Below are positions 1 through 64,000 of a DNA stretch of 64,000 nt, one piece after another (within the stretch, counting starts at the first letter, position 1; each line of letters opens with the position of its first letter). Under the pieces are notes generated by a model. That model did no database searches. It saw only the letters and a program-made list of their open reading frames with translations, and had not been told where the DNA came from. This stretch comes from Candidatus Udaeobacter sp. Lineage in GTDB: Bacteria; Patescibacteriota; Patescibacteriia; Magasanikbacterales; GWA2-37-8. The stretch is taken from positions 33,126-97,125 of the forward strand of contig DATION010000004.1 in the NCBI GenBank assembly GCA_035473115.1, in the 5' to 3' direction. The position numbers and the translations under genes were made by a program.

Positions 1-294
1 AAAATCTTTACTGCCGCCATGAATAGATCTATCCACATGGGTTTCAGCCGCAAAATTTATTACATGAGTGATGCCGTTCTCTTTGATAGTAGAATTTAGC
101 TTGTCCAAATCTATAATATCACCTTGAACAAAAGTATAATTTTTATTATTTTCCACATCCGCCAAATTAGCCAGATTACCGGCGTAAGTTAATTTATCAA
201 AATTAACAATTTTATATTCCGGATATTTTTCCAGCATGTGGCGGATAAAATTTGATCCAATAAATCCCGCTCCTCCGCAAACTAATAATTTCAT
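1..294 (-). CDS. rfbB: dTDP-glucose 4,6-dehydratase, N-terminal part (gene continues beyond window start)
   Basis: Reverse-complement of 1-294 translates from ATG at 294 as MKLLVCGGAGFIGSNFIRHMLEKYPEYKIVNFDKLTYAGNLANL... The GxxGxxG Rossmann start and the KLTYAGN motif are typical of RmlB. Confidence 0.7.
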   Translation of the reverse strand, partial: MKLLVCGGAGFIGSNFIRHMLEKYPEYKIVNFDKLTYAGNLANLADVENNKNYTFVQGDIIDLDKLNSTIKENGITHVINFAAETHVDRSIHGGSKDF

Positions 295-297
295 ACT

Positions 298-1404
298 TTA
301 CTTATAATTACTATATTTACTTATATTTACCACTATGCCGAAAGCTCCTAAACCAATTATCATTGCCGAGCCTCCATGGCTTATAAACGGCAGCGGCACA
401 CCTGTAAGCGGCAACAGTCCGATAGTAGTGCTAATGTTGAGAAATGATTGCCAAACAAACCATATCATAATTCCAGCCACGAGTAAATAACCGAATTGAT
501 CCGGCGCTCCTTTGGCTATTTTAAACCCGCGCAGCCCTAAAAATACGATCACCATAATTAATAAAAAAGAGACAACTAAACCGGTTTCTTCGGCAATTAC
601 AGCAAAAATTGAGTCGGCTTGCACTTCGGGCAAATACTGAAATTTCTGCCTAGAATGACCAACTCCCAAACCAAAAATCCCGCCCGAACCAACCGCTAAA
701 AAAGATTGATTGATCTGATAACCGATTCCTTTTGGATCTAACTCTGGGTGCAAAAAAGTTGTAATTCTTTGCACGCGATGAGGAGCAAACAGCAATAATC
801 CGGCAAAACCGACTATCCCCGCCAATCCGATTATCGCCAAATAAATTTTTGGGGTCTCAGCCAAATAAAGCATCGTAAAAATAATAACTACCAGGATAGA
901 TAAAGTCCCCAGATCTGGCTGCAGAGCAATTAACAAAACAGCCGGCGCCAACATGGCAAAAATAGGCACCAGGTTGACTTTCCAATCATTTAAATCTTTA
1001 TTTTCGGAAATAAGTTTAGCTAAAAATATAATTACCGCTAATTTAGCAAATTCGGCAGGCTGAAAACTTAAGCCAAACAACTGCGCCCAACTGCGCGAAC
1101 CGTTTAGGTACAATCCAACCCCTGGTATAAAAATCAAGCCAAGGAGACCTAAAGATAATAAGAAAATTAAACCGCTGAATTTTTGCAAAAGATGATAATC
1201 TAAACGCGCCAAAACTAAAAATAAGATTAAACCCGGCAGCAAACCAAACAGTATCTGCTTCTTGATAAAATAAAAAGTATCGCCAAATTTGGAATAACCT
1301 ACCGGTGAACTGGCCGAAGCCAGCATTATCAAGCCAAAAATTATTAAAATTCCAAAAATCAATAAAAATAATCTATCCGCCGGTTTTACAGATTCTCCTC
1401 TCAT
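298..1404 (-). CDS. SEDS-family peptidoglycan glycosyltransferase/flippase (FtsW/RodA)
   Basis: 368 aa polytopic membrane protein from the ORF track. The C-terminal GGSAMIIGLGAFGIV and overall layout are typical of FtsW/RodA. Confidence 0.8.
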   Translation of the reverse strand: MRGESVKPADRLFLLIFGILIIFGLIMLASASSPVGYSKFGDTFYFIKKQILFGLLPGLILFLVLARLDYHLLQKFSGLIFLLSLGLLGLIFIPGVGLYLNGSRSWAQLFGLSFQPAEFAKLAVIIFLAKLISENKDLNDWKVNLVPIFAMLAPAVLLIALQPDLGTLSILVVIIFTMLYLAETPKIYLAIIGLAGIVGFAGLLLFAPHRVQRITTFLHPELDPKGIGYQINQSFLAVGSGGIFGLGVGHSRQKFQYLPEVQADSIFAVIAEETGLVVSFLLIMVIVFLGLRGFKIAKGAPDQFGYLLVAGIMIWFVWQSFLNISTTIGLLPLTGVPLPFISHGGSAMIIGLGAFGIVVNISKYSNYK

Positions 1405-1460
1405 AAGTTAAAAATATTTTGCAAAAACATAATCAAGCTGGAAAATAATTTAATTAAAAA

Positions 1461-1814
1461 TTAAATATTTAGCCTGATAAGCAAAACGAGTCCGATTGTT
1501 AAAAATAGATGAAATAATAAAGCCCAAAAGCAGATGAGTCTGGCCAAGAATTTATCAACTGAATAGAAGAAAGATGAAACGAGATAATTTAATAAGATTG
1601 TTCCTATTCCGACCAGAGGCACCAAATAGATTTTCCACCACTCACCCACCAAGTCCGTGCCAAAAATTATATTATAATGCAAAAATATCTGCCCGGCTGA
1701 GGAATGAATATTAGAAAATAGATACCACCACAAAAAAATTTGTCCGAAAAACATGATAACTAGTGGGGCCAAAATCCACCGATCGCGAAAATACAGCTTG
1801 GGAGAATAAAACAT
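1461..1814 (-). CDS. hypothetical small integral membrane protein
   Basis: 117 aa and strongly hydrophobic with 3-4 predicted TM segments. No recognisable motif. Confidence 0.35.
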   Translation of the reverse strand: MFYSPKLYFRDRWILAPLVIMFFGQIFLWWYLFSNIHSSAGQIFLHYNIIFGTDLVGEWWKIYLVPLVGIGTILLNYLVSSFFYSVDKFLARLICFWALLFHLFLTIGLVLLIRLNI

Positions 1815-1890
1815 ACTGAGAAGGAAATAATCGCTAATAAGCCTTTATTTAGGCTTAAAACTGGCTTAATTTTAACAAATTTAGCTAATA

Positions 1891-1919
1891 TTGACAAGTT
1901 TTTGGCTTTATACTATAAT
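1891..1919 (+). promoter_or_regulatory. sigma70-type promoter for rpmA (TTGACA-17-TATAAT)
   Basis: TTGACA at 1891-1896, a 17-nt spacer and TATAAT at 1914-1919, about 40 nt upstream of the rpmA ATG. Confidence 0.55.
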
Positions 1920-1960
1920 AATCACACTATTTTGCCTTACTTGATAACTCTTAATATAAT

Positions 1961-2236
1961 ATGTCACATAAAAAAGCAGGTGGCTCTACCCGGTTGGGCC
2001 GAGATTCTAACGCCCAGCGTCTTGGAGTAAAGCTCCATGACGGCCAAGAAGTACGAACTGGAATGATAATTGTTCGTCAGCGCGGCACAAAGTTCCACTT
2101 AGGAAAAAACGTTAAACAAGGCGCTGATGATACCATCTTTGCCATGACTAATGGAAAAGTAAAATTTACCCAGCATAAACGCCGCCGATTTGATGGCAGC
2201 ATGAAAACAGCCAAATTCGTTCATGTTGAAGCCTAA
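1961..2236 (+). CDS. rpmA: 50S ribosomal protein L27
   Basis: [24 protein letters not shown]...[11 protein letters not shown] is the canonical L27 N-terminus. Length is 91 aa. Confidence 0.9.
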
Positions 2237-2254
2237 AAAATAAACCTTCAAAAA

Positions 2255-2280
2255 AGCCTCCGCAATTTGCGGAGGCTTTT
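2255..2280. terminator. rho-independent terminator (bidirectional hairpin between rpmA and the convergent minus-strand gene)
   Basis: GCCTCCGC-aattt-GCGGAGGC stem-loop preceded by an A-run and followed by TTTT. It sits between convergent genes. Confidence 0.7.
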
Positions 2281-2291
2281 AAGTTAAAATT

Positions 2292-3197
2292 TTATAAACC
2301 GGCTGCCTTTTTTAAGGATAAAACACCTTCAGCCACATCAACGGTCGGTTTCCAGCCGAGGATAGATCTGGCCAAACTTATATCGGCTTCAATAGACTTA
2401 ATTTCGCCAGAACGAACAGGCAGATTAACCGCTTCTCCTCCTACTAAAGCTGCTATTTCATTTACACTCGTCTGCTTCCCATAGCCAATATTTATCGGAC
2501 TGCCGTCACCAAGCTTGTTTTGGCTCCAAGCCAAAATATTTGCTTCCACCACGTCAGAAACATGGATGTAATCACGAGTACTTGTACCATCACCTACTAT
2601 CGTAAGTTTTTCTCCTTTTTTTCTTTGATCCAAAAAAACCGGTATCACCATAGGATATGATCCTTCGGAAAGCTTGCGCGGACCAAAAACATTAAAATAA
2701 CGAAGACAGACTGTTGGCAAACCATAAAGAGAAGAAAATAGTCTGCAATACTGTTCTCCGATTAATTTATGCAAACCATACGGGCTAAGCGGATTGGGCA
2801 AAGTTGATTCCTTTATAGGCAATAAAGTTTGGTTGCCATAAACTGCGCAAGAAGAAGAAAAAATTACTTTTTTTAAATTATTTTTTTTAGCAGCCAACAA
2901 TACATTTAATGTACCAGTGACATTTATCTCGTGCGTAGAAAGAGGGTCGTTAATAGAAACTGGCAGTCTGGGATCGGCAGCCAAATGAAAGACAGCTTCC
3001 GCGCCGGAAAAAATTGTTTCTATTTTTTTTAAATCTTTGATGTCTACTTGGTGAAATTCAGCTTTTTTGTTAATAAATTCTTTTTTACCAAGCATTAAAT
3101 TATCAACAATCACAACCTCATGACCAAGATCGATTAACCTGTCAACTAGGTGAGAGCCAATAAAGCCGGCCCCGCCGGTAACGATTAATTTAGACAT
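2292..3197 (-). CDS. NAD-dependent nucleotide-sugar epimerase/dehydratase (SDR family, UDP-hexose 4-epimerase-like)
   Basis: MSKLIVTGGAGFIGSHLVDRL N-terminal Rossmann motif and a YxxxK (YGLHK) catalytic motif. Length is 301 aa. Confidence 0.75.
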   Translation of the reverse strand: MSKLIVTGGAGFIGSHLVDRLIDLGHEVVIVDNLMLGKKEFINKKAEFHQVDIKDLKKIETIFSGAEAVFHLAADPRLPVSINDPLSTHEINVTGTLNVLLAAKKNNLKKVIFSSSCAVYGNQTLLPIKESTLPNPLSPYGLHKLIGEQYCRLFSSLYGLPTVCLRYFNVFGPRKLSEGSYPMVIPVFLDQRKKGEKLTIVGDGTSTRDYIHVSDVVEANILAWSQNKLGDGSPINIGYGKQTSVNEIAALVGGEAVNLPVRSGEIKSIEADISLARSILGWKPTVDVAEGVLSLKKAAGL

Positions 3198-3201
3198 AGA
3201 A

Positions 3202-4605
3202 TTAGACTTTGGCTTTTAAAAAGGCAGAACCTACAGCGATAATATCATAGCCTTTATTTTGCAATTTACTGTATTTATCCTGAATCATTCTGCGGCCGTC
3301 CATAATCAAATATGGCGGCGGGCAAACTGCCAGAATTTCTTCGTCTGCCAAACGAAACTGCGCCCAATCTGTCAAAATTAAACAGGCATGACTACCGGTT
3401 AAAGCAGTTTTTTCATTTTCAAAATATTTAATCTTTTCGTAGCGAGGGTCTTTATCTAACTGGAAAAAACTTTTAAACATTGTTATTGCCGCCGGATCAT
3501 AAATTCTAATTTCTTTAACGTTAGAATTAATCAGATGTTTAACTATATCTATAGCCGGTGAGTTTCTCACGTCATTTGTATTTTGTTTAAAAGCTACTCC
3601 TAAAATCGCAGCCACTTTTCCATCCCAAGAAAAACCAGCGTCCTTTTCAGCCCGGCTATAAAAATGATCGCGCTGAAACCTGTTTGATTCCAGAGAAAGT
3701 CTGACTTGGTGGGTGCTAGCACCGGCTTCTTCAAGCTGATGCGCCAAAGACGCGGCGTCTTTTATAAAGCAGCTGCCGCCAGCATAAACACTGTCATAAA
3801 GACCCCAAGTGCCAATGCGCGGCTCGGTATTAAGTATCTGTCTGACATTTTCAAAATTTATACTTGGAAAAAATTCGCAAAGCCTGCCAACCACATCGAA
3901 GGTAGTGGTTAACTTGTTAAATAGAATATAATTAGCCAATAACTTTCCGGCTGCCGCTTCATAAGAATTAGTTTCTATATATTTTATATTGGTCGAAGAA
4001 AACCTGGAATATACCTGACGCATGATTTTAAAATCTTTTTCTTTTTCCGCGCCAACCAGCACTCTGTCCGGCCTGATAGAACCTTCAATAGCTTTGCCTT
4101 CCACCAAAAATTCCGGATTGGAAACTACACCAAAATTTAAAACGCCATGCTCGTTCATGATCTTTTCTGCCATGCTTATCATATTTATCGGTACAGTGCT
4201 TTTATTGACAATAACAACATACTTGCTTTGCTGACCGCCATTTCTTTGCGCTAAATGTTCCGCCAATTTATTGGCCGCGTTATAATAATAAGACAAATCA
4301 GACTCCCCTTCCGCCCCCTCTTTTTCCGGAGTCGGCAGACACATAAATACCGCATCAATATCATCTAATGCTCGGGAAACAACCTTGTAATCATGGGTAA
4401 AAATTATTCTTTCTTTGTTATTTAATAATAATTTACAAAGACCATCTTCAAGCAAACAGGATTCGATCTCTTCTACATTATTTGAAGCCAACATTTTAAT
4501 TTTTCTTTCATCGACATCATATACTAAAACATCATGGCCGGAATCAGCCATTACCGCCGCGGAACAAGTACCTACATAGCCTGAACCTATATATAAAAGC
4601 TTCAT
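3202..4605 (-). CDS. nucleotide-sugar 6-dehydrogenase (UDP-glucose/GDP-mannose dehydrogenase family)
   Basis: MKLLYIGSGYVGTCSAAV N-terminus and the catalytic-Cys motif AGGSCFIKDA. Length is 467 aa. Confidence 0.8.
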   Translation of the reverse strand: MKLLYIGSGYVGTCSAAVMADSGHDVLVYDVDERKIKMLASNNVEEIESCLLEDGLCKLLLNNKERIIFTHDYKVVSRALDDIDAVFMCLPTPEKEGAEGESDLSYYYNAANKLAEHLAQRNGGQQSKYVVIVNKSTVPINMISMAEKIMNEHGVLNFGVVSNPEFLVEGKAIEGSIRPDRVLVGAEKEKDFKIMRQVYSRFSSTNIKYIETNSYEAAAGKLLANYILFNKLTTTFDVVGRLCEFFPSINFENVRQILNTEPRIGTWGLYDSVYAGGSCFIKDAASLAHQLEEAGASTHQVRLSLESNRFQRDHFYSRAEKDAGFSWDGKVAAILGVAFKQNTNDVRNSPAIDIVKHLINSNVKEIRIYDPAAITMFKSFFQLDKDPRYEKIKYFENEKTALTGSHACLILTDWAQFRLADEEILAVCPPPYLIMDGRRMIQDKYSKLQNKGYDIIAVGSAFLKAKV

Positions 4606-4608
4606 AAA

Positions 4609-5463
4609 CTACATTTTAAAAATATTTATACTTAGCGCCAGATACATTCTTAACTTAATACCGAGCCAAATTACTGAATTTATAAAAAAATTATGTCGAA
4701 AATGTTTTTTATAATACAGCCACATGGATTCATAGAAATTTATCAATGATTTTACTCGGCGCTTACCGCTGCTTTGTCCGCCAAAATGGATAATTTTCGC
4801 TTCACTAACATACACCGTTTTCCAGCCTTTATCAAGCACTCTTTTGCAAAAATCCAAGTCTTCTCCGTACATAAAAAAAATCTCATCAAACCCGCCATTT
4901 TCCTGATAAACTTGCCTGCGAAACATCATAGCGGCTCCGGAGAGCGCCTCGGTCGGACCAGTAATTTCCGGGTCAGTTGCATACTGTTTATAACTGTTTA
5001 TAAATTTATTATTTTTAAAAATCTTAGTCAACCCAAACAGGTGAAAAAATGAATTAATCGGATTTGGTAGCATGCGGCGGCAAGCGTGCTGAAAAGTTAA
5101 GTCTTTATTTAATAATCTTGGGCCAACCATCATTGTGTCTGAGTTCTGATCCAAGTAGTTTACGAGTTTGTTTAAAGCACCATCTAAAACCACAACATCA
5201 GTATTTAAAAACATCAAATAATCACCCTTGGCTATTTTTAATCCTTGATTATTGGCTTTGCCAAAACCTAAATTATCTTTATTTTCTATTAACACTACTT
5301 GTGGAAAATCTTTTTTAATCATTGCTACACTACTATCAGCAGAGTTGTTGTCAGCCACAATCACTTCAAAATCTATTCCGGAAGTTTCTTTATAAACCGA
5401 AGCTAAAGCCTGTTTGGTCAGGTCGCATGTATTCCAATTAACAAAAATTATCGATAATTTCAT
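4609..5463 (-). CDS. family 2 glycosyltransferase
   Basis: LSIIFVNWNTCDLT...VADNNSADSS shows the GT-A fold DxD-type signatures. Length is 284 aa. Confidence 0.75.
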   Translation of the reverse strand: MKLSIIFVNWNTCDLTKQALASVYKETSGIDFEVIVADNNSADSSVAMIKKDFPQVVLIENKDNLGFGKANNQGLKIAKGDYLMFLNTDVVVLDGALNKLVNYLDQNSDTMMVGPRLLNKDLTFQHACRRMLPNPINSFFHLFGLTKIFKNNKFINSYKQYATDPEITGPTEALSGAAMMFRRQVYQENGGFDEIFFMYGEDLDFCKRVLDKGWKTVYVSEAKIIHFGGQSSGKRRVKSLINFYESMWLYYKKHFRHNFFINSVIWLGIKLRMYLALSINIFKM

Positions 5464-6464
5464 ATTTCAAATTTTATTTTACCAGTTTTTCTTTCATAAA
5501 CTCCAACTGGCCAGCCACACATCTTTGCCAAATCACCATACAAGATAATCAGTGGCAAAAAAATATAGCCGGTAATTATTTTTAAAAAAGATATATTTTT
5601 TGAAAAAACATGCCATCTGCGCCAAAATTTAACCAGATAGTCGAGCCATAAGCCTAATAAAATTACTCCAAACCACAGGCTTATACTACATGATAAAAAT
5701 AATAAAATTATGTTTAACAAATAAAAAGTATATCTTATTGTTTGACGTTTAAACCACAGCTTGCCATGACCATCGCTTCTGGTATAGCCAAACAATTGCT
5801 TAAAATATTTTTGTAAAGTCTTTCTTGGCTGCCAAAAAACCAACGGCTCTCGGATATATTCTGTTTTTATTCCTAATTTAAATATTTTCAGATCAAAAAT
5901 AACATCTTCGCACAAAGGAATCCATTCCGGATAACCGCCAGCTTTTTGCCAAACTTCTTTTTTAAAGGCAACCGAACGGCTGGAAGGCAGCCAATCTTTC
6001 TCAAATTCCGCCGGCGCAGGTGTGGTAGCCGCGGCTACCAGATATGGCAAAAAACTATCATCCGACTTAAACCAAGGACCAAAACCGGTAGCTGTAAAAA
6101 TACTTTTACCGGACAAAATCGGATCGGTAATTTTTCTAAACCAATTAATATCATAGGTACAACCCGCATCAGTAACAACAATTATCTCTCCTACGGCTTT
6201 GCCAATTGCAAAATTCCTGCCAGCCGAAATATTGCCGAGGTGTTGCCAAACTTTTAGCAAACTGTTTTGCTTGCTTTTTTCTAGCAAAGCTTCCCATGTA
6301 CCGTCTTTAGAACCGCCATCCACGATAACTATTTCTTCCGGTAAAACTGTCTGGGATAAAATACTATCCAACCAGTCGGAAAGATTATTTTTTTCATTTA
6401 ATACGGTTGTGATTAAAGAAATCATGAAAAATAAAATTATCTCTAACCATGGACTATTTCCCAA
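5460..6464 (-). CDS. family 2 glycosyltransferase with C-terminal membrane anchor
   Basis: ITTVLNEKNNLSDWLDSILSQT...IVIVDGGSKDGT GT2 core followed by two C-terminal TM helices. ATGA overlap with the downstream gene. Confidence 0.7.
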   Translation of the reverse strand: MGNSPWLEIILFFMISLITTVLNEKNNLSDWLDSILSQTVLPEEIVIVDGGSKDGTWEALLEKSKQNSLLKVWQHLGNISAGRNFAIGKAVGEIIVVTDAGCTYDINWFRKITDPILSGKSIFTATGFGPWFKSDDSFLPYLVAAATTPAPAEFEKDWLPSSRSVAFKKEVWQKAGGYPEWIPLCEDVIFDLKIFKLGIKTEYIREPLVFWQPRKTLQKYFKQLFGYTRSDGHGKLWFKRQTIRYTFYLLNIILLFLSCSISLWFGVILLGLWLDYLVKFWRRWHVFSKNISFLKIITGYIFLPLIILYGDLAKMCGWPVGVYERKTGKIKFEI

Positions 6465-6925
6465 GAATAGGGAATTTTTTTAGACAAAGGATCAAGACGG
6501 GTAATTTCATTTTTATCGTGCGGCAAAGTGGCGCAATTAGCAACAATCACCGGCTCTGCGCTTATACATTTAAAGCCATTCCAGACCATTGGCGGCACTT
6601 TTACCAAAAGCCTATTATCTTCGCCGATAAATATTTCCATCAGATTACCTTTTGTCGAGCTTTCTTTGCGATCATCGTATAGAACTAACTTTGCCATTCC
6701 AACCACCACGCTGTACATTAAAGTCATTTCTTTATGCAAATGCCAAGCTTTAACTACGCCAGGATTAGCTTTAGAAAAATATATCTCTCCAAATTTTTCA
6801 AAAATGGGGTCATCATTGCGCAACATATGATAAATAGCTCCGCGCTCATCGGGAATAACCGAAATATTTTTTACTTCAACCCCTTGAATTGGACCGCCTT
6901 TAATGCCAAAAATTGTGTCTGCCAT
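6443..6925 (-). CDS. WxcM/FdtA-like cupin (putative NDP-4-keto-6-deoxyhexose 3,4-ketoisomerase)
   Basis: 160 aa. An HxH-containing cupin core (KAWHLHKEMTLMY) resembles FdtA/WxcM C-terminal domains. An RmlC-like alternative is not excluded. Confidence 0.45.
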   Translation of the reverse strand: MADTIFGIKGGPIQGVEVKNISVIPDERGAIYHMLRNDDPIFEKFGEIYFSKANPGVVKAWHLHKEMTLMYSVVVGMAKLVLYDDRKESSTKGNLMEIFIGEDNRLLVKVPPMVWNGFKCISAEPVIVANCATLPHDKNEITRLDPLSKKIPYSWEIVHG

Positions 6926-6928
6926 ACT

Positions 6929-7864
6929 TTATAACTTGCTAATATAAAAATCTAATGTTTTTCGTAATCCCTCTTCTATGTCCGTTTTTGCAACCCAGCC
7001 AAGATCTTTTTTTGCCTTCTTAACAGCGCAAGAAACATAAAAAACTTCATTGGTTGAATAGGGTTTATCATAGCTTACCAGGTCATAAATTGCAAGCTGA
7101 TTTTCTAAAATTTTAACGATATTTTTAATAGATACGGCCTTTTTTTGGCCAATATTGAAAACCTCGCAGCCCGGCTTAACTGAGAGACAGCGCTCGATCG
7201 CCAACATAAAAGCAGCGGCCACATCGCTAACATAAGTAAAATTCCATTGCTGCTCGGATGGTGTTAATTGTATTTTTTGTTTTTTTAATAAATTATTTAT
7301 TAGATAAGAAAAAAGTTTTTCATTATCTTTTGGACCATAGGTTGAAAAAAGTCTGAGGTGTATGCAGCTGAAACCAAACCACTGTGCGTAATCTTTCAGC
7401 ATGTCGTGTAGAATTAATTTTGTACGAGCGTATAAATTATACGGTTTAAGCGCCGACTTCTCCGACAATTCTTTATTACCGCTTAAGTCGTATTCAAAAA
7501 AACTGCCGGCAGTAACAATTGAACGAACATTATGCTGGCGCATCGTCTCTAAAAGCATGTTCGGAAAGACAACGTTTGCTTCCATTAACTCCTCTGCCTC
7601 AGTAACCGAACTATGCTGTTTTAAATACTTGGCCGCCAAATGAACAACGCAATCAATTTTTTGCTCTAAAAATATTTTTTCAATATCTTCTTTTTTGTCT
7701 CCGTATGTTTTTAAATGTGAATCAGAAAGCAAATGTTTAATACGCCAAAGATCTGATTGCGGACGAATTACGGCGCAGACATTATAACCCGACTTTAAAG
7801 CCTGCCCCAAAACATGCGAACCGATAAATCCGCTCGCTCCGGTAAGTAAAATGGTTTTTCCCAT
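6929..7864 (-). CDS. NAD-dependent epimerase/dehydratase family protein
   Basis: MGKTILLTGASGFIGSHVLGQAL Rossmann N-terminus and YxxxK (YARTK). Length is 311 aa. Confidence 0.7.
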   Translation of the reverse strand: MGKTILLTGASGFIGSHVLGQALKSGYNVCAVIRPQSDLWRIKHLLSDSHLKTYGDKKEDIEKIFLEQKIDCVVHLAAKYLKQHSSVTEAEELMEANVVFPNMLLETMRQHNVRSIVTAGSFFEYDLSGNKELSEKSALKPYNLYARTKLILHDMLKDYAQWFGFSCIHLRLFSTYGPKDNEKLFSYLINNLLKKQKIQLTPSEQQWNFTYVSDVAAAFMLAIERCLSVKPGCEVFNIGQKKAVSIKNIVKILENQLAIYDLVSYDKPYSTNEVFYVSCAVKKAKKDLGWVAKTDIEEGLRKTLDFYISKL

Positions 7865-7866
7865 AT

Positions 7867-8766
7867 TTATGGCAATATATTTTTTAATCTTTTAATCAAT
7901 AAACTCATCGGACCTAATAATTTTACTTCAAAGATCATAACATATTTTTTCCAGCCCGAATAATGTTTATTGATAAACAAAACCAAACTATCCAAAGTGA
8001 TTTTTAATCGGCGTTTATCATATTTAGTTTTAAAGCTGCCCCCATAAACATGCATCACCGGGTCGGAATTTATAACCACGCATTTCCAATTATCTTTGCG
8101 CAAGCGCAAACAAAGATCCGTATCTTCAAAGTACATATAAAAATCCTCCGACATCAAACCGACTTTATCCAGCGCTTTCTTACGCAAAAGAATGGCCGCT
8201 CCGGTAACATAATCCAATTCAATACCTCCATCTGGTATAGCTTGAGGAAAAAGACCTATCAATTTAAGTTTGCGCCGAACAGCGGCCGGAAGCAATTTAG
8301 TAATCGGCAATAAGTAAAGAAATACATTTAAAGGTGTAGGAAAAAAGCCTCCGACCGATTGCCAAGACCTGTCCGGGTAAACCAATTGTGGACCGACAGC
8401 GCCAACTTCGGGGTGCAGCTCTATAAATTGATACAATTGCTCCATACTGTGAGCACCGGTTTCGGTATCGCTGCTTAACAGCCAGACATATGGCTCGGTG
8501 GCAAATTCACGAATAGCTCGGTTATTTGAACCGGCATAACCCAGATCTTTCTCATTTACAACATATTCTGCCTGAGGGAAAGCTGCTCGCAGAGCTTCAA
8601 CTGTTCCATCATTGGAATTATTATCAATCACAATCACCTGTTTTGGCAGCGAAGCTGCCGCGTATAAGGCCGCCAAAGCTTTGAGAGCAAAATCTTTTGT
8701 TTTATAAGTGGTAATGATGGCCGAAACCGGCAAAATATTTTTTTCCATACTGGCACTATTAAACAA
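7867..8766 (-). CDS. family 2 glycosyltransferase (tandem paralogue 1)
   Basis: VSAIITTYKTKD...VIVIDNNSNDGT GT2 signatures. Same length and order of motifs as the neighbouring gene. Confidence 0.7.
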   Translation of the reverse strand: MFNSASMEKNILPVSAIITTYKTKDFALKALAALYAAASLPKQVIVIDNNSNDGTVEALRAAFPQAEYVVNEKDLGYAGSNNRAIREFATEPYVWLLSSDTETGAHSMEQLYQFIELHPEVGAVGPQLVYPDRSWQSVGGFFPTPLNVFLYLLPITKLLPAAVRRKLKLIGLFPQAIPDGGIELDYVTGAAILLRKKALDKVGLMSEDFYMYFEDTDLCLRLRKDNWKCVVINSDPVMHVYGGSFKTKYDKRRLKITLDSLVLFINKHYSGWKKYVMIFEVKLLGPMSLLIKRLKNILP

Positions 8767-9646
8767 ATGATTTAAAACGCTTTAACAATAAACTTACTGG
8801 GCCAAGAATAATAATCTCCGCCAAAATCATTATCTTTTTAAAACCGGTGCAATTTTTTTCAACAAACAGCTTAAGACTGGTTAAAAAAATCTTTAAACGT
8901 TTTGGATCATATTTAGTCTTGAAGCTACCTCCATAAACATGCATCACCGGATCAGTATCAACCACTTTTATTTCCCATCCAGCTTGCTTTAAGCGTAAAC
9001 AAAGATCAGTTTCCTCAAAATACATAAAATAATCTTCACAAAGCAAACCGACTTTATCAAGCGCTTCTTTGCGCAAAAACATGGCCGCTCCCGTTACATA
9101 GTCAATTTCTCTGCTTTCTTTAGGCAGCAGTTGAGGAAAAATAACTATAGTTTTTAGTTTACGGCGCAAAAATTTAGGCAGAAAAATAACAAACGGGATT
9201 AGATACATAAAAACATTGGCAATTGACGGAAAATAACCGCCCACCGGCTGCAGCTCGCGGGTTGGATATACCAATTGAGGGCCAAGTGCGGCAACTTTTG
9301 GATTAGCAACCATAAAATCATACAGTTCTTCCAAACTCTTTTCACCGGTCTCTGTGTCGCTATTTAAAAGCCAAACATATGGCTGAGTAACAAATTGCCT
9401 GATTGCCTGATTGTTGGCTTTGGCAAAACCCAAATTTTCCTTATTGGCTATAATTTTAACTTGCGGAAATTCTTGTTTCACAATACTGGCAATATTATCT
9501 TCGGAGTTATTATCCACCAAAATAACCTCTTGCGGCTGAACGCTGGAAGAAAATAATGCCAAAAGAGCGCGGCGCGTTAGTACTTCCGTTTTGTAATTGA
9601 CTATAATTACCGCAACTGGGATAATTTTATTTTCCGGCATAATCAA
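8759..9646 (-). CDS. family 2 glycosyltransferase (tandem paralogue 2)
   Basis: VAVIIVNYKTEV...VILVDNNSEDN. Clear similarity to 7867-8766 (shared DPVMHVYGGSFKTKYD and LNSDTETG blocks). Confidence 0.7.
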   Translation of the reverse strand: MIMPENKIIPVAVIIVNYKTEVLTRRALLALFSSSVQPQEVILVDNNSEDNIASIVKQEFPQVKIIANKENLGFAKANNQAIRQFVTQPYVWLLNSDTETGEKSLEELYDFMVANPKVAALGPQLVYPTRELQPVGGYFPSIANVFMYLIPFVIFLPKFLRRKLKTIVIFPQLLPKESREIDYVTGAAMFLRKEALDKVGLLCEDYFMYFEETDLCLRLKQAGWEIKVVDTDPVMHVYGGSFKTKYDPKRLKIFLTSLKLFVEKNCTGFKKIMILAEIIILGPVSLLLKRFKSFV

Positions 9647-9648
9647 AA

Positions 9649-11892
9649 CTATTTATTGGTTAATAAGTAAACACTATATTTATAATTATAGCTCTGCCTG
9701 CCAATTATTTTTTGTTTTAATTTTAATAAAATCGGATCGGTAGGCACAGACTGATGCTGATCTATTATTTTAAAACCTTCAGGAATTTTATCTGCCGCAG
9801 CCATTGAATCATAGGCACTATCACCGTCCGAACCGGTAGAGAAAAACCATACTCTTAGATCTCTTTTCTTGCCTTCTAATAAGTTCGGCAATTTATCAAG
9901 CGGAATTGCTGTTAATTTGCCAAAGTACTTATCTTTATAAAAATTATAATTACCAATATTCATATCACCGTTGATAATCAGATAATCATTGGCCTTAGAA
10001 TTATTTTGCACAAATTGATACTCTGTAAAATCATTAAAATAACTGCCATTAAAATAATTTTGCCTCTGATAAAAATTAAATAGCCCGGCTGCCTGAACCA
10101 AGATTAACATTAGCATGATTAAATACTTATAAAAACCTTTTATTTCAAAAGTTAAACGAGTGATTAAAATAATAAACAAAGGAAAAGCCACAAAGACATA
10201 CTTCGGATACACTATAAAATTATATCTCGGGTCAGCATGATTTAAAAAAATTACATTTAAAATAACCGACATTAAAAACAAATAAAATAATAAGTAAAAT
10301 TCCAAGTTTTGCTTACAAAGTTTTTTTATTAAAACAAATAATAGAACCACCATCACTAGCGCTCCCGCGATAAACGGCGCAAAGTTCCACGGCAAAATAT
10401 TCTCTCCGAAGAAATAAGCGTAAAAATGCATTAAAAAGTCGGCCGCTAAATTAATAAATGACTTCCCCAGCAAACTAGCTTTTTCAAAACCTTTATCATT
10501 TTGGATAAATATTCTTAAGTAAAATAGATAAATGATCGGCAAAAAAGATACTGCCACTCCGGCTTGGCCAGCAAGCCATTTTGACAAGGATAGCACTTTA
10601 TTTTTTGTTAAAAATAAATAAAAATAACAAATATTTATAATAAAAATCAGATAAACAAAATGAGGCAAATCTGTATAACCGACCAAAACACTAAACAATA
10701 AAAATTTAATAAATAATTTTCTCTCATAGCCAACTAGTGCCATCTTGCAAAAATAATATAAGCTTAATAAGGTTAGCAAAGCCGCCAGACTGTGATAACG
10801 AGCCATCTGTGAAATCAGAAGAAAATAGGACGAAATTGAAGTCAAAAACATCCCCCATCTGGCCAAGGCTTTATCTTTAAATAATAACAAAGAAAAATAA
10901 TAAACTGTTACCGTTATGCCTAAACCGGATAACACGGAAACCAACCTGATACCCAATTCACCAAAAGGAAAGATTCTGTACAATAAAATAACTAAAAAAT
11001 AATAAAGCGGCGGATGATTATCCGGAACGCGAAAATATTCGATTAAAAAATTAAGCGGATTTGGGCTATGATACATGTATTCTAAAACTGCTGTTTCATC
11101 CATCCAAAATGTTCTGGAACTTATACGATAAAACAGCAAAATTAAAGATAATGCTATCAACGAAATAAAATAAGTCTTATCTTTGTTGAGCCTAAAATAT
11201 TTAAAAATTCTTAAAAGAGAATACTTAAATAACTGGCCAAAAAATAACATGTACTCCATATAGTTCAATTTGGATGAACTAAATTTTCTTACTCTAAAAT
11301 TATACGGCAACTCTTTAACTTTGGTATAATTTCCTTTTATTAACACCTCTAAAAGGATCTTATAGCCTTTTGTTTTCAAATTAATACCGGAAATAACATT
11401 TTTATTTAGAAAAAAATATCCGCTTAAAGGATCTTTAATTCCGGTAAGTTTGCGAGCAAAAAATACACCAACTTTTGAGACTAATTTTCTCCACCATTTC
11501 CAATCTTCCACGGAACTGCCTTCGCTAAACCTTCCCCCGATCGCGATATTATTATCCAGCAAACTCAAGATAAGATCGTTTAAAATAACCGGATTATGGC
11601 TTAAATCCGCATCCATAACCCCAACGTACGGACGATCAGAAAGTTTAAAACCCTCTCTAACAGCACTGCCAAGGCCCAGCTTACCGGACCGATGAATAAC
11701 TTTTATCGGATAATTTTTCTTTAGCTCTTCCGCCACATTACCGGTGCCGTCGGGCGAATTATCATCCACAATAATAAACTCCAAATCAATCTTTTCTTTA
11801 TTTATAATACCCCAAATCTCTTCAATTAGAATAGAAAGATTTTTTGCTTCGTTATATGTGGGTATAATAAGAGAAATTTTTATCGGCGACAT
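9649..11892 (-). CDS. fusion protein: Dpm1/GtrB-like polyprenyl-phosphate sugar synthase (GT2) + PMT/ArnT-like GT-C membrane glycosyltransferase
   Basis: N-terminal ~230 aa: ISLIIPTYNEAKNL...FIIVDDNSPDGT...VMDADLSH (Dpm1-like). The C-terminal ~500 aa has more than 10 TM helices, with a HPPLYYFLV... segment resembling PMT_2/GT39-83 enzymes. Confidence 0.65.
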   Translation of the reverse strand: MSPIKISLIIPTYNEAKNLSILIEEIWGIINKEKIDLEFIIVDDNSPDGTGNVAEELKKNYPIKVIHRSGKLGLGSAVREGFKLSDRPYVGVMDADLSHNPVILNDLILSLLDNNIAIGGRFSEGSSVEDWKWWRKLVSKVGVFFARKLTGIKDPLSGYFFLNKNVISGINLKTKGYKILLEVLIKGNYTKVKELPYNFRVRKFSSSKLNYMEYMLFFGQLFKYSLLRIFKYFRLNKDKTYFISLIALSLILLFYRISSRTFWMDETAVLEYMYHSPNPLNFLIEYFRVPDNHPPLYYFLVILLYRIFPFGELGIRLVSVLSGLGITVTVYYFSLLLFKDKALARWGMFLTSISSYFLLISQMARYHSLAALLTLLSLYYFCKMALVGYERKLFIKFLLFSVLVGYTDLPHFVYLIFIINICYFYLFLTKNKVLSLSKWLAGQAGVAVSFLPIIYLFYLRIFIQNDKGFEKASLLGKSFINLAADFLMHFYAYFFGENILPWNFAPFIAGALVMVVLLFVLIKKLCKQNLEFYLLFYLFLMSVILNVIFLNHADPRYNFIVYPKYVFVAFPLFIILITRLTFEIKGFYKYLIMLMLILVQAAGLFNFYQRQNYFNGSYFNDFTEYQFVQNNSKANDYLIINGDMNIGNYNFYKDKYFGKLTAIPLDKLPNLLEGKKRDLRVWFFSTGSDGDSAYDSMAAADKIPEGFKIIDQHQSVPTDPILLKLKQKIIGRQSYNYKYSVYLLTNK

Positions 11893-11895
11893 AAA

Positions 11896-13053
11896 CTATT
11901 TAATTTTACTGGCAGCATCCCGGCTCTGCCAAAAATAATTCCAGGCGCAGACCGGATTTTTATTGCAACTATCAATAATAGTAAAAACATGAGCGTATCT
12001 AAGCGTATTTTGCAATAAATACGGCGTGGCCAATAAAATAAAAACAGAAAAAACACTCAAATACTTCCAATAACTTATTCTTTCATACAATTTAAATAAA
12101 CCGTAAGCGGCCAAAGGCAGTAGCAGCCAGGCTGAAATAAATACCGTTCTGGCAATAAACACCGGCCAAGCAAAATATGATAATGCTGTCGGCAAAACAG
12201 CGATAAAATATACCCACACCCCTCTATCAATCATCCTGAGGTTTTTGCATAACAAAACAACTCCTATAAATATAGCTGCCCAAGTTAAATTATAGGTGCT
12301 GGCATTTACTCCAAACCAGCGCAACAATGTATAATTTGCCCCCCAAATTCTCCAGGTTTCGATAAAATAGGATAAAGAAGAAAAACCAACATCAGCGCCG
12401 CGTACAGAATTTACTATTAAGGTAAATAAAGGCAAAGCGGCAAACATTGCTAAATACCCGACAGTTTTTTTCCAATTAATTATTTCTGACAAAATAACTA
12501 TGCCGGCAAACAATGCGCCCATCGCACCTGATTCTTTTGTTAAGATGCCAAAAGCAACCGAGACGCTGCTTAACAGTAACCAGCTATACTTTTTTTGTTC
12601 TCGCCATCTCCAAATAGAATACATTGTCAAAACACACCAGAAATAACCTCCCATATCTTCTACTTGAGTCAGCCCATACCGAACCATGGCATAATTTGTG
12701 ATCGCAAATAGCGCAGTTACAAAACCAATCCATTTATTATTAAAAACCCGAGCAATGAGACTGTAGGTTAATAATAGTAAGCCAAAATAAAAAACTATAT
12801 TGGTAACAATTAAACTGCTAACCGGGGAAAGAAAAAATAAAATTTTAGCGGACACAACCGGATAAAACGGCACGGCATATCGATTCGTAAAAAATAACGG
12901 GATATCATTGCCTCTAAAAAAATTAATCGTATCAATAAAACTATCAGTATCATTATTTGTATGAAAACCAAATAAATAATGAAAAATAACAAGATTTATA
13001 ATTCCCAATGCCAATAGTACCAGGTGTAAATTATATTTTTTAAAAAAATTCAT
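11896..13053 (-). CDS. polytopic membrane protein, candidate GT-C glycosyltransferase or glycan polymerase
   Basis: 386 aa after trimming to the ATG at 13053. A 7-nt gap to the upstream gene avoids a 116-nt overlap. It has 10+ TM helices and no soluble domain. Confidence 0.4.
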   Translation of the reverse strand: MNFFKKYNLHLVLLALGIINLVIFHYLFGFHTNNDTDSFIDTINFFRGNDIPLFFTNRYAVPFYPVVSAKILFFLSPVSSLIVTNIVFYFGLLLLTYSLIARVFNNKWIGFVTALFAITNYAMVRYGLTQVEDMGGYFWCVLTMYSIWRWREQKKYSWLLLSSVSVAFGILTKESGAMGALFAGIVILSEIINWKKTVGYLAMFAALPLFTLIVNSVRGADVGFSSLSYFIETWRIWGANYTLLRWFGVNASTYNLTWAAIFIGVVLLCKNLRMIDRGVWVYFIAVLPTALSYFAWPVFIARTVFISAWLLLPLAAYGLFKLYERISYWKYLSVFSVFILLATPYLLQNTLRYAHVFTIIDSCNKNPVCAWNYFWQSRDAASKIK

Positions 13054-13060
13054 AATAAAA

Positions 13061-13771
13061 CTAAAACGACTTGAAACGCCATTTAAGAATTGTCCATAAT
13101 ACGTATAACCCATCCCGATAACGAATCTTCTTTCCTTCGGCAAAAGTTCTAGGATTATAATGAATCGGAACTTCAACCACTTTTAAACTTTTTCTAAATA
13201 GCTTGCACAATAATTCAACATCATAAGCAAAACCATTAGCTTCAATCGGCAAATCCACCATATATTTACGCGGGATTATTTTATAACAGGCAAAAAAATC
13301 TGTCCCTTTACGCGCATATAATAAATTAATGCTGGCTATGATTAGCTTGTTTCCTAAATATGTAAGCGGATGTGGGTGCGACCAGCCGGTGTGGCTATTT
13401 TTTAATTCATCAGATAAAGTTCTTGAGCCTAAACTGATATCAGCTGTACCTGCCTGTATTGGCGCCAGCATAGCTTTTAAGTCTTGCGGGTCATATTCCA
13501 AATCAGCATCCTGAATAGTAATATAGTCTCCTGTGGCCTGAGCAATCCCCAATTTTACGGAAGCGCCTTTACCGCTATTTTTTTCTTTAAAAATAACTTT
13601 GTACTTATCACCCAGACCGCGCAAAATTTCTCTAGTTCCGTCAGTTGAGCAATCATCCACAATCACAACTTCTTTATCGCAATTATCAAAAATAACCTCG
13701 TCCACTTTTTTAAGTATCTCCAGAATAGTATTTTTTTCATTGTAGGCTGGAATGATAATTGATAATTTCAT
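13061..13771 (-). CDS. family 2 glycosyltransferase, Dpm1/ArnC-like polyprenyl-phosphate sugar synthase
   Basis: MKLSIIIPAYNEKNTILEIL...VVIVDDCSTDGT...IQDADLEYDP. Length is 236 aa. Confidence 0.75.
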   Translation of the reverse strand: MKLSIIIPAYNEKNTILEILKKVDEVIFDNCDKEVVIVDDCSTDGTREILRGLGDKYKVIFKEKNSGKGASVKLGIAQATGDYITIQDADLEYDPQDLKAMLAPIQAGTADISLGSRTLSDELKNSHTGWSHPHPLTYLGNKLIIASINLLYARKGTDFFACYKIIPRKYMVDLPIEANGFAYDVELLCKLFRKSLKVVEVPIHYNPRTFAEGKKIRYRDGLYVLWTILKWRFKSF

Positions 13772-13779
13772 AAAAATAT

Positions 13780-14946
13780 TTACAGCAAAGAATGATATAC
13801 ATCAATTATTTTTTTTCTATAAACATTGGCGCTAAACCTTTCTTTTTCTTTTAAAGAATTTTCTTTTAGAGACCGATAAATTTGTTCATCATCTAGTTTT
13901 AACAAGGCTTCTTTAAAAGCCACTGGATTACTGGCCGGAACCAAAATACCGGCCGAACCAACTACTTCCGGAATAGCTCCCGAAGTAGTGCTGATAACGG
14001 GACAATTCTGCAAAATAGCATCGGCCAAAGAATAGCCAAATTGTTCTTGCCAGGTTCTGGTTGGCGTACTGCCCAAAAGAAACGCCCGGGCATGCTTATA
14101 CAATTGCTTTATTTCATTGTTGGGAACGTTTTTAATAACTAAAACATTGCTCGATAAACCTAGATCAGAAACTAATCGGCAAAAATTTTTATATTCCTTA
14201 CCATCGCCGATTACAACTAATTTCCTATCAGTTTGCTTAGATTTTTTAAGATACATTTTCCAAGCGTATAAAATGTCGTATATCCCCTTTTCCCAAATCA
14301 TGCGGCTAATGACCAAATCAAATTTAACATTTTGTAAATTTAATTTTTCTATTAAAGAATCATCACTCGGCTCAATAATCAGACCAGGATAAACTACTTC
14401 TACTTGTTCTGGTTTTGCACCCATATCCAAAGCCAACTCGGCTGAAAATTTAGAAAAAGCTAAAAATTTATCCACTCCGGCAATATTTTCTTTGATTATT
14501 GAATTTATTTTATCACGCCAATATTTTGGCGGACAATTTAAACCTGGCCAATAATTATACTCAAAACGGCCAAAAGTGTTATCAACAAAATTGGCGACAA
14601 CTTTTAGTTTTGGATTATTTTTCTTGGCTCTGACGCACTGTAAGGTGTAATAATTATAAACCTCAACCCCATGAGCAATATCAAAATTTATAAGTTCTTT
14701 TTCTAAACCAAACATCCGTTGATACTGTCCGCAAGCATACTTAAAATAATTTTTTGTTAAAAAATTATCCGCGGTCGATCGCAGCCGTTTAATTGCCAAA
14801 TTAATATTATTTAGCGAAAAAACATTTTTTTGGCCGCAAAATGCCACTGTTTCTAAATTACTATCCAGGTTTTCCCATATTTTTGCTTCCTGTTCTTTTA
14901 AGCTATCTCCGCGCACTAAGGCAATTTTTATTTTACCCTCTTTCAT
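13780..14946 (-). CDS. family 4 (GT-B) glycosyltransferase
   Basis: The C-terminal EQFGYSLADAIL...PVISTTSGAIPEVV block is the GT4 E-x7-E-like signature. Length is 388 aa. Confidence 0.7.
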   Translation of the reverse strand: MKEGKIKIALVRGDSLKEQEAKIWENLDSNLETVAFCGQKNVFSLNNINLAIKRLRSTADNFLTKNYFKYACGQYQRMFGLEKELINFDIAHGVEVYNYYTLQCVRAKKNNPKLKVVANFVDNTFGRFEYNYWPGLNCPPKYWRDKINSIIKENIAGVDKFLAFSKFSAELALDMGAKPEQVEVVYPGLIIEPSDDSLIEKLNLQNVKFDLVISRMIWEKGIYDILYAWKMYLKKSKQTDRKLVVIGDGKEYKNFCRLVSDLGLSSNVLVIKNVPNNEIKQLYKHARAFLLGSTPTRTWQEQFGYSLADAILQNCPVISTTSGAIPEVVGSAGILVPASNPVAFKEALLKLDDEQIYRSLKENSLKEKERFSANVYRKKIIDVYHSLL

Positions 14947-14949
14947 AAT

Positions 14950-15942
14950 TTAAAATTTTACTATTTTCTTGCTTATTTCCTCCATCATTTTAGTTATTCT
15001 GGCGCCAAACTCAATGCCAGTAACAGGCTTACTACCGGTACTTACGCAACTAATAAAATGCTCCAGTTCATTTTTTAACGGCTCACCAGCTTTTACAGAT
15101 GGGAGTGATTGTTGCTCCATTAAATTAGGCAAAAAGAGAGAAGATTTTTTATTTTTACCCCACTTAGGATAAGAGCTATTTATCCAGCGAAGTTTAGCGT
15201 CGTCACGATCATTAAAAAGCGCCATGCCTTTATCTCCTACCAAGGTAACTTTGCGAACTTTTTCCGGCCAATACCAAGAAGTGAGCAGATGCGCCACTAA
15301 ACCGCTTTGAAACTTTACTGTCACAGATGCAAAATCATCATTCGCCGAGTTTTTAAAAGAACGGCTTGCGCCCGTTACTTTAACTATCTTACCCGGAGAA
15401 AAAAGATATTCCAAAACAGCGCAATCATGAATTCCGGCATCCATAAAACTGCCGACATCGGCTCGAAAAGGACCTCCGTAGAGATGTTCACCCATAAAAT
15501 ACTTTACCGCGCCAAGATCTTTAATATGTTCTTTTATATAACGGAGATAATCGTTATAAACATATTGCAAACCAACCATGAAAACTAAATTCTTATTTTT
15601 ACTTAATTCTTTTTCAATAGCTTTGGCTTCACTAGTATTTATTACCATCGGTTTTTCTACAAAAACGTGCTTGCCTTGCCTTAAAGATTTAATGATCAAA
15701 TCTTTGTGCGTATGCGGTGGCGTAGCGATAATGACACAATCAATTTTTTTATCCTTAATTACTTCATCACTCTTTAAAGTTTTTTTGATACCTACTGACA
15801 AAACATCCTTATTTTTTTCAAAACCATCACCAGACTTATTGGCAACAGTAACTAAATTTACACCTGGAATTTCCTGCAACAAACGAGCATAATGTTTTCC
15901 AAAATGCCCGAACCCTATGATGCCAAATTGCAGGGTTTTCAT
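14950..15942 (-). CDS. Gfo/Idh/MocA-family NAD(P)-dependent sugar oxidoreductase
   Basis: MKTLQFGIIGFGHFGKHYARLL N-terminal Rossmann motif and an EKP motif. Length is 330 aa. Confidence 0.75.
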   Translation of the reverse strand: MKTLQFGIIGFGHFGKHYARLLQEIPGVNLVTVANKSGDGFEKNKDVLSVGIKKTLKSDEVIKDKKIDCVIIATPPHTHKDLIIKSLRQGKHVFVEKPMVINTSEAKAIEKELSKNKNLVFMVGLQYVYNDYLRYIKEHIKDLGAVKYFMGEHLYGGPFRADVGSFMDAGIHDCAVLEYLFSPGKIVKVTGASRSFKNSANDDFASVTVKFQSGLVAHLLTSWYWPEKVRKVTLVGDKGMALFNDRDDAKLRWINSSYPKWGKNKKSSLFLPNLMEQQSLPSVKAGEPLKNELEHFISCVSTGSKPVTGIEFGARITKMMEEISKKIVKF

Positions 15943-15959
15943 ACGTTAAAGATGAAGTG

Positions 15960-18251
15960 CTAAACTAAAATATTTTTCATCCACTTATAAGAGCGGCTTA
16001 AGCCGGCTCGTAAATTAATTGATGGATGGAAATCAACTTGCGACTTGGCTTTAGACAAGTCCGGACAGCGTCTGGAAGGTTCATCCTGCGGATAAGTATC
16101 TGGATAATTAACCAGATTTATTTCAACTTTTTTATCAGTGACAATCTCAGAAACAATTTCTGCCAAAGCTTTCATATTAATTTCTTCATCATCATTGCCG
16201 ATATTAAAGACCTCGCCGTTTTTTTCCGAAAGTAAAACTTTAAAAAATCCAACCATCGCATCGCTGGCATAACAAAAAGTACGGGTTTGGTTTCCTTTAC
16301 CATGAACTGATAACGGCTTGCCTTCAATCGCCTGACTTAAGAATGTCGGCACAACTCTATAGTCTTTGGCGCTCATTCCCGGACCATAAACATTAAAAGG
16401 CCGAACAATTTTTATAGGGGTGTTGTGGACACGGTGATAAGCTGTACCCAAAGTTTCGCCCAAACGCTTTGATTCGTCATAGCAAGAGCGCGGACCGGTA
16501 GAAGAAACATTGCCTCGGTATGTTTCCGGAGTAGGAATGAATTTCGGATCAGGATCTCCGTAAATTTCACTGGAACTAAAATATAAAATACTCTTTACCT
16601 TTTTTTCGAGTCCCAATTTTAACATGTTGCTTAATCCAAAAACCGCTCCTTCTATTGTTTCAATCGGATACCGCATGTAATAAACCGGTGAAGCGATGCC
16701 GGCGGCGGAGATTATATAATCTACCGGAACATCTAAAGTTAGCGGGTCGCAAATATTATGATTCTTAAAAGAAATATAATTACTATCAATTTCTTTTAAG
16801 AGATTATTCTTTTTTCCGATGATATGATTATCTATTGAAAGCACTCGGCAAGGTTCCTTAAAATATCTTTTATTTAACAAATCTATAACTGCGATAAAAT
16901 AACTGCCGATAAAACCGGAACCGCCCGTAATCAAAACACTTTTACCTTCTAACGATTTGGCTACTTCCGCAACTTCTTTGGCGATAAAATCTAGATCACC
17001 TTCCACAATTCCGCTAACCACCTGAGCAAACGGCACTGGAATAATGAAATTCTCAAAATCCGAACATTTCTTAATAATAGAATCGGCAAAATTCCAAGCT
17101 AAAACCAAAATATAATCTGGCGGATTGGCTTTTAATTCTGTGGCTGGCTTAACCGGAATATGCGTTCCCGGAGTATAAAGCCCCTGCTTCCAAACGCTGT
17201 CATCAATAATATAATCGAGTGTTTCTGTGCCAATATTAAAATAATTTAACAAAGTGCTGCCTTTGGCTGGAGCGCCATAACCAACGATTTTCTTTCCTTT
17301 TGATTTTAGTTCGCTTAAAAGTCCAAGCAAACGAGTTTTATTTTCGGCAATTTTAGCTTCAAAACTGGTAAAAGTTTCTATCTCATTAATTTTTTTATTT
17401 TTTTCCTCATTGATAAATCGCTCCACATTAGAACCTAATGGATATTTACCACCTTTTCTTTGTACAAAAACCCTCAATGAGCCACCATGAGTGTCTGTTT
17501 TATCAACATCAAAAACCTGCATACCCAAACGATCAAACAGAGTACTGATTGTTTTTACCGTAAAATACGATAAATGTTCATGGTAAATAGTGTCAAATAA
17601 ATTTTTCTCTACTAGATCCAATAAATAATAGGCTTCAATGACAAAAACACCGTCATCAGCCAACAAATTTTTTACGCCTTCCACCACTTGATCTAAATCA
17701 TCAATATGTGGAAAAACGCTGGTGGCGGTAACTAGCGATGCTTTGCCTTTGGCTTGAACTATTTTGTTGGCTATTTCTGGAGTAAAGTAAGCAGCCATTG
17801 TTTCGATACCGTTTTCGGTTGCTCTGGCCGCAATATTAGCCGCCGGATCAACGCCCATAATTTTAACTCCCATTTCTTTGTATGGCCGAAGCAAAATTCC
17901 ATCATTGCTGCCGATATCAACTACCAGCGAATTACTGTTCAAGCTAAAACGCTGAGCCATTTCGGAAGCAAAAGCTTTAAAATGCGCCACAAAAACAGGT
18001 GATGTTGACGAACTATAAACATAATTGCTAAACAGCAGATCCGGAGAAACAACATGACTAAGCCCAACAAAAGAACAATCCTTACAAAAAGATAATTCCA
18101 AAGGAAAACTATGCTCCGGCTTTTCCAGATCTTCTGGTTTTAAGAAAGCATTGGCCGGAGGCGTACTGCCCAAACTAAGCACTTGGGTTAAATTTTTTCC
18201 TTTACAAACTCGACAAGACTCGCTCTTTTTAAATAAAGATTGATCCGACAT
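15960..18251 (-). CDS. bifunctional fusion: NDP-sugar C-methyltransferase-like (Zn-ribbon + SAM MTase + C-MT C-terminal domain) fused to UDP-glucuronate decarboxylase (UXS)-like SDR
   Basis: 763 aa. N-terminal CRVCKGKNL...CKDC Zn-ribbon and a VVDIGSNDG SAM motif. The C-terminal half has VLITGGSGFIGSYF, YDESKRLGE (UXS/ArnA-type YDExKR) and RPFNVYGPGM. Confidence 0.65.
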   Translation of the reverse strand: MSDQSLFKKSESCRVCKGKNLTQVLSLGSTPPANAFLKPEDLEKPEHSFPLELSFCKDCSFVGLSHVVSPDLLFSNYVYSSSTSPVFVAHFKAFASEMAQRFSLNSNSLVVDIGSNDGILLRPYKEMGVKIMGVDPAANIAARATENGIETMAAYFTPEIANKIVQAKGKASLVTATSVFPHIDDLDQVVEGVKNLLADDGVFVIEAYYLLDLVEKNLFDTIYHEHLSYFTVKTISTLFDRLGMQVFDVDKTDTHGGSLRVFVQRKGGKYPLGSNVERFINEEKNKKINEIETFTSFEAKIAENKTRLLGLLSELKSKGKKIVGYGAPAKGSTLLNYFNIGTETLDYIIDDSVWKQGLYTPGTHIPVKPATELKANPPDYILVLAWNFADSIIKKCSDFENFIIPVPFAQVVSGIVEGDLDFIAKEVAEVAKSLEGKSVLITGGSGFIGSYFIAVIDLLNKRYFKEPCRVLSIDNHIIGKKNNLLKEIDSNYISFKNHNICDPLTLDVPVDYIISAAGIASPVYYMRYPIETIEGAVFGLSNMLKLGLEKKVKSILYFSSSEIYGDPDPKFIPTPETYRGNVSSTGPRSCYDESKRLGETLGTAYHRVHNTPIKIVRPFNVYGPGMSAKDYRVVPTFLSQAIEGKPLSVHGKGNQTRTFCYASDAMVGFFKVLLSEKNGEVFNIGNDDEEINMKALAEIVSEIVTDKKVEINLVNYPDTYPQDEPSRRCPDLSKAKSQVDFHPSINLRAGLSRSYKWMKNILV

Positions 18252-18257
18252 AAAATT

Positions 18258-18653
18258 TTAAACCAATTTAACGCGAACAGTATCCTGCTCATAATCGTCC
18301 TGACTTCTTGACTTTAAAGCAAAAACGAAACAAACTGTATCTTCCAAAAAATTCATAGCATGTGCAACCATAGGCGGCGAAAAAACCATATCACCGGCGC
18401 TTATTTCTACAGTCTCTTTTTTAGACAAATCCGGATTACCGTCTATAAGCGGAGCTTCGGTATATTCCATTTTTCCGGTTAACATGTACACGTAATGTCC
18501 GTCTTCTTTATGGAAATGGTTGGCGCGAATAGCGTCTTTATTGCAAGTCATCATCAAAATACTCTTAATCACTGTTTTTCCGTCATCAAGCAATTTTGTT
18601 ATGGCTCCTCTGGCATCAACAAATTCTGGCTGAATATTTCTTGTTATTTCCAT
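18258..18653 (-). CDS. WxcM/FdtA-like cupin domain protein
   Basis: 131 aa. ANHFHKEDGHYVYMLTG cupin HxH core. Confidence 0.45.
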   Translation of the reverse strand: MEITRNIQPEFVDARGAITKLLDDGKTVIKSILMMTCNKDAIRANHFHKEDGHYVYMLTGKMEYTEAPLIDGNPDLSKKETVEISAGDMVFSPPMVAHAMNFLEDTVCFVFALKSRSQDDYEQDTVRVKLV

Positions 18654-18754
18654 ATTACAGAAAGATATTAATAATAAATTAAAACAAGCTTATTTGATTA
18701 AGATTGCTAGTAAAATTATATTACAACTCTAAGAAAGAGTCAACCTAAAAAACC

Positions 18755-19582
18755 TTACTTTTCCCCTCTTTTTAGCTTCCAAACTTGAAGATATAAAGTG
18801 AAATAATAGATAAATTGCTGCAGGCCGATATTAAAGCCTGTCCAGCTAGTCCACAAACCATTCTTCATCTGGCCCAAAAAATTCTTTATCGGTTCAAAAA
18901 AAATATAATAATAGATATGGCTGCGTACTTTATTGACCTTATTAACCCAGACTTCTTCGGTAGTATTAAAATACTCTATTTTAGTTTTTTCCGGGAAAAA
19001 ATATTTCGCATGAATCGGAACCCATTTTGCTCTTTTTTTCAAAAAAGATTGCCAGCTTACGTTGTTATACAGTGGGCGGTGACGTAAAAAAATATCTACC
19101 TTTTGCGCAATTCCTTTGACATGGCCTATCTCGTGAGGAACAGCTTGATAATAAAAATTTTTCTTCCGGAACAGACACATCTTTTGCAAACCTTTAAAAT
19201 AAACCGGCTGCTTTCCATTCCACATTTCCCATTTAAAAATATAGCCATCGACCCCTGCCGGAGCATTATTTACCAAATCTCGAATACGCTCATGATCGGC
19301 AATATCAAGATACTCATCGCCATCCATCTGCAGTATCCAGTCGCCTGTCGCTTGAACAAAGCCAAAAGCGCGGTGCGGTTCGGCTTCGCCAATATGTTCA
19401 CGCACAAAAATCTTATCAGTGTATTTTTTGGCAATTTCCAAAGTTTTATCACCGCATTCTCCGTCATGGATCACAATAATTTCATCAACCAAATCTTTGA
19501 TACTCAAAAGACAGCGCTCAACAATTTTTTCTTCATTGTATACGATAAGACAGGCAGAAATTTTTTGCTTGCTATTTTCCAT
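18755..19582 (-). CDS. family 2 glycosyltransferase
   Basis: ISACLIVYNEEKIVERCL...MDGDEYL GT-A signatures. Length is 275 aa. Confidence 0.65.
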   Translation of the reverse strand: MENSKQKISACLIVYNEEKIVERCLLSIKDLVDEIIVIHDGECGDKTLEIAKKYTDKIFVREHIGEAEPHRAFGFVQATGDWILQMDGDEYLDIADHERIRDLVNNAPAGVDGYIFKWEMWNGKQPVYFKGLQKMCLFRKKNFYYQAVPHEIGHVKGIAQKVDIFLRHRPLYNNVSWQSFLKKRAKWVPIHAKYFFPEKTKIEYFNTTEEVWVNKVNKVRSHIYYYIFFEPIKNFLGQMKNGLWTSWTGFNIGLQQFIYYFTLYLQVWKLKRGEK

Positions 19583-19599
19583 AATTTATTAAAGACAAA

Positions 19600-20322
19600 T
19601 TAAAGCTGTTGCAAAGCTTTGCTGGCATCATTTATAAATTGTACCACAGTTTCTTTGGTGCGGGCAGAAACAAGGCACTTAGCCAAGACTTCCGGAGGAA
19701 CGGTAAGGATATGAGCTCCGCTTTTTCCCCACAAATCTACATTTTCCGGTGTGCGTACAGAACCGACGATAATTTCTATATTTTTATAATTATGAAAATC
19801 CAACCACTGCCTGACATCTTCGAGAACTTTCTGCGCCTGTTCTACGCCATGCTCTTCGGAAACTCTGCCGGCAAAAATACTGATAAAATGAGTCTTTCTG
19901 ACACTTGTCTTAGCCAAACCGGCATTAATGGCTTTGGCTGCCAAGATTGCCTGATTAAAGGTCATCATTGCGGTAACATTGACCGAAATCCCTTCACTTA
20001 CCAATCGGTTAATAACCGGCAAAAGCGATCCGCCGTTTCTGTCTGTAATAGTAACCTTTACGGAAATATTATCGGCCCAAGCATTATATTTTCTGGCTTG
20101 AGTAAAAATTTCATCGGCATTATCTGTAGTTACCTCTACGCTTAAAGGCTGCGGTGCGATCAGACGGGCAATTTCTATAGATCTTTGCTTCATACCTTCT
20201 TCACCGCCGGTAACGCCAGATTTTAAACAAATAGTAGGATTGGTAGTAACTCCGTCGCAAATTCCCCACCCTAAGTATTTTTCCACTTCTTTGGTTTCGG
20301 CACTGTCGATAAATATTTTCAT
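19600..20322 (-). CDS. tal: transaldolase (Tal/FSA short subfamily)
   Basis: MKIFIDSAETKEVEKYLGWGICDGVTTNPT... with the Schiff-base Lys context VKVTI. Length is 240 aa. Confidence 0.75.
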   Translation of the reverse strand: MKIFIDSAETKEVEKYLGWGICDGVTTNPTICLKSGVTGGEEGMKQRSIEIARLIAPQPLSVEVTTDNADEIFTQARKYNAWADNISVKVTITDRNGGSLLPVINRLVSEGISVNVTAMMTFNQAILAAKAINAGLAKTSVRKTHFISIFAGRVSEEHGVEQAQKVLEDVRQWLDFHNYKNIEIIVGSVRTPENVDLWGKSGAHILTVPPEVLAKCLVSARTKETVVQFINDASKALQQL

Positions 20323-20391
20323 AGGATATGTAAGTAAAAACTAAATAATATGTAATGGTACGATAGGCTGTATCAATAAAACTGTCAAGAA

Positions 20392-21129
20392 TTAATCCTG
20401 TACTGTGGATTTTATTTTTTTCAAATACTCTTCTACTTCTTTATATTTATCAATTGTGTCAATTCCCTTAGTGTAGTCTTTGCATTCATAACTATAGAAT
20501 TTTTTACCCTTACTTACCACATCAGGCAAGAGCTGTTTACCAAGCTCATAAAAAGTATTGTCCGGAACATAATCTAAAATCTCTTTTTTTAAAACAAATA
20601 CGCCTTTCATGCGGTAAGCGTTTGGATATGTTTGACTATGCGGCTTGGCATGTATTTTAAGATAACTGCCGTCGGCGGCCAATTCAGCCACATCTGCATC
20701 AGCGTAATCATCTGTTTTTTGCATTCTTTGCATACCAATCGCGTCCGGATGTTTAGTAAATTCTGCGATCATCTGAGAATAATCCATCAGACTTAGCATA
20801 TCGCCATAGATAAGAAAAAAATATTTATCCAGCATGTCAGAAAAATTTTTCACCCCACCAGCTGTACCCAAAATTTCTTTCTCCTGAAAATAATTTATTT
20901 TTACACCCCACTTAGCTCCATCGCCAAAATAATCTCGGATAACATCCGGCAAATAATAAAGATTTATAAAAAATTCGGTCACGCCATGTTTTTTAAATTG
21001 TTCTATATTCCACTCCAATAGAGGTTTGCCCAACAAAGGTATCATTGGTTTTGGCATGGTGTCGGTAATCGGTCGCAAACGTGTACCCAGACCAGCGCAA
21101 AGTATTACTGCTTGTTTTATGTTAGGCAT
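20392..21129 (-). CDS. hddC: sugar-1-phosphate nucleotidyltransferase, D-glycero-D-manno-heptose 1-phosphate guanylyltransferase-like
   Basis: AVILCAGLGTRLRPITDTMPKPM N-terminal NTP_transferase motif. Length is 245 aa. It sits in an operon with gmhB, gmhA and hddA. Confidence 0.6.
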   Translation of the reverse strand: MPNIKQAVILCAGLGTRLRPITDTMPKPMIPLLGKPLLEWNIEQFKKHGVTEFFINLYYLPDVIRDYFGDGAKWGVKINYFQEKEILGTAGGVKNFSDMLDKYFFLIYGDMLSLMDYSQMIAEFTKHPDAIGMQRMQKTDDYADADVAELAADGSYLKIHAKPHSQTYPNAYRMKGVFVLKKEILDYVPDNTFYELGKQLLPDVVSKGKKFYSYECKDYTKGIDTIDKYKEVEEYLKKIKSTVQD

Positions 21130-21135
21130 ATATTA

Positions 21136-21747
21136 TTAAAAATTATTGGCTGCAACTACTTTAGCCATTTGCAATAAATTTTTTACAGTAAAATCAGGTT
21201 TAATGTCTTTGTATTTTTCATCGAGACGCGCATGGCCTGGACCGGTTTTTACTAAAATTGTTTTCAATCCGGCTTTCTTGCCAGCCACCACATCTATCAA
21301 AGCATCTCCGACCATAAAACTTTTTTTCGGATTTATATTTAATTTTTTTAACCCTTTTAAAATCATTCCCGGTCTTGGCTTACGACAATGGCAACGCAAA
21401 CGATATTTTGGCATGGTTGCTTCCGGATGATGCGGACAAAAATATATGGCGTCTACTTTAGCGCCTTTACCGCCTAATCTTTCGATTAAAACCGCATGAA
21501 TATTATCAATCTCTTTTGGCCCGACAATTCCCCGTGCCACCACCGGCTGATTGGTAACTACAACTACCAAAAAACCTAATTTATTTAACAGACCAATAGC
21601 CTGTGCCGCGCCAGGAAGTAATTTCAACTCTTCTACTGAATGCATCAGTTCTACCTGTTTAATTATAGTGCCGTCTCTATCCAAAAAAACAGCCTTGCGG
21701 CCGGACTTAAGCTTTTTTTTTGGCTTTATTGACCTAGTAGCAATCAT
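21136..21747 (-). CDS. gmhB: D,D-heptose 1,7-bisphosphate phosphatase (HAD superfamily)
   Basis: Start trimmed to the ATG at 21747, which forms an ATGA overlap with the gmhA stop. VFLDRDGT HAD motif I and a CPHHPEATMPKYRLRCHCRKP zinc-binding loop typical of GmhB. Confidence 0.75.
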   Translation of the reverse strand: MIATRSIKPKKKLKSGRKAVFLDRDGTIIKQVELMHSVEELKLLPGAAQAIGLLNKLGFLVVVVTNQPVVARGIVGPKEIDNIHAVLIERLGGKGAKVDAIYFCPHHPEATMPKYRLRCHCRKPRPGMILKGLKKLNINPKKSFMVGDALIDVVAGKKAGLKTILVKTGPGHARLDEKYKDIKPDFTVKNLLQMAKVVAANNF

Positions 21748-22313
21748 AATCGCGCCAGCAAATTTATCAATAAATGATTGACTACCAATTGATAATCTTC
21801 GGTATGAGGAGTTACCATAGTTTCTTCTACTGTCGGCACTACCAAACAAGCATCAGCGATTTGAGCAGCCACACCACTAGATCTGCCAACTACTGCCAAA
21901 ATTCTGGCTCCCACAACTTTGGCATATTCCATAGCTTTCACTAAATTACCGGAAATATTTTGCGTGCCGCCGTTGACTGAAAAAATAAACAGGCAATCTT
22001 TGGCGGTAAGGTTATGCATTTCTAACTGTCGTTTAAAAACCGAATCCCAACCCTCGTCGTTTGCTAAAGCAGAAAATAAACCAACATTATCACTCAAACA
22101 AAAAGTAGAAATTTTAGCAATTTTATTAAAATCATTAGTCGCATGTGAAGCTGATGAGCCGCCTCCGCCTATACCCAAAAAGAATACTCTGCCTTTTAAC
22201 TCCCTGGTAATAGCTAAAATATCAGCCATCTTTTCTAAATGCTCACGACTACATTCATTGGCGATTTGAGCTGTTCTTTTTAGATATTGATCAATAAATT
22301 GATGCTTATCCAT
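21744..22313 (-). CDS. gmhA: phosphoheptose (sedoheptulose-7-phosphate) isomerase, SIS domain
   Basis: 189 aa. VFFLGIGGGGSSASHATNDF...SVNGGTQNI SIS-domain signatures of GmhA. Confidence 0.8.
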   Translation of the reverse strand: MDKHQFIDQYLKRTAQIANECSREHLEKMADILAITRELKGRVFFLGIGGGGSSASHATNDFNKIAKISTFCLSDNVGLFSALANDEGWDSVFKRQLEMHNLTAKDCLFIFSVNGGTQNISGNLVKAMEYAKVVGARILAVVGRSSGVAAQIADACLVVPTVEETMVTPHTEDYQLVVNHLLINLLARL

Positions 22314-22543
22314 ATTCGAAATGAGTGAGGGGAATAATTAAATGTATTTAATTATTGCCGAACGAATGAGATTATATGGGCAAAGCCCATATAATATTAA
22401 ATCAAAGAATAATTACTTACTTTTTCATTGTTAGTATAACTATTTCTTATAAAAAATGTCAACAGTAACAGTAAATTTTCTTAAATTAATAACGCTCGGC
22501 CATCTTTTGGACAACCGAGCGAAACTACTCCTTACTAAATTAA

Positions 22544-23455
22544 TTACTGCTTATTCCAGTTCTCTTGGAGCTGCTGCCAGAGCCAACCGACCAGATCGGG
22601 CGCCCCAGCAATAAAGCCGATGCCACCCTCTTTAGTACGATTACTACGATTGTAACTCGGCAAATCCGGCTCCACAAGCGGAACAAGCAATCCACCACGG
22701 TAGTGGTAGTACTGGACTTTACCTCCAGCCGCTTCGATAATTGTGGCCGACGCCCAATCCCACGGCCACTGATGGGGCTGAACAATAGCTTCTGCCCGAC
22801 CAGCGGCGACCATAGCTACGCCAAGCCCACAGGATCCGGCGACAACTGCCGTCTCCACAGTCTTCGCGACCTCATGTTGAAACTTCTGGAAATGAGGCCT
22901 CTTGAGCACATCCACTCCATATAGAACAGTGGACTTCTCTACTGGACGTTCCACCACCCTAGCTGGCTGAGCAGTATGATATGACCCATCCGTCACAAAC
23001 ACACCTTGCCCCTTCTCACCAAAAACCAAAAACCCATTTCGGATATCAGGAGCAAAAATAGCTCCACCCTGATGCTGTCCGTCCTGTATCCAATTCGCAA
23101 CAACACTCCAATCGAAGCGATTGCGATAAGCACCGGCAGTTCCATCCACCGCATCAAGAACGAATACGGTCCCTGGCTGCTTGATCTGACCGAGATTGCC
23201 ATTCAGGATCAGGTCAGGCCCCTGGCATTCCTCTTCGGCAAGAAAAAACGCGCCTGGAAAATTAGAACGGAGTTCGGAAAGAAGCATAGCCTGACTATTC
23301 CCATCAGCCTCAGTACTAATCGAATGATGACTTCCGCCAGGCTCACCGTCTTTTACCTTAGCATTAACACCTTGAGCCAAAACCTCTTTGACCATAGCCC
23401 CTGCCATAGCAACTGCGGTAGAAAGAACATGCACCTGACGAGAAAAGTTTGACAT
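22544..23455 (-). CDS. inositol monophosphatase/CysQ-family phosphatase (compositionally foreign, high-GC gene)
   Basis: 303 aa. FVLDAVDGT (DPIDGT-type) and WDWASATIIEAAGG (WDxAAG-type) motifs. Local GC is roughly 52% against about 35% in the flanks. It has its own SD (AAGGAG) and a TTGACT promoter. Confidence 0.6.
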   Translation of the reverse strand: MSNFSRQVHVLSTAVAMAGAMVKEVLAQGVNAKVKDGEPGGSHHSISTEADGNSQAMLLSELRSNFPGAFFLAEEECQGPDLILNGNLGQIKQPGTVFVLDAVDGTAGAYRNRFDWSVVANWIQDGQHQGGAIFAPDIRNGFLVFGEKGQGVFVTDGSYHTAQPARVVERPVEKSTVLYGVDVLKRPHFQKFQHEVAKTVETAVVAGSCGLGVAMVAAGRAEAIVQPHQWPWDWASATIIEAAGGKVQYYHYRGGLLVPLVEPDLPSYNRSNRTKEGGIGFIAGAPDLVGWLWQQLQENWNKQ

Positions 23456-23640
23456 GACTTGCTCCTTTAGTTGTTGATCGTGGAATTAACTCACTCCATC
23501 ACTATTCCAAAAATTTTTCGAAATATTAACAGTGCGAGTGTTGACCAGAACCAACTTGATATGGCTGAAAAACTTCTTTCTACTTTATCTTCCGACCAGC
23601 ATGGGTCAGAAAGACATGATAACTTATAACAAATAAACAA

Positions 23641-23672
23641 AAAAGTCAAGGATACATCCTCGACTTTTTTGT
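23641..23672. terminator. hairpin terminator after the oxidoreductase gene (overlaps the -35 region of the islet-1 promoter)
   Basis: AAAAAAGTCAAGGATACATCCTCGACTTTTTT. An imperfect 9-bp stem flanked by an A-run and a T-run. Confidence 0.5.
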
Positions 23673-23681
23673 TTAGCAAAA

Positions 23682-24719
23682 TTAAAAAGTAATTATTTTT
23701 TTCTTTTTAGACGAAGCGTATAAATCTTCTACTAATTTATTTGCCATCATTCCATCATAGCCATTGCCAATTGGTTCAGTTTTACTAACTATAGCTTGAC
23801 GAAAATTTTTCCATTCTTCTTGCCAAGAAATATCTACATCATACAAAAATTCTTGCTCAACCGGACGGACTCCCAGTTTTTTTCTCCGGCCAATTATTAA
23901 TTTTTCTTGGCCATAACTGCCGCCTTTTCCTTCAATGTTAAGATAGCCCTTTTTGCCAAAAACGTCAATTACAAATTTATTTCTCCATTGAGTGGCGCTC
24001 ACATGCATCTGCGCTACCTGGCCGCTTTTTGCCCGCAAAGTACAGAAAGCGTTATCTTCTAGTTTTGATTTATTCCAAAACATATTTTCGCAAAAAGCTG
24101 CGCCTTCTTTGAATTCACCCAAAAACCAGCGAAATAAATCCAGCATATGCACTCCCTGATCTAATAATTCTCCGCCGCCGGATAATTTTTTGTTCATCCG
24201 CCATTCCAGATCATAACCTTTTCTGGCACCGTGGCCATAAACAGCTCGCATATACATTAGCTCACCAATAGCGCCGCTTTTGACTAAATCGTGGGCCTTC
24301 TTGATCGCAGCGTGAAAACGGTGATTAAAACCAACTTTTAACACCACTTTATTTTTTCTGGCTGCCAGATAAACTTGCCTGGCCTCTTGATAATTAATTC
24401 CCAAAGGCTTTTCGCACAAAACATTTTTTTTATTGCGTATTGCTTCTAAACATAACCCAGCCGCCGCGCTATTGATAGTAGCGATAATTACCGTGTCTAT
24501 TTTTTTATTTTTAAAAATTTCTTCACTGCTACTAGCAACGGAAGCGCCATATTCTTTGGCCAAAGCCAAACTTCTTTCCGGGCTAACATCAAAAACAGAG
24601 ACGAATTTGTCTTTTTTTAAATCTCGAATAACTCTCGCTCTTTTTGCGCCAATATACCCGGCACCGATAATCCCGACATTCATATTATTTGGTAATTTCC
24701 TTAAAATATTTATTATCAA
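23682..24719 (-). CDS. Gfo/Idh/MocA-family NAD(P)-dependent sugar oxidoreductase
   Basis: VGIIGAGYIGAKRARVI Rossmann motif, EKPL motif and a C-terminal alpha/beta domain. Length is 345 aa. Confidence 0.7.
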   Translation of the reverse strand: MIINILRKLPNNMNVGIIGAGYIGAKRARVIRDLKKDKFVSVFDVSPERSLALAKEYGASVASSSEEIFKNKKIDTVIIATINSAAAGLCLEAIRNKKNVLCEKPLGINYQEARQVYLAARKNKVVLKVGFNHRFHAAIKKAHDLVKSGAIGELMYMRAVYGHGARKGYDLEWRMNKKLSGGGELLDQGVHMLDLFRWFLGEFKEGAAFCENMFWNKSKLEDNAFCTLRAKSGQVAQMHVSATQWRNKFVIDVFGKKGYLNIEGKGGSYGQEKLIIGRRKKLGVRPVEQEFLYDVDISWQEEWKNFRQAIVSKTEPIGNGYDGMMANKLVEDLYASSKKKKIITF

Positions 24720-25533
24720 TCCGACGCAAAGTAAATTCCTGAGAATTATTTATTCTTTCTACTTCCGCTTTGTCCCATTCTTTCCACTTATCCCATTTAG
24801 CGCTGATTAATTTACCCGTTAAACTAGTTGAGATGAAAAACATAATTAAGTCAGCGGCCAGCTGAGGCGAATCTCCGCCTTCCTGTTTTTGTTGAAGAAT
24901 TTTTTCATAAAAATCTTTACCTACCGCTTCCTGGCCCGCGGCCAATGATTCTTCTAATAATTTTGTATTTACCGCCCCCGGAGCAACCGCATTAACTTGT
25001 ATGCCATATTCTTTGTATTCTACAGCCAAATTTTCGGTAAAACGAACTATAGCTGCTTTTGAGGTAGCATAAGCAGAAAAATGCGGAAAACTGTTTACTG
25101 CGCCGCCGCCGGAAAAATTAATTATCTTGCCTGATTTATTTTTTGTCATTATCGGCAAAACAGCATGCGCGCAATTTACCGTACCCAACAAATTTATCTG
25201 CAAAGCTTCGGACCATTTCTTAATGTCATTATCGCCAAACAAACCAATCGGTCCATACACACCCGCGGCATTTACCAAAATATCAATGGTGCCAAACTTT
25301 TTTATTACTCCGCTCATCAACTTTTGTACCTGTTTATAATCAGAAACATCAACTGCTTTAATCTCGATACTAAAACCGTTTTTTTTGATTTCTTCTTTTA
25401 ATACTTCTAACTCCTGCTTTGATCTGGAAGCTGCAATTACCTTAACACCTTGAGCAGCCAAAGTTTGCGCTATCACTTTGCCAATCCCTCGGCCTCCACC
25501 GGTAACAATTGCAATTTTATCTTTTAAATTCAT
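24685..25533 (-). CDS. short-chain dehydrogenase/reductase (SDR) with C-terminal extension
   Basis: IAIVTGGGRGIGKVIAQTLA (TGxxxGIG), NAAG motif and YATSKAAI (YxxxK). Length is 282 aa. Confidence 0.7.
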   Translation of the reverse strand: MNLKDKIAIVTGGGRGIGKVIAQTLAAQGVKVIAASRSKQELEVLKEEIKKNGFSIEIKAVDVSDYKQVQKLMSGVIKKFGTIDILVNAAGVYGPIGLFGDNDIKKWSEALQINLLGTVNCAHAVLPIMTKNKSGKIINFSGGGAVNSFPHFSAYATSKAAIVRFTENLAVEYKEYGIQVNAVAPGAVNTKLLEESLAAGQEAVGKDFYEKILQQKQEGGDSPQLAADLIMFFISTSLTGKLISAKWDKWKEWDKAEVERINNSQEFTLRRIDNKYFKEITK

Positions 25534-25685
25534 AAGCGAAATGAGTGAATAAAATATTTAGCTTGCTAGAATATTTTTGAGCGAATGAGTTTATATACTA
25601 ACGAAGCGAGTAAAAAGTATGTTTACATACTTTTTCGAGCAAGTACAGTAAATATGGAACATATATAGGCTTTAGCTTCTATATA

Positions 25686-26996
25686 TTATTTAGTTTTAAA
25701 ACCTATTCCATAATAAGCAATACTGCTATTTTTAATAGCATCTACCGGTAAAAAATTTTTACAGTCTATAATTGCTGCTTTGCCGGCTAATTTCTTAACT
25801 TTGGCAAAATCCAGATCTTTAAATTCCGGCCAATCAGTGGCCAGCAAGACTACATCAGCGTCGGCAATCGCGCTATAGGCATCAGCATAAATTTTTATCC
25901 CAGCCATACCTTTGACCGCAGAGACAACTTTGGGATCATATGCTTTAACTTTGGCTCCGCCAGCCAATAATTTTTTGGCTATCTCCAAAGACATAGAGCG
26001 GCGCAAAGTGCTAGTGCCGGGCTTGTAGGTTAAACCTAAGATAGCAATTTTTTTATTCTTTAGCGGACCGATAATATTTTTTATCTTATTTATTACTTTT
26101 GCTTGCCGACTATTATTAATCTCTCCGGTCGCATTTATGATTTGAGTTTTTACTTTTTTTGCTTTACCCAAATCGCTTAAAATAGCAATATCGCGCCCCA
26201 AGGTTCCACCCGCGTAGCCAATACCCGGGCTAAGGAATGCTCGTTGGCCAATACGGCCATCGGCCTTTAAGCCTTCAACTACTTTTCTGACATCAGCTCC
26301 AACCAATTCGCAGATATCGGCAATTTCATTTATAAAACTTATTGACATTGCCAAAAAAGAGTTGGTAGCATGCTTTACCATTTCGGCGCTTTCCAAATCC
26401 ATATATATTTTTACCCCACCAATCACCTGATAAAAATTCTCTATGGCCGGTTTTATAGATTCGTCTTCCAAACCAATAATTACTCTGTCCGGTTCTAAAA
26501 ATTTTTTGATAGCTTGGCCAAGCATTAAGTTCTCGGGGTTATATACTATAGTACATTTCATTTTTGGATTACGCTGCAAAATAAATTTTTTGATATCGCG
26601 GCAAGTACCAACTTTCACTTGGCTCATAATAATAACCACGCAGTCACTAGCGGCATATTGAGCAATTTTTTCACAGGCTTTATATATAACCGAAGCATCC
26701 GGTCTGTCTTTGTCGTCTACCGGAGTATCAAAACCAATAAAAATAAATTTTTTATCCGCCAAAGCATCTTTAAAATCAACCGTAAAATCAAGCCGACCAC
26801 TGGCCTGATTTTTTTCAATTAATTCTGCCAAACCAGGTTCAAATAATGGCGGCTTGTTTTGCTTCAAATCGGCAATTACTTTTTTATCAAAATCAACACC
26901 GGTCACAGTACAACCAACTTCGGCCAAACTAGCCGAAGCAGTACAGCCCAGATGCCACAGACCAATTACCGCCACTTTTGTTGAAGTCATACTCAT
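25686..26996 (-). CDS. UDP-glucose/GDP-mannose dehydrogenase-family protein, divergent paralogue lacking the catalytic Cys
   Basis: Start trimmed to avoid overlap with hddA. The family fold is clear: the central PGIGYAGGTLGRD aligns to the canonical PGFGFGGSCFPKD, and there is a C-terminal UDP-binding domain. The nucleophile Cys is replaced by Leu, and the N-terminal motif reads GLWHLG. Confidence 0.6.
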   Translation of the reverse strand: MSMTSTKVAVIGLWHLGCTASASLAEVGCTVTGVDFDKKVIADLKQNKPPLFEPGLAELIEKNQASGRLDFTVDFKDALADKKFIFIGFDTPVDDKDRPDASVIYKACEKIAQYAASDCVVIIMSQVKVGTCRDIKKFILQRNPKMKCTIVYNPENLMLGQAIKKFLEPDRVIIGLEDESIKPAIENFYQVIGGVKIYMDLESAEMVKHATNSFLAMSISFINEIADICELVGADVRKVVEGLKADGRIGQRAFLSPGIGYAGGTLGRDIAILSDLGKAKKVKTQIINATGEINNSRQAKVINKIKNIIGPLKNKKIAILGLTYKPGTSTLRRSMSLEIAKKLLAGGAKVKAYDPKVVSAVKGMAGIKIYADAYSAIADADVVLLATDWPEFKDLDFAKVKKLAGKAAIIDCKNFLPVDAIKNSSIAYYGIGFKTK

Positions 26997-27000
26997 TAAA

Positions 27001-27987
27001 TTAAAAATCAACCATTGTTTTTGCGCCTTCCAGTTCAAATCTAAACGACATCTCTCTCAAACCATTTTCTTTCATAGCTTCCCGTATTCCCTTTTTATCA
27101 CTCGGACAATAAAATAACAAAAATCCGCCGCCGCCAGCTCCCATAATCTTACCGCCCAGTGCGCCGCGTTCTTTAGCCAAAGAATAAAGCATATCTATCT
27201 TTGGATCAGACATTTTGGTTGACATTGTCTTTTTTACCCGCCAATGTTCATCCATCAAGCGGCCAAAATTATCCAGATTTCCCTGCTCAATAGAATTTTT
27301 AATTTCCAAACCAATATCTTTTATCTGCAGTAAAGATTTGGTCACATCGCTCTGCTCTGTTTTGGCGGCAGCGCTCTGTTCTCCCAAAATACTCATGGCA
27401 TCACGAGAAATACCGGTATAAAATATCATTAATTTGCTTTGCAATTCTTCTACTGTCTCACGCGCCACAGCAGCATTAGAAACCTTTACCGCGCCATTTT
27501 TATCTATATCCATTATAGTAAACCCGCCAAATGCAGCCAAATATTGATCTTGTTTGCCTACCGGCTTGTGCAACAAATCAATCTCAATATGACAAGCTTC
27601 TTCAGCTAATTCTTGCACGCCGGAACCTTTGCGCGTTAAAGTTTGCAGACCTTTTAAAAGACCAACCAAATACGAACCTGATGAACCCATGCCAGTGCCT
27701 TCGGGTACATCAGCCATAGATATAATTTCGATACTGTCTTTTATCCCATAATATTCCAAAGCGGCCTTGGCCAATTGATGCTGAACTTGAGCCACATTTT
27801 CGACAATCTCTGTTCGAGAATATTTAATACGCACTAAAGAATCTATGACCGGCCGATTAATGGCCACATACATATACTTATCAATGGCTGCGCTAAACAA
27901 GAAACCTCCATGTTGGCTATAAAAATTTGGCAGGTCAGTACCGCCGCCGCCAAGTGGAATTCTAAATGGTGTTCGGGTAAAAATCAT
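27001..27987 (-). CDS. hddA: GHMP-family sugar kinase, D-glycero-alpha-D-manno-heptose 7-phosphate kinase-like
   Basis: 328 aa. PFRIPLGGGGTDLP and GMGSSGS GHMP motifs. It sits next to the gmhA/gmhB/hddC operon. Confidence 0.65.
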   Translation of the reverse strand: MIFTRTPFRIPLGGGGTDLPNFYSQHGGFLFSAAIDKYMYVAINRPVIDSLVRIKYSRTEIVENVAQVQHQLAKAALEYYGIKDSIEIISMADVPEGTGMGSSGSYLVGLLKGLQTLTRKGSGVQELAEEACHIEIDLLHKPVGKQDQYLAAFGGFTIMDIDKNGAVKVSNAAVARETVEELQSKLMIFYTGISRDAMSILGEQSAAAKTEQSDVTKSLLQIKDIGLEIKNSIEQGNLDNFGRLMDEHWRVKKTMSTKMSDPKIDMLYSLAKERGALGGKIMGAGGGGFLLFYCPSDKKGIREAMKENGLREMSFRFELEGAKTMVDF

Positions 27988-27998
27988 ACGCTTTTACT

Positions 27999-28919
27999 TT
28001 ATAAAACATGCTTCTTAATATAATCTATTTGCTGCTTAATTCCTTCTGGCAAACTAGTTTTTAGTTGCCAGCCTAAATTTTGTAACTTACGGCAATCAGC
28101 CAAAGTAATTTCTGCTTCACCTGCCAAATTATCTTTATATATCGGATCAATACTCGAGCCGGTCAAATCTTTAATTATTTTATAAATTTCATTAACTGAA
28201 TAATTTTCTCCGGATCCGATATTGTACACTTGATTATTGGCGCTATCTTCTTTCATCAGTAATACATGCGCGTCATTAATATCATCAATATAAACAAAAT
28301 CTCGTCTTTTTTCTCCAGTTCCATAGATTACCGGCTGCTCGCCGCGCAATAAATTAATAATGAAAGCCGACATTAGCGGCGGAATAGTGCGCCGATAATC
28401 TTGCCGCGGACCATAAACATTAAAATAACGCACACCGATGCTGTCTAAGTTATAAAACTCTTTATAAGCTTTGGCAAAATAATGCCCGGCCACTTTGCTC
28501 ATGGCATAAAAACTATGCGGGTCCACGACAGTTTCCGGAGTGGGAAATTTGTCCGTACCTTCATAGACAGCCGAGCTTTCGGCATAGATAACTTTTTTTA
28601 CACCAGCTTTGGCACTAGCTGCAAACACATTCACCGTGCCGGTTACATTTATATCAGAAGTTTCTAAAGGGTCTTTTTGGCAATCACTGATGCAATTTTT
28701 GGCAGCCAAATGAAAAACATACTCCACATCTTTAAATAACGGATGAATTTCTTTTGAACGGATATCTATTTTATGAAAAAGAACTCCTTCCGGTATTTGC
28801 TCTTTGACACCATAAGAAAGGTCATCTATGCCGATAACTTCATGGCCTTCGGCAAGCAACCTAACTGCCAAATTACTGCCGATAAAACCGGCAACTCCGG
28901 TAACAAGAATTTTAGCCAT
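27999..28919 (-). CDS. NAD-dependent nucleotide-sugar epimerase/dehydratase (SDR)
   Basis: MAKILVTGVAGFIGSNLAVRLL and YAMSK (YxxxK). Length is 306 aa. Confidence 0.7.
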   Translation of the reverse strand: MAKILVTGVAGFIGSNLAVRLLAEGHEVIGIDDLSYGVKEQIPEGVLFHKIDIRSKEIHPLFKDVEYVFHLAAKNCISDCQKDPLETSDINVTGTVNVFAASAKAGVKKVIYAESSAVYEGTDKFPTPETVVDPHSFYAMSKVAGHYFAKAYKEFYNLDSIGVRYFNVYGPRQDYRRTIPPLMSAFIINLLRGEQPVIYGTGEKRRDFVYIDDINDAHVLLMKEDSANNQVYNIGSGENYSVNEIYKIIKDLTGSSIDPIYKDNLAGEAEITLADCRKLQNLGWQLKTSLPEGIKQQIDYIKKHVL

Positions 28920-28930
28920 AAAATAAATAA

Positions 28931-30247
28931 TTAAATGCCGAATCTGTGCTCCGCAAAATCCCGCAGTTTGAAATAAAATTTTCGCGGTCTGTTTAAGTAA
29001 TTAATAAGACATTCCCATATAGATAATTTGCCAAATTCCTGTTTCAATCGTTTTTTATATTCGTCTTTATAAGCTAATATCTCCGCCTCTGACGGATAAT
29101 ATTCAACCTTACTATAACGCTCTCTAGCTGAAGGGTCAACTGCCTGATTTTTTTGTGCGAGTGTCTCTACGATTAATTTTTCCAATTGCTGTGCCAACTT
29201 TGTCGGATTATATACATTCTCAATTTTGGCGCGCGCGGCTTCTCCCATCTGTATTCTGATATCTTGATTTTTATACAGATACTCCACAGCTCGAGCAAAT
29301 GTTTGCGGATGGTTGGCAATAATGCCTGTTTTCATATGATCAATTAGTTCCAACTGATTATTATCTTTTTTCGGTGTGGAACTCACAATCACCGGTTTTC
29401 GAAAAGCTCCGGCTTCGGCCAAAGTCATGCCAAATGATTCACCAATCTTGGAAGCATGGGTATAGACATCTATAGTCTTATAAAAAAGAGCTACTTCGCG
29501 ATCATGGAGTGTTTTTGACAATAAAATAAAATAGTTTTTATATTTACTTTTTAAAACTCGTCTTTTTCTGGAATCGGGCATTTCCTGAACAATAAACTTT
29601 ATATTTGGCACCAGTTTTACCAGATACGGCATCATATCTAACAATAAATCACTCCATTTTTCTATAGCCGGCCGACCTAACTTACCAATCACAAAATCGC
29701 TATCTTTAATTCTTAATTTATTTTTGAAATCTTTTATTTCTGATTCGGTTATATTTATTTTATCCCAGCTCTGGAAATCAACCGGATGATAAAGTATTTT
29801 TACTTTGGCGAAATTAAACTGGCCGCCTTCTTTTAGATATCTTTCGTTGAGCATCATTTTACTAACCTGCAGACTGCAATCAATAAAAGGATAACTTTTA
29901 GCGTCATATCTGCCAAAAAAATTATTTTCCAAAATAACCATGCTTGGATTGATGGTTCTGGCTCGACTAAATATTTCAAACTGAAGTTGAGTATAGCCGC
30001 CGCCCCGAATCATAAATATGGCGTCTATTTGCCATTTTTTTATGGCTTGAGCAATAATTTCAATATCTCCGTTAGCCACCGCATACTCTATGCCAATATC
30101 GGACAAGTCTTTTTCTTTGCCGCCGATGCCATCGTGAGCCAGAACCTTTATATCAAAAAAATCCCTATTTATATTTTTACAAAAACCAACCAATATTCTA
30201 TTGGTCACATCTATCGAGTGGACAATTATCAATAAATTAGTTTTCAT
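28931..30247 (-). CDS. GT-B fold glycosyltransferase (family 4-like) with C-terminal extension
   Basis: 438 aa. ESFGMTLAEAGAFRKPVIVS GT4 signature in the second Rossmann-like half. Confidence 0.55.
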   Translation of the reverse strand: MKTNLLIIVHSIDVTNRILVGFCKNINRDFFDIKVLAHDGIGGKEKDLSDIGIEYAVANGDIEIIAQAIKKWQIDAIFMIRGGGYTQLQFEIFSRARTINPSMVILENNFFGRYDAKSYPFIDCSLQVSKMMLNERYLKEGGQFNFAKVKILYHPVDFQSWDKINITESEIKDFKNKLRIKDSDFVIGKLGRPAIEKWSDLLLDMMPYLVKLVPNIKFIVQEMPDSRKRRVLKSKYKNYFILLSKTLHDREVALFYKTIDVYTHASKIGESFGMTLAEAGAFRKPVIVSSTPKKDNNQLELIDHMKTGIIANHPQTFARAVEYLYKNQDIRIQMGEAARAKIENVYNPTKLAQQLEKLIVETLAQKNQAVDPSARERYSKVEYYPSEAEILAYKDEYKKRLKQEFGKLSIWECLINYLNRPRKFYFKLRDFAEHRFGI

Positions 30248-30996
30248 AAATTTTTTAACCTGCTTATCACTAATAAAGCAAAATTTATTAAAGACCTAGT
30301 CATTGATAGCTTAAAATTGCCGCCATTAAATACTTCCGGAACCGGTTCTGATATTGTTCGGCCCAAAAAAAAGTAGGTTTTAATTCTTTTGCCAGCTCTA
30401 CTCCCGCCCGAACTATAATCAGAGCTATCTTTGGCAGAGCGCAACAAATGAGTTAAATGCCAAAATCTGTTTTGCAGTGTGTATATATTTTTTGTTTTAA
30501 AAAAATCCTCACCCGCTTTGGTGCAAAGCTTGTCCTGGTTATAATCTCCTTTCCAAACAGCGTCACCTACCTTGGCAAAACGAGCGGTAACATAGCTTTC
30601 TTTATAATGCCTGTGATAAATATCGCCAACGCACTCGTAAAAACCGGTCTTTATCCCATCAAAACTTCCTTTTTCAATAATTTCTTTTACTTCTTCCATA
30701 GCCCGTTTTGTCCACACCTCATCTCCATCCAAAATCATGAACCAGTCTGTTTTTGTTCTATCTACCATTTCTTGGTGCAACTGAGTATGCCTTATTTTAT
30801 CGCACTCCCCTTTTTCTTCAAAAATTATTTTATTTGGATATTCTTTTATTAGACCCTGCACTATATTTACAGTTTTATCAGTCGAACCAGTATCAAATAC
30901 CAAAACTGTATCAACAAAATCTATAACCGATTTAATGGCATAGCCAACAAAATTTTCTTCGTTCTTGATAATGCAATGGGCCGTAATGGTTGGCAT
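30244..30996 (-). CDS. family 2 glycosyltransferase
   Basis: ITAHCIIKNEENFVGYAIKS...ILDGDEVW. Length is 250 aa. Confidence 0.6.
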   Translation of the reverse strand: MPTITAHCIIKNEENFVGYAIKSVIDFVDTVLVFDTGSTDKTVNIVQGLIKEYPNKIIFEEKGECDKIRHTQLHQEMVDRTKTDWFMILDGDEVWTKRAMEEVKEIIEKGSFDGIKTGFYECVGDIYHRHYKESYVTARFAKVGDAVWKGDYNQDKLCTKAGEDFFKTKNIYTLQNRFWHLTHLLRSAKDSSDYSSGGSRAGKRIKTYFFLGRTISEPVPEVFNGGNFKLSMTRSLINFALLVISRLKNL

Positions 30997-31011
30997 ATCT
31001 TTTAAAGTAAA

Positions 31012-32346
31012 CTAAACAATCACCAAATCTCTTTTTTTAAATAAATAAAGCGCGCAGACAATATTGAAACACAGAGAAAATATAACCCCTAAAGCAAAAG
31101 TATAAGCCGAACCCATAACTCCAAAACGCGGAACAAACAAGACATTACCGATAATATTAATCAATAATCCCAGTAAAGCGGAAACAAAAACTAATCTGGT
31201 CTGATTAAAAATCGTAATAATTATAGAAAATGGAGTTGATAATATATTGAGCGCCAGACTAGAGGCTAAAATTAGATAGACCGGCATTGAAGAAATATAT
31301 TTTTGGCCAAAAAATAAAGGGATTAAAAATTTAGATGGCACAATCAAAATTATAGTAGCAGCAAAAGCAACGCTTACCCATTTTAAAGTCCGGATAAAAA
31401 AACTTATTAGCTCTTTCTTGTCGGTAAAAGCGCTTAACTTAGGAGTTAGAACTGCGCCAATTGAGTTATAGACCAAAGGAAAAAACTGAATAGGCAGATA
31501 AGCTGCACTATAGACAGCTACGCTTTCTAAGCCCAGAAAATGGCTGATAACTACACTATCTACTCGCGTAGCAAAGATAGACATTACTGAAGAAATGGAT
31601 AACCAAAAACTAAACTTGGCCAATTGTGAATGCAGACTGTTTTTGACAGCCGGATCAACTTCCACTTTTCGAAAATTTTCCGGAAAAACTTTATAATTGC
31701 TAATAAATAAAATCCAGGGCACAAAAATATAAACTGATAAATAGGCAAATAAATTACGCACGCCCAGTACAGCCAAAATAATAACAATCACCAAACGCAA
31801 AAATCCTTTGAGCGACTGAACGGAAGCTTGATAAAAAAATCTTTGTTTCGATTGTAAAAAAGTAGTTAAAAAACCTAGCAAAACCACGCCGCCAATTCCC
31901 AAAAAAGAATACATCAGATATGGATAAATTTTAGCCTGCCCAAATATATATTTTGCCCCGGGATAAGATAACGCTATTCCACCTATGGTAAGTATCCAGG
32001 TGAGCCAAACTCGCCAACTCCAGATTGTTTTTACTAACTGCTTAAGCTTATCGGTTTGGTTGGTAGAAATATAATAGGGAGCAAATCTTAATAATCCGCT
32101 ATTTAAACCAAAGTCGGACACTTCGGCCACAGTACTTAGAGCCAAAACAGACAAAGAAAAAATAGCAAAAAAATCCACGCTCAACACTCTGGCCAAAATA
32201 ATATTTAGAGTAAACAACGAAGCTCCGTTTACCAGCGAGCCAAAAAAAACATAACTCGTTTGCTGCAAAGCTCTTTTTTGCAAAATTAATTTTATTCTTT
32301 CTATAATTGACATACTATTCTTTAACCGCTTGACCACTGGTAGCAT
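31012..32346 (-). CDS. wzx: Wzx-type oligosaccharide flippase (MOP superfamily polysaccharide biosynthesis protein)
   Basis: 444 aa with about 12 TM helices. The N-terminal SYVFFGSLVNGASLFTLNIILARVL is typical of PST-family flippases. Confidence 0.65.
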   Translation of the reverse strand: MLPVVKRLKNSMSIIERIKLILQKRALQQTSYVFFGSLVNGASLFTLNIILARVLSVDFFAIFSLSVLALSTVAEVSDFGLNSGLLRFAPYYISTNQTDKLKQLVKTIWSWRVWLTWILTIGGIALSYPGAKYIFGQAKIYPYLMYSFLGIGGVVLLGFLTTFLQSKQRFFYQASVQSLKGFLRLVIVIILAVLGVRNLFAYLSVYIFVPWILFISNYKVFPENFRKVEVDPAVKNSLHSQLAKFSFWLSISSVMSIFATRVDSVVISHFLGLESVAVYSAAYLPIQFFPLVYNSIGAVLTPKLSAFTDKKELISFFIRTLKWVSVAFAATIILIVPSKFLIPLFFGQKYISSMPVYLILASSLALNILSTPFSIIITIFNQTRLVFVSALLGLLINIIGNVLFVPRFGVMGSAYTFALGVIFSLCFNIVCALYLFKKRDLVIV

Positions 32347-33124
32347 CAGCTCCCATTAGCCCTATTTTTTCGGCTTGCACTATATATTTTTTAGGTATAT
32401 ATCTAGCCAAAATATGCTCTATCGGATAACCCAAAAGCAATAACGGCAAACCTTTAATCAAAACAAAATACCAGATAGGCAGCATCTGCTTCCCCAAACT
32501 ATACAACCTGGTGGAAACATAATCTGGCCTGATATAAAAAAGCCTGAATAAATTATTGCGCCAAGAATCAAGATTAAAATTCTCATCCAAAACATACCGG
32601 CCGCATATTTTAATAAATACATCCGCATCTGATTTAATATATTTTTTGGCATGCAAAAGCATCACCGCTTCGCTTAGACTTTTAAATTTACTGTCACTGG
32701 CTTTGCGGACAAGAAATTTATCTCCTAAATATACATACTGATCAACTTTATTTTCCAAATCAAGCGGCAAATTTTTCTGCAGACCAACTTCTAACAAAAT
32801 AATCTTGGCGCCCGGAGCTTTGGCTCTGATTGATTCTATTGTTTTGATAGTTTGAGCAGCTCTTTCTTCCGGAGTATAAACCGAACTTTTACTGGTATAA
32901 TTTAAATCTCTTTGTTTAATATAAATTACCGAAGTAACAATAAAACAAAAATTTTGCGGGGTTTGGTTGCTAATTTTTAAATTATAAAATTTAAAATAAC
33001 TGATCACAGACACAACCGCTTGAAACGGCCAGATGAATAAAAGACGATAAATCTGCCTAATTAAAAAAATAAGCGGTTGGTCTAAAAGTTGCTGATTAAT
33101 TTTTCCGATTTTATCTTCCGGCAT
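32315..33124 (-). CDS. hypothetical protein (N-terminal TM anchor + soluble domain), unknown function in glycan cluster
   Basis: 269 aa with no recognised motif. It is embedded between wzx and a polytopic membrane protein. Confidence 0.35.
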   Translation of the reverse strand: MPEDKIGKINQQLLDQPLIFLIRQIYRLLFIWPFQAVVSVISYFKFYNLKISNQTPQNFCFIVTSVIYIKQRDLNYTSKSSVYTPEERAAQTIKTIESIRAKAPGAKIILLEVGLQKNLPLDLENKVDQYVYLGDKFLVRKASDSKFKSLSEAVMLLHAKKYIKSDADVFIKICGRYVLDENFNLDSWRNNLFRLFYIRPDYVSTRLYSLGKQMLPIWYFVLIKGLPLLLLGYPIEHILARYIPKKYIVQAEKIGLMGADATSGQAVKE

Positions 33125-33126
33125 AT

Positions 33127-34611
33127 TTATTCCAGCTTAAAATCCATTTTCCTTAATTTATAAAAAATATACAGCGGGTATGCCCAAACTAGCATCACAA
33201 ATAGCTGCTCAAACCATAACTCACCCACAGCATCGGTACCGCGAACATACCAATTGAAAAGCCATAGCGGATAAAAAACTAACGGTGATAAACTAAGCCA
33301 CACTAAAGCTCGGCCTAACAAAATATTGCGAGAACGTTCGTACACCAAAATTCCCAATGGAATTAACCAAGCCACATACCATGGCCAAAAAGATTTTTGC
33401 CAAAGAGATAAATATAGAAATAAGCCAAAAAATATCATCTGCAGATAACTTTCTGCAGTCATAGTATATTTTTTTAGCAGTATTAAAACTATTTTTTTTA
33501 GATATGGCCAAAATAAATAAATCATTAGTGCCAGCAAACCTCCTTGGACCAAACGGGTCAAAAACCAATGCGCCCTATCATGGAGCAACCAAACAAACAG
33601 CGGTTTTAGAGAATAATAAATAACAGCAAACACGCTGTCCGCCGCCCATTTTGACTGCATAGCAATCAGATCAAATACTTTGAATCCCTGCCACAAGCCA
33701 TGCCAATAAAATATAGTTATTGCAATACTAAGCAAACTGCCAACCAAAGCCTGGCTTAACTGTTTTTTCCAAGTAAGAACTGTAGTTTCTTGCCACCACC
33801 AAACCACAAAAAATGGCGCTACTAAAATAGGCAAAAACTTCACCCAAACACCAATTACCAGCAAAGGAATAACTAACCACCATTTACTGCGCCAGGCCGC
33901 CCAAATAGCCAAAAGTACGCACAGAAGCCAGGCAACATCAAAATGACCATTAACTAAAACTTCAAACAGTAATAATGGCTGCAGAATCCAAAAAGATAAA
34001 AATACCGAACGAGAAATTTTTATTTCTTGAATCTCCAGCAAACGATACACAACCCAGCCAACTAAAATTAAAATTGCGGTTAAAAATAATTTCCACAGCA
34101 CAATAAAAACCGCCGGATTATCAAAACTAATTTTATATAAATCTTTAAAAATAACAGCCATGATCGGCCCATAAGAAAACCCTACCACCGGTTCAACTCT
34201 AACCGGACTGACAAAATCACGCTTAAATATCCATTCGTCCACAAAAGGGTTCAAATTATTTTGCATGGCTTTGCCGGCAGAAAAATAATAGCTGGTATCA
34301 CTTGAGCCGAACGGAACTGTAATAATCGCCAAAAAAACAGAAATTCCGGCCAGTACCAGCCAAGATTTTTTTAATAATTCTGCTTGATGATTTTTCCATA
34401 AAAAATAACCGGAAACAATCAGACTAGCAATAAAAATAAATATCAAGCCAAATGATACTAACTTCAAGTTACCACTAAGCGGCGTGTGACAAAAAATCCA
34501 ACTGCTCATAAAAGCGCAGTTGATTTTAAAATAAGCAGAATAAAGCGCTGCTGAAAAAATTGCTACCAGCAGCCAACCGACTAAACCTGCATAGGATAAA
34601 AATTTGTTCAT
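33127..34611 (-). CDS. polytopic membrane protein, candidate GT-C glycosyltransferase or Wzy-like polymerase
   Basis: 494 aa with more than 12 TM helices and no soluble domain. It lies within the Wzx/ligase-containing cluster. Confidence 0.4.
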   Translation of the reverse strand: MNKFLSYAGLVGWLLVAIFSAALYSAYFKINCAFMSSWIFCHTPLSGNLKLVSFGLIFIFIASLIVSGYFLWKNHQAELLKKSWLVLAGISVFLAIITVPFGSSDTSYYFSAGKAMQNNLNPFVDEWIFKRDFVSPVRVEPVVGFSYGPIMAVIFKDLYKISFDNPAVFIVLWKLFLTAILILVGWVVYRLLEIQEIKISRSVFLSFWILQPLLLFEVLVNGHFDVAWLLCVLLAIWAAWRSKWWLVIPLLVIGVWVKFLPILVAPFFVVWWWQETTVLTWKKQLSQALVGSLLSIAITIFYWHGLWQGFKVFDLIAMQSKWAADSVFAVIYYSLKPLFVWLLHDRAHWFLTRLVQGGLLALMIYLFWPYLKKIVLILLKKYTMTAESYLQMIFFGLFLYLSLWQKSFWPWYVAWLIPLGILVYERSRNILLGRALVWLSLSPLVFYPLWLFNWYVRGTDAVGELWFEQLFVMLVWAYPLYIFYKLRKMDFKLE

Positions 34612-35958
34612 TTATTTGTATTGACCTAAAAATTCTTCAAAGCAAGCAACCATATATTCCATCATTTCTTTAGTCAAACCAGGATAAACACCAACCCAGA
34701 AGGTATTATTCATTACCAAATCGGCATTTTTAAGATCGCCAACCACTCGATAATCAATTTTATTATCTACAAAGTAAGGCTGCTTAATAATATTGCCGGC
34801 AAACAAATAACGAGTCGCTATCTGTTTGTCTTGCAAAAAACGCACCACCGTATCGCGATCAAACGGCGCGTCTTCTTGAACCGTCAACAGAAAACCAAAC
34901 CAGCTTGGCTCGGCATTATCCAGCCATTTTGGCAAAATAAAATAATCTTCAAACTTTTTTAAGCCATTATATAAAATATCAAAATTCTCTCGGCGTTTGG
35001 CCACAAAACTATCTAATTTATCCAACTGAGCCACGCCTAATGCAGCTTGAACATCGGTAGTTTTTAAATTATAGCCAATTTCCGAATAAATATATTTGTG
35101 ATCATAACCATATGGCAAATTTCCTAGCTGCCAACCAAAGCGCATACCGCAAGTATTATCACAACCGGATTTACACCAGCAATCTCGGCCCCAATCACGG
35201 AAAGAACGGATTATTTTTGCCAACATGCCGTCGTTGGTGAAAACAATTCCACCTTCACCTAAAGTAATATGGTGCGCCGGATAAAAACTGCAGGTAGCAA
35301 TATGGCCAAATGTGCCAGTATGCTTGCCATTATAAATTGAGCCCAAAGCATCACAGTTGTCTTCGATTAGCCACAGATTATGCTCTTTACAAATTGCGGC
35401 AATAGCCTCTAAATCAAATGGATTACCCAAAGTATGAGCCAAAAATATGGCTCTAGTTTTTGGAGAAATAGCTTGTTTAATCTGCTCAACATTGGCATTA
35501 TAATAACCCAAGTCAACATCCACAAAAACCGGTACCAATTTATTTTGAATAATCGGATTAACTGTGGTTGGAAAACTGGTCGCCACTGTAATTACTTCAT
35601 CGCCCGGATTTAATTTCTTGGCGCCTAATTTAGAAGAAGTAAGGGCTGTCATCGCCAGCAAATTGGCAGACGAACCCGAATTTACCAAAATCCCCTGTTT
35701 TACTCCCAGCCAATAAGCTAATTTGCTTTCAAATTCTTCAGTAAAATGACCTTCAGTCCACCAACCTTCCAAAACTGCATCTACCATACTGAGCATCTCT
35801 TTTTCATCAAAAACTTTTCCAGATACTGGCACAGATGACTGGCCGGGAACAAATGATTTTGCTGGAAATTTTTTGCTATATTCGGCTTGAATTTGCTGGC
35901 GCAAGGAGTCTTCCATACTTGATAATAAATGAAAATAATTAACTTTTACATTTACCAT
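34612..35958 (-). CDS. rfbH: CDP-4-keto-6-deoxy-D-glucose 3-dehydratase (E1, PLP/PMP-dependent, DegT/RfbH family)
   Basis: A long identity-like block to RfbH/DdhC: SFRDWGRDCWCKSGCDNTCGMRFGWQLGNLPYGYDHKYIYSEIGYNLKTTDVQAALG. The N-terminal VPVSGKVFDEKE and LVNSGSSANLLAMTALTS also match. The true start may be the Met 14 codons downstream. Confidence 0.85.
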   Translation of the reverse strand: MVNVKVNYFHLLSSMEDSLRQQIQAEYSKKFPAKSFVPGQSSVPVSGKVFDEKEMLSMVDAVLEGWWTEGHFTEEFESKLAYWLGVKQGILVNSGSSANLLAMTALTSSKLGAKKLNPGDEVITVATSFPTTVNPIIQNKLVPVFVDVDLGYYNANVEQIKQAISPKTRAIFLAHTLGNPFDLEAIAAICKEHNLWLIEDNCDALGSIYNGKHTGTFGHIATCSFYPAHHITLGEGGIVFTNDGMLAKIIRSFRDWGRDCWCKSGCDNTCGMRFGWQLGNLPYGYDHKYIYSEIGYNLKTTDVQAALGVAQLDKLDSFVAKRRENFDILYNGLKKFEDYFILPKWLDNAEPSWFGFLLTVQEDAPFDRDTVVRFLQDKQIATRYLFAGNIIKQPYFVDNKIDYRVVGDLKNADLVMNNTFWVGVYPGLTKEMMEYMVACFEEFLGQYK

Positions 35959-36117
35959 TTTACCAATTATTTTTTAAAAAAGCAACCTTTTATGTATAGT
36001 GAAAACCCCTATAAAATACAACACGCCCCGCCATTCTCATCCACGTTGGACTTGACAGCGGAGCGTTCTGACTCCTTGTTGAGACCCCATTTTCCATCAG
36101 GGGTAGAGCGCTATCTT

Positions 36118-36714
36118 TCAGCGCCAGGTGGAGAGCAAGGCCTTGTAGGCCTTGGGGATGATCAGGTCGCGGTGGAGATCCACCGTGACCTCGGGCAGGT
36201 GGTCCACGGGGAACCAGCCATGCCGATCGTCGACCCGCGGATCACTCTTGAGAGCGATCAGGAAGATCATGGAGTGCACCGTACCGCGGGCCTCCGACGT
36301 GATCTCCTTGCCGACCAGAGTGAATCCGGAGATCTCGGCTCCGAACTCCTTTCCGAGTCTGTTGGCGACATGCTGGTCCTGCTCGCCATGGCGGTAGAGC
36401 GAACCAGGCGCATGCCACTCGCCCGGATAGGCGGTATCATCTGGGGCTCGCCGCCGCAGATAGACCTCTGCAGTGCCACTCTTGCCCTTGCGGAAGAGCA
36501 TGGCCTCGAAGGCCGACGTGGGCCAAAGCCTCATCGTTGAGTCGCAAAACTTCGTTCCCACCGGCCTGGTGTTGTCGATCCGATCCATCTGACCAGCGAT
36601 CATCTCCCTGAAACCATCGCTGTTGGGATCCATCCGACCGAGCAAACCAGCGACCAGCGCCTTGAACTGATCGCTCTGGGGATTGAGATTCTCTGGGACT
36701 ACCAATCCGTTCAT
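36118..36714 (-). CDS. hypothetical protein on a second high-GC islet (weak Nudix-like GxWxxPG...GE...R...E.G pattern)
   Basis: 198 aa. GC is roughly 55% over about 36020-36720. A GGAGGG SD sits 7 nt before the ATG. PGEWHAPGSLYRHGEQDQHVANRLGKEFGAE loosely fits a Nudix box. Confidence 0.35.
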   Translation of the reverse strand: MNGLVVPENLNPQSDQFKALVAGLLGRMDPNSDGFREMIAGQMDRIDNTRPVGTKFCDSTMRLWPTSAFEAMLFRKGKSGTAEVYLRRRAPDDTAYPGEWHAPGSLYRHGEQDQHVANRLGKEFGAEISGFTLVGKEITSEARGTVHSMIFLIALKSDPRVDDRHGWFPVDHLPEVTVDLHRDLIIPKAYKALLSTWR

Positions 36715-36858
36715 TTTTCACCCTCCCGTTAATTGTTCTGGTTCGCTTCTCGACTCTTACTGGGAGTCAAAGAAGACATATTAAATTATCATAAATTAAC
36801 AAAAAAGTCAAGGTTTCCCCTGACTTTTTCGCTAATGATACGAATTATTATTTTAACT

Positions 36859-37815
36859 CTAAAAATTCACTCTTTCTTTTTCAATTACTAGCGGCCGCTC
36901 GCGCACCTGGGTATAAATTGCGCCAATATATTCGCCCAAAATACCGATAAAAAATAACTGGATAGAAGAAAATAAAAATATGCCGATAGTTACCGGTGCC
37001 AGTCCGGCTTCAAACCTATCCCAAAAAAGAAGTTTGTAAACTAAATAAACTATTCCGACTATAAAACTAATAACCGACATACCAAAACCAATAAAGCTGG
37101 CCAGACGCAAAGGAATCTTGGAATGGTTCACAAACCCCAACATGGCCAAATCATAAAGGGAATAAAAATTATTACTGGTCTTGCCCCTTTTTCTGGCCGG
37201 CTGCACATAACTAATCTCGGCCCGATTAAAACCGACTTCGGTAATTAGGCCGCGGAAATATGGATACGGGTCTTTCAACGTTCGCAATACAGCAATAAAC
37301 TTTTGATCATATAGTCCAAAACCGGTAAAATTTTTAATCTGTTCAATATCTGATAATTTTTTCATCAGATCGTAATAAACTTTGCGAATCGCAAACATTA
37401 AAGGATTTTCTTCACTCTGATTTTTTACTCCCACCACAATCGATTTTCCCTCTTCCCATTTTTGCAAAAATTCTTTGATCATTACTGGCGGATCCTGCAA
37501 ATCCGACGCCATCAGTATCACCGCGTCGCCATAGGCTTGCTGCAGGGCATAATATGGCGAACGAATATGGCCAAAATTTTTAATGTTAACGATAATTTTT
37601 ACATTGTAGTCGGCTGCGGCTAGTTTTTTTAAAATTTCCACCGTATTATCTTGCGAAGCATTATCAATAAAAATATGTTCATAACGATACTGCGGCAAGT
37701 CAGCAAAAACTGCCTTTACTTGTTTATAAAGTTCTTCCACGTTTAATTCTTCGTTATAGCAAGGAGTAACAACGCTGATTAGTTTTTTATCTGACATATA
37801 AATTTTAGTTGTCAT
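36859..37815 (-). CDS. family 2 glycosyltransferase, GtrB/ArnC-like polyprenyl-phosphate sugar transferase with C-terminal TM helices
   Basis: LISVVTPCYNEELNVEELYKQV...IFIDNASQDNT...MASDLQDP followed by two C-terminal TM segments. Length is 318 aa. Confidence 0.7.
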   Translation of the reverse strand: MTTKIYMSDKKLISVVTPCYNEELNVEELYKQVKAVFADLPQYRYEHIFIDNASQDNTVEILKKLAAADYNVKIIVNIKNFGHIRSPYYALQQAYGDAVILMASDLQDPPVMIKEFLQKWEEGKSIVVGVKNQSEENPLMFAIRKVYYDLMKKLSDIEQIKNFTGFGLYDQKFIAVLRTLKDPYPYFRGLITEVGFNRAEISYVQPARKRGKTSNNFYSLYDLAMLGFVNHSKIPLRLASFIGFGMSVISFIVGIVYLVYKLLFWDRFEAGLAPVTIGIFLFSSIQLFFIGILGEYIGAIYTQVRERPLVIEKERVNF

Positions 37816-37916
37816 CTCGAGCGTAGTCGAGAGATCCCTTATACTTGGTTATAGCAAATATTACGTTTAAGGGATTCCTCCACTCGCCTTAAGGCTCGGT
37901 CGGAATGACGGTTTAG

Positions 37917-38795
37917 TTATTCTTCAATTAAATTCTTCTGATCTAAACTTGGCAAAACTTGCTTATAGTATGTTACTAATTTATCAATAGCTATGTCAAT
38001 TGACGTATAGGCAAAACCAGGAATTATATTCTGTAAGCGAGAGATATCGCAAGAATATTCTTTGGCCAAACCGCTATTAGCAATTAAAACCGGTACTTTA
38101 TAACCAATTTTTTCTAAAACCTTATCAGCTATAGTTTGCAGATCAATTGCTTCTCCCCGACCAATATTAATAAAAATTTCTTTTGGCTGCTGTAAAATAA
38201 TTTTTTCTAAAATTTGCACAAAATCATCTATAAACAGATAATCAAAATTTACATTCTGCCGCATCGTAATCGGTTTATGAAGCAAGGCCCGGCAAATAGC
38301 GTTGGAAATAAATCTAATTTCATAGTCTTCGTACTTACCAAAAACGGCAAACAACCGCAGATGGGTAATATAATCTACTTTGGCCGCATATTGGGCGCAA
38401 ACATATTTATACAATCCATATTCATCTTTGGGAACATGCTTATCAAAATCAGTTTCTTTCACATTTACTAACGACTCTTGTTTATCATATTCCGCTCCGG
38501 AACCAAGTGTAATCATCCGTTTAAAAAATGGTTTGGCGCGAACCAAATTAAAAAACATTTTTAAATTAATATGAGTAATACCAAAAACATGCTGCTGTTT
38601 GCGCGTACCGCCGATATTGGCTGCGTGCACCACAACATCTACGGGATTTTTCTGCAAAAAATTATATACCGCTTCACTGTCGGTCAAATCTAATTCAGAA
38701 TGGGTCGGTGCAATAATCTCAAACTTGTCTCCAAGCTGTTCTTTTATGTTGCGGCCGATAAATCCGTTACCGCCGGTTAAAAATATCTTAAGCAT
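37917..38795 (-). CDS. NAD(P)-dependent sugar epimerase/reductase (SDR; RfbS/YerF-like candidate reductase)
   Basis: MLKIFLTGGNGFIGRNIKEQL and YGLYK (YxxxK). Length is 292 aa. It lies immediately downstream of the ThDP enzyme. Confidence 0.55.
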   Translation of the reverse strand: MLKIFLTGGNGFIGRNIKEQLGDKFEIIAPTHSELDLTDSEAVYNFLQKNPVDVVVHAANIGGTRKQQHVFGITHINLKMFFNLVRAKPFFKRMITLGSGAEYDKQESLVNVKETDFDKHVPKDEYGLYKYVCAQYAAKVDYITHLRLFAVFGKYEDYEIRFISNAICRALLHKPITMRQNVNFDYLFIDDFVQILEKIILQQPKEIFINIGRGEAIDLQTIADKVLEKIGYKVPVLIANSGLAKEYSCDISRLQNIIPGFAYTSIDIAIDKLVTYYKQVLPSLDQKNLIEE

Positions 38796-38796
38796 A

Positions 38797-40611
38797 TTAT
38801 TGTTTCTTAGGCGGTGTTTTGACTATCATATTTTCGTTCAATTCTTCTTGACTCAAGAACGGAAACATATTTTCATAAGGATTAGAAATCATTTTACCAT
38901 CCGGACCTTTTTCCGAAGTTACTCGCGGAATCAGCAATTGCCATTCCGGAGTCATCACATCACAAATTACCGGACCGTCATAATCCAAAACTTCTTTTAT
39001 TTTAGCATCAACTTCATCTACCGAAGAAATGCGTACACCTTTGATGCCATATACTTCGGCCAACTTAACAGAATCCGGACACCACACGCCAGACGCCGGA
39101 CTTTCGCCAATCATCCGACCTTCAAAAAAATTACGCTGCGTATGACGCATTAACAAGTAACCGTTATTATTAAAGATAAAAATTTTTAACGGCAAATTAT
39201 TTATTTTGACTGTGGCGAGTTCCTGTAAATTCATCTGCAAACTGCCGTCGCCGGTAATAACAATTGTTGGCTTGCGGTCGGCGGCCACACAAGCGCCAAT
39301 GCCAGCTACCCAATAACCCATTGTCGAGATACCGCCGGTAGTCAGAAAACGCTGCTGTGGTTTTATTTTCCAAGTTTGAGCCGCCACATGAAAACAAGAT
39401 CCGGTATCAACCAAAATATTGGCACCAATTGGAGCCAACTCGCTTAACCGATCGGTAAAATAATAAGAATTGACCGGTTTTTCATCTTTATACGAAGGCA
39501 AAACAACCGGATATTTTTTCTTCCAATTCTGACAAATTGCCAGCCATTGCGGTCTTTCAATTTCTGATTTACTATCGGCATATTTAGCCAGTTCAACCAA
39601 AAATTGTTTGGCATCAGCCAAAACCGGCAAAACTATATTCAAATCCGGCTTATCTAATTCTTTCTGATCAATATCAATAATAATTTTTTCGGCATTACGG
39701 CCAAAATCTTTGACATTATAACCGGTAAGAGAAACTGTGAGACGAGAACCGATAGCAATAATCAAATCTGCGTTCTGCACGGCAAAATTAGCAGAGCGTT
39801 CACCGTAAGTTCCCGGCCGGCCAATATAAAGCGGATGATCACTAGTAATAATATCTAAACCTAAGCGAGACGTAAGCAGCGGAATTTTTATTTTTTTAAT
39901 AACATCTTCAAAAGCTGCTATACCACCCGACAACCTGACTCCTTGGCCAAAAATAAACAGGGGTCTTTCTGCTTTAGCGATCCGCTCATAAACAGCAACT
40001 ACTTTTTCTAATAACTCTTTTGATGGTTCAGCTGATTGTATTTCAGTTTTTTCGGTAAAAGAATAAGCATCAATAACTGATTGCGGCACTTCGCTGCGCT
40101 GCATATCAACCGGCACTTCAATCCAAACTGGACCGGGGCGACCGGTGGTAACTTGCCGCCAAACTTCGGCTAGATATTCACCGATCCGAGCCGGATCATC
40201 GACTGTGACAAAATATTTGGTTATGGGAGTAACCATCTTACGAATACTAATCCCCTGCACGCCAAATTGGCGAATATCGGTCTTTTCGGCATACTGCACT
40301 ATAGATAAATTTGATTGTCCGGAAATCACAATCATTGGTGATGAATCTACCCACGCGCCCACTACGCCATTTAAAGCGTTAACTGCTCCCGGTCCGGCAG
40401 TGACCATAGCTATCGCCGGCTTATTGGCTACCCTCCCATAAGCCTCAGCAGCCATAGTGGCAGCTTGCTCATGCAACGGACAGATATAATGAAAATTTTT
40501 ATTCTTGGCAACTGCATCATTTAAAAACATGGCATGTCCGCCGGTAATAGTGAACACTTCGGTTACGCCGCGCTCGCCAAAATATTTGAAAATAAAATCT
40601 GCAACATTCAT
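38797..40611 (-). CDS. thiamine-diphosphate-dependent enzyme of the acetolactate synthase large-subunit family (YerE-like candidate sugar C-branching enzyme)
   Basis: 604 aa. N-terminal TPP-enzyme Pyr domain (VTEVFTITGGHAMFLNDA...VTAGPGAVNALNGVVGAW) and C-terminal ThDP motif GDGSLQMNLQELATV...NNNGY. Confidence 0.7.
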   Translation of the reverse strand: MNVADFIFKYFGERGVTEVFTITGGHAMFLNDAVAKNKNFHYICPLHEQAATMAAEAYGRVANKPAIAMVTAGPGAVNALNGVVGAWVDSSPMIVISGQSNLSIVQYAEKTDIRQFGVQGISIRKMVTPITKYFVTVDDPARIGEYLAEVWRQVTTGRPGPVWIEVPVDMQRSEVPQSVIDAYSFTEKTEIQSAEPSKELLEKVVAVYERIAKAERPLFIFGQGVRLSGGIAAFEDVIKKIKIPLLTSRLGLDIITSDHPLYIGRPGTYGERSANFAVQNADLIIAIGSRLTVSLTGYNVKDFGRNAEKIIIDIDQKELDKPDLNIVLPVLADAKQFLVELAKYADSKSEIERPQWLAICQNWKKKYPVVLPSYKDEKPVNSYYFTDRLSELAPIGANILVDTGSCFHVAAQTWKIKPQQRFLTTGGISTMGYWVAGIGACVAADRKPTIVITGDGSLQMNLQELATVKINNLPLKIFIFNNNGYLLMRHTQRNFFEGRMIGESPASGVWCPDSVKLAEVYGIKGVRISSVDEVDAKIKEVLDYDGPVICDVMTPEWQLLIPRVTSEKGPDGKMISNPYENMFPFLSQEELNENMIVKTPPKKQ

Positions 40612-40623
40612 ATAATGAAAAAG

Positions 40624-41643
40624 TTATGATTCTTTTTTAAATTTGGCTAATTCCATGGCTACTTCGACCACTATATCTTCCTGACCGCCGACCACTCGAC
40701 GCTTGCCTAATTCCATAAAAATATCCCGCGGATCAACCTTAAATCTTTCGGCCGCGCGCTTTACGGGCAAAGTAAAAACAGAAAACACTCCGGCCAAGCC
40801 GCTAGCAATAGTTATTGAATCAATTTCTAACGGTTTTTTAATAAAACCGGCCACAATTTGATCGCTCACATCCATTAAAATATTTAAGTTAACTGGAATC
40901 TGATAACCCATTTTTTTAAGCAGAGCTAATAACACTTCAATTGGACAATTACCGGCTCCTGGCCCAAAACCGCGCAAAGTTCCATCAATTATGCTGGCGC
41001 CTACTTCTAAAGCCATCCAAGTATGAGCCACAGCCATGCCTAAATTATTATGAGCATGAAAGCCAACTGGCACAGCTAAATTTTCTACTAAATAACTAAT
41101 TGTTTCTTTGACCAAAGCTGGAGTGGAAGCGCCGGCTGAATCCATAATAATAATGCCTTGCGCGCCATAACTGACCATTTTCTTGGCTTCTTCTAGCAAT
41201 CGTTCTTTGGTTGTCATGTGGTACATCATCAAAACTCCGTAAACTTCTTTGCCCGCTTTGGCTACATAGCTTATGTATTGCTGGGTAACATCAGCTTCCG
41301 TGCAGTGCGAAGCCACACAAACCAAATCAACGCCAAGTTCTATGGCTGGGGCAAGATCGTTTTTAATTGTACCAAAACCGGGCAATAAAAAAATACCTAA
41401 TTTGGCCTGTTTTAATTGTTTGCGGGCCGTTGCCAGTAATTCCAAATCTGGAGTGGCCGAAATACCAACCTGCAAAGATGAAGCGCCGATGCCATTGCCG
41501 TGTCCGACAATAACTACATATTCTCCGCCTTTATCAATAGCGCGGCAATATTTTTCCACCTGATCAACAGTTAATTGGTGCGATATCGCATGCTGACCAT
41601 CACGCAGAGTGGAATCAAAAACCATTAAATCTTTCATAAACAA
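40624..41643 (-). CDS. 4-hydroxy-2-oxovalerate aldolase-like (DmpG/BphI family, HMGL-like TIM barrel)
   Basis: DSTLRDGQHAISHQLTVDQV aligns to the DmpG DVTLRDGSHAIRHQYTLDDV. GFHAHNNLGMAVAHT metal-binding block. Length is 339 aa. Confidence 0.7.
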   Translation of the reverse strand: MFMKDLMVFDSTLRDGQHAISHQLTVDQVEKYCRAIDKGGEYVVIVGHGNGIGASSLQVGISATPDLELLATARKQLKQAKLGIFLLPGFGTIKNDLAPAIELGVDLVCVASHCTEADVTQQYISYVAKAGKEVYGVLMMYHMTTKERLLEEAKKMVSYGAQGIIIMDSAGASTPALVKETISYLVENLAVPVGFHAHNNLGMAVAHTWMALEVGASIIDGTLRGFGPGAGNCPIEVLLALLKKMGYQIPVNLNILMDVSDQIVAGFIKKPLEIDSITIASGLAGVFSVFTLPVKRAAERFKVDPRDIFMELGKRRVVGGQEDIVVEVAMELAKFKKES

Positions 41644-41648
41644 CCAAT

Positions 41649-42524
41649 TTATTTATTTGCAATTTTTTTCTTGGCATATTCTTCCGCTACTCGAATGGCA
41701 GCGCAAGTAATAATATCTAAATTACCGGCATAAGCGGGAAGAAAATCACCGCGACCAATAACTTCAATAGTAATAGTGACTTTTCCATTTTCAGCTATTG
41801 GGCCAATAGCCAAACGATAGCCAGGTACATACTGCTGGATAGCGGCAGCTACTTCATTTATTTTTTTGGTTAGAGCTTCAATGTTCGGCTCGGGAATAAG
41901 GGCATAAAGCGTATTATGCATTAAAATCGGCGGTTCAACCGGATTGAGAATCAAAATGGCTTTGGCTTCGGGCACACCAGAAAATTTTTTTAAAGCATCA
42001 GTGGTTGTCTGAATATATTCTTCCAGATTTGCTCTAGTACCGGAGCCGGCCGATTTGGAAGCAATACTGCCGACAACTTCAATATATTTTGTTTCCGGAT
42101 GCACGTCCATTATTGCTTTGGCAATTGGAATCAGCGTCTGACCACCGCAAGTTACCAGATTAACATTAGCAGCTTCCAAAGCTTGATCTAAATTTATGGC
42201 CGGCACGCACATCAGACCGATTCTGGAAGGAGTAAGATCAATGGTAAATTTTTTTAAATTTTTTAAAATCACCGCATGCTCGGCATGATAGGCCGCGCTG
42301 GTAGTATCAAAAACAATTTCACAGCAATTTGGATTGTCGGTTATAAACTTGATGGAGTCAAATGAAGTTGGAACGCCCAAATCCTTTGCTCGGCTAATTC
42401 CTTCGGAATCTTTGTTTCTGCCGGTAAAAATGCCGCACTCCAATATTTCGGAACGATTTACTTTATATAATAAATCACTGCCAATATTTCCAGTACCAAT
42501 TATACCTACCTTAACTTTAGTCAT
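41649..42524 (-). CDS. acetaldehyde dehydrogenase (acylating), DmpF/MhpF family
   Basis: MTKVKVGIIGTGNIGSDLLYKV, NLVTCGGQTLIP (catalytic Cys) and SKSAGSGTRANLEEY all match DmpF closely. Length is 291 aa. Confidence 0.8.
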   Translation of the reverse strand: MTKVKVGIIGTGNIGSDLLYKVNRSEILECGIFTGRNKDSEGISRAKDLGVPTSFDSIKFITDNPNCCEIVFDTTSAAYHAEHAVILKNLKKFTIDLTPSRIGLMCVPAINLDQALEAANVNLVTCGGQTLIPIAKAIMDVHPETKYIEVVGSIASKSAGSGTRANLEEYIQTTTDALKKFSGVPEAKAILILNPVEPPILMHNTLYALIPEPNIEALTKKINEVAAAIQQYVPGYRLAIGPIAENGKVTITIEVIGRGDFLPAYAGNLDIITCAAIRVAEEYAKKKIANK

Positions 42525-42545
42525 AGCTTATAACGGTAATCAATC

Positions 42546-43502
42546 TTATAAGATCTCTTTATACCAAGCCAAAGTCTCTAAAACTCCTCGCTTTAAACTA
42601 TACTTTGATTTCCAGCCAAGAATTTTTTCCGCTTTAGAAAAATTTAAACTCTGTTTTAGAATTTCATTTTTTTGATTGTTTACTATTTTATATTCAACTT
42701 TTTTACCGGCTATTTTAGAAACTTCTTTTATTAGTTCCAAAACTGAAAAATTAAATCCGGAACTAAAATTAAAGGCCTCGCCTTTGGCCTTGTCCATCTG
42801 CTCGGCCAAACAGATATATCCGTCCACCACATCTTTTACATAAACATAATCACGAGTAAACGTGCCGTCACTTCTTAGTTCTAAAACTTCATTCTTTATT
42901 ATCGCTTTCATGATACCCGGAATAATCCGATTAAAATTTAAATCTCCCGGACCAAAAATATTTCCGAAGCGAGAAATTGTTACCGGTAAATTATATGTTT
43001 TAGCATAAGTGAGTGCCAAAAGATCGGTGCAAGATTTGGAAACATCGTATGGATGGTCACCACGCAGCGGCTGAGTTTCTAACGCGGACAGACAATCTTT
43101 ACCATAGGCTTTGTCGCTTGAAGCGACAATAACTCCATTGATACGCGGCGACATTCTGGCAGCTTCCAAAATATGAAGCGTGCCCATAATGTTGGTGGCC
43201 AAAGTTTCATAAGGATTTACAAAAGCAGTCGCCACAATCGGCTGAGCGGCAATGTGAAATATAAAATTTACTTCGTATTTAGTAATAATATCGGCAATTC
43301 GTTCTTTATCCTTCAAATCACCGTTGGCCATTATTACTTTGCTGTCAAATTTATTTTTAAAAAAATAAGCTTGCGGATCACGGCTGCGCGACAAAACAAC
43401 GATACGTCCGGTATCCATTGATAAAAGACGTTCCACTAAATGAGAACCAACCAGTCCAGTGCCTCCGGTTACTAAGATATTTTTACCTTTAAGCTTAGAC
43501 AT
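42546..43502 (-). CDS. rfbG: CDP-glucose 4,6-dehydratase
   Basis: Start trimmed to the ATG at 43502, 10 nt after the rfbF stop. HIAAQPIV, SSDKAYG, HPYDVSKSCTDLL and RFGNIFGPGD blocks match RfbG/DdhB. Confidence 0.7.
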   Translation of the reverse strand: MSKLKGKNILVTGGTGLVGSHLVERLLSMDTGRIVVLSRSRDPQAYFFKNKFDSKVIMANGDLKDKERIADIITKYEVNFIFHIAAQPIVATAFVNPYETLATNIMGTLHILEAARMSPRINGVIVASSDKAYGKDCLSALETQPLRGDHPYDVSKSCTDLLALTYAKTYNLPVTISRFGNIFGPGDLNFNRIIPGIMKAIIKNEVLELRSDGTFTRDYVYVKDVVDGYICLAEQMDKAKGEAFNFSSGFNFSVLELIKEVSKIAGKKVEYKIVNNQKNEILKQSLNFSKAEKILGWKSKYSLKRGVLETLAWYKEIL

Positions 43503-43512
43503 GTAAAAAGAA

Positions 43513-44310
43513 TTAGTTTTCCCAAATTTTCCAAAATGGATCTTTCTGCCAATGCTCATTCATCTCTTCAACTTCTTTGTAAGTATCCATGCATTTCCAT
43601 TTTCCTTCATGCTTATAGACAGACAACTCGCCTTTTTCGGCCAGTGGGGCAAAAATTGATTCTACCATTGAATCCGGAGTCAGCAGATCCAAAGCTTCCG
43701 GTTTTAATACCATAAAGCCGCCATTGATAAAATCATTGGCTTGCTCTTCGTATCTGTTTTGGTTAGTTACTTTGTGCTGAAAAAAATCAACGGCTTTTTT
43801 GGTATTATGATCTATATTTAAAAAGCCAAAACGATGGGTTGGCCGCACAGCTGTAATGGTAGCGGCAGTATTTTGCTGTTTATGAAAATCAACCAGCTCT
43901 TTAACATTGATATCGGCCACGCCGTCCCCGTAAGTTATCATGAAATCTTCGTTGGGATTTAAATATTGCTTTAAGCGGCGAATGCGCTCGCCGGTTAAAC
44001 TATTTAAGCCGGTTTCCGCAAAAGTTATTTTAAAATCATCGCAATCATTGTTATGAAAAACTAAGCCATTATCTTTGGTACTCAAAGTAAAATCATTCAG
44101 CAGACTGCGCCAATTCAAAAAATATTCTTTGATCATGTTGCCTTTATAACCAAGAGCCAAAATAAAATCATTGTAGCCATAATGGGCATATATCTTCATG
44201 ATATGCCATAGAATTGGCTTGCCGCCAACTTCTACCAATGGTTTTGGTTTAAATTCAGTCTCTTCTTTCATGCGGGTACCAGTGCCGCCGCAGAGAATTA
44301 TTGTCTTCAT
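43513..44310 (-). CDS. rfbF: glucose-1-phosphate cytidylyltransferase
   Basis: MKTIILCGGTGTRMKEETEFKPKPLVEVGGKPILWHIMKIYAHYG...ITYGDGVADIN is a near-canonical RfbF/DdhA sequence. Length is 265 aa. Confidence 0.85.
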   Translation of the reverse strand: MKTIILCGGTGTRMKEETEFKPKPLVEVGGKPILWHIMKIYAHYGYNDFILALGYKGNMIKEYFLNWRSLLNDFTLSTKDNGLVFHNNDCDDFKITFAETGLNSLTGERIRRLKQYLNPNEDFMITYGDGVADINVKELVDFHKQQNTAATITAVRPTHRFGFLNIDHNTKKAVDFFQHKVTNQNRYEEQANDFINGGFMVLKPEALDLLTPDSMVESIFAPLAEKGELSVYKHEGKWKCMDTYKEVEEMNEHWQKDPFWKIWEN

Positions 44311-44399
44311 AATTATAGTTAAGTGAGAGAAAAGGTCGTTGGCGAACTTTTCCGAACGGACTGTAATTATATGGGCTTTAGCCCATATTAAAGATAACT

Positions 44400-46454
44400 T
44401 TATTTTTTCTTAGTCTTAACCGGAGTAGTTGTAGGCACAGGAGCTAAAATTTGAGCTACCGTTGATGCTTCTGTCGGATTAAATGTAACTCCGTTTTTGG
44501 CTGCTAAATCAATAACTTCTTTTGCCTTATCCATCTGGCCTACCAATCTGTATACATAAGCCAAACGCCAATAGCTTTCACTGACATTAGGATCATCTTC
44601 AATTGTCTGCTTAAGGTATTTTACCGAATCATCAGTTCTGCCAATCTGCAAATAAAAATTTGCCAGATTATAAATAACCTGCTGACGCTTTGGTGAATAT
44701 TTTAAGGCGATTTCTAAATTATCACCATATTGAGCGACATACTTTAGATCATTTGTTAGAGAATAACCAACCTGACTCAATTGGCTTAAAGTCAGATAAT
44801 TTCTGATATCATAGGGATGCAAAACAATATTGGCTTGTAAAGCTTCTTGGGCTATGTTAAACATTTCCAAATTTTTATCTTTGCCAAGCTTGTTATCACT
44901 GCTGCTCAATACCTGAGCAACTGTGCGTGCCAGATCGCTGCGAATATCATCTATATGAGGCGAGTTAAAGGCCAAGGCTGTTTTCATTAAATCTATTCCT
45001 GTTAAAGGCTGGTAGCTTAGGTACTTGAGAGCATCCAAGGTTTTCATATTGGCTCTGGCAGGCTGGATATCAAAAATAAATACCAAAAATAAAATTACTA
45101 TTCCGGTGCTGACCATAGAGCCGGTGCCAATAGTTTTATTTGGATAAATAACCGGATTTTTAGCTGGCTCTGCCGGCAGCATTGATAAACTTATTATCAT
45201 TGCCAACCAAAACATAAAATATAAATATGAAGTTGGATTCTCAAAAACTGTCACGCTCTGTACAAGATGAGCCGCCAAGAAAGAAACTCCAATTACCACA
45301 ATATGCAAATCTAAAGATCTCTTTTTTCTGGCAACTACTAAAACAGCTACAGCCGCTCCGAAAATAGAAAGATAACTGATCAAACCAACCGCACCCTGTA
45401 CGGCCAAAGTGTTTACAATAATATTGTGAGCATTATCAAACCAAGTTTCTCCATAACCAAACTCCAAAGACTTTGGTTGATAATATTTATTAAAGGCATA
45501 AAAGAAGTTATTTGGACCCCAGCCAAATAACGGCTTCTCTTTCCAACTCTCTACAGCCGCTTTCCAAGCCAGCCAACGAGCACTGTTTTGGATACTGGCA
45601 AAAGAAGTATTTATTGTACGATTAACAGCCGGGATTTTTTGCACAAAACTTGTTTGTCTAAAAGCATAAAGCAAAGCAATGACTGCCACGCCAAATATTG
45701 CTAGACCCAAAAGAACTTTTCTGGTCTTAGGGAAGTCGCGCAAAACAAATATATATCCAACTACCGCTACAGCCATACCCACGATCAAACCGAGCATGGA
45801 TCCGCGCGTACCACTGAAAAACATGCCTAATATCGCCAGCGCTCCCGCAGCCGCTTCTATATATTTCCAATTTTTATTTTTCTCTTTAATAAAAAGCAGG
45901 AAGGAAACAAAAGTCAAAAATAAACCATAACCACCGACATAGATGGAATTTCCTAAAGTGCTGGCAACACGGTCACTGCCGCCGTTTAATAACATATCCG
46001 GTTTAAAAATCTGTAAAACACCGACAATCATAACGAGCGAGCCGGCAGATAAAAATATTTTTAAAGCTTTATTCCAATCTGTCCAATCTTTAAGAACAGC
46101 ACTGCAGATAAAATAATAGGCAATATAATGAAAAATTGTAAAAAGACCCAACATTCTTTCGTGGTTATCCCAAAAACTGTGGTAAGGATCAACGCCGACA
46201 AAAGTAGAAATGGCAAAGCTAATTAAAAAAACAAATAAAGCGATATTTAGGGCTGAAAACTTTGGTTTGAACTCCTGCCAATTGATGCACAATAATAAAA
46301 TATAACAACCGATCATTAAAGTGACTAGCGATCGGAAAAGCAATATTTTAGGGACGATAAAAGGAAAAATAAAAGAAGCTGGCAGTACTACCAAAGGAAC
46401 AAAAAAAGTGGCATAAATCAAAAACTTGGTTGCTTTCAAAATAGTCTGTTTCAT
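44400..46454 (-). CDS. O-antigen ligase/PglL-like (Wzy_C) polytopic membrane protein with C-terminal TPR repeats
   Basis: 684 aa with about 12 TM helices, including an FFSGTRGSMLGLIVG segment. The C-terminal ~200 aa has TPR-like repeats (YYLQIGRTDDSVKYLKQTIEDDP...YWRLAYVYRLVGQMDKA). Confidence 0.6.
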   Translation of the reverse strand: MKQTILKATKFLIYATFFVPLVVLPASFIFPFIVPKILLFRSLVTLMIGCYILLLCINWQEFKPKFSALNIALFVFLISFAISTFVGVDPYHSFWDNHERMLGLFTIFHYIAYYFICSAVLKDWTDWNKALKIFLSAGSLVMIVGVLQIFKPDMLLNGGSDRVASTLGNSIYVGGYGLFLTFVSFLLFIKEKNKNWKYIEAAAGALAILGMFFSGTRGSMLGLIVGMAVAVVGYIFVLRDFPKTRKVLLGLAIFGVAVIALLYAFRQTSFVQKIPAVNRTINTSFASIQNSARWLAWKAAVESWKEKPLFGWGPNNFFYAFNKYYQPKSLEFGYGETWFDNAHNIIVNTLAVQGAVGLISYLSIFGAAVAVLVVARKKRSLDLHIVVIGVSFLAAHLVQSVTVFENPTSYLYFMFWLAMIISLSMLPAEPAKNPVIYPNKTIGTGSMVSTGIVILFLVFIFDIQPARANMKTLDALKYLSYQPLTGIDLMKTALAFNSPHIDDIRSDLARTVAQVLSSSDNKLGKDKNLEMFNIAQEALQANIVLHPYDIRNYLTLSQLSQVGYSLTNDLKYVAQYGDNLEIALKYSPKRQQVIYNLANFYLQIGRTDDSVKYLKQTIEDDPNVSESYWRLAYVYRLVGQMDKAKEVIDLAAKNGVTFNPTEASTVAQILAPVPTTTPVKTKKK

Positions 46455-46537
46455 ACTTGATTCTTAATATTATGTTAAAATCGTCCTCATAATTCTAGCT
46501 ATTTTTAACTTCATTGTCAAATAACAATAACAATATT

Positions 46538-47737
46538 TTACCTTAGAAACTTAACAAAACTGGCTATTGTGATCCAGCTAAAAAAAAGAAAAACTGGCGC
46601 CGCCAAAACCCAAAAATGATGCAGCTGATACTTAGCTGCGTCCAAATCCCCTTTTCTCCTGGCTTGCCAGCAGACTACTATTAGTATGACCGCTTCAATA
46701 CCGATAAAACCGCCTCCGGCTATGCTTAATACGGAAATAAACTGCCTTAAACCAGCTACAAACAATAAAATAGGCACAGAAATAACCAAAAACTCGGCTA
46801 AAATTTTATTTAGCTTGCTATCCCAAACAAAACTTTGTTTTAAGGCTATACCAGAGCCAACAAACCCTCCGGCCATAGCTAAAATTGCAAAAATATTGCC
46901 TAGCACCAAAACTCCTTGGCCAAACTTAGCGCCCAAACCAATGGTGGCAATTTCTGAAGTTTGCAGCCCGGTTACTCCCACTACGGCCAAAGCAAAAAGA
47001 ACATACACTACCATTGGAATAAGTGAACCGATAATTAAAGCTTTTCTAAAATGTCTTTGGCTGCGCGGTAAAAGCGCATGCGCTTCAATAACTGCTGGCG
47101 TGCCGTTTAAAGCAAACAGGATAACCCCATAAGGTAAAAATATTTTACTTAAATCTGAATAAGCCCAATTGGCCAGTTTAAAATCTTTCAAAAAATAAAA
47201 AGATAGTCCGCAGATTATAGTGATCACAATAATGCTTAAAACTTTTTCCACACTCTTGATGGTTTGCAATCCTCGCCAAACTACCACACTCCCCAACCCC
47301 CAAAAAATTACACTCCAAACTACGGCGCTGCCGCCAAACAAAGATGATAAAGACTGCCCTTCACCAATTATATATGCCAGCAAGCTACTATAGGCTCCTA
47401 AAACAATAACCACGCCCATAAAATACTTAACCGGCTTTCCCAAGTACTTGCCGGCCAGACCGCCAATTTGCAAAGATTCATTGGTACGAACAGCTATCTC
47501 GCCTATTACCAGATTTAAAAAAAGCATAATCAGACCAAGTCCGATAATATAAGCAATGCCTATTTTTAACCCCACTTGTGCTACTACATAAGGAACACCC
47601 AAAACTCCGGCGCCAATAGTCATACCGGTAATCATAAAAACCGCATCTGCTACCGAAGCGGCTGGCTTATAAACACCTTGATGTAAAATTATTTTTTGCT
47701 CTTCAATCTGGGATTTCATTTTAATATTATAACACAA
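46538..47737 (-). CDS. amino-acid permease-like transporter (HAAAP/APC-type, 11-12 TM)
   Basis: 399 aa. MITGMTIGAGVLGVPYVVAQVGL N-terminal motif resembles Tyr/Trp/Ser permeases. Confidence 0.45.
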   Translation of the reverse strand: MCYNIKMKSQIEEQKIILHQGVYKPAASVADAVFMITGMTIGAGVLGVPYVVAQVGLKIGIAYIIGLGLIMLFLNLVIGEIAVRTNESLQIGGLAGKYLGKPVKYFMGVVIVLGAYSSLLAYIIGEGQSLSSLFGGSAVVWSVIFWGLGSVVVWRGLQTIKSVEKVLSIIVITIICGLSFYFLKDFKLANWAYSDLSKIFLPYGVILFALNGTPAVIEAHALLPRSQRHFRKALIIGSLIPMVVYVLFALAVVGVTGLQTSEIATIGLGAKFGQGVLVLGNIFAILAMAGGFVGSGIALKQSFVWDSKLNKILAEFLVISVPILLFVAGLRQFISVLSIAGGGFIGIEAVILIVVCWQARRKGDLDAAKYQLHHFWVLAAPVFLFFSWITIASFVKFLR

Positions 47738-47750
47738 ATTATCCAGTTAT

Positions 47751-47782
47751 AAAAAAACAAAGACGAAGCTTAAGCCTCGTCA
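47751..47782 (-). terminator. rho-independent terminator downstream of the small ORF
   Basis: Minus-strand transcript GACGAGGCTTAAGCTTCGTC followed by TTTGTTTTTTT. Confidence 0.5.
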
Positions 47783-47810
47783 CCCTGTCCCCCTTCCTAA
47801 AAATATTCTG

Positions 47811-47972
47811 CTATTTGTTGCTTTCATCAGATCTACCCGCCCTTGCCTGTTCCGCCGCCTGACGAAGCTTTCTCTTTTGTCCAGGTTCCGGAGGAACACT
47901 GGGCTTTGCATCTCCCCACATGAAGACAATTACTGCCAACAAAAATATGATGAGAGCGTTGCTGTTTGCCAT
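47811..47972 (-). CDS. small (53 aa) single-TM peptide with charged C-tail, unknown function
   Basis: Starts at the second ATG, which is preceded by AGGGGGA. A TTGACT-17-TATAAT promoter sits at about 48003-48040. GC is elevated (roughly 48%). Confidence 0.35.
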   Translation of the reverse strand: MANSNALIIFLLAVIVFMWGDAKPSVPPEPGQKRKLRQAAEQARAGRSDESNK

Positions 47973-48064
47973 AAAATTCCCCCTGTTGTTATTAGCCAAC
48001 ATTATACGCTAATTTTAGTAAAAAGTCAAGCATAAATAAGTCATAAAAAATCAATTAAAAAAAC

Positions 48065-48093
48065 AAAAAAGACCGTAAATTACGATCTTTTTT
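48065..48093 (-). terminator. hairpin terminator downstream of tRNA-Val
   Basis: AAAAAAGACCGTAAATTACGATCTTTTTT. A stem flanked by an A-run and a T-run. Confidence 0.5.
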
Positions 48094-48114
48094 GGAATAG
48101 GAATGGTCGAATTG

Positions 48115-48188
48115 TAGGCGCTTAGGGATTCGAACCCTAGACCTCCTCGGTGTAAACGAGGCGCTCTAACCAACTGAGCTAAACGCCC
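48115..48188 (-). tRNA. tRNA-Val (anticodon UAC), CCA not encoded
   Basis: Reverse-complement GGGCGTTTAGCTCAGTTGGTTAGAGCGCCTCGTTTACACCGAGGAGGTCTAGGGTTCGAATCCCTAAGCGCCTA folds as a canonical cloverleaf with anticodon loop TTTACAC. Confidence 0.85.
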
Positions 48189-48270
48189 ATTTTTTCGTAT
48201 TAATGGAAACTTCGCCAAGCTATTTAATGTGGGCCCCGCTAAGCGGGGCTAACCACAACGCTTAGCGTTG

Positions 48271-48343
48271 TGGGTCGGCTGGGGATCGAACCCAGGACCA
48301 CTGCCTTAAAAGGGCATTGCTCTACCAGCTGAGCTACCGACCC
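48271..48343 (-). tRNA. tRNA-Lys (anticodon UUU), CCA not encoded
   Basis: Reverse-complement GGGTCGGTAGCTCAGCTGGTAGAGCAATGCCCTTTTAAGGCAGTGGTCCTGGGTTCGATCCCCAGCCGACCCA with anticodon loop CTTTTAA. Confidence 0.85.
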
Positions 48344-48411
48344 AAATTATAATTACTAATAGCTAAATTAGTAATTTACATACTATACTAATTTAATAAA
48401 ATAATCAAGCC

Positions 48412-49491
48412 CTATCTCTGCATAACTATCTCTTCTATAATTTCTATCACTTTTTGCGCGCTAGCAGCCGGCAAAACTGTATGCAATTTTTCTTCTAAGT
48501 GTTTCTTTTTTTCTACAGAATTGATAATGCCAACAACTGTTTCAGCCAGATCTAAATCATTTATTTTTCTCTCATCCAAAACTATGGCTGCTTGCCTATC
48601 TGACAAAAATTTAGCATTAACTTCTTGATGCGTATCAGCAATCGGAATCAAAATCGCTGCTTTGCTCAAAGCCGCTAATTCGGTAATCGTAGAAAAACCG
48701 GCTCTGGCAATAACTACATCAGCCGAGGCATAAGCATCTTTAATGTCTTCTTTTAAAAACTGAAAAGCATGATAGTTTGGAAAATCATTGGTCGCAGCTT
48801 CAGACAACTCAACTGAACGCTCTTTACCAGTCAGATGAATTATATGAAAATTTTTAGGCCAGATAGATAAAGTCTCAACAATTAATTTATTGATTTTAAT
48901 CGAACCGGTGCCTCCGCCCATTGCCAAAATAACTGGTGATCCTTCGGGAATATTAAATTTTTTTCGGGAATTATTTTTATCAGTTACTGTTAAATTGCGA
49001 GCCGGATTGCCAATCCATTCTATTTGCTTACTTAAAAAATATTGTTTATTTTCTGCCAGGGCCGTAGTAATTTTTGTGGCTGTGCAAGACATTAATTTAT
49101 TGGCTAATCCAACTGCCAGATCTTGTTGATGCACCCAAGTTGGAATCTTGAGAACAAAAGCGGCAAAATGCAGTGGCACACTGACAAATCCTCCGGCTGT
49201 AATCAGCATATCCGGTTTCTCTCGCTTCAGTAAAAATAAGGACTGCCAAAAACCAAATGATATTTTAAAAATATCCAAAAAATTATCCCAAGAAAAATAT
49301 TGGCGCAGTTTGCCGGAAGTTATAGCAAAAAAAGGAATTTTATAACTTTCTACCAAACCTTTCTCCGGACCATTTTTTGTGCCGACCCAAATAAACTCCG
49401 CTTGAGGATTATGTTTTTTATAAATTTCGTAAATTGCCAGCAGCGGAGCGACCGGCCCCAAGGTTCCACCACCAGAGAGGAGTATTTTCAT
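48412..49491 (-). CDS. murG: UDP-GlcNAc:lipid I N-acetylglucosaminyltransferase MurG (GT28)
   Basis: MKILLSGGGTLGPVAPLLAI...ITAGGFVSVP and a C-terminal GT-B domain. Length is 359 aa. Confidence 0.85.
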   Translation of the reverse strand: MKILLSGGGTLGPVAPLLAIYEIYKKHNPQAEFIWVGTKNGPEKGLVESYKIPFFAITSGKLRQYFSWDNFLDIFKISFGFWQSLFLLKREKPDMLITAGGFVSVPLHFAAFVLKIPTWVHQQDLAVGLANKLMSCTATKITTALAENKQYFLSKQIEWIGNPARNLTVTDKNNSRKKFNIPEGSPVILAMGGGTGSIKINKLIVETLSIWPKNFHIIHLTGKERSVELSEAATNDFPNYHAFQFLKEDIKDAYASADVVIARAGFSTITELAALSKAAILIPIADTHQEVNAKFLSDRQAAIVLDERKINDLDLAETVVGIINSVEKKKHLEEKLHTVLPAASAQKVIEIIEEIVMQR

Positions 49492-49501
49492 ATAAAACCA
49501 T

Positions 49502-50569
49502 TTAACTCAAGTTGGCCAAAATTTCTTCTAGCTCACCTTTTGCTTCTGTTAAACTTATTCTGTCTTTTGGTTCACGCACAATCATTTTTTTAGCCAACTC
49601 ATCTAATTTTTCCAATACACTCTTATACATTATTCTAAAAATATCTTCTCTTTCATACAGATCTAACATCTTGGATAAACAGATGCCAAATTGGTAAGTC
49701 ATTTCACTTGGCTGGATTCCTTCTCCCTTAAAGAATTCTGGCGGCAAATAATCATCTACTCGTAATCTGTTATCTAGCACCCTGCCATTTTTAACCAGAC
49801 CTTCCAAGTCAAACAGGACACCCTTTTGAACATTTTCATCCGAAACTACACCTAAATTACTTAACTTTATATCCTGCAAAACCAAACCATTATCTGCTAA
49901 ATATTCTGCTCCATTTAAACAGTCTTTAACAACTTTTAAACCAGTTATAAAATTACTTTTGCTTTTAACAACATTTAAATATTCGTTTAATGGTCGTAAG
50001 TCTAATTTTTCGTAAATAGTCCGCTTAGATTCCGGGTCATACTGTTCTATATTAACGATATTGGCATGTGAACCATCTCGTTTGATTATTTCCATAAAAT
50101 AATCAATGGCTTCGGCAATGTGCTCTTCTTGGTCTGGTATTGGGTGCTGTTCTTTATGCATACTTCTTTGGCCACTCAACACACCGACCACCTCCTGAAT
50201 GACATTATGTTCATTCCTTTTTTTTGTTTCTAAAGTTTGAAGAACCAGGTAAGTCTCTTTATCAAGTCTATCTTTTAATTTTTCAATCAAAAGTCTGCGA
50301 ATCAAACTTATACAATCTTTTGCTTCTTTTGAACTTAGCTCTCCAGCCCATTGTTCTTTGCTCAGCATTCCCAAAATTTTACTATCGCTCAAAGCGTCAA
50401 CAACAAAAGAAGCTTCATCATCCTCAGTTTCTTCTGTCTTACTAACTATATAATCTGCATACTCTTCAATGTCCTTACGAGAAATTGCATGCTGCTCTAG
50501 CATTTTTATTTCTAAATTATCTTTCCGTGCAATTCTTTCTTCTTCGGGCGAAAAGTATTCTATTCCCAT
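49502..50569 (-). CDS. divergent eukaryotic-like protein-kinase-fold protein (paralogue 1; possible pseudokinase) with acidic helical N-region
   Basis: The C-terminal ~170 aa reads as an ePK C-lobe: HANIVNI (HPNIV-like), LVLQDIKLSNLGVV (HRDLKPxNI-like), LFDLEG (DFG-like), LPPEF (APE-like) and PKDRISLTEA. No obvious beta3 Lys. Confidence 0.45.
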   Translation of the reverse strand: MGIEYFSPEEERIARKDNLEIKMLEQHAISRKDIEEYADYIVSKTEETEDDEASFVVDALSDSKILGMLSKEQWAGELSSKEAKDCISLIRRLLIEKLKDRLDKETYLVLQTLETKKRNEHNVIQEVVGVLSGQRSMHKEQHPIPDQEEHIAEAIDYFMEIIKRDGSHANIVNIEQYDPESKRTIYEKLDLRPLNEYLNVVKSKSNFITGLKVVKDCLNGAEYLADNGLVLQDIKLSNLGVVSDENVQKGVLFDLEGLVKNGRVLDNRLRVDDYLPPEFFKGEGIQPSEMTYQFGICLSKMLDLYEREDIFRIMYKSVLEKLDELAKKMIVREPKDRISLTEAKGELEEILANLS

Positions 50570-50574
50570 AAAAT

Positions 50575-51699
50575 TTAATTTTCTAAAATTACACGGCTTA
50601 TAATCAACTCGAGTCTGTCTCTGGCTTCAGCTAAACTAATTCTATTTTTTGGATTTTCTTCTTTCATTTCATATATCAAATTACCAAGTTCAAATTTAAT
50701 GCCGTAGTCTAATTTTTTAAAGTACGATTCATGCTGATGAGCAAATGATACTTTGCCTAAGCATACGCCAAATTGGAAAGTCATTTCCGCTTCTTCAGTT
50801 ACCATAGAACCATCACTTTTCCATTCCGGCGGGATATAACTGTCGTCATTTATAGGAGCAAGTCTAACGGGAAGAAAATCATCTTTCATTACCACACCTT
50901 CAATATCAAAAAGTATGCCTTTTTCTTTACCATCCTCTATCACCAAACCTAGGTTATCTAATTTTATATCTTGTAAAACCAAATCTTTTTCCGATAAATA
51001 AGCTGCTCCAGCTAAACAATCTTTAATGACTTTTAGGGTTGTTAAAAACACTTCTTTGGTTTTTTCTGATCCTTCTAAGTACTTATCTAGAGTCTGAAGA
51101 TTTAATTTTTCGTAAATAGCCTGTCCAGTCTCAAAATTATAATTTAAAACCTTGACTAAATTAGGATGATAGCCTTTGGTTTGAAAATCTTCCAATAAAA
51201 TTTTCATAGCCGCTGCCTTACTATCTTTTTGTCCTTCTAAAACTTCTTGATCTTTATACACAGCTTCACGCCCTCTAGAACCATCAACTATTTTTTGGAC
51301 AATATTTTTACGATTGCCTGGTATCTTTTTTATCAAATCTTTAACTACTAAAAAAATATTTTTATCAACTCTGCCTTTTATAGCTTCTAGTAAAGCCTGC
51401 CGCACTCTATTTATAACAGCCTCAGCTTCATCTTCGTCTAACTGGACGGCAGCCATTTCCTGTCTTATTTTAGCCAACAAACGACTATTGTTAAGATCGT
51501 CAATTATAAAAACACGCTGCTCTTGGGTATCTTTTATATTTTCTAAGCTACTAACCAAATGATCCGCGTAAGTTTTAATATCGTCAGGAAAAATTACATC
51601 CTGTTCGGTCATCTTTCTTTCTAAATTTTTCCTCGGATCTATTTCGTGTCTAGGAGAAATATTTTTAATATCAGCAGACAAGCCTTCTTTTGAACTCAT
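50575..51699 (-). CDS. divergent eukaryotic-like protein-kinase-fold protein (paralogue 2) with acidic helical N-region
   Basis: Start trimmed to the ATG at 51699, 4 nt after the rpoD stop. AAMKIL (VAIK-like Lys), GYHPNLVKVL, LVLQDIKLDNLGLV, ILFDIEG, YIPPEW and NPKNRISLAEA. Paralogous to 49502-50569. Confidence 0.45.
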   Translation of the reverse strand: MSSKEGLSADIKNISPRHEIDPRKNLERKMTEQDVIFPDDIKTYADHLVSSLENIKDTQEQRVFIIDDLNNSRLLAKIRQEMAAVQLDEDEAEAVINRVRQALLEAIKGRVDKNIFLVVKDLIKKIPGNRKNIVQKIVDGSRGREAVYKDQEVLEGQKDSKAAAMKILLEDFQTKGYHPNLVKVLNYNFETGQAIYEKLNLQTLDKYLEGSEKTKEVFLTTLKVIKDCLAGAAYLSEKDLVLQDIKLDNLGLVIEDGKEKGILFDIEGVVMKDDFLPVRLAPINDDSYIPPEWKSDGSMVTEEAEMTFQFGVCLGKVSFAHQHESYFKKLDYGIKFELGNLIYEMKEENPKNRISLAEARDRLELIISRVILEN

Positions 51700-51703
51700 A
51701 TAT

Positions 51704-53002
51704 TTAATAATCCTTGAGTTTGCCAATAATTCCCATACGCTGAATTTTTTCCAGAGCTTTGGCTTCGATTTGGCGGATACGTTCGCGGGTAACATCAAAT
51801 TCCTGGCCAACTTCTTCCAAAGTGTGAGTCACGCCATCGGCCAAACCAAATCTCATTTCCAAAATTTTCTGTTCGCGCGGTGACAAATCTTTAATTGCTT
51901 CTTTGACGTAATCACGCAAAATCTGCAAACCAGCCACGCGGTCGGGCGGCATATTTTTGACATCTTCCACAAAATCTTGCAAAGAAGAATCATCGTCATC
52001 ATCGCCAACCGACATTTCCAAAGACACGGTATCCTGAGATATTTTTATAATATGATTTACTTTGGATACTTCTTCGCCCATTTCGGCAGCTAATTCTTCC
52101 GGAGTCGGATCACGGCCTAAGTCTTGCAATAATCGGCGCTGCACCTGCTGGAAACGATTAATTGTTTCCACCATATGCACGGGAATACGAATGGTGCGCG
52201 ACTGGTCGGCCAAAGCACGAGTAATCGCTTGGCGAATCCACCAAGTGGCGTAAGTGGAAAATTTATAACCGCGGCGGTAATCAAATTTTTTCACAGCTCT
52301 AAACAAACCGATGTTGCCTTCTTGGATTAAATCCAACAAAGAAAGGGATTTGCCCACGAATTTTTTGGCAATAGAAACTACCAACCGCAAGTTGGCTTCA
52401 ATCAATTTTCTGTCTGCTTCTTTGTCGCCGCGCTCTTTGCGTTTAGCTAGCGCCACTTCTTCATCGGCTTTGAGTAGCGGAATTCGGCCGATTTCTCGCA
52501 GATACATCTGAATTGGATCCGAAGAAATTTGCCCTAAATCAAAAGGAATATCCATATCCGGCTGCTTGCCCTGAAAACTTTTTAAAGTTTGTGAATGTTC
52601 TTCTTTACGGCCAAGCAAATTGCCGGTTGTCTCAACAATAGAGACACCGTTTTTATCAAGCAGATCTATAAAACCTTCGTATAGATCTAAATAACGCTCT
52701 GGTCGAGGAAAAACACCTTCAACTTCAATTTGAGTAATAAATCCGCGATTGCGGCCTTTGGCGATTATGGCCCAGATATCTTTAAGAGTTGGTTCAACAA
52801 CCACTTCTTCGGCTGCCATTAATTTTTTGGATTGCTTACTTTTTTTATTTACAAATATTTTATTTTTTCGAGACGGCTGGATGCGTTTAACTTTTTTTGG
52901 CTGAGATGATTTTTTTACCGCTTTACCCTTTTTTTGCTTACGCGTATGTTTAACGCGCAATGGCTTAGGGCGCTTCTTAATTGTCCCTTTCTTGGTCGGC
53001 AT
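51704..53002 (-). CDS. rpoD: RNA polymerase primary sigma factor (sigma-70 family) with lysine-rich basic N-terminal tail
   Basis: Regions 2-4 are conserved ([40 protein letters not shown]; C-terminal [21 protein letters not shown]). The N-terminal ~65 aa is K/R-rich. Confidence 0.85.
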
Positions 53003-53131
53003 AAGGGATAAAATTATTAGTTAGCAAGATTAAAATTAATAATGATTTTTACAGTGGCCATCGCACCCTCGAAAGGGCGACCTTTAGGTCGTTTGGTCAC
53101 AAAAAAATCATTATTAATTTTAATCCTTAAT

Positions 53132-54901
53132 TTATTCTAGCGCCACTATCTGTTTTAAAATTTGCTGCAACAATTCTGTGTTTTTATTTTTTTCTGCTTC
53201 TTTTAAAGCGCTGGTTAATTCGGCGCGCTTATCGCTCAACCATTCTGATTTTATCCGCGCCAACAAAACTTCTATCTCTTTTTTTGCTTCTTCCACAGTA
53301 AAGCTGCTGTAATCTTTATCCGCTTTTAATACTAAAACATCAATGGAATTTTGATCTTCCTTTTCTAAAATGTCTTCCTTATCTGTATAACCATTGTACT
53401 GCTTTTTTAATGATTCGTAAAGACTAGCTAGCGGAGTGGGAGGAAAAAAACTCTGGCTTGAACCAAAAACTGGCTCGGCAAACAATTTAGGAAATTTTAT
53501 CAGCAAAGCAAAAATATTTTCGGTCAATGAAATTATTCGGCTTTTTTCTAGCTGTTTCTCTTTTTCAACTGGTTTTTGCCCAGAATTTTCCTGCCTATTC
53601 TCGTTAAATTTAGGTTTAACCGCAGCCAAACGGCGCATTTCGGTAGTTAAGGTGGTATGGTCAACGCCCAGTTCATCAGCCAATTTTTTCAACCAATGAT
53701 CCCTCTCTACGGCATAAGGCAAACGAATTATTTCAGCCAGCAAAGTATCAGCAATTTTTTGTTTCTGTTTCGGATCGTGCTTATCAGCCCCAATTAAAGT
53801 GCTAGAAAAATACCATTCCATAACTTCTTTGGCATTTTCTATTGCCTTAAACCAGACATCCGGATTTTTTTTCAAACATTCGTCGGCATCCTTGCCGCAG
53901 CCAGCTGGAATTTGAATAATTTTTATATTCATCCCCTGCTCCAAAGCCAAATCTATACCACGCTTGGCTGCATTTTGCCCAGCCGCGTCAGCATCAAAAG
54001 CAATCGCAATATTATTAGAATATCTCTTTAATAATTTTATCTGTTCAAAGGTCAAAGCCGTACCTGAAGAAGCAACCACGTTTTTCATTCCTGCCTGATG
54101 ACAAGCCACCACATCCATCTGCCCTTCTACCAACACCGTAAAATCTTTATTTTTTATTTCCGTTTTAGCTTTATTTAATCCGTATAAAACTCGAGATTTA
54201 TCATACACCAAAGTCTGCGGCGTATTTACATATTTGCCGCCGGATTTTTCTGTTTCCACCAAAACTCGACCAGTAAAACCAACCGTATTGCCATGCGCGT
54301 CCCAAATCGGAAACATTATGCGGCCGCGAAAACGGTCATAAACTCCCCCGCCATCTTTTTTTATACTCAACCCTGAAGCCAATAAATCATCTATGCTATT
54401 TCCTTTTTTTAATAAATATTGCGTAAGTAAATCCCACTGTTCGGGAATAAAACCAACTTTCCAATCAATAATTGTTTCTGATTTTAATTCTCGCTTTTTT
54501 AAATAATCTCTGGCGCCATGGCTAGCCGGCATTTCCAACAAAAACTGATGAAAAAAATAGGCAGCTTTACTATTTATTTCCAAAATTCTGTTTTTTTGAC
54601 TCTTGTTTACTTCACTGGCAAAAGTATCCAATTTTACGCCGGCTCGCTCGGCCAAAATTTTTAAAGCTTCCGGAAATTCCAATCCTTCCATTTCCTGCAA
54701 AAAAGAAAAAACATCACCGCTTTTACTGCAACCAAAACAGTGCCAGAATTGCTTTTCTGAATTGACCATAAACGAAGGTGATTTTTCGTTATGGAATGGA
54801 CAATTGGCTTTCCAATTGGCGCCGGCTTTTTTGAGCGGAATATATTCGCCAATTATTTGCGCAATGTCTAATCTATCTTTGATGGCTTGGGTATCAGTCA
54901 T
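53132..54901 (-). CDS. dnaG: DNA primase
   Basis: N-terminal zinc ribbon CPFHNEKSPSFMV...HCFGC, a TOPRIM domain (VLVEGQMDVV; DADAAG). Length is 589 aa. Confidence 0.9.
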   Translation of the reverse strand: MTDTQAIKDRLDIAQIIGEYIPLKKAGANWKANCPFHNEKSPSFMVNSEKQFWHCFGCSKSGDVFSFLQEMEGLEFPEALKILAERAGVKLDTFASEVNKSQKNRILEINSKAAYFFHQFLLEMPASHGARDYLKKRELKSETIIDWKVGFIPEQWDLLTQYLLKKGNSIDDLLASGLSIKKDGGGVYDRFRGRIMFPIWDAHGNTVGFTGRVLVETEKSGGKYVNTPQTLVYDKSRVLYGLNKAKTEIKNKDFTVLVEGQMDVVACHQAGMKNVVASSGTALTFEQIKLLKRYSNNIAIAFDADAAGQNAAKRGIDLALEQGMNIKIIQIPAGCGKDADECLKKNPDVWFKAIENAKEVMEWYFSSTLIGADKHDPKQKQKIADTLLAEIIRLPYAVERDHWLKKLADELGVDHTTLTTEMRRLAAVKPKFNENRQENSGQKPVEKEKQLEKSRIISLTENIFALLIKFPKLFAEPVFGSSQSFFPPTPLASLYESLKKQYNGYTDKEDILEKEDQNSIDVLVLKADKDYSSFTVEEAKKEIEVLLARIKSEWLSDKRAELTSALKEAEKNKNTELLQQILKQIVALE

Positions 54902-55045
54902 TTAATATTTTTAGCATCGGGCTTCAACAAACTCTACCCGACATAATTGCTTTAAGTCAACTTTATCATAGTTAATACAAAAACAGCAAGGTAACTTACC
55001 TTGACAAATTTATACTAATATAATAAGTTAGCTTTAGAAGTTTGT

Positions 55046-55120
55046 GCCGCTGTAGCTCAGCTGATAGAGTGCTGGGTGTGCAACACTCAGAGGTCGCAGG
55101 TTTAAATCCTGCCAGCGGCT
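55046..55120 (+). tRNA. tRNA-Cys (anticodon GCA) with atypical features (U73 discriminator, 6-bp anticodon stem or expanded loop, T-loop TTTAAAT)
   Basis: GCCGCTG acceptor pairs with CAGCGGC. D-arm GCTC/AGCTGATA/GAGT and T-arm GCAGG/TTTAAAT/CCTGC. The anticodon arm CTGGGT-GTGCAAC-ACTCAG places GCA at 34-36 with U33 and A37. U73 is characteristic of tRNA-Cys. Confidence 0.6.
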
Positions 55121-55134
55121 CCCTTCTTTACCTA

Positions 55135-55200
55135 GCCGACGCGCGCTTGTGACTTGTGCGAGTATAACTCGACAGTACAAGCGCCGTCGGCTCTCTTTTT
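55135..55200 (+). terminator. compound stem-loop terminator after tRNA-Cys
   Basis: GCCGACGCGCGCTTGT...ACAAGCGCCGTCGGC long stem with an inner CGAG-tataa-CTCG hairpin, followed by TCTCTTTTTT. Confidence 0.5.
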
Positions 55201-55206
55201 TATAAT

Positions 55207-56661
55207 TTATAATTTTTCCCAATCCTGCACATCTTTTAAGTATTCGCCTTTTATTTTCTCAAAATATTCTTTGGCCGCTTCGTAGTCATTAGGAATAATT
55301 CCGTCTAAGATAGCTTCTTCAATCGCCTCTTTTATTCTGCCCACGGTTGGCCCGGGTTTTATTTGGCATAACTCCATAATTTCATCACCGCGCAGCGGAG
55401 ATTGAAACGCTCGCAACTTATCTCTTTCCAAAACTTCGGCAATCTTTTTTTCCAGGTTATCATAATTTTTTAATCTTTTTTCTTTTTTGTATGGATTGCC
55501 AGTAGTAATGTCGCTGCGGCCTAAAATTAATAAATCATTTAACTCTTCGCCGAGACTCACAATCAACCGACGCACGGCCGAATCGGTAATACCTTCGTCC
55601 ATTAGACTTATCGGCTGCATATGCCAGCGCACCAGTTTGGCCAAATAATCGGTATCATTTTTGGAAAAACGCAAACGACGGCTGATTTGGTAAACCATTT
55701 TTTTGCCCACATGTTCATGCTGATAAAATGTCCAGCCGATTTTAGGAACAAATTTTTTGGTAGCTGGTTTGCCAATATCATGCAAAAGTCCGGCCAAACG
55801 AAGCAATGTCTTGTCTGAAAATTCAGCTACATTATCTACCACTTTAAATGTATGCGTTAAATTATCTTTATGCTGATGACCATAAACATCTTCTACGCCT
55901 TCCAGTTTAGAAATTTCCGGTAAAACCACATCCAAAATATGAGTTTGCCACATCAAAGTCAAACCAATAGATGGTTTTGGGCAAGCCATTAATTTAAAAA
56001 GTTCTTCCTGAATTCTTTCCGCCGAAATAATTTTTAAACGTTCCCGATTTTTATAGATCGATTCCAAAGTTTTTGGATCAATCGAAAAATCAAGTTGGCT
56101 AGCAAAGCGCACCGCTCGCATCATCCGCAGCGGATCATCACTAAAAGTTTGATCGGGATCAAGCGGCGTGCGCAAAATTTTATCAACCAGATCTTGGCTG
56201 CCATTAAATAAATCAATTAAATTTTTTTTCAATTTGCCTTCAGTCAATTTTTTGCTATCCGCAAAAATTGCTACTGGAGCAGCCATCGCATTGACTGTAA
56301 AATCTCGTCGAGCTAAATCCTCTTCCAAAGTTGTCTGCTCCACTACCGGCTTACGTGACTGAGTTTGATATTTTTCCCTGCGAGCGCCGGCAAACTCAAG
56401 CGACAGTTCTCCATCTTCGTCAGTTAAAATATAACGGGCCGTATCAAAATCCGGAAATTCAATTAGGCTGCCGGCCTGTTCTAAGGCTTCATCAAATTTT
56501 TTAGCAAACTCCAAACCACTGCCGACAACCACAAAATCAATATCCTTTTTTTGCTTTCGCCCCATTAAAAAATCACGCACAAAACCGCCCACCACATATG
56601 CTGGAACTTTTGACTCGGCTGCGACAGAATCAATTTTTTTAAATATTTTTTCTAAATTCAT
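55207..56661 (-). CDS. cca: CCA-adding tRNA nucleotidyltransferase (PolyA_pol head domain + HD domain)
   Basis: YVVGGFVRDFLMGRKQKKDIDFVV N-terminal nucleotidyltransferase motif (GGxVRD...DxD). HD motif LLHDIGKP in the C-terminal half. Length is 484 aa. Confidence 0.8.
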   Translation of the reverse strand: MNLEKIFKKIDSVAAESKVPAYVVGGFVRDFLMGRKQKKDIDFVVVGSGLEFAKKFDEALEQAGSLIEFPDFDTARYILTDEDGELSLEFAGARREKYQTQSRKPVVEQTTLEEDLARRDFTVNAMAAPVAIFADSKKLTEGKLKKNLIDLFNGSQDLVDKILRTPLDPDQTFSDDPLRMMRAVRFASQLDFSIDPKTLESIYKNRERLKIISAERIQEELFKLMACPKPSIGLTLMWQTHILDVVLPEISKLEGVEDVYGHQHKDNLTHTFKVVDNVAEFSDKTLLRLAGLLHDIGKPATKKFVPKIGWTFYQHEHVGKKMVYQISRRLRFSKNDTDYLAKLVRWHMQPISLMDEGITDSAVRRLIVSLGEELNDLLILGRSDITTGNPYKKEKRLKNYDNLEKKIAEVLERDKLRAFQSPLRGDEIMELCQIKPGPTVGRIKEAIEEAILDGIIPNDYEAAKEYFEKIKGEYLKDVQDWEKL

Positions 56662-56668
56662 GAAAATA

Positions 56669-57703
56669 CTAAACTTTCTTGATTGCTCCCACTCTGTTTT
56701 CGGCTACTTCTTCACTTACTAGCCCCTCTTTGACTAATTTCTTCACTGAATTTTCCATGGTTGACATGCCTTCTTTGATTCCGGTTTGAATAGTTGATTT
56801 TATCTGGCCAACTTCATTATTGCGCACTAAATTTGAGACAGCTGGAGTGTTAATTAAAATTTCTCTAGCCGGCACTAATCCGCCGTCTTTGGACGGCAAT
56901 AATTGCTGAGCCACCACGCCGCGCAAGACCGAAGATAATTGAATCAGAATCTGCTTCTGTTTTGAACCTTCAAATACATCGACGATACGCTCTATGGCTT
57001 CAGCAGCGCTGGGAGTATGCAAAGTAGAAAAAACCAAATGGCCGGTTTCGGCGGCGGTAAGCACGGTGGAAATAGTTTCCGGATCACGCATTTCCCCCAC
57101 CAGAATTACGTTTGGATCCTGGCGCAAAACATACTTTAAAGCATTGGCAAAAGATTTGGTATCAACCCCAATTTCACGCTGCTCAATCAAACTTTTTTTA
57201 TCTTTATAAACAAATTCAATCGGATCTTCAATGGTAATAATATGAGCTTTTCTGGTTTTGTTGATTTCTTCAATCATCGAAGCAATGGTAGTAGTTTTTC
57301 CGCAACCAGTTGGTCCGGTTACCAAAACCAAACCGTCTAACAAATTTTTCATATCAAGCAAAGCCGGTTCAAAACGCAAATCTTCCGGAGTTGGAATTTC
57401 GGTAGGAATAATGCGGGCGCTCAAACCGATATTTTCCGATTGCTGATGCAGGTTCACACGAAAACGAGTGTCATCTAATTGATAACTAAAATCCAGTTCT
57501 TTATCTTCGTTATATTTAGCTTGCTGATCCTTACTTAGCAAGGCTTCAATTCCAGCCATTAGGTCTTTATTATTTAAAGGCTTGTCTTCCAGCTCTGTTA
57601 ATTGGCCTTCTATGCGCAGCATTGGTAATTCACCACCAACCAAATGCAGGTCTGAAGCGTCTTGTTTGATAGCTTTTTCAAAATAAGATTTGATGTCTAA
57701 CAT
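56669..57703 (-). CDS. pilT: type IV pilus retraction ATPase PilT/PilU family
   Basis: LVLVTGPTGCGKTTT Walker A. Typical PilT length (344 aa) and secretion-ATPase signatures. Confidence 0.85.
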   Translation of the reverse strand: MLDIKSYFEKAIKQDASDLHLVGGELPMLRIEGQLTELEDKPLNNKDLMAGIEALLSKDQQAKYNEDKELDFSYQLDDTRFRVNLHQQSENIGLSARIIPTEIPTPEDLRFEPALLDMKNLLDGLVLVTGPTGCGKTTTIASMIEEINKTRKAHIITIEDPIEFVYKDKKSLIEQREIGVDTKSFANALKYVLRQDPNVILVGEMRDPETISTVLTAAETGHLVFSTLHTPSAAEAIERIVDVFEGSKQKQILIQLSSVLRGVVAQQLLPSKDGGLVPAREILINTPAVSNLVRNNEVGQIKSTIQTGIKEGMSTMENSVKKLVKEGLVSEEVAENRVGAIKKV

Positions 57704-57816
57704 AAAAAAACAGATTAAGTAAGTTAATTTATGCTTAAACTATAACATAAAGGTTTAAGCTTGAAAAGCTAAATTTATTATGCTAAGGTAAAAATTAAAA
57801 GAAAGGGCAAACTATC

Positions 57817-58086
57817 ATGCCAACCAATCTTTGCGATGCTTGGAACGACCTCCTCATAGGCCGCTACCTTGGACAAACATATGATATCTTGGAAAAAAAT
57901 CGAGGTGCATATTCCAAGCACCTCATCAGTTGTGAAACTTGCAGACAAGCTGTTGAACCATGGTTAGTATGGCCAGCTGTTAGACCCGAAGAGTTAGGAA
58001 ACTTAACAACTGAGCAGTATCTTGATGTATTAAGAGACGTGGCTGCTTTTGCCAGAGGGCATATCCCTAAAAAATATGCCGCTTAA
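57817..58086 (+). CDS. hypothetical small protein (89 aa), unknown function
   Basis: SD-like AAGAAAGGG 8 nt upstream. GC is elevated (roughly 43%). A strong GC hairpin follows (58121-58143). No recognisable motif. Confidence 0.4.
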   Translation: MPTNLCDAWNDLLIGRYLGQTYDILEKNRGAYSKHLISCETCRQAVEPWLVWPAVRPEELGNLTTEQYLDVLRDVAAFARGHIPKKYAA

Positions 58087-58364
58087 CTCCAGATACAAAA
58101 TTGTTAAGCATATTCAAAAAAGAGGGCGTAACAAACGCCCTCTTAAAAAATACTTTAAATTTAAATTGATTACTGCATTAAAGATACGATACTATATCTC
58201 TAGCTTAACTAAACCTGTTTACATCAGACAATATTAATGATATTTTTATCTAATAGCTCTTTAATAAACTGCAGACAGCCTGTTTTATTTAAAATTTTTT
58301 GAATAAACTAGGCTGTTTGTACAAAAAAACTGTGCCGTAACTGGCCAACCGAGAGGATAGCTCA

Positions 58365-58853
58365 ATGTCATCTACAAGGAACCATAGCACTTTTGGGGAA
58401 ATATTGGTCAAGTATTTTGGCCTAAAACTTATCTTTGTCGGCCTGGCAGGTTTCGGATACAGAACTGCTGAATTCCCTGAAGATCGTACTATGTGGGGCA
58501 GTCTGACTGCAATATTCACTTTACTTGGTATTGCTGTACTGCTCTTAGCGCGTTTCCTAAAAAAATACCGGCTCAATAAAGGGACGGCGTTTAACCGCTG
58601 GGAGAGATTTCTTGATACAATGGGACCAGCAATATTTTTTCTCTCAGTTGCGGCTCAAGTGCCAATCGGCATGAATGTTCGCCTCGATATCGTACCGTGG
58701 GTAAGTCTGGGCTGCTACATTGGCGGATGCATGGCCAGCACCTTATTTGTGATATGGGTAACACGGACAAACGTAAAACGCCAGCAAAGAACAATCGCGG
58801 TGGAAGCAATGCTAAGCTCAGCAACTGCCGATCAAAAACGCAAACCTGCGTAA
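58365..58853 (+). CDS. hypothetical 4-TM membrane protein (162 aa)
   Basis: SD GAGAGGA before the ATG, four clear hydrophobic helices and elevated GC (roughly 47%). Preferred over the overlapping low-complexity minus-strand ORFs. Confidence 0.4.
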   Translation: MSSTRNHSTFGEILVKYFGLKLIFVGLAGFGYRTAEFPEDRTMWGSLTAIFTLLGIAVLLLARFLKKYRLNKGTAFNRWERFLDTMGPAIFFLSVAAQVPIGMNVRLDIVPWVSLGCYIGGCMASTLFVIWVTRTNVKRQQRTIAVEAMLSSATADQKRKPA

Positions 58854-59032
58854 GAAACTCTTGCCAAATCCTATGGCGCGCTAGTAGCGAAGCGCCAAAC
58901 GGAGGCAAAAAAACAAGTTCGCTACTGATTCAAAAGCAGCTATATAACTAATGGCTGTTTTTGTTTTTAAATTTTACAAAAACCTTTTCTACTGATATTC
59001 TTTTATTACTGCTTACTTAAACAAACATAAAA

Positions 59033-59491
59033 ATGCAGATTATAACTAAATCCCAATCCCAAACCGAACTATTCGGCAAAAACCTGGCCGCCAAACTAAA
59101 AGGCGGTGATATTTTATTATTATCAGGAGAGCTAGGGGCTGGCAAAACTTCTTTGGTCAAAGGTATTGCTGCAGGCTTGGGCATAAAAAATGAAATCACC
59201 AGTCCAACATTTACTTTAATGAATGTTTACCCTGTTAAATCCGGCAAAGCCGGACCGCCTTCAGCGGTATTTAACAGGGTAAATACTCTTGTACATATTG
59301 ATACTTATCGGCTAAAAGACGAGAAAGAATTATCAGAAATCGGCGTGGAAGACTACCTGGGCCAAGCAAATACTATCTGTATTATCGAATGGCCGGAAAA
59401 AATAGCTGACTTATTAAAAAAATACGACACAACTTCAATCACCATTGAACATGGCGAAAAACCGGAAGAAAGAAAAATAATAACTTCTTAA
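59033..59491 (+). CDS. tsaE: tRNA threonylcarbamoyladenosine biosynthesis ATPase TsaE (YjeE)
   Basis: ILLLSGELGAGKTSLVKGIA Walker A and the SPTFTLMNVY motif typical of TsaE. Length is 152 aa. Confidence 0.8.
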   Translation: MQIITKSQSQTELFGKNLAAKLKGGDILLLSGELGAGKTSLVKGIAAGLGIKNEITSPTFTLMNVYPVKSGKAGPPSAVFNRVNTLVHIDTYRLKDEKELSEIGVEDYLGQANTICIIEWPEKIADLLKKYDTTSITIEHGEKPEERKIITS

Positions 59492-59970
59492 CCCAGCCAA
59501 GCGCGCAGTCTAGGGAATTTAGCAGCCACAGGCAAATTATAGAGCCACCTGTCTAAACCCCAAATATGCCCGGCGCGAAAACTGGCCAATACCAAGAGTC
59601 CGGCCATATAAATAATATGTTCATCAACCAAAAATGCATGCTGGCCAACCAGAGGAAAATTTAAAATTGGCAGATAAAATAAAAACATTAGCGCCATTCC
59701 CAAATAAGAACTGAGACGAACCAGCAAACCCAATACCAGAGACAGACCAAGCAGAAGTAATCCCCACTTCACCATAAATTCCACGATCGGCAAAACTTGC
59801 GGATTTAAAAACCACTCATACAACCAAACAAAACTTTTGGCGCTTTTTATATAACCAGCAGCTGAAAATTTTGGGTCTAAAACATCACCAATACCGACAT
59901 AAAGATACATCCAGCCCATTAACACTCGTAAAATAAATACCGAAGCCAGACGTGGTTTTGACATTGACAT
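59488..59970 (-). CDS. DoxX-family membrane protein
   Basis: 160 aa with 4 TM helices. The LRVLMGWMYLYVGIGDVLDP pattern resembles DoxX. Confidence 0.5.
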   Translation of the reverse strand: MSMSKPRLASVFILRVLMGWMYLYVGIGDVLDPKFSAAGYIKSAKSFVWLYEWFLNPQVLPIVEFMVKWGLLLLGLSLVLGLLVRLSSYLGMALMFLFYLPILNFPLVGQHAFLVDEHIIYMAGLLVLASFRAGHIWGLDRWLYNLPVAAKFPRLRAWLG

Positions 59971-60032
59971 AAGCTGGGTTAAAAATTAAACACTTATATT
60001 ATACCTGGTTAGGCTTAATTGGTAAAATTATT

Positions 60033-62270
60033 TTAAATAATCTTTTTTCGTTTGAGAAGAAGTGAATTTGAAACCACTGAAACAGAGCTGCTAGCCATAG
60101 CCACGGAAGCAAAGATCGGATTAAGCAAAATATGAAACAATGGATAAAGCGCACCCATCGCTACTGGAATAAGAATAATATTGTAGGCAAAAGCCCAAAA
60201 TAGATTCATTTTAATTGTGCGCATAGTTTTCTTGGAAAGCACAATTGCGGCCGCTACTGAACGCAGATCTTTATTAATCAAAGTTATATCAGCCGCTTCA
60301 ATAGCCACATCAGTACCGCTACCCATCGCAATCCCCACATCAGCCGCAGCCAAAGCTGGCGCATCATTTATGCCGTCACCCACCATGGCCACCACTTTAC
60401 CTTCGGCCTGAATTTTTTTCACTTCCGCTTCTTTTTGATCTGGCAATACTTCGGCCAACACTCGGCTGATGCCTAATTTTACGGCAATCGCGCTGGCAGT
60501 GCGCTCATTATCACCGGTAATCATGACGGATTCAATTCCTAATGCTTTTAAAGCAGCCAAACCATCTTTGGCAGTATCCTTAACCACATCAGCCACGGCA
60601 ATCAAACCAACTAGCACACCATCAGCAGCTAGCGCCATCACAGTCTTGCCATCATTTTCTAATTTAATAATCTGATTATTTTGTTCACTGCCAATAACAA
60701 TTTTTTCTCGTTCCATCAGCCGCCGATTGCCAAAATAAATTTTTTTACCGTCAATATTTCCTTCCACGCCATGACCGGCAATAGCCTGAAACCCTTCAAC
60801 TTTGCTCGGGGTAAGTTTTTCTCCTTCAGCTTTTTTAACAATTGCTTCGGCCAAAGAATGTTCTGATCCCTTTTCAATTGAAGCGGCCAAACGCAATAAT
60901 TCTTCGCTCTTTAAATTATTAACCGAAATTATATCTGTCACCTCCGGCTTGCCAACTGTGAGTGTTCCGGTTTTATCAAAAACAATTGTATTAATTTTAT
61001 GGGCTGTTTCCAAACTGGCTGCATCTTTAATTAAAATTCCATGTTCCGCGCCTTTGCCAGTGCCAACCATAATGGCGGTTGGCGTTGCCAAACCCATGGC
61101 GCATGGACAGGCAATAATTAGTACCGCCACAGTATTTAAAATAGCCAGTAAAATTCCTTGATCGACGGGGCCAAAGTTATACCACAAAACAAAAGTCGCC
61201 ACGGCCAACATAATAACTATTGGCACAAAATAGGAAGAAATTAAATCGGCAATCCGCTGAATCGGCGCTTTGCTTCCCTGCGCTTCCTGAACCAGTTTAA
61301 TAATTTGCGCCAACATAGTTTGCTCACCAACTTTGGCAGCCGTAAAAGTAAACGTGCCGGTTTTATTTATAGTTGCTCCCACCACATTATCGCCTTTGGC
61401 TTTATCAGTCGGAATGCTTTCTCCGGTAACCATTGATTCATCTACCGAAGACTCACCTTCAATAATAACACCATCAACCGGAATTTTTTCTCCCGGCCGC
61501 ACGCGAATAATATCGCCGATCATAACTTGGCCAAGTGGAATATCTGTTTCTTGGCCATTTCGAACTACCCGCGCCGTTTTGGCTTGCAAACCGATTAATT
61601 TTTTAATAGCTTCGGAAGTGCCGGCTTTGGCTCTGGCTTCAAAATAACGGCCAAGCAAAATTAAGCCAATAATAATTGTACTGACATCAAAATATGGCAT
61701 TGCTTCAATCCCCGCTCTTTGCACCACTGCTGGCATAAGAGTTACAAAAGTTGAATAACCAAAAGCTACGGTTGTTCCCATCGCTACCAACGTATCCATA
61801 TTGGCGCTGCGATGTTTGAGTGAAGAAATGGCAGCCCGATAAAATCCAAACCCAGCCCAAAACTGCACGGGCAGAGCCAACAATAATTGCACTAAAAAAT
61901 TTTGTAAAAATATTGGCGCGGTTTTTGCCAGTCCCGGAAAACTTCCCCAAAGTATTAAGCCGCCCAAAACCAAACTGACAATTACTTTTATTTTTAAATC
62001 ACGCAATTCTTTTTGTTTCTCTAATTGTTCTTCATCAACAGTTGCAGTATCCTGGCCGAGCATGGCCTGGTAACCGGCGCCAGCAACAGCTTCTTTTAAA
62101 TGAACATCACTGACAATTTGCGGATCATAAACAACAGTCGCTTTTTCGGTCGCCAAATTTACATTTGCCTGACTAATGCCACTCACCTGTTTTAATGCCC
62201 GTTCCAATAAAACAACGCATGAAGCGCAATGCATGCCTTTGATAGAAAAAGTTTTTTTAGATTCAGGCAT
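60033..62270 (-). CDS. copA: copper-translocating P1B-type ATPase with N-terminal HMA domain
   Basis: [15 protein letters not shown] (HMA), [11 protein letters not shown] (CPC), DKTGTLT and [10 protein letters not shown] motifs. Length is 745 aa. Confidence 0.9.
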
Positions 62271-62281
62271 ACTATTTTTAA

Positions 62282-62641
62282 TTATTTAACAATTAATTTT
62301 CCATGAAACATATTCATGCCGCAGACAAATTCATACTCCCCTGCTTTTTCTGGCTTTAATTCTATAGAAACAGTTTGATTAAGCGGCAAAAATTTACGAA
62401 TTTTAAATTCCGGTATCAATACTTCTTCCAAACAACTGGACGGATCTTTGCGCGTAAACTGCAGAGTAGTTATTTTTCCTTGAGCAATAGAAATTACGCT
62501 TGGCGAGTAACCGCCATCAACTACTATATCTACCACATCACCAGCAGTAACCGCTTTTTCTTTTTTCATCAAGAAAAACCAGTAGATAAAAATAATAATG
62601 CCAACGCCGACAACAGTAACAATAATACTATTTGGTTGCAT
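62282..62641 (-). CDS. membrane-anchored cupredoxin-like copper-binding protein
   Basis: 119 aa with an N-terminal TM helix. C-terminal [17 protein letters not shown] is the cupredoxin_1-type C-x-M-x-x-H-x-M site commonly found beside copA. Confidence 0.55.
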
Positions 62642-62771
62642 ATTGTAGTTATTTAATAATTAAGCAATAAATATTTTTGCTTTTCGCCGCGAGGACGCTT
62701 GCGTGCCGTGCGATTATTGCGGGCGTGCGCACCCACAGCCAGAAAAGTAAAAATATTTATAATAAAAACTA

Positions 62772-64000
62772 CTACTCTGTTACAATAAATTTACCGCGAT
62801 ACATTCCCATAGAGCAAGAAAATGGAATTTCCCCGGTTTCATTTGGTGTAAAATTAATAATATTTTCTCCGGAACGCAGTGATTTGCTGATGCCATATTT
62901 TGGCACAACCAAATAAGCGGCGCACGACAAAGAAGTTTCCGAATTAATTATCCATTTAACCGGTTGGTCTTTTTTTATAGTCAAAATATTTGGCGAATAA
63001 CCGGTGCGGCCTTGAGTCATGCGCACTTCTTGAGCGTTCTGATCAGCCACTACAACTGCAGCTTGTTTATCGACCCGCTTGCCAAATAAACGAGCCCCAT
63101 TACTTATATTAAATAACCCCAAAACAATTACCGTTAATCCTGCAACCATAAAAAATAACCGCGCCTTTCGGCCTTTAAATACAGAAGTCAAACCGCCAAT
63201 GCCCAAGAGTCCAGGCGCAGTGCCAATCGCAAACAAGCCCATAATAGCCATGCCTTGCCAGAAACTACCGGTAGAAACAGCATACAACTGCATCGCTTGG
63301 GTAAATCCGCACGGCAAAAAAAATGTCAACACGCCCATTACTATCGCTCCTTTATGACTATACTCTTTTACTTCTTTGTTCAAGCCAAAAAATTTGGCAA
63401 TGCCCGAGGGCAAAGTAATACTTTTATCGCGCAACGCCGGAAAAATTTCTATCAACTTGAGACCAAAAAATACCATTACCCCGCCAATTATTACCGTTAA
63501 TACTCCAAGCAAATTATTTGCTGGTTTAAACGCTTGACCAATCAAACCTACAAAACCGCCTAAAACAGCAAAACCTACAATTCTGCCAAGGTTAAAAAAT
63601 ATATGCGGACGAAATTTTTGCGCTGCTGTAGCTTCTGGGTGCTGTTCGGCATGTCGTGCCGCCAAACTAAGAACCAAACCGCCAACTAGTGCCATGCAAG
63701 TTGAGACTCCGGCCACCAGCCCAACCAAAAGCGCCACCATCACACCGGAATTTGGCGCGTTAAAACCTAGATCAAACATACCAAATAACCTGGCAACCAA
63801 ATAAATTATTAAAAAGATTCCCAATGCTATCGCTAAATCTTTATAATCGGCCAGACTGCGAGAAATCCAAGGCAATTTATCTTTTTTGCCAACTTCATAA
63901 CCAGCATCTTTAACCGCTTTAATAAGATCTTCATCATTTATATTTACTGTTTCCGGATATTCAATCGTGGCCAAAGATTTTTTTTGACTAACACGAACGC
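62772..64000 (-). CDS. HMA domain - DsbD/CcdA-like transmembrane - cupredoxin fusion protein (5' end beyond window)
   Basis: The reading frame is open to the window end. The first in-window residues (…VKKSLATIEYPETVNINDEDLIKAVKDAGYEV) are the C-terminal half of an HMA fold. A multi-TM core follows, then C-terminal FSCSMGMYRGKFIV cupredoxin-like motif. Confidence 0.5.
   Translation of the reverse strand, partial: VRVSQKKSLATIEYPETVNINDEDLIKAVKDAGYEVGKKDKLPWISRSLADYKDLAIALGIFLIIYLVARLFGMFDLGFNAPNSGVMVALLVGLVAGVSTCMALVGGLVLSLAARHAEQHPEATAAQKFRPHIFFNLGRIVGFAVLGGFVGLIGQAFKPANNLLGVLTVIIGGVMVFFGLKLIEIFPALRDKSITLPSGIAKFFGLNKEVKEYSHKGAIVMGVLTFFLPCGFTQAMQLYAVSTGSFWQGMAIMGLFAIGTAPGLLGIGGLTSVFKGRKARLFFMVAGLTVIVLGLFNISNGARLFGKRVDKQAAVVVADQNAQEVRMTQGRTGYSPNILTIKKDQPVKWIINSETSLSCAAYLVVPKYGISKSLRSGENIINFTPNETGEIPFSCSMGMYRGKFIVTE

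Follow-up and report, generated by a model that had tools for sequence, protein, structure and literature searches.

A Dpm1-type synthase fused to a GT-C membrane domain, a predicted two-sided glycosylation enzyme of Patescibacteria

In the standard picture of how sugars are added outside the cytoplasm, a lipid-sugar synthase, a flippase and a GT-C transferase are three separate proteins. The locus described here raises the question of whether a synthase and the transferase that spends its product can be one polypeptide. Within the 64-kb window (the whole stretch of DNA that was analysed), a single gene joins a GT2 domain to a GT-C-like membrane domain and a further C-terminal domain, and a first-pass annotation had suggested that its product both makes and consumes a lipid-linked monosaccharide as a self-contained module. 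All functional claims made below are computational and draw on sequence and predicted structure.

The fused gene and its conservation

The 747-aa open reading frame proposed in the first-pass annotation is present at exactly its reported coordinates, on the minus strand and from ATG to TAG (Table 1). Its product is identical to NCBI HSR89207.1, which is currently labelled 'glycosyltransferase', and AlphaFold models the full-length protein with a mean pLDDT of 93.5 and a pTM of 0.87. About 50 full-length fused homologs were found in independent assemblies, about 30 of them at 47–72% identity and about 20 in a second fused group. The fused ORF is uninterrupted in three GTDB species representatives (L004–L006) and likewise in dozens of metagenome assemblies made independently. 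The domain matches described below lie far beyond chance. An error of sequencing or assembly that joined two genes into one long ORF would be conceivable, given that the window is part of a metagenome-assembled contig and that in one relative, L007, the junction coincides precisely with a masked run of N. We nevertheless consider such an artefact exceedingly improbable, because fused ORFs that agree in length and junction recur in dozens of assemblies from varied sources, the three species-representative genomes included, because the junction sequence is conserved across the fused homologs, and because the region upstream of the first transmembrane helix (TM1) offers neither a Met nor a plausible start for an independent GT-C gene. 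We conclude that, at the level of sequence, the fusion is confirmed as real and conserved and is not an artefact.

Table 1 Coordinates of the fused gene, its domains and motifs, and the adjacent pair
Feature	Position in window	Strand	Remarks
Whole fused gene	9649..11892	−	747 aa, ATG start, TAG stop; predicted GT2 synthase, GT-C transferase and C-terminal domain
GT-A-fold catalytic domain, residues 1–210	11263..11892	−	Cytoplasmic; predicted Dpm1/DPMS-type polyprenyl-phosphate hexose synthase
DADLSH motif, residues 94–99	11596..11613	−	Counterpart of PfDPMS 89-DADLQH-94; by homology, binds metal, diphosphate and sugar
DxD motif, D94-A95-D96	11605–11613	−
R121, R135, S139	11476..11532	−	Equivalent to PfDPMS R117, R131, S135; polyprenyl-phosphate-binding residues
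Interface helix 2 and short linker, residues 211–236	11185..11262	−	Straight into TM1; AlphaFold helices 211–235 and 237–254
GT-C membrane domain, residues 237–608	10069..11184	−	11 predicted spans; N terminus inside, C terminus outside
D265-E266, acidic motif of first extracytoplasmic loop	11095..11100	−	Putative catalytic or donor-binding motif
D291-N-H293-P-P motif	11008..11022	−	End of first outer loop
C-terminal alpha/beta domain, residues 609–747	9652..10068	−	Predicted extracytoplasmic; strands and helices 616–746 (AlphaFold)
Second GT-C-like membrane protein	11896..13053	−	385 aa; predicted user of pair 2; PMT_2 E = 5.7e-7, PMT E = 3e-6
Second Dpm1-like GT2	13061..13771	−	236 aa; predicted donor synthase of pair 2; PF00535 E = 2e-35

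Two halves and their predicted active sites

The GT2 assignment of the N-terminal half, with its DxD and Dpm1 signatures, was borne out. Residues 7–135 match Pfam PF00535 (Glycos_transf_2; E = 9e-26), and a sequence search with the N-terminal 224 residues found the dolichol-phosphate mannose synthase of Pyrococcus furiosus (PfDPMS; PDB 5mlz) at E = 1.4e-50, with 45.2% identity to its catalytic domain over 219 aligned residues. Foldseek likewise gave 5mlz (E = 4.9e-19), 9ep0 and 5mm1 as best PDB matches, the top matches being DPMS, ArnC and GtrB structures. Bit scores separate these branches, at 176 to PfDPMS versus 33–40 to GtrB/ArnC. Neither half of the fusion matched an NCBIfam equivalog, with scores far below every curated cut-off.

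We checked 15 functional residues of PfDPMS and found 12 kept in the GT2 half, including the whole polyprenyl-phosphate-binding triad: E15, D43, D44, D94, D96, H99, R121, R135, S139, K178, R202 and K208. Their PfDPMS counterparts contact the nucleotide, the metal, mannose or the Dol-P phosphate, and the acceptor-phosphate site R117/R131/S135 is conserved in bona fide DPMSs (PMC5526996). All 49 fused homologs examined carry D94, D96, H99, R121 and R135, and 48 of them carry S139, which lies within interface helix 1. In 47 of the 49, serine (S98) stands where PfDPMS has its metal-binding Q93, so that the motif reads DADLSH and not DADLQH.

AlphaFold helices 133–150 and 211–235 fall at the positions of IFH1 and IFH2, the two amphipathic, lipid-binding interface helices of DPMS. 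The second of these leads into the membrane domain through a linker of constrained length, K208 and W263 standing 46–56 residues apart in 47 of the 49 fused proteins, and it is at this interface helix 2/linker region that the stop codon of the GT2 gene falls in split orthologs. No membrane spans fall within the GT2 half itself; orthologs of it that stand alone are 230-aa, TM-free proteins. PfDPMS without its TM domain keeps membrane targeting and full activity; thus the catalytic domain and interface helices are sufficient.

For the membrane half, we counted 11 spans between residues 237 and 608, in line with the more than 10 TM helices noted originally. A Kyte–Doolittle scan alone left segments ambiguous and overlapping; the count of 11 draws on the AlphaFold helices together with the positive-inside rule. 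Net loop charges range from +0.9 to +2.7 on the predicted inside and from −1.8 to +0.8 on the outside, a charge-based topology that places all conserved motifs of the GT-C loops on the outer face and the GT2 domain inside. A 12-span count, which takes in every AlphaFold helix and leaves the C-terminal domain in the cytoplasm, was rejected: it violates the positive-inside rule, and helix 296–307, the HPP helix, is just 12 residues long and, by comparison with ArnT, matches juxtamembrane helix 2 of GT-C enzymes.

The first-pass annotation had called this domain PMT/ArnT-like, a description that holds for fold and Pfam match but not demonstrably for family membership. Residues 292–455 match PF13231 (PMT_2) with E = 1.4e-6 and 29.0 bits, 3 bits above the gathering score of 26.1. 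A model of the GT-C part alone (pLDDT 92.7, pTM 0.93) was searched with Foldseek, and the top 39 PDB matches were all GT-C enzymes (ALG12, ArnT, PglB, Pmt4 and others), led by ALG12 with a TM-score of 0.60; ArnT (5f15) scored 0.53 at 10% identity, and structural-match identities for this part spanned 9–14%. A profile of the GT-C part built from 57 homologs found nothing among all PDB chains at E ≤ 1. The PMT family model PF02366 has no match in the 747-aa protein, where PF13231 alone is found, although it does match some relatives. No MIR domain was matched in the protein either, and its largest outer loop has 40–57 residues; some bacterial PMTs also have no MIR-bearing luminal loop, so the MIR test is a weak one. 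With ALG12 (GT22), ArnT (GT83) and Pmt1/2/4 (GT39), all users of polyprenyl-monophosphate sugars, the domain shares the GT-C fold, a cytoplasmic N terminus and an acidic first outer loop, and ArnT resembles the fusion further in having a C-terminal extracytoplasmic alpha/beta domain. Identity to these enzymes is nevertheless 10–13%, with no sequence-profile match and no MIR domain, and assignment at family level stops at Pfam PMT_2. We conclude that the membrane domain is a PMT_2-like GT-C domain that cannot be shown to belong to GT39 (PMT) or GT83 (ArnT).

The acidic loop motif conserved in GT-C enzymes is present, as D265-E266, just past TM1 at a position predicted to face outward, and is near-invariant across 102 fused and stand-alone homologs. 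In an alignment of both forms, D291, H293 and P295 at the end of the same loop are invariant and P294 nearly so; R365 is near-invariant in fused and stand-alone forms alike. The C-terminal domain has no Pfam match within residues 609–747. It is rich in conserved aromatics, conserved positions comprising N615, Y618, Y649, Y652, Y656, W682 and D719, and it is possibly an acceptor-binding domain.

A second pair, and fused and split relatives

The neighbouring genes are those originally described, a Dpm1-like GT2 and a polytopic PMT_2/PMT protein, separated from each other by 7 nt. The best solved relative of this GT2 is again PfDPMS (E = 9e-21, residues 1–231), and it shares 25% identity with the fusion's own GT2; the membrane protein carries an NNDTDS motif after its TM1. 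This second pair is split in the window and fused in three close relatives (L004, L006 and L007), and the first pair is itself split in other relatives. The proposal that the window holds two donor/user pairs is thus strongly supported. Both lie in a tight minus-strand operon with intergenic gaps of −22 to +17 nt, surrounded by an island at about 4.6–35 kb of the window that encodes many glycosyltransferases, a Wzx-like flippase, a Wzy_C protein, sugar-nucleotide enzymes and heptose-pathway-like genes.

In split orthologs of the first pair, L012 among them, a 230-aa GT2 (57% identical) stops 2 nt short of, or overlaps, a 516-aa GT-C gene, and the genes downstream are those that follow the fused form. 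On a family tree of 97 sequences the state changed between fused and split at least 12 times, and both states are present among close relatives. These frequent switches indicate that the separate proteins already act as a working pair, probably as a physical complex. Frequent switching may alternatively mean that fusion brings no advantage. One candidate, a 65%-identical sequence in L007 taken as a split ortholog of the first pair, was dropped, its junction being a masked run of N.

That the two activities usually reside in separate proteins holds for the systems that have been studied, but in sequence databases fused forms are common. Fusions of GT2 and GT-C domains also occur in distant lineages, some with an added GtrA domain, under generic database names. 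Searches of the open-access full-text literature turned up no paper that describes a Dpm1-like GT2::GT-C fusion; in candidate papers, 'fused' meant cloning constructs or other proteins. The fusion is an uncharacterised version of a well-known two-gene glycosylation system.

Among the closest known systems are the three-component periplasmic ones, GtrA/GtrB/GtrX of Shigella phages, CsbB/GtcA/YfhO and GtlA/GtlB of Bacillus and Listeria, GacI/GacL of streptococci and ArnC/ArnE-F/ArnT, in which a monosaccharide is put onto polyprenyl phosphate by a cytoplasmic GT2, a GT-C enzyme uses it to decorate a pre-made polymer outside and the genes are usually adjacent (PMC7389260, PMC5836110, PMC11127046, PMC7117936). 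Their logic and two catalytic folds are those of the 747-aa fusion, and the split orthologs match their layout exactly; the fusion differs in holding synthase and transferase in one chain, in belonging to the Dpm1/DPMS and not the GtrB/ArnC branch and in having a TM-free GT2. The type-III DPMS of P. furiosus (5mlz, 5mm1, 9ep0) is close in its catalytic domain (45% identity), and its donor, metal and Dol-P phosphate sites are conserved in the fusion along with both interface helices. Apart from Q93 in place of S98, it differs in continuing into a four-helix GtrA-like TM domain, a possible flippase (PMC12992685), where the fusion has an 11-span GT-C domain. Ppm1 of M. tuberculosis (Rv2051c) is also a Dpm1-like synthase fused to a polytopic partner that is split and interacting in relatives (PMC3485146), the same fused/split pattern, but its membrane part, of six spans, sits at the N terminus and does not consume the product as a GT-C enzyme, whereas the partner here is C-terminal and a predicted consumer. 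The same N-terminal Dpm1-like GT2 and C-terminal PMT_2-type GT-C also occur in GT2-GtrA-PMT_2 triple fusions of 860–930 aa in Acidihalobacter, Nitrosomonas, Nitrosospira, Nitrosovibrio and Planctomycetota. These place a GtrA/DPMS TM domain between the enzymes, which unites all three components in a single chain, have about 30% GT2 identity to the 747-aa protein and come from Gram-negative contexts. As these proteins demonstrate, the overall plan is widespread and databases contain it already; the open-access literature yielded no experiments on them.

Proposed mechanism, alternatives and significance

We favour, as the likely reading, a bifunctional, two-sided glycosylation enzyme that makes a lipid-linked hexose inside and spends it outside. 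Strong homology suggests that the cytoplasmic Dpm1-type GT2 would load a hexose onto polyprenyl phosphate in the inner leaflet. The sugar would most probably be mannose, taken from GDP-mannose, and the carrier presumably undecaprenyl phosphate, the host being bacterial. The identity of the sugar is uncertain in view of S98 in place of Q93, the sub-cut-off NCBIfam scores and the heptose-pathway-like genes of the island. The glycolipid would then reach the outer leaflet through a protein encoded elsewhere or through the membrane domain itself. There, as fold, motifs and topology suggest, the GT-C domain would bind the flipped glycolipid at an outward site formed by D265/E266, D291/H293, R365 and further conserved loop residues, and would transfer the single sugar to an acceptor. 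A surface glycan of the surrounding Wzx/Wzy-type island is the most likely acceptor, with a secreted or surface protein as the alternative, and the aromatic-rich C-terminal domain probably aids acceptor binding. Since the N terminus of the GT-C domain is cytoplasmic, adding a cytoplasmic domain in front of it leaves the topology unchanged, and since the GT2 half has no spans, the GT-C domain doubles as its membrane anchor. The covalent link would set a 1:1 ratio and hold carrier lipid, synthase and consumer together. Fusion may be an easily reached and roughly equivalent state, attained by loss of the stop codon between overlapping, translationally coupled genes.

There is as yet no settled account of how monosaccharide-phosphate lipids get across the membrane, and it is on this step that the first-pass proposal stands only in part. 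Both halves carry the residues for making and consuming a lipid-linked sugar, but no GtrA-type flippase was found in the 64-kb window with two separately built HMMs and Pfam scans of small membrane ORFs; the sugar-lipid has to traverse the membrane on its way from one active site to the other, which leaves the module only putatively 'self-contained'. The Magasanikbacteria loci have no PF04138-like ORF either, and the same HMM detects gtrA adjoining the orthologous GT2 in L011. The TM domain of PfDPMS was proposed in 2026 to move its product across the membrane (PMC12992685). That the fusion's own membrane domain, or the junction of interface helix 2 with TM1, flips the sugar-lipid to the GT-C site seems to us doubtful. 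If it did, synthesis, translocation and transfer would all take place within one polypeptide and, by extension, polyprenyl-phosphate sugar synthases would generally be complexed physically with their cognate GT-C enzymes.

The membrane domain might instead mainly tether, activate or stabilise the synthase, leaving its product to other enzymes such as the GT-C encoded at 11896–13053. DPM3 for human DPM1 and domain D1/Ppm2 for mycobacterial Ppm1 are precedents for anchoring. A spanless GT2 half with TM-free stand-alone orthologs and a marginal PMT_2 score would fit this idea, as would the PPM synthase of M. tuberculosis, which is fused to a non-consumer membrane protein and whose parts are split and interacting in M. 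smegmatis (PMC3485146). A mere anchor, however, needs neither the near-invariant outer-face residues D265, E266, D291, H293, R365, D408, E497, W502 and R556 nor the conserved 139-residue extracytoplasmic domain. The membrane domain also shows the full GT-C catalytic fold, and the window encodes two distinct GT2s, each with its own GT-C; we judge it quite improbable that anchoring is its main role. It could also be that the two halves each do their work in one common pathway and that their link is a meaningless accident of stop-codon loss, with neither channelling nor a complex. The repeated switching, the retention of both states among close relatives and the overlap of split genes by a few nucleotides, such that one small mutation fuses them, all agree with such an accident. 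Against it stand the short, length-constrained linker, the full-length pTM, which suggests a defined arrangement of the halves, and the emergence of the same architecture in distant lineages, and we think it unlikely. This account and the two-sided enzyme differ solely in the reason for the fusion, not in the activity of the protein.

If the fusion is merely a neutral join of known enzymes, its recognition is an improvement in annotation. As a two-sided enzyme, it would add a fourth anchoring mode for Dpm1-type synthases beside DPMS types I–III. The two different pairs of this operon, each occurring fused or split in close relatives, and the count of at least 12 switches provide natural Rosetta-stone evidence that synthase and transferase form a unit. 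A compact single-chain system without a GtrA domain would also be amenable to reconstitution in liposomes and bears on the need for a separate flippase. For Patescibacteria, whose envelopes are to our knowledge almost unstudied, the fusion points to glycosylation of a surface glycan or of proteins.

The fused gene and its source

The first-pass annotation had described a GT2 glycosyltransferase domain joined to a multispanning membrane domain in one reading frame, and this is what we found, with Pfam matching both halves. The stand-alone GT2 gene and the polytopic membrane protein gene beside it (together pair 2) are likewise as first described. NCBI holds the identical protein as HSR89207.1, annotated 'glycosyltransferase'. 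About 30 full-length homologues of 720–750 aa, 47–72% identical to the fusion, come from independent assemblies, and a second fused group of 712–722 aa is about 32% identical. In the loci of three GTDB species-representative genomes (L004, L005 and L006) the frame runs without interruption, at 62–65% identity. Upstream of the first membrane helix of the fusion we found no Met or plausible start for a separate second half. Independent assemblies and uninterrupted reading frames in relatives indicate that the fused gene is real.

NCBI labels the source Candidatus Udaeobacter (Verrucomicrobiota). The G+C content of the window is 32–45%, and its gene order and proteins match Magasanikbacteria/Patescibacteria MAGs (FtsW 73%, glycosyltransferase cluster 46–79%); the contig is probably mis-binned. 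The syntenic relatives L004, L005 and L007 are labelled 'uncultured Gammaproteobacteria', and both labels look wrong, as synteny and protein identities of 46–79% point to Magasanikbacteria/Patescibacteria MAGs. Almost every long ORF across 1-64000 lies on the (-) strand, GC skew is negative in all 2-kb bins and cumulative skew declines steadily to -5.1; the whole window belongs to a single replichore, and its gene-strand bias is very strong.

Features of the fusion and its surroundings (window coordinates unless residues are stated; PfDPMS, P. furiosus dolichol-phosphate mannose synthase)
Feature	Position	Strand	Description
Membrane-protein ORF	1464-1844		127 aa, about 3 membrane spans; no Pfam match
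Fused gene	9649..11892	(-)	ATG start, TAG stop; 747 aa
Glycos_transf_2 in fusion	residues 7-135		Pfam E 9e-26
PMT_2 in fusion	residues 292-455		Pfam E 1.4e-6; 29.0 bits, gathering score 26.1
S98 site of fusion	11596-11613		Ser at metal-coordinating Gln of DADLQH
Pair-2 GT-C-like gene	11896-13053		385 aa, polytopic; matches PMT_2 and PMT
Pair-2 GT2 gene	13061-13771		236 aa; best solved relative PfDPMS, E 9e-21
Second enzyme fusion	15960-18251		763 aa; sugar C-methyltransferase (Methyltransf_13/14/23) fused to NAD-dependent 4,6-dehydratase/epimerase domain
Heptose-pathway-like genes	19600-22313, 27001-27987		transaldolase, guanylyltransferase-like nucleotidyltransferase, GmhB-like phosphatase, GmhA-like SIS isomerase, HddA-like GHMP kinase
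Wzx-type flippase	31012-32346		in glycan island
Membrane protein in glycan island	33127-34611		494 aa, about 8 membrane spans; no Pfam or NCBIfam match
Wzy_C/O-antigen-ligase-like protein	44400-46454		TPR repeats; in glycan island

Predicted activities of the two halves

By sequence the N-terminal half matched PfDPMS (5mlz) with E 1.4e-50; GtrB and ArnC scored only 33–40 bits. For the GT2 half of the full-length AlphaFold model (pLDDT 93.5, pTM 0.87) the best PDB matches were PfDPMS, then ArnC and GtrB. In the PfDPMS alignment (45.2% identity over 219 residues), 12 of 15 functional residues, with roles taken from PMC5526996, were identical in the fusion and essentially invariant across 49 fused homologues. 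Conserved equivalents are E15, D43, D44, D94, D96 (the DxD motif being D94-A-D96), H99, K178, R202 and K208, and the Dol-P phosphate site, conserved in bona fide DPMSs (PMC5526996), is complete (R121, R135 and S139). The changes from PfDPMS are Q93→S98, at a metal ligand, G122→S126 and F177→Y177. Ser replaces the Gln in 47 of the 49 fused-family members; Gln occupies the site in PfDPMS (DADLQH) and GtrB (DADLQD). Since PfDPMS lacking its transmembrane domain is still membrane-targeted and fully active, the catalytic domain and two interface helices of the fusion should suffice. We conclude from sequence and model that the GT2 half is a predicted Dpm1-branch polyprenyl-phosphate hexose synthase, whose sugar is most likely mannose.

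Residues 237-747 were modelled alone from an alignment of 56 stand-alone homologues (pLDDT 92.7, pTM 0.93). In a Foldseek search of the PDB the first 39 places went exclusively to GT-C enzymes at 9–18% identity, including ALG12 (TM-score 0.60), ArnT (0.53), PglB, Pmt4, ALG9, STT3, DPY19, AftA/AftB/Emb, PimE and ALG3. A profile made from that alignment matched none of the solved chains by sequence at E ≤ 1. The membrane domain is thus predicted to have a GT-C fold and matches Pfam PMT_2, but its sequence does not demonstrably place it in GT39 or GT83. Residues that hardly vary across both fused and stand-alone proteins include W263, D265, E266, D291, H293, P294, P295, R316, R365, D408, E497, W502, R556 and Y557, and the last 139 residues of the fusion hold several conserved aromatic residues.

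AlphaFold helices and charge counts over a 102-sequence alignment fitted well to 11 spans with the N-terminus inside. Net charges were +1.4, +0.9, +2.3, +2.7 and +2.0 for the five predicted inside loops and -1.0, +0.8 (a single conserved R365), -0.8, -1.8 and +0.3 for the outside loops. In this model the GT2 domain is cytoplasmic, and D265/E266, D291/H293, R365, loop 464-503 (40 residues) and the C-terminal alpha/beta domain are on the outer side, a predicted arrangement canonical for GT-C enzymes. The acidic GT-C loop motif, on which the first-pass annotation had made its reading depend, is present, conserved and predicted to lie on the outer face. Sequence and models assign the fusion to the Dpm1 branch of GT2 and the GT-C superfamily (PMT_2); the GtrB/GT-C or Dpm1/PMT donor/user pair, usually made of separate proteins, is here joined in one chain.

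Fused and split donor/user pairs

About half of the close family are stand-alone GT-C proteins of 512–528 aa. In relatives' loci L012/L001, with the same downstream genes as the window, a 230-aa GT2 (57% identical to fusion residues 4-231) ends 2 nt before a 516-aa GT-C gene. Genuine stop codons and overlapping starts mark the junction in L008 and L010, some 2 kb separates the two genes in L009, and in L002 (4359-7491) a methyltransferase gene stands between them. For the GT-C part of 49 fused and 48 split sequences, Fitch parsimony on a neighbour-joining tree gave at least 12 fused/split changes, with 11–13 across 15 column resamples, a count that gene-calling or assembly errors may somewhat inflate. 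The K208–W263 spacing is 46–56 residues in 47 of the 49 fused proteins, so interface helix 2 leads almost straight into TM1. In other lineages this Dpm1-like GT2 is joined to class-I methyltransferase domains (P0087, P0096 and P0104-P0115, including one Woesearchaeota protein); these associations hint that lipid-linked sugars are methylated or that three activities are shuffled as modules.

Pair 2, whose GT2 shares just 25% identity with that of the fusion, has 7 nt between its genes. It forms a single uninterrupted ORF of about 625 aa in L004 (3294-5186), L006 (5414-7306) and L007 (about 5400-7260), and is split in L005 as in the window; an NNDTDS motif after TM1 is conserved in its GT-C part. 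The suggestion of two donor/user pairs in the operon is borne out in that each occurs fused or split among close relatives, strong Rosetta-stone evidence from sequence that each synthase acts together with the GT-C next to it.

An exhaustive search over 1.84 billion cluster representatives placed the close fused family in a single 50%-identity cluster (P0007). GT2 plus PMT_2 also occurs in many further clusters (P0099, P0101, P0137, P0119, which is sited among heptosyltransferase genes, P0174, P0176 and P0205), so the architecture is not new to databases; open-access full-text searches found no paper describing or testing it. Triple fusions of GT2, a GtrA/DPMS transmembrane domain and PMT_2 (P0170 and P0250) unite a complete three-component glycosylation system on one polypeptide, and P0244 has the order GtrA-GT2-(GT-C-like). 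Complete genomes of Acidihalobacter species, Nitrosomonas eutropha and Nitrosovibrio encode members of the P0250 family (860–930 aa), as do MAGs of Nitrosospira, Thiotrichales and Planctomycetota; these proteins carry no annotation beyond 'glycosyltransferase family 39 protein' or 'dolichol-phosphate mannosyltransferase'. One triple-fusion polypeptide lies at 4001-6730 of locus L014.

Membrane crossing and candidate roles

With the two active sites on opposite membrane faces, the glycolipid must be flipped. The GtrA-like domain of PfDPMS has been proposed to flip Dol-P-Man (PMC12992685), and exactly that domain is missing in the fusion. HMMs derived from triple-fusion GtrA segments had no match in the Magasanikbacteria loci or anywhere in the 64-kb window; the second HMM does detect gtrA in the Paceibacterota locus L011 (PF04138, E 8.7e-20). 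There (7588-8693) a stand-alone GT2, 60% identical to the N-terminal half of the fusion, has its start overlapped by a 135-aa GtrA gene. It has no adjoining GT-C, and genes for a Wzx-like flippase and a Bac_transf initiating transferase lie nearby. The module had been suggested to be self-contained, a reading that leaves the flip step unexplained: another part of the genome may encode a flippase, or flipping may be done by the membrane domain itself. The products of 33127-34611 and 1464-1844 are possible polymerase or flippase candidates.

The fusion sits in a tight (-) operon (gaps -22 to +17 nt) belonging to a large glycan island that also encodes nine or more further glycosyltransferases, together with sugar-nucleotide dehydrogenases, epimerases and one aminotransferase. 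The same operon holds the second enzyme fusion. The most economical interpretation, by analogy with the Gtr, Gac and CsbB/YfhO systems, is that an already exported surface glycan would receive one side-chain sugar from the fusion; protein O-glycosylation is a possible second role. The heptose-like gene set resembles the GDP-D-glycero-D-manno-heptose pathway, with all genes below NCBIfam cut-offs, and one of the two Dpm1-like synthases could alternatively use a GDP-linked heptose as its donor. The chief value of the fusion lies in its evidence of synthase–transferase coupling, and it offers a compact system for probing how monosaccharide-phosphate lipids cross the membrane.

Follow-up and report, generated by a model that had tools for sequence, protein, structure and literature searches.

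A GC-rich gene for an IMPase-like phosphatase within a glycan locus

The window, i.e. the whole 64-kb stretch of DNA analysed here, carries an open reading frame of 303 aa on the minus strand (22544-23455) with an ATG start and a TAA stop codon. As stated in an initial annotation of this DNA, it lies between a heptose operon and an oxidoreductase gene, the latter being GFO_IDH_MocA. The GC content of the gene is 0.516 compared to 0.380 in the rest of the window, and in windows of 300 nt it peaks at 0.55 within the gene and is 0.29-0.31 on either side. The sharp contrast described initially was recovered, but its figures (well above 50% in a locus of about 35%) had to be corrected to 51.6% and a background of 38%. 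Compared to the 51 other genes of the window, the gene is an outlier in total GC (z = 5.6) and at all three codon positions (z = 4.6, 2.7 and 4.7 for GC1, GC2 and GC3, respectively). More than half of the GC excess is supplied by GC1 and GC2, and the encoded protein has the highest content of G/A/R/P and the lowest content of F/Y/M/I/N/K in the window.

A profile search assigned the protein to the Pfam family PF00459 (Inositol_P) with 84.6 bits, above the gathering cut-off of 27 (E = 1.1e-23). Together with the codon positions, this bears out the earlier description of an IMPase-family gene of foreign composition in a low-GC glycan locus. Both motifs reported for the clean 303-aa frame, VLDAVDGT and WPWDWASATIIEAAGG, were found. 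The catalytic motifs E/EE, D-x-x-D-G-T and W-D-x-A-x-x align with the motifs of TM1415, and a comparison of 16 close with 26 distant members showed little or no variation at E74/E75, D101, D104-G105-T106 and D233. An AlphaFold model (pLDDT 85, pTM 0.88) adopts the alpha-beta-alpha-beta-alpha sandwich fold and retrieved more than 100 IMPase-family matches from the PDB with Foldseek (probability 1.0). To judge from sequence and model, this is one functional gene, encoding a predicted Mg2+-dependent phosphomonoesterase of the IMPase fold.

Among the NCBIfam models the CysQ equivalog TIGR01331 gave the highest score, yet with 52.1 bits it stayed below its cut-off of 228.8. The same was observed for TIGR02067 (HisN histidinol-phosphatase, 47.5 bits, cut-off 275), NF009321 (class IV FBPase/IMPase, 20.2 bits, cut-off 264) and NF008027 (SuhB-type inositol-1-monophosphatase, 18.6 bits, cut-off 332). 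Assignment to a subfamily by PDB sequence or fold was not discriminating, as IMPase, SuhB, FBPase/IMPase and PAP phosphatase matched about equally.

The protein belongs to a subfamily shared by CPR bacteria and DPANN archaea

Relatives of about 300 aa can be recognised by a PGGSHHS loop, which is invariant, together with a YYHYR block and an extension at the C-terminus. In total, 87 clusters (50% identity) matched at E <= 1e-30 and through the C-terminus, whereas the first ordinary IMPases appear at around E ~1e-17, with matches that end at about position 247. This gap in E-value and the full-length match including the C-terminus argue for a distinct subfamily. The taxon names within it point to CPR bacteria and to archaea of the DPANN group. 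Among the CPR, members are a regular part of a GDP-heptose-type glycan cluster, along with SIS/GmhA, GHMP kinase, HAD/GmhB, NTP-transferase, transaldolase, GFO, SDR and UDPG-DH genes.

In the tree, the window copy falls into a GC-rich clade that is rare, monophyletic and nested within the CPR branch. Outside this clade the composition is native, with no more than a small excess in L011 and L012; native IMPase-like genes are already high in GC1 (0.63-0.64 in L016 and L012). Within the clade, a GC excess was observed in all ten loci with informative flanks, and GC3 was elevated by 0.13 to 0.40, with a maximum of 0.92 against 0.52. The GC3 of the gene correlates with that of the host (rho 0.87, p 0.001). 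At +0.13, the GC3 excess of the window copy equals that of L010, and no other member of the clade has a lower one. In the relatives, the gene often has further GC-rich neighbours (HIT-like, EamA-like, HAD, P-loop kinase-like and DUF218), which are co-oriented and vary in set and order from genome to genome. L007 is GC-rich along its whole contig, but this contig measures 3.4 kb and consists entirely of such module genes. A HIT-like gene with an HxHxHxx motif is found beside the IMPase-like gene in L002, L004, L007 and L016, and a eukaryotic HIT-IMPase fusion protein was also found (P0278).

Most likely, the enzyme would dephosphorylate a sugar phosphate belonging to the heptose pathway. Candidates may be heptose or sedoheptulose (bis)phosphate, or a sugar-1-phosphate released by HIT-like or Nudix-like cleavage of an NDP-sugar. 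The canonical GDP-heptose pathway has all its steps even without an IMPase-like enzyme, and a literature search returned no report of an IMPase in heptose clusters. A GmhB-like HAD gene (21136-21849) lies close by, so the IMPase-like enzyme appears to be additional and not a replacement. The role as PAP phosphatase considered earlier gained no support from the locus: besides the CysQ score of 52 against 229 bits, no sulfotransferase, ATP sulfurylase, APS kinase or PAPS genes were detected among the scanned ORFs of the 64-kb window. In L003 a P-loop protein is weakly APS kinase-like (E = 2e-4, well below the cut-off).

The gene is flanked by conserved cis elements

All elements described here lie on the minus strand. 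The Shine-Dalgarno sequence AAGGAG is located 6 nt before the ATG (23462-23467) and is kept at this position in relatives. A boundary element (23605-23675) precedes the ATG by about 190 nt; in it, the terminator-like hairpin of the GFO_IDH_MocA gene overlaps a probable promoter. The hairpin comprises 19 pairs (dG -23.9, z -7.6); its 3' arm contains a putative -35 sequence, TTGACT (23649-23644), followed after a spacer of 15 nt by the -10-like TATAAG (23628-23623). Four conserved copies of this element are present, each bordering GC-rich genes on their 5' side (both islets of the window and the modules of L001 and L017). The two copies in the window align with a score of 61, compared to a null maximum of 34.

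At the 3' end, the gene has its own terminator-like hairpin with a T-rich tail (22483-22521), assigned by predicted fold and conservation. The hairpin proper (22521-22493) forms a 12-bp stem (dG -21.2, z -4.6) and is kept in L010, L009 and L001, including a compensatory change from T:A to C:G. L001 retains it despite a different downstream gene. Beyond it lies a promoter-like TTGACA-18-TATACT (22433-22462) with 11 of 12 consensus matches, conserved in L010 and L009. It would serve the downstream gmhA-gmhB-hddC-tal operon, and the unit ends here. The ribosome-binding site, the TTGACT element and the GC-rich 3' hairpin had all been noted before: the first can be read directly in the sequence, the second is part of a conserved unit with a predicted promoter function, and the third is real. 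The suggestion that the gene is wired into local expression signals thus agrees with the terminator-promoter element, the Shine-Dalgarno sequence and the gene's own terminator, as far as expression can be predicted from sequence. On the same basis, we describe the gene as a self-contained unit of terminator-promoter element, structured leader, ORF and conserved terminator.

The structured 5' leader of about 77 nt (23486-23561) was delineated by a covariance model and a consensus fold; a loose regular expression had returned mostly noise and was replaced by the model. Two hairpins make up the consensus: P1, with 5 bp, and the longer P2, in which a 7-bp and a 10-bp stem are separated by a 2x2 internal loop. 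In the window the element has degenerated, with P1 replaced, but it still folds and was recognised by covariance model R1 with 56 bits (E = 4e-13). In the alignment, which holds nine related sequences only, 9 of 22 pairs stay paired despite changes on both sides, and 94.9% of cells are paired compared to 86% in shuffles (0/500) and 42-53% in slid controls. The 12 strongest sense-strand copies precede a start codon by 25-130 nt; weak copies in L004 and L018 have no clear following gene. The element occurs three times in L001, and in L002 it is also found downstream of the last GC-rich gene. G.U pairs confine the structure to the sense strand, which, together with the position of nearly every copy before a start codon, suits an mRNA leader. 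Rfam gave no match to the leader, either at the gathering threshold or when all E-values up to 1 were admitted. An upstream ORF or leader peptide was considered and rejected, as, judged by eye, substitutions are not biased towards synonymous ones, the P1 loop varies while its stem is kept and the window copy has no ATG.

Between leader and boundary element, positions 23562-23604 align with the 5' UTR of DUF218 in L017 and L001 and then pass directly into the leader. DUF218 occupies this site in L017, L010, L009 and L001, and in the tree the window is nested among these four. From alignment, occupancy and tree position we infer that the window lost DUF218. The stretch, which includes a decayed Shine-Dalgarno sequence, is probably what remains of the 5' UTR of the deleted gene, judged from this alignment.

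A second GC-rich islet

A second GC-rich gene lies 13 kb from the IMPase-like gene (36118-36714, minus strand; GC 0.606, GC3 0.77, z = 16). It encodes a weakly Nudix-like protein of 198 aa, for which no Pfam or NCBIfam match was found and which matches the pyrophosphohydrolase PDB 3ees (E = 0.004). The second copy of the boundary element (36766-36836, minus strand) lies 5' of it; here the terminator hairpin of a GT2 gene (36859-37815) is combined with TTGACT-15-GATAAT, predicted to drive expression of the islet. The possibility that this gene is a homologue of the GC-rich neighbours in the relatives was dismissed, no homology being found.

The gene was probably acquired long ago from the CPR gene pool

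RpoD places the organism in the Patescibacteria, near Magasanikbacteria, which fits the episymbiont-type organism supposed in the initial annotation. The NCBI label 'Candidatus Udaeobacter sp.' is at odds with the genes present, which makes the binning or labelling of the contig unreliable. The arrangement of low, high and low GC recurs in ten independent assemblies from different samples, and the junction of IMPase-like gene, terminator, promoter and gmhA aligns base by base with L010 and L009. These two observations exclude an assembly artefact and dispel the concern about a chimeric assembly raised earlier. The identical protein is also on record from a second source, Logan.

The gene is present at the same site in four syntenic relatives (L017, L010, L009 and L001), a result to be read with the fact that all relatives were retrieved via the IMPase-like protein itself. 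Compared to L010, the closest of these, dS is saturated at 1.64 (flanks 1.15-1.89) and dN/dS is 0.09. Since it shares its site with four relatives and its dS is as saturated as that of its flanks, the window gene is not recent. The IMPase-like protein is 66% identical to those of L002/L003, while nine of the ten other shared cluster genes reach 25-46%, which argues for lateral spread across host clades. The exception is an MT-epimerase fusion (15960-18251), likewise 64-65% identical across clades. Inside the window's clade the IMPase-like protein is among the most diverged (69-76%, compared to 74-94% for others). The conflict in identity could alternatively arise by replacement of the other cluster genes, with this gene staying in place.

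Among 5.8 billion sequences, no non-self protein exceeded 77% identity, and outside the GC-rich clade no match was above about 38%. All non-self matches with examined context (L001-L004, L007-L010, L017 and L018) are CPR-like glycan loci. GTDB species genomes contributed four loci, two being L002 and L003 again, and JGI metagenomes two; none of these comes from a clearly high-GC donor genome, and no donor lineage of uniformly high GC was seen. A viral origin was discarded, as IMG/VR holds no relative. The islet does not bear the marks of mobility considered (mobility genes, flanking direct repeats or a tRNA target): the window has no recombinase, and tRNAs are at least 25 kb away. Assuming neutral decay from a GC3 of ~0.9, the observed values are barely reached at dS ~0.8 per lineage, and L002 and L007 are still at 0.88-0.92. 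This points to several transfers of differing age or to a force that retards amelioration.

Of the recent horizontal acquisition put forward initially, the lateral origin is retained on the basis of composition and identity conflict, but its recency is contradicted by the syntenic relatives and the saturated dS. An actinobacterial or other high-GC host is not visible as donor, the clade being nested among CPR sequences of native composition. Relatives share the gene, its site and the kind of GC excess, a pattern that the initial annotation had itself named as the sign of an ancestral gene. We conclude that the gene was laterally acquired long ago from the CPR gene pool and not recently from a high-GC host. 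Transfers into Patescibacteria are reported to come mostly from other Patescibacteria and not to be recent, Actinomycetota donors being rare (PMC12455944). Neither integrons nor GC islets in CPR turned up in a literature search.

The favoured explanation and its alternatives

Taken together, it is likely that the window carries a functional IMPase gene of a laterally spread GC-rich CPR clade, old at this site, kept by purifying selection and organised as its own unit. The clade would have spread among CPR lineages, often alongside other GC-rich tailoring genes, and the window copy would not be the native version. It would have been in place behind DUF218 before the window and the four syntenic relatives diverged from their common ancestor. 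Purifying selection would then have kept the gene, while most of its third-position GC excess was lost and the GC-type protein composition retained, as in the classical amelioration pattern; DUF218 would have been lost later in the window lineage. Transcription may proceed from the terminator-promoter element through structured leader, Shine-Dalgarno sequence and ORF to the terminator. A recent transfer from a high-GC donor, e.g. an actinobacterium serving as host, with the gene only lately connected to local signals, would explain the GC step at the gene borders, the foreign composition at every codon position and the gene's own terminator and leader. We regard it as very improbable, since it conflicts with the syntenic relatives, the saturated dS, the minimal GC3 excess, a best non-self match of 77% with nothing above about 38% beyond the clade, and the conservation of leader, terminator and promoter elements along with the gene across lineages. 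A chimera or mis-binned contaminant, in line with the discordant NCBI label, is practically discounted by the ten assemblies, the L010/L009 junction and the Logan protein. The gene might also be native and vertically inherited, its GC resulting from GC-type amino acids or selected GC-rich codons with no transfer. In CPR heptose clusters the subfamily at large is native, with a GC1 that is high even there, more than half of the window excess resides in GC1/GC2, and the gene is old and under selection. This explanation nevertheless seems improbable in view of the GC3 excess in ten of ten loci (up to 0.92 vs 0.52), the equal excess of unrelated neighbours (HIT-like, EamA-like, HAD, DUF218), and a protein 66% identical across clades (other genes mostly 25-46%) yet among the fastest-evolving within its clade.

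Two further readings assign a larger role to the cis elements. By analogy with attC, attI and Pc of integrons, the locus might be a cassette-type mobile system in which single GC-rich tailoring genes are gained, reshuffled and lost behind a fixed promoter-bearing boundary element, the ~77-nt element being the recombination site. Co-oriented GC-rich genes differ in content and order in every genome; in L001, L003 and L002 such variable ORFs are separated by repeated imperfect palindromes. The leader occurs at gene boundaries (three times in L001, after the last GC-rich gene in L002, weaker in L004/L018), the same boundary element heads both window islets and the L001 and L017 modules, and the window has probably lost exactly one gene, DUF218. 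However, no integrase or recombinase was found in the window or the examined loci, the leader consensus has no RYYYAAC/GTTRRRY cores as judged by eye, the strand-specific G.U structure 25-130 nt before start codons suits an mRNA leader, and L007 packs three module genes tightly with no element between them. We therefore give this system only a small chance. Somewhat better placed, though still doubtful, is a mobile, exchangeable tailoring module of CPR heptose-glycan loci, defined by two undescribed cis elements and with the IMPase-like enzyme as its core. It would comprise IMPase-like, HIT-like, HAD, DUF218, kinase-like and EamA-like genes and perhaps the Nudix-like islet 2, with the terminator-promoter element at its head and the ~77-nt two-hairpin element before individual genes. 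The latter might be a metabolite-sensing leader of a new riboswitch class or the site of a recombinase-less cassette system, and the core sugar-phosphate phosphatase would work with a HIT-like or Nudix-like partner that cleaves NDP-sugars.

Significance

CPR bacteria are thought to rely on their cell surface to attach to hosts, and to our knowledge their glycan pathways are almost uncharacterised. The old, laterally acquired gene described here marks a conserved, unstudied heptose-linked step in CPR with relatives in DPANN archaea. Tailoring genes for surface glycans would travel from one CPR lineage to another in units of distinct composition and then persist for long. A GC excess that outlasts saturated synonymous divergence offers a test case for the rate of amelioration in small AT-rich genomes. 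Both conserved cis elements are also candidates for a regulatory RNA or promoter architecture, which would be the first described at such loci. Where a sharp GC islet appears in a MAG, relatives should be checked before recent transfer or contamination is called.

Comparison with known systems

The window protein has the fold of known IMPases (SuhB, Thermotoga TM1415, Aquifex aq_1983 and human IMPA1/2; TM 0.66-0.74 query-normalised, 0.77-0.87 target-normalised) and shares their metal-binding and catalytic motifs. In contrast, it is only 16-22% identical to them, reaches no NCBIfam equivalog cut-off and is ~35-40 residues longer because of its C-terminal extension. In the catalytic-loop region PGGSHHS replaces the usual D-x-[ST]-P-V-T, and the context is a heptose glycan cluster instead of rRNA antitermination or inositol metabolism. 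Among CysQ/HAL2 3'(2'),5'-bisphosphate nucleotidases, the Entamoeba PAP phosphatase 4hxv is one of the top structural matches; however, TIGR01331 is far under its cut-off and sulfation genes are absent from the window. GmhB, the HAD-family D-glycero-D-manno-heptose-1,7-bisphosphate 7-phosphatase, belongs to the same pathway neighbourhood and possibly acts on the same substrate class, but its fold is unrelated.

In the Smirnoff-Wheeler pathway of plants, VTC2 is a HIT-family GDP-L-galactose phosphorylase and VTC4 an IMPase-family L-galactose-1-phosphate phosphatase. This pair can be likened to the HIT-like and IMPase-like pairing in L002, L004, L007 and L016, and the shared logic would lead from NDP-sugar via sugar-1-phosphate to free sugar. 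In sequence, the relation goes no further than the superfamily level, and the window has no HIT-like gene but only the distant Nudix-like one.

According to the model of Lawrence & Ochman, horizontally acquired genes ameliorate towards their host. In the GC-rich clade, third positions have indeed shifted towards the host far more than first and second positions, and GC3 tracks the host. Unlike in this model, the excess outlasts saturated synonymous divergence in every lineage, and the donor pool seemingly lies in the same radiation. Integrons consist of attI/Pc and arrays of attC-bounded gene cassettes. Some of the loci likewise show co-oriented variable genes, a repeated imperfect palindrome and a fixed promoter-bearing element upstream, but no integrase was found, attC sites with their cores and extrahelical bases are absent from the element consensus as judged by eye, and the repeated element behaves as a sense-strand 5' leader. 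In its covariation-backed structure and its site in the sense 5' UTR, this predicted leader resembles a riboswitch-like cis-regulatory RNA.

Composition and setting of the IMPase-like gene

The IMPase-like ORF (912 bp; 22544-23455, minus strand) has a GC content of 51.6% within a 64-kb window of 38.2% GC. In 300-nt steps, GC was 0.50-0.55 inside the ORF and 0.29-0.31 in the spacers on either side. Set against the window's 51 other genes, it stands out at all codon positions, with a GC1 of 0.655 (mean of the other genes 0.464; z = 4.6), a GC2 of 0.428 (0.336; z = 2.7) and a GC3 of 0.467 (0.340; z = 4.7). Its product has the most GC-type amino-acid composition of the window. The islet reported in the initial annotation was recovered with its ORF, composition, motifs, SD and 3' hairpin, and the foreign composition was upheld at every codon position. 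The GC excess is real, but the value lies just above 50%, not well above it, in a background of 38% rather than 35%. Membership in the IMPase family was borne out by the Pfam IMPase model (E = 1e-23) and by the presence of the motifs cited for it.

A single large glycan-biosynthesis locus takes up the window from ~2.3 to 46.5 kb; FtsW, MurG, RpoD, DnaG and genes of that kind flank it. Directly downstream of the IMPase-like gene lie gmhA (SIS), gmhB (HAD), an NTP-transferase and a transaldolase gene; upstream are GFO_IDH_MocA, SDR, UDPG-dehydrogenase-family and GHMP kinase genes. Together, these neighbours make up a complete GDP-heptose-type set with tailoring enzymes. All of the ~50 real-looking ORFs of at least 120 aa between 298 and 57703 are on the minus strand, and GC skew is negative across the whole profiled stretch of 18-28 kb. 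At 34612-35958 and 38797-44310 we noticed a DegT-family protein in which His replaces the catalytic Lys (judged by eye; similar to 3-dehydratases of the E1/ColD type), an aldolase-dehydrogenase pair resembling DmpG/DmpF, a TPP enzyme, an NTP-transferase and an NDP-hexose 4,6-dehydratase, a set that recalls branched or 3,6-dideoxyhexose synthesis.

RpoD (51704-53002, minus strand) shares 88% identity with a protein of a 'Parcubacteria group bacterium' and 73-85% with those of named Magasanikbacteria; the host is therefore a CPR bacterium. RpoD and the relatives of the glycan cluster agree on Patescibacteria, near Magasanikbacteria. The NCBI label 'Candidatus Udaeobacter sp.' (Verrucomicrobiota) is most likely a mis-assignment, probably due to mis-binning or mislabelling. 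Nor are the taxon labels 'Gammaproteobacteria' and 'Methanosarcinales', borne by related short MAG contigs, credible.

Protein family and fold

None of the NCBIfam equivalog cut-offs was reached by the IMPase-like protein: CysQ scored 52 bits (cut-off 229), HisN 47 bits (cut-off 275), and SuhB and FBPase/IMPase both ~20 bits. A confident AlphaFold model built from 16 homologs (pLDDT 85, pTM 0.88) fitted structures of IMPase, SuhB, FBPase-IMPase and PAP phosphatase about equally well, with 16-22% identity. As the family keeps its metal-binding and catalytic residues invariant, the protein very probably acts as a phosphomonoesterase. In an exhaustive profile search, 87 clusters (50% identity) with E ≤ 1e-30 matched through the C-terminal extension, while hits to ordinary IMPases of ~265 aa set in near E ~1e-17 and ended at about position 247. 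These profiles place the protein in a distinct subfamily of ~300 aa, whose named members belong to CPR bacteria (Magasanikbacteria, Liptonbacteria) and DPANN archaea (Pacearchaeota, Aenigmarchaeota). In two DPANN loci, L014 and L015, the gene is native in composition and lies outside glycan loci; it adjoins a DHH phosphoesterase in L014 (6230-8891), and in L015 (8001-9666, 9661-11269) its neighbours are a form III-type RuBisCO, a cytidylyltransferase-like gene and another IMPase, of the ordinary kind.

Age of residence and lateral origin

Only 16 proteins in 5.8 billion are at least 45% identical (best 77%), and the family occurs at 4 loci in 185,579 species genomes and on 2 JGI metagenome contigs. 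Using the IMPase-like protein itself to retrieve all relatives, 10 further loci of the GC-rich clade were recovered. The gene is the GC peak in 10/10 loci with native flanks (window counted), with a GC3 excess from +0.13 (window, L010) to +0.40 (L002, 0.92 versus 0.52). On all long contigs it lies within the same kind of heptose cluster. The gene order of L017 equals that of the window exactly, save for one extra DUF218 gene just upstream of the IMPase-like gene; this DUF218-IMPase pair is also found in L010, L009 and L001. Between window and L010, dS (NG86) is 1.64 for the IMPase-like gene and 1.15-1.89 for gmhA, gmhB, hddC and tal, and its dN/dS is 0.09. The shared site, the flank-like dS and the low dN/dS indicate old residence under purifying selection, the gene having occupied this site already in the common ancestor of these lineages. 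The proposal of a recent acquisition does not hold, since syntenic relatives share both gene and site.

Sequence comparison points to a foreign gene on three grounds: a clade-limited anomaly, GC-rich neighbours and decoupled divergence. Members at 30-38% identity, from CPR heptose clusters (L011, L012, L013, L016) and from DPANN (L014, L015), differ little or not at all in composition from the genes around them; the anomaly is confined to one monophyletic clade nested in the CPR branch (all trees were NJ trees). Unrelated genes adjoining the IMPase-like gene in relatives show the GC excess too; which of them are present, and in what order, varies between genomes: HIT-like, EamA-like, HAD, IMPase-like in L007; EamA-like, kinase-like, IMPase-like in L003; EamA-like, HAD, HAD, DUF218, IMPase-like in L001; HIT-like, IMPase-like in L002; IMPase-like, HIT-like in L004; DUF218, IMPase-like in L017, L010 and L009; and IMPase-like alone at this site of the window. 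L010 also carries, where the window has only ~140 bp (18701-18837), an extra 512-aa gene (5266-6804, minus strand; GC 51-54%) with a CxxxCxxC radical-SAM-like motif (by eye), a further GC-rich islet in the same locus type.

Within the window's clade, the IMPase-like protein is 69-76% identical, the lowest or equal lowest value per locus, and other cluster genes reach 74-94%. Towards L002 and L003 it retains 66% identity, whereas nine of the ten other shared cluster genes show 25-46%. For a gene that evolves fast, this similarity between distant hosts is far too high and indicates lateral spread. Formally, the other cluster genes could have been replaced instead while the IMPase-like gene stayed; this would leave unaccounted for why it, rather than they, departs from host composition. 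The exception among the ten, a C-methyltransferase/epimerase fusion of native composition (15960-18251, minus strand; 763 aa; 64-65%), is a second gene with excess cross-clade similarity. As to the source, neither the actinobacterial donor suggested initially nor another high-GC donor was visible. According to a published survey of groundwater Patescibacteria, 83% of detected incoming transfers came from other Patescibacteria and 1 event from Actinomycetota, and most transfers were not recent (PMC12455944). The IMPase-like gene is a xenolog that was acquired long ago from within the CPR gene pool, has been under selection and has partly ameliorated; it stands in a conserved expression unit.

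Across the clade GC1 (0.60-0.71) and GC2 (0.41-0.49) are similar, and GC3 (0.47-0.92) follows host GC3 (rho 0.87, p 0.001), a pattern that looks like amelioration, with the window copy among the most ameliorated. Window and L010 have accumulated ~0.8 synonymous substitutions per site per lineage since their split, and a two-state decay estimate from this dS leaves about a quarter of the initial excess. Given the observed +0.13, ancestral GC3 would be near 0.9, which is tight but possible, L002 and L007 standing at 0.88-0.92. The copies with high GC3 would in that case have arrived later, unless something retards amelioration. Decay accounts only partly for the GC excess and leaves room for a cassette-type reading, on which GC-rich tailoring genes would travel as a mobile module.

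Expression unit and structured leader

The GFO gene ends in a terminator-like hairpin (23675-23605, minus strand; 19 bp, dG -23.9, z -7.6). TTGACT, called a promoter element initially, lies within the 3' arm of this hairpin, with TATAAG 15 nt further on; it is a plausible predicted promoter, missed by a standard scan because of the 15-nt spacer. The whole boundary unit of ~65-110 nt is also conserved in L001 and L017, where it borders the GC-rich genes on their 5' side, and we read it as a putative compact terminator-promoter. The following segment (23604-23562, minus strand) aligns with the DUF218 5' UTR of relatives, has a decayed SD and runs straight into the structured leader; we take it as the probable scar of a DUF218 deletion. 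The SD AAGGAG stands 6 nt from the ATG, and the 3' hairpin is real and terminator-like (12-bp stem). This conserved terminator of the IMPase-like gene (22521-22483, minus strand) is kept with compensatory change in L010, L009 and L001, in the latter despite a different downstream gene. A strong promoter-like TTGACA-18-TATACT (22462-22433, minus strand) then starts the gmhA operon. The gene is hence embedded in a conserved expression unit, and was not newly wired into local signals. The gmhA 5' UTR holds a window-specific insertion of ~75 bp (22320-22400) with the palindrome ATATGGGCTTTGCCCATAT, absent from L010 and L009.

The leader (~77 nt; 23561-23486, minus strand) was defined by a nine-copy alignment and a covariance model. 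All nine related copies fit a 5-bp hairpin followed by a longer one, in which a 2x2 internal loop separates 7 bp from 10 bp. Pairing is kept through two-sided changes in 9/22 pairs; the paired fraction of cells is 94.9%, whereas shuffles give 86% (0/500) and slid partners 42-53%. Owing to its G.U pairs, the fold is sense-strand-specific. Of the nine, the copy in the window is weakest and richest in AT, yet it folds. Copies lie in L001 (2661-2737, 3264-3341 and 4100-4178, preceding three consecutive genes), L002 (9800-9877, 10977-11050), L003 (2970-3043, 3730-3803), L007 (2293-2367), L009 (664-740), L010 (576-655) and L017 (7885-7958); those at L002 10977-11050, L003 2970-3043 and L017 were found by the model outside its training set, and weaker matches occur in L004 and L018. 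Behind them stand GC-rich IMPase-like, HAD, DUF218 and kinase-like genes, and in L002 also a phosphoribosyltransferase gene. In some copies a further hairpin (TCCGAC..GTCGGA + TTTCAAA) lies upstream. Rfam gave no match to the leader, even at E ≤ 1. We regard the two-hairpin element as a candidate, either for a new cis-regulatory RNA or for a site at cassette boundaries. The gene belongs to a distinct IMPase-like subfamily and, within it, to a laterally spreading GC-rich clade, and is accompanied by two cis elements without an Rfam match.

A second GC-rich gene, islet 2 (36118-36714, minus strand; 198 aa), has 60.6% GC and a GC3 of 0.77 (z = 16) and is far less ameliorated than the IMPase-like gene. 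Its product had no match in Pfam or NCBIfam and bears a weak resemblance to Nudix proteins (PDB 3ees, E = 0.004), its Nudix box being degenerate; no homolog was present in any retrieved locus. A second copy of the boundary unit lies 5' of it (36836-36766, minus strand). The two window copies align with a score of 61 (maximum 34 in 468 other segments), with compensatory changes in the hairpin arms, and the islet-2 copy is closer to the L001 version than to its counterpart in the window.

Proposed role

The protein is an enzyme of the IMPase fold, conserved and under selection, whose catalytic motifs are intact, and its association with heptose-pathway genes extends to deeply separated CPR lineages, including members with 30-38% identity. 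GmhA, GHMP kinase, GmhB and NTP-transferase complete the canonical pathway on their own, so that the enzyme adds an extra step, presumably dephosphorylation of a sugar phosphate linked to the heptose pathway. Pathway context tentatively suggests a phosphatase acting on heptose or sedoheptulose mono- or bisphosphate. A PAP or other nucleotide phosphatase is improbable, and the window holds no sulfation genes; an inositol phosphate phosphatase, suggested by the family name, is equally hard to credit. Doubtful, though less so, is a role as the second half of NDP-sugar cleavage, with a HIT-like partner or the Nudix-like islet-2 protein, which sits behind the same promoter element. HIT-like and IMPase-like genes are adjacent in L002, L004, L007 and L016, suggesting sequential action. 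The eukaryotic 403-aa protein P0278 joins HIT and IMPase domains (PF01230 + PF00459), a Rosetta-stone hint that such enzymes act in sequence. A cleavage route of this kind would be analogous to plant VTC2 and VTC4.

Follow-up and report, generated by a model that had tools for sequence, protein, structure and literature searches.

A predicted terminator-promoter-leader module heads two GC-rich genes in an AT-rich Patescibacteria window

Two GC-rich genes are located in an otherwise AT-rich stretch of Patescibacteria (CPR) DNA. The window, that is, the entire 64-kb stretch that we analyzed, has approximately 58 open reading frames; two are GC-rich and the remaining approximately 56 have a GC content of about 0.37. 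GC content was approximately 0.50-0.60 from 22.5 to 23.45 kb and 0.60-0.65 from 36.0 to 36.75 kb, compared to the background of approximately 0.37. We refer to these regions as islet 1 (W1, the IMPase-like unit) and islet 2 (W2, the NUDIX-like unit), and to related contigs or loci by L-numbers. The genes and the terminators that end the two units are as follows.

22544-23455, minus strand: islet-1 gene, IMPase family, 303 amino acids (Pfam PF00459, E 1e-23); GC 0.52, GC1 0.65, GC3 0.47
22493-22521, minus strand: islet 1's own GC-rich terminator, from a terminator scan (fold -21.1 kcal/mol, z -5.5)
36118-36714, minus strand: islet-2 gene, NUDIX-like, 198 amino acids (homologs with PF00293); GC 0.61, GC3 0.77
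36023-36066, minus strand: islet 2's own GC-rich terminator, kept in L004 with the loop CAAGUCCAA (fold -29 kcal/mol, z -4.3)

The rise in GC content began in the 5' untranslated region and ended at the unit's own GC-rich terminator. Islet genes had GC1 values of 0.59-0.70, versus approximately 0.48, and GC3 values of up to 0.95. An assembly chimera was ruled out: a Logan assembly made independently from this sample (SRR9656165) has both islets in context, and the homologous islets in many other assemblies further counter this possibility. Every gene compared had Patescibacteria affinity, in conflict with NCBI's designation of this MAG as Candidatus Udaeobacter.

Each of the two GC-rich genes is headed by a copy of one module of approximately 65-90 nt. 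As read from the sequence, this module consists of an intrinsic terminator, a promoter whose -35 box lies within the terminator stem, and, after them, a 5' stem-loop. The initial annotation had quoted two similar upstream sequences, and both are present on the minus strand, the first from 23651 to 23596 (within 1 nt of its original placement) and the second from 36813 to 36760 (approximately 10 nt from an originally approximate range). The similarity held up when the two regions were properly aligned. In a BLAST comparison of the window with itself, 23605-23669 matched 36766-36829 on the minus strand with 80% identity over 66 nt (E 2.4e-5), one of three internal repeats in total. The MAFFT alignment of the two copies also held, and the likeness reached further upstream than had been noted, into AAAAAGTC(R)(R)GG. 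The 16-mer CCTTGACTTTTTTGTT was exact in both copies and absent from the rest of the window, and a search with an nhmmer profile of 15 family copies (E<=10, filters off) found the two module sites alone in the 64 kb. No duplications flanking the two window copies were seen. Chance or low-complexity similarity was ruled out by the self-BLAST (E 2e-5), shuffles, and the profile. The motif also matched the opposite strand beside each copy (W1 and W2), because a hairpin (below) has TTGACT plus the T-tract as its 3' arm and U-tail.

The module was distinct from the other promoters in the window. Eight other recognizable promoters were ordinary TTGACA/T-17-TATAAT sequences without the module flanks. 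The claim that the regions ahead of the two islets are copies of a single promoter/leader module, rather than chance matches or the organism's generic promoter, was borne out. A third TTGACT-17-TATAAT site had been grouped with them. This site exists, but it did not belong to the module family by the nhmmer profile and shares just CTTGACTTTTT with the module.

48001-48029, minus strand: third site, an ordinary TTGACT-17-TATAAT promoter (read from 48029 to 48001) ahead of a 53-amino-acid open reading frame (47811-47972, GC 0.49), outside the module family

The module contains a predicted sigma-70-type promoter. Both copies have the sequence features of this class (a -35 TTGACA-like hexamer, a spacer of 17+/-1 bp, a -10 TATAAT-like hexamer, and optionally TGn).

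23621-23651, minus strand: islet-1 promoter, CC followed by the -35 TTGACT (23649-23644), a 17-nt T-rich spacer, and the -10 TAAGTT (23626-23621); predicted transcription start site approximately 23617-23614
36783-36813, minus strand: islet-2 promoter, CC followed by the -35 TTGACT (36811-36806), a 17-nt spacer ending in TGa (extended -10), and the -10 TAATTT (36788-36783)

The predicted start site for islet 2 is approximately 36779-36776. A -10 hexamer of the form (T/C)A...T was exactly 17 nt past TTGACT in all 15 family copies, with an extended TGn in nine. For the -10 box, the best-supported reading is TAAGTT and TGaTAATTT at a spacing of 17 nt, rather than the TATAAG/GATAAT at 15 nt of the initial annotation; the two readings overlap.

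The promoter overlaps a strong hairpin that looks like an intrinsic terminator of the preceding gene. TTGACT and the T-tract had been described as parts of a promoter, which they appear to be, but the description had missed that they are also the 3' arm and U-tract of this hairpin.

23634-23675, minus strand: islet-1 intrinsic terminator hairpin, closing a Gfo/Idh/MocA gene (stop at 23682); terminator scan, 19 pairs, minimum free energy -23.9 kcal/mol, z -8.2
36795-36836, minus strand: islet-2 intrinsic terminator hairpin, overlapping the promoter and closing a GT2 gene (stop at 36859); minimum free energy -24.5 kcal/mol, z -8.0

The islet-1 hairpin is AAAAAAGUCGAGG-loop-CCUUGACUUUUUU, its 3' arm CCTTGAC and U-tract overlapping the promoter, and the islet-2 counterpart likewise has a 19-bp stem. 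None of 200 shuffled sequences folded equally well. In islet 1 the hairpin begins 7 nt past the upstream stop codon, in islet 2 it begins 23 nt past it, and UUUUUUG follows the stem. Both copies therefore have, by sequence, the stable G+C-containing stem-loop, the U-tract, and the same-strand stop codon upstream that characterize intrinsic terminators. The predicted end of transcription (the end of the U-tract) is approximately 20-25 bp ahead of the predicted start site.

Comparison of the family copies indicated that the hairpin is constrained at the level of RNA. An overlapping hairpin was found in 11 of the 15 copies, and in three more a separate terminator ended no more than 23 nt upstream. 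In the 15 copies, the 5' arm GTCRRGG varied only by A<->G changes, facing an invariant CCTTGAC, and the loops were free in length and sequence. The A<->G changes maintain G.U pairing, indicating an RNA-level structure, and this type of arm variation combined with free loops is as predicted for a terminator and not for a DNA recombination site. We believe that much of the unusual conservation of the spacer is due to the dual role of the -35 region and T-tract as terminator. However, the exact 16-mer was kept in four copies without an overlapping hairpin, and the conservation of the spacer must therefore have more behind it than the terminator constraint.

The predicted transcripts begin with a stem-loop, followed by a leader with a strong ribosome-binding site. 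The conserved ATGTCTT at the predicted start site is, in the folds of both window copies, the 5' strand of this 5'-terminal stem-loop, and downstream of the stem there is a CA-rich tract and a strong Shine-Dalgarno (SD) sequence.

23586-23616, minus strand: islet-1 5'-terminal stem-loop (GUCUUUCUGACC / GGUCGGAAGAU), from the fold; homologous to the head of the L006 operon
23456-23555, minus strand: islet-1 proximal leader, a structured element followed by a CA-rich tract and the SD AAAGGAG (fold -29.8 kcal/mol, z -4.0)
36745-36777, minus strand: islet-2 5'-terminal stem-loop, from the fold; core GACUC-CCAGUAA-GAGUC at 36768-36752

The stem of the NUDIX-type units was supported by covariation. 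Across six genomes, 94% of the cells in the alignment of the stem were paired and five of six pairs had two-sided changes; none of 500 shuffles matched the observed score, and all slid controls collapsed. The loop, CCMGUAA, was near-invariant. Known RNA families were not found in the leaders: at the gathering threshold, Rfam 15 detected three tRNAs only in the window, and there was no match at E<=1 in L003, L004, L006, or L007. A leaderless upstream open reading frame starting at ATGTCTT was rejected, as it was not conserved in L006, L003, L042, L079, or L087.

Copies of the module elsewhere were associated with GC-rich genes in Patescibacteria. A strict 21-mer scan of a genome collection with one genome per species gave 46 matches, one in each genome, 11 of them in Patescibacteria. 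Most of the 46 were generic promoters or chance matches, with downstream open reading frames of normal GC content. The Patescibacteria matches included five ahead of strongly GC-rich open reading frames (L019, L024, L033, L038, and L042) and one ahead of a tRNA (L023). A metagenome scan added L062, L071, L078, L079, L087, L106, and probably L054. On the related Patescibacteria contigs, the genes behind the module belonged to GC-elevated NUDIX, IMPase-like, HAD, and His-phosphatase families. All copies from the pattern scans have the 16-mer by design of the search. In the small, unbiased set of copies found through protein homologs, the module was present in W1, W2, L003, L004 (three times), and L006, and absent from L007.

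We determined the downstream GC excess without regard to genes, as the GC content of +60 to +660 minus that of the rest of the locus. The distribution was bimodal, with a median of 0.005 over the 96 evaluable matches. Nine of the 96 had an excess of at least 0.10, and all nine are Patescibacteria members of the module family; in the upstream control the number was zero. The pattern that the initial annotation had set against its own reading, a motif common ahead of ordinary genes, was not seen in the window or in the 11 Patescibacteria genomes with strict matches: there were two copies in 64 kb and one strict match per genome. These numbers also do not correspond to REP, MITE, or Correia elements, which are dispersed in many copies per genome and often have target-site duplications.

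The composition of the GC-rich genes is not at equilibrium. Between syntenic orthologs, fourfold sites were near saturation. Polarizing synonymous changes by parsimony (imperfect near saturation, with small counts in some lineages) gave S->W:W->S ratios of 45:4 for W1, 10:1 for L006, 15:2 for L004, 15:3 for L071, 11:4 for L087, and 6:1 for W2. S->W and W->S changes were balanced in the flanks. The excess of S->W changes in the islets next to balanced flanks indicates that the islets are ameliorating, and the islet-1 gene is partly ameliorated. The high share of S<->S changes in W2, L003, and L087 suggests that much of the divergence took place in a GC-rich setting. Non-stationary, ameliorating GC-rich genes point to an origin in such a setting.

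Two processes that might produce the GC content in place were considered. A strand-specific, transcription-coupled mutator as the source of GC was unsupported, as the third positions are like those of ordinary GC-rich genomes (A3 < T3, C3 >= G3). Stable upkeep of GC in situ, by selection or biased conversion, is disfavored by the large excess of S->W over W->S in the islets with balanced flanks. The case against upkeep is weaker for W2, L003, and L087, for which the counts were small and S<->S changes frequent.

The head of islet 1 has a homolog in front of a longer operon. Positions 23675-23588 of the window matched 1278-1366 of L006 with 80% identity over 89 nt (E 1e-17). In L006, the matching head precedes five GC-rich genes that make up an operon and encode an EamA-like protein, two HAD phosphatases, DUF218, and IMPase. 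An intercistronic element present three times in this operon (3911-4019, 3073-3150, and 2496-2522 by blastn) was matched by the ATG-proximal leader of islet 1 (23546-23440), indicating that islet 1 is a collapsed version of the five-gene operon.

The module is also found in tandem copies. L004 (Parcubacteria Gr01-1014_13) has three between its GT2 and DegT genes, heading a His-phosphatase gene, an unknown 211-amino-acid gene, and a NUDIX-like gene, each GC-elevated. The second L004 copy resembles the islet-2 promoter and is nearly identical through ATGTCTTCT, though the downstream gene differs. In distant relatives the promoters have diverged; the coupled design was found in L109 and L122, and ordinary promoters in L111, L112, and L120.

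The position of islet 2 is a slot that is conserved between genomes with contents that are not. A NUDIX-like gene is the variable gene (X) in the slot GT2->X->DegT of L003, L004, L042, L087, and L106, and adjoins DegT in L033 and L079 (at least six other genomes). The slot flanks were 82-91% identical to the window, and X just 23-67%. The X genes comprise one GC-rich clade and three GC-rich singletons that are very divergent; an AT-rich paralog adjoins X in four genomes. Homolog and profile searches with both protein families recovered only Patescibacteria-type proteins and contexts, and all 18 of the homolog contexts that we examined were GC-elevated islets in glycan clusters of AT-rich or moderate GC content.

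These results do not support the view that the islets are recent insertions. The same slot is kept across genomes and the families are Patescibacteria-only, and the proposed common insertion or capture mechanism found no support, as there was no recombinase, no direct repeats, and no matching 3' ends. As for genomic islands, the composition is atypical (GC 0.52 and 0.61 versus 0.37), and neither absence from the slot in relatives nor a donor was found. A profile search for a GC-rich donor lineage recovered none outside Patescibacteria, and the most distant members (L109-L112, L120, and L122) were again islets. A phage vehicle was considered and rejected: IMG/VR gave seven generic motif matches and no relative of the NUDIX-like gene. 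A study of horizontal gene transfer in Patescibacteria contains no description of these GC-rich islets.

Based on the features and their distribution, we believe, with a probability of roughly 0.7, that the module serves as an insulated expression head, passed down together with GC-rich phosphohydrolase units and occasionally duplicated from one such unit to another. Each islet would then be an independent, insulated transcription unit with a copy of the conserved module at its head. A hairpin of the form AAAAAGUCRRGG-loop-CCUUGACUUUUUU, beginning 7-25 nt past the point where the preceding AT-rich gene stops, would act as an intrinsic terminator. The DNA of its 3' arm would provide the -35 TTGACT, the T-tract would open the 17-bp spacer, and the -10 would follow, often with an extended TGn. 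Transcription would start near ATGTCTT, the 5' strand of the 5'-terminal stem-loop, ahead of the CA-rich tract and the strong Shine-Dalgarno sequence. Such a head could block read-through, re-initiate transcription strongly, and provide the mRNA with a stabilizing 5' stem and an efficient ribosome-binding site, presumably to the benefit of a gene whose GC-rich codons are poorly suited to the host. The two window copies are probably paralogous by descent or duplication (promoter reuse) and not convergent. The module would travel with GC-rich nucleotide- and sugar-phosphate hydrolase genes in variable slots of Patescibacteria glycan-biosynthesis clusters, and islet 1 would be what deletions have left of a longer GC-rich operon.

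The module might also contain an operator, or a site for a dedicated regulator or alternative sigma factor, so that the GC-rich phosphohydrolase genes form a regulon. This reading is compatible with an insulated expression head, and we consider it unlikely. Conservation extends past the hexamers (CC...TTTTTGTTNWTTT), including in the four copies without an overlapping hairpin, and the downstream functions are coherent (NUDIX, IMPase, HAD, His-phosphatase, HIT-like, and DUF218). In addition, a preprint on coupled terminators remarks that terminator palindromes may double as transcription-factor sites (bioRxiv 10.64898/2026.08.19.745784). However, there is no linked regulator gene, the hexamers are of the housekeeping sigma type, and with phylogenetic distance the motif fades into ordinary promoters (L111, L112, and L120), which fits descent better than a fixed binding site.

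About equally doubtful is that the module is a docking-and-expression adaptor, with which genes from a GC-rich, unsampled pool (possibly the hosts of the epibionts) were repeatedly recruited and swapped in fixed slots of the glycan clusters. Between flanks that are 82-91% identical, one slot holds at least four mutually very divergent lineages of GC-rich NUDIX-like genes (23-41% identity), which would fit such an adaptor rather than a single old transfer. The saturated fourfold sites and high S<->S share, implying divergence in a GC-rich setting, would fit it as well, as would the present decay of the whole set of genes towards AT.

It is improbable that the hairpin serves to recombine or capture DNA, as an attC-like or REP/MITE-like site or as the target of an HUH or tyrosine recombinase, with GC-rich cassettes entering there and the promoter incidental. 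Every compositional islet has an inverted repeat at its 5' boundary, the module is followed by non-homologous genes, L004 has three tandem promoter-gene units, and the divergence of the GC-rich NUDIX-like genes within the GT2->DegT slot far exceeds that of its flanks. However, no integrase, transposase, or recombinase was found in the approximately 27 kb annotated around the islets, and self-BLAST detected neither a module copy nor any repeat where the islets end on their 3' side. The A<->G changes in the arm that maintain G.U pairs in RNA would cause G.T mismatches in DNA, the loops are free, and four copies have no hairpin. The order of the arms, GTCRRGG...CCTTGAC, is the inverse of R''/R' in the attC consensus, and there are one to three copies per locus, unlike REP/MITE families. 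The least probable alternative is a generic consensus promoter plus terminator, with a likeness put down to convergence or to chance matches among AT-rich intergenic sequences: although TTGACT-17-TAnnnT is a standard sigma-70 design, the L023 copy precedes a tRNA, and the same 21-27-mer outside Patescibacteria is an ordinary promoter or a chance match with normal-GC genes downstream, this would not explain an identity that runs from the hairpin arm through the spacer into the first transcribed bases (80%, 66 nt, E 2e-5), the 89-nt alignment of the W1 and L006 heads, the lack of the motif in the eight other window promoters, the absence of further profile matches in 64 kb with one strict match per genome, or the strong and unexpected tie to downstream GC excess.

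An insulated expression head of this kind would be of interest for several reasons. It would be a composite element (terminator, promoter, and stabilizing leader) that is copied whole to positions ahead of unrelated genes, both inside one genome and from one genome to another. The associated anomaly, a coherent set of nucleotide- and sugar-phosphate hydrolases with GC3 of up to 0.95 at conserved positions in AT-rich Patescibacteria glycan clusters, provides a test case for the expression of compositionally foreign genes in reduced genomes, and for the forces that drive or erode local GC content in bacteria (amelioration, selection, and biased conversion). If portable, the module might be an insulated expression part ready for engineering CPR-like or other AT-rich bacteria.

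Parts of the module resemble several known systems. Stem-loops at the 5' end stabilize mRNAs, as in the E. coli ompA leader and the B. subtilis aprE- and ermC-type leaders. The module is similar in having a stem-loop a few nucleotides from the predicted 5' end, an unstructured tract, and a strong SD sequence. It differs in its conserved CCMGUAA loop, which hints at specific recognition, something that the known stabilizers do not require, and stabilization here is putative.

Integron cassette arrays also consist of tandem single-gene units with imperfect inverted repeats at their boundaries and variable cargo in a conserved slot. The attC cores, R''(RYYYAAC)...R'(GTTRRRY), are at the 3' end of each cassette. 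In contrast, the hairpin of the module is at the 5' end, its arms GTCRRGG...CCTTGAC have another core in inverse order, and it is like an RNA terminator; the units have no integrase, and each has its own promoter. No intI integrase with attI and Pc was found within approximately 10 kb on either side of the two islets, where there were glycan-biosynthesis genes only, and self-BLAST detected no attC-type site shared by the islet 3' ends.

The islets themselves correspond in part to genomic islets under amelioration, a concept of Lawrence and Ochman. They have atypical GC content, raised GC3 and GC1, and directional S->W decay next to stationary flanks. They differ in their syntenic position, the Patescibacteria-only family, the lack of detected donor or mobility genes, and the presence of several divergent GC-rich lineages per slot.

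Putative mobile promoters, or cases of promoter reuse, have been defined by at least 80% identity over at least 50 nt upstream of non-homologous genes, in a survey that covered -150 to -50 from the start codon in a genome set without CPR (Matus-Garcia, Nijveen & van Passel 2012; PMC3575422). The two window copies are at the lower bound of this definition (80% over 59-66 nt), and the IMPase-family and NUDIX-like genes behind them are unrelated. As in putative mobile promoters, similar upstream sequences precede non-homologous genes in one genome and recur in genomes from other taxa. Unlike them, the module adds a terminator and a 5' stem-loop, and goes with compositionally atypical genes.

The closest design is that of promoter-coupled terminators, defined as pairs of transcription termination and start sites (TTS and TSS) within 35 bp of each other between tandem genes (Fletcher, Forrest, ... 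Grainger; bioRxiv 10.64898/2026.08.19.745784). Experiments in that study show that the DNA of a stem-loop can act as a -35 element and that the T-tract adds to the promoter (bioRxiv 10.64898/2026.08.19.745784). By prediction, the module falls within this definition, with overlapping elements and a TTS no more than 35 bp upstream of the TSS. In both cases, the terminator and promoter between tandem genes share bases, with the -35 in the stem, the T-tract in the spacer, and the -10 after it. Whereas those terminators were characterized experimentally and have a TTS-TSS mode of approximately 10 bp, the Patescibacteria module is predicted from sequence, with a TTS-TSS distance of approximately 20-25 bp. 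A further difference is that here one version of the sequence has spread, both inside genomes and from one genome to another, in association with GC-rich genes. We conclude that the module is a genuine case of reuse, an expression element whose kind is already known, joined to a compositional anomaly.

The conserved terminator-promoter module that heads the two GC-rich genes of the window, islet 1 (IMPase family) and islet 2 (NUDIX-like), also provides the promoter of GC-rich units beyond the glycan clusters. Examples were found in two motif-matching or related contigs:

L062 5485-6590 (= L024): GC-rich unit with a GC-rich leader of ~150 nt and a 316-aa unknown protein, flanked by ribosomal protein L27 and NifU/MraY
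L078 3862-4177 (= L019): GC-rich unit with an 81-aa ORF adjoining SecDF

The motif scan also retrieved a palindromic repeat unrelated to the module, CCTTGACTTTTTCGTTCTTTTGTGTCAAGACAAAAGGACA, solely because the CCTTGACTTTTT core is common to both. This repeat is present in many metagenome contigs (L056, L058, L060, L069, L072, L082, L096, L101, L102, L108 and others), which are probably Bacteroidota-type.

Repeats of a structured intercistronic element precede consecutive genes of the GC-rich operon, and also the IMPase gene in the window.

23473-23555, minus strand: intercistronic element of ~80 nt, before the IMPase gene
L006 (five-gene GC-rich operon), about 2470-2530, 3073-3150 and 3911-4000: the same element, found also in L054

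The element reads …CCCTCAC.CTATCAGTGT.CCGAAA…TTTCGGGATAGTGATGG…CAACAAC and has a fold z of -4.0; a search of Rfam gave no match. A role in processing, stability or translation is possible.

Both islets have an ATG at the predicted transcription start.

36729-36779, minus strand: start-site ATG of islet 2 with its reading frame
23606-23617, minus strand: start-site ATG of islet 1 with its reading frame

From this ATG, islet 2 has a leaderless uORF of 16 codons (MSSLTPSKSREANQNN*) that stops 3 nt upstream of the SD, and islet 1 has just 3 open codons. The start-site ATG shares the frame of the gene in the second of the three tandem module copies of L004 (Parcubacteria Gr01-1014_13), and was not conserved in the copies compared from L006, L003, L042, L079 and L087.

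The GC-rich NUDIX-like gene is adjoined by members of an AT-rich paralog clade, within the same slot between the GT2 and DegT genes, in L004 (4675-5226), L042, L079 and L106. Identity within this clade was 46-70%, compared with about 30% to the GC-rich NUDIX-like genes. The window is without the AT-rich paralog.

Besides the module pair, self-BLAST of the window gave two internal repeats:

8017-8219 and 8906-9107: 78% over 208 nt, within two neighbouring ORFs (7867-8766 and 8759-9646), a probable pair of tandem paralogs
2670-2702 and 28397-28430: 34-nt match, 91%

There is also a second shared intergenic palindrome, ATATGGGC(TTTG/TAAA)GCCCATATAAT, with TATAAT inside, followed by C(A)TTCGTTCGG / CAGTCCGTTCGG.

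About 22374-22395, about 44366-44388 and about 25660-25685, minus strand: second intergenic palindrome

These sites precede the SIS gene and two further genes, and may be an operator-promoter. Elsewhere in the window, one coding-like stretch was left uncalled:

50570-51703, minus strand: coding-like stretch of ~1.1 kb

A simple ORF picker gave no ORF of at least 70 aa here; the stretch may be a frameshifted gene or a miss by the picker.

The source MAG is named 'Candidatus Udaeobacter sp.' (Verrucomicrobiota) at NCBI, with locus tags VLK22_. For this contig, the name probably reflects an error of binning or labelling. The GC content of the window is 37%, and contigs of Parcubacteria Gr01-1014_13 and Magasanikiibacteriota have 82-91% identity to its proteins.
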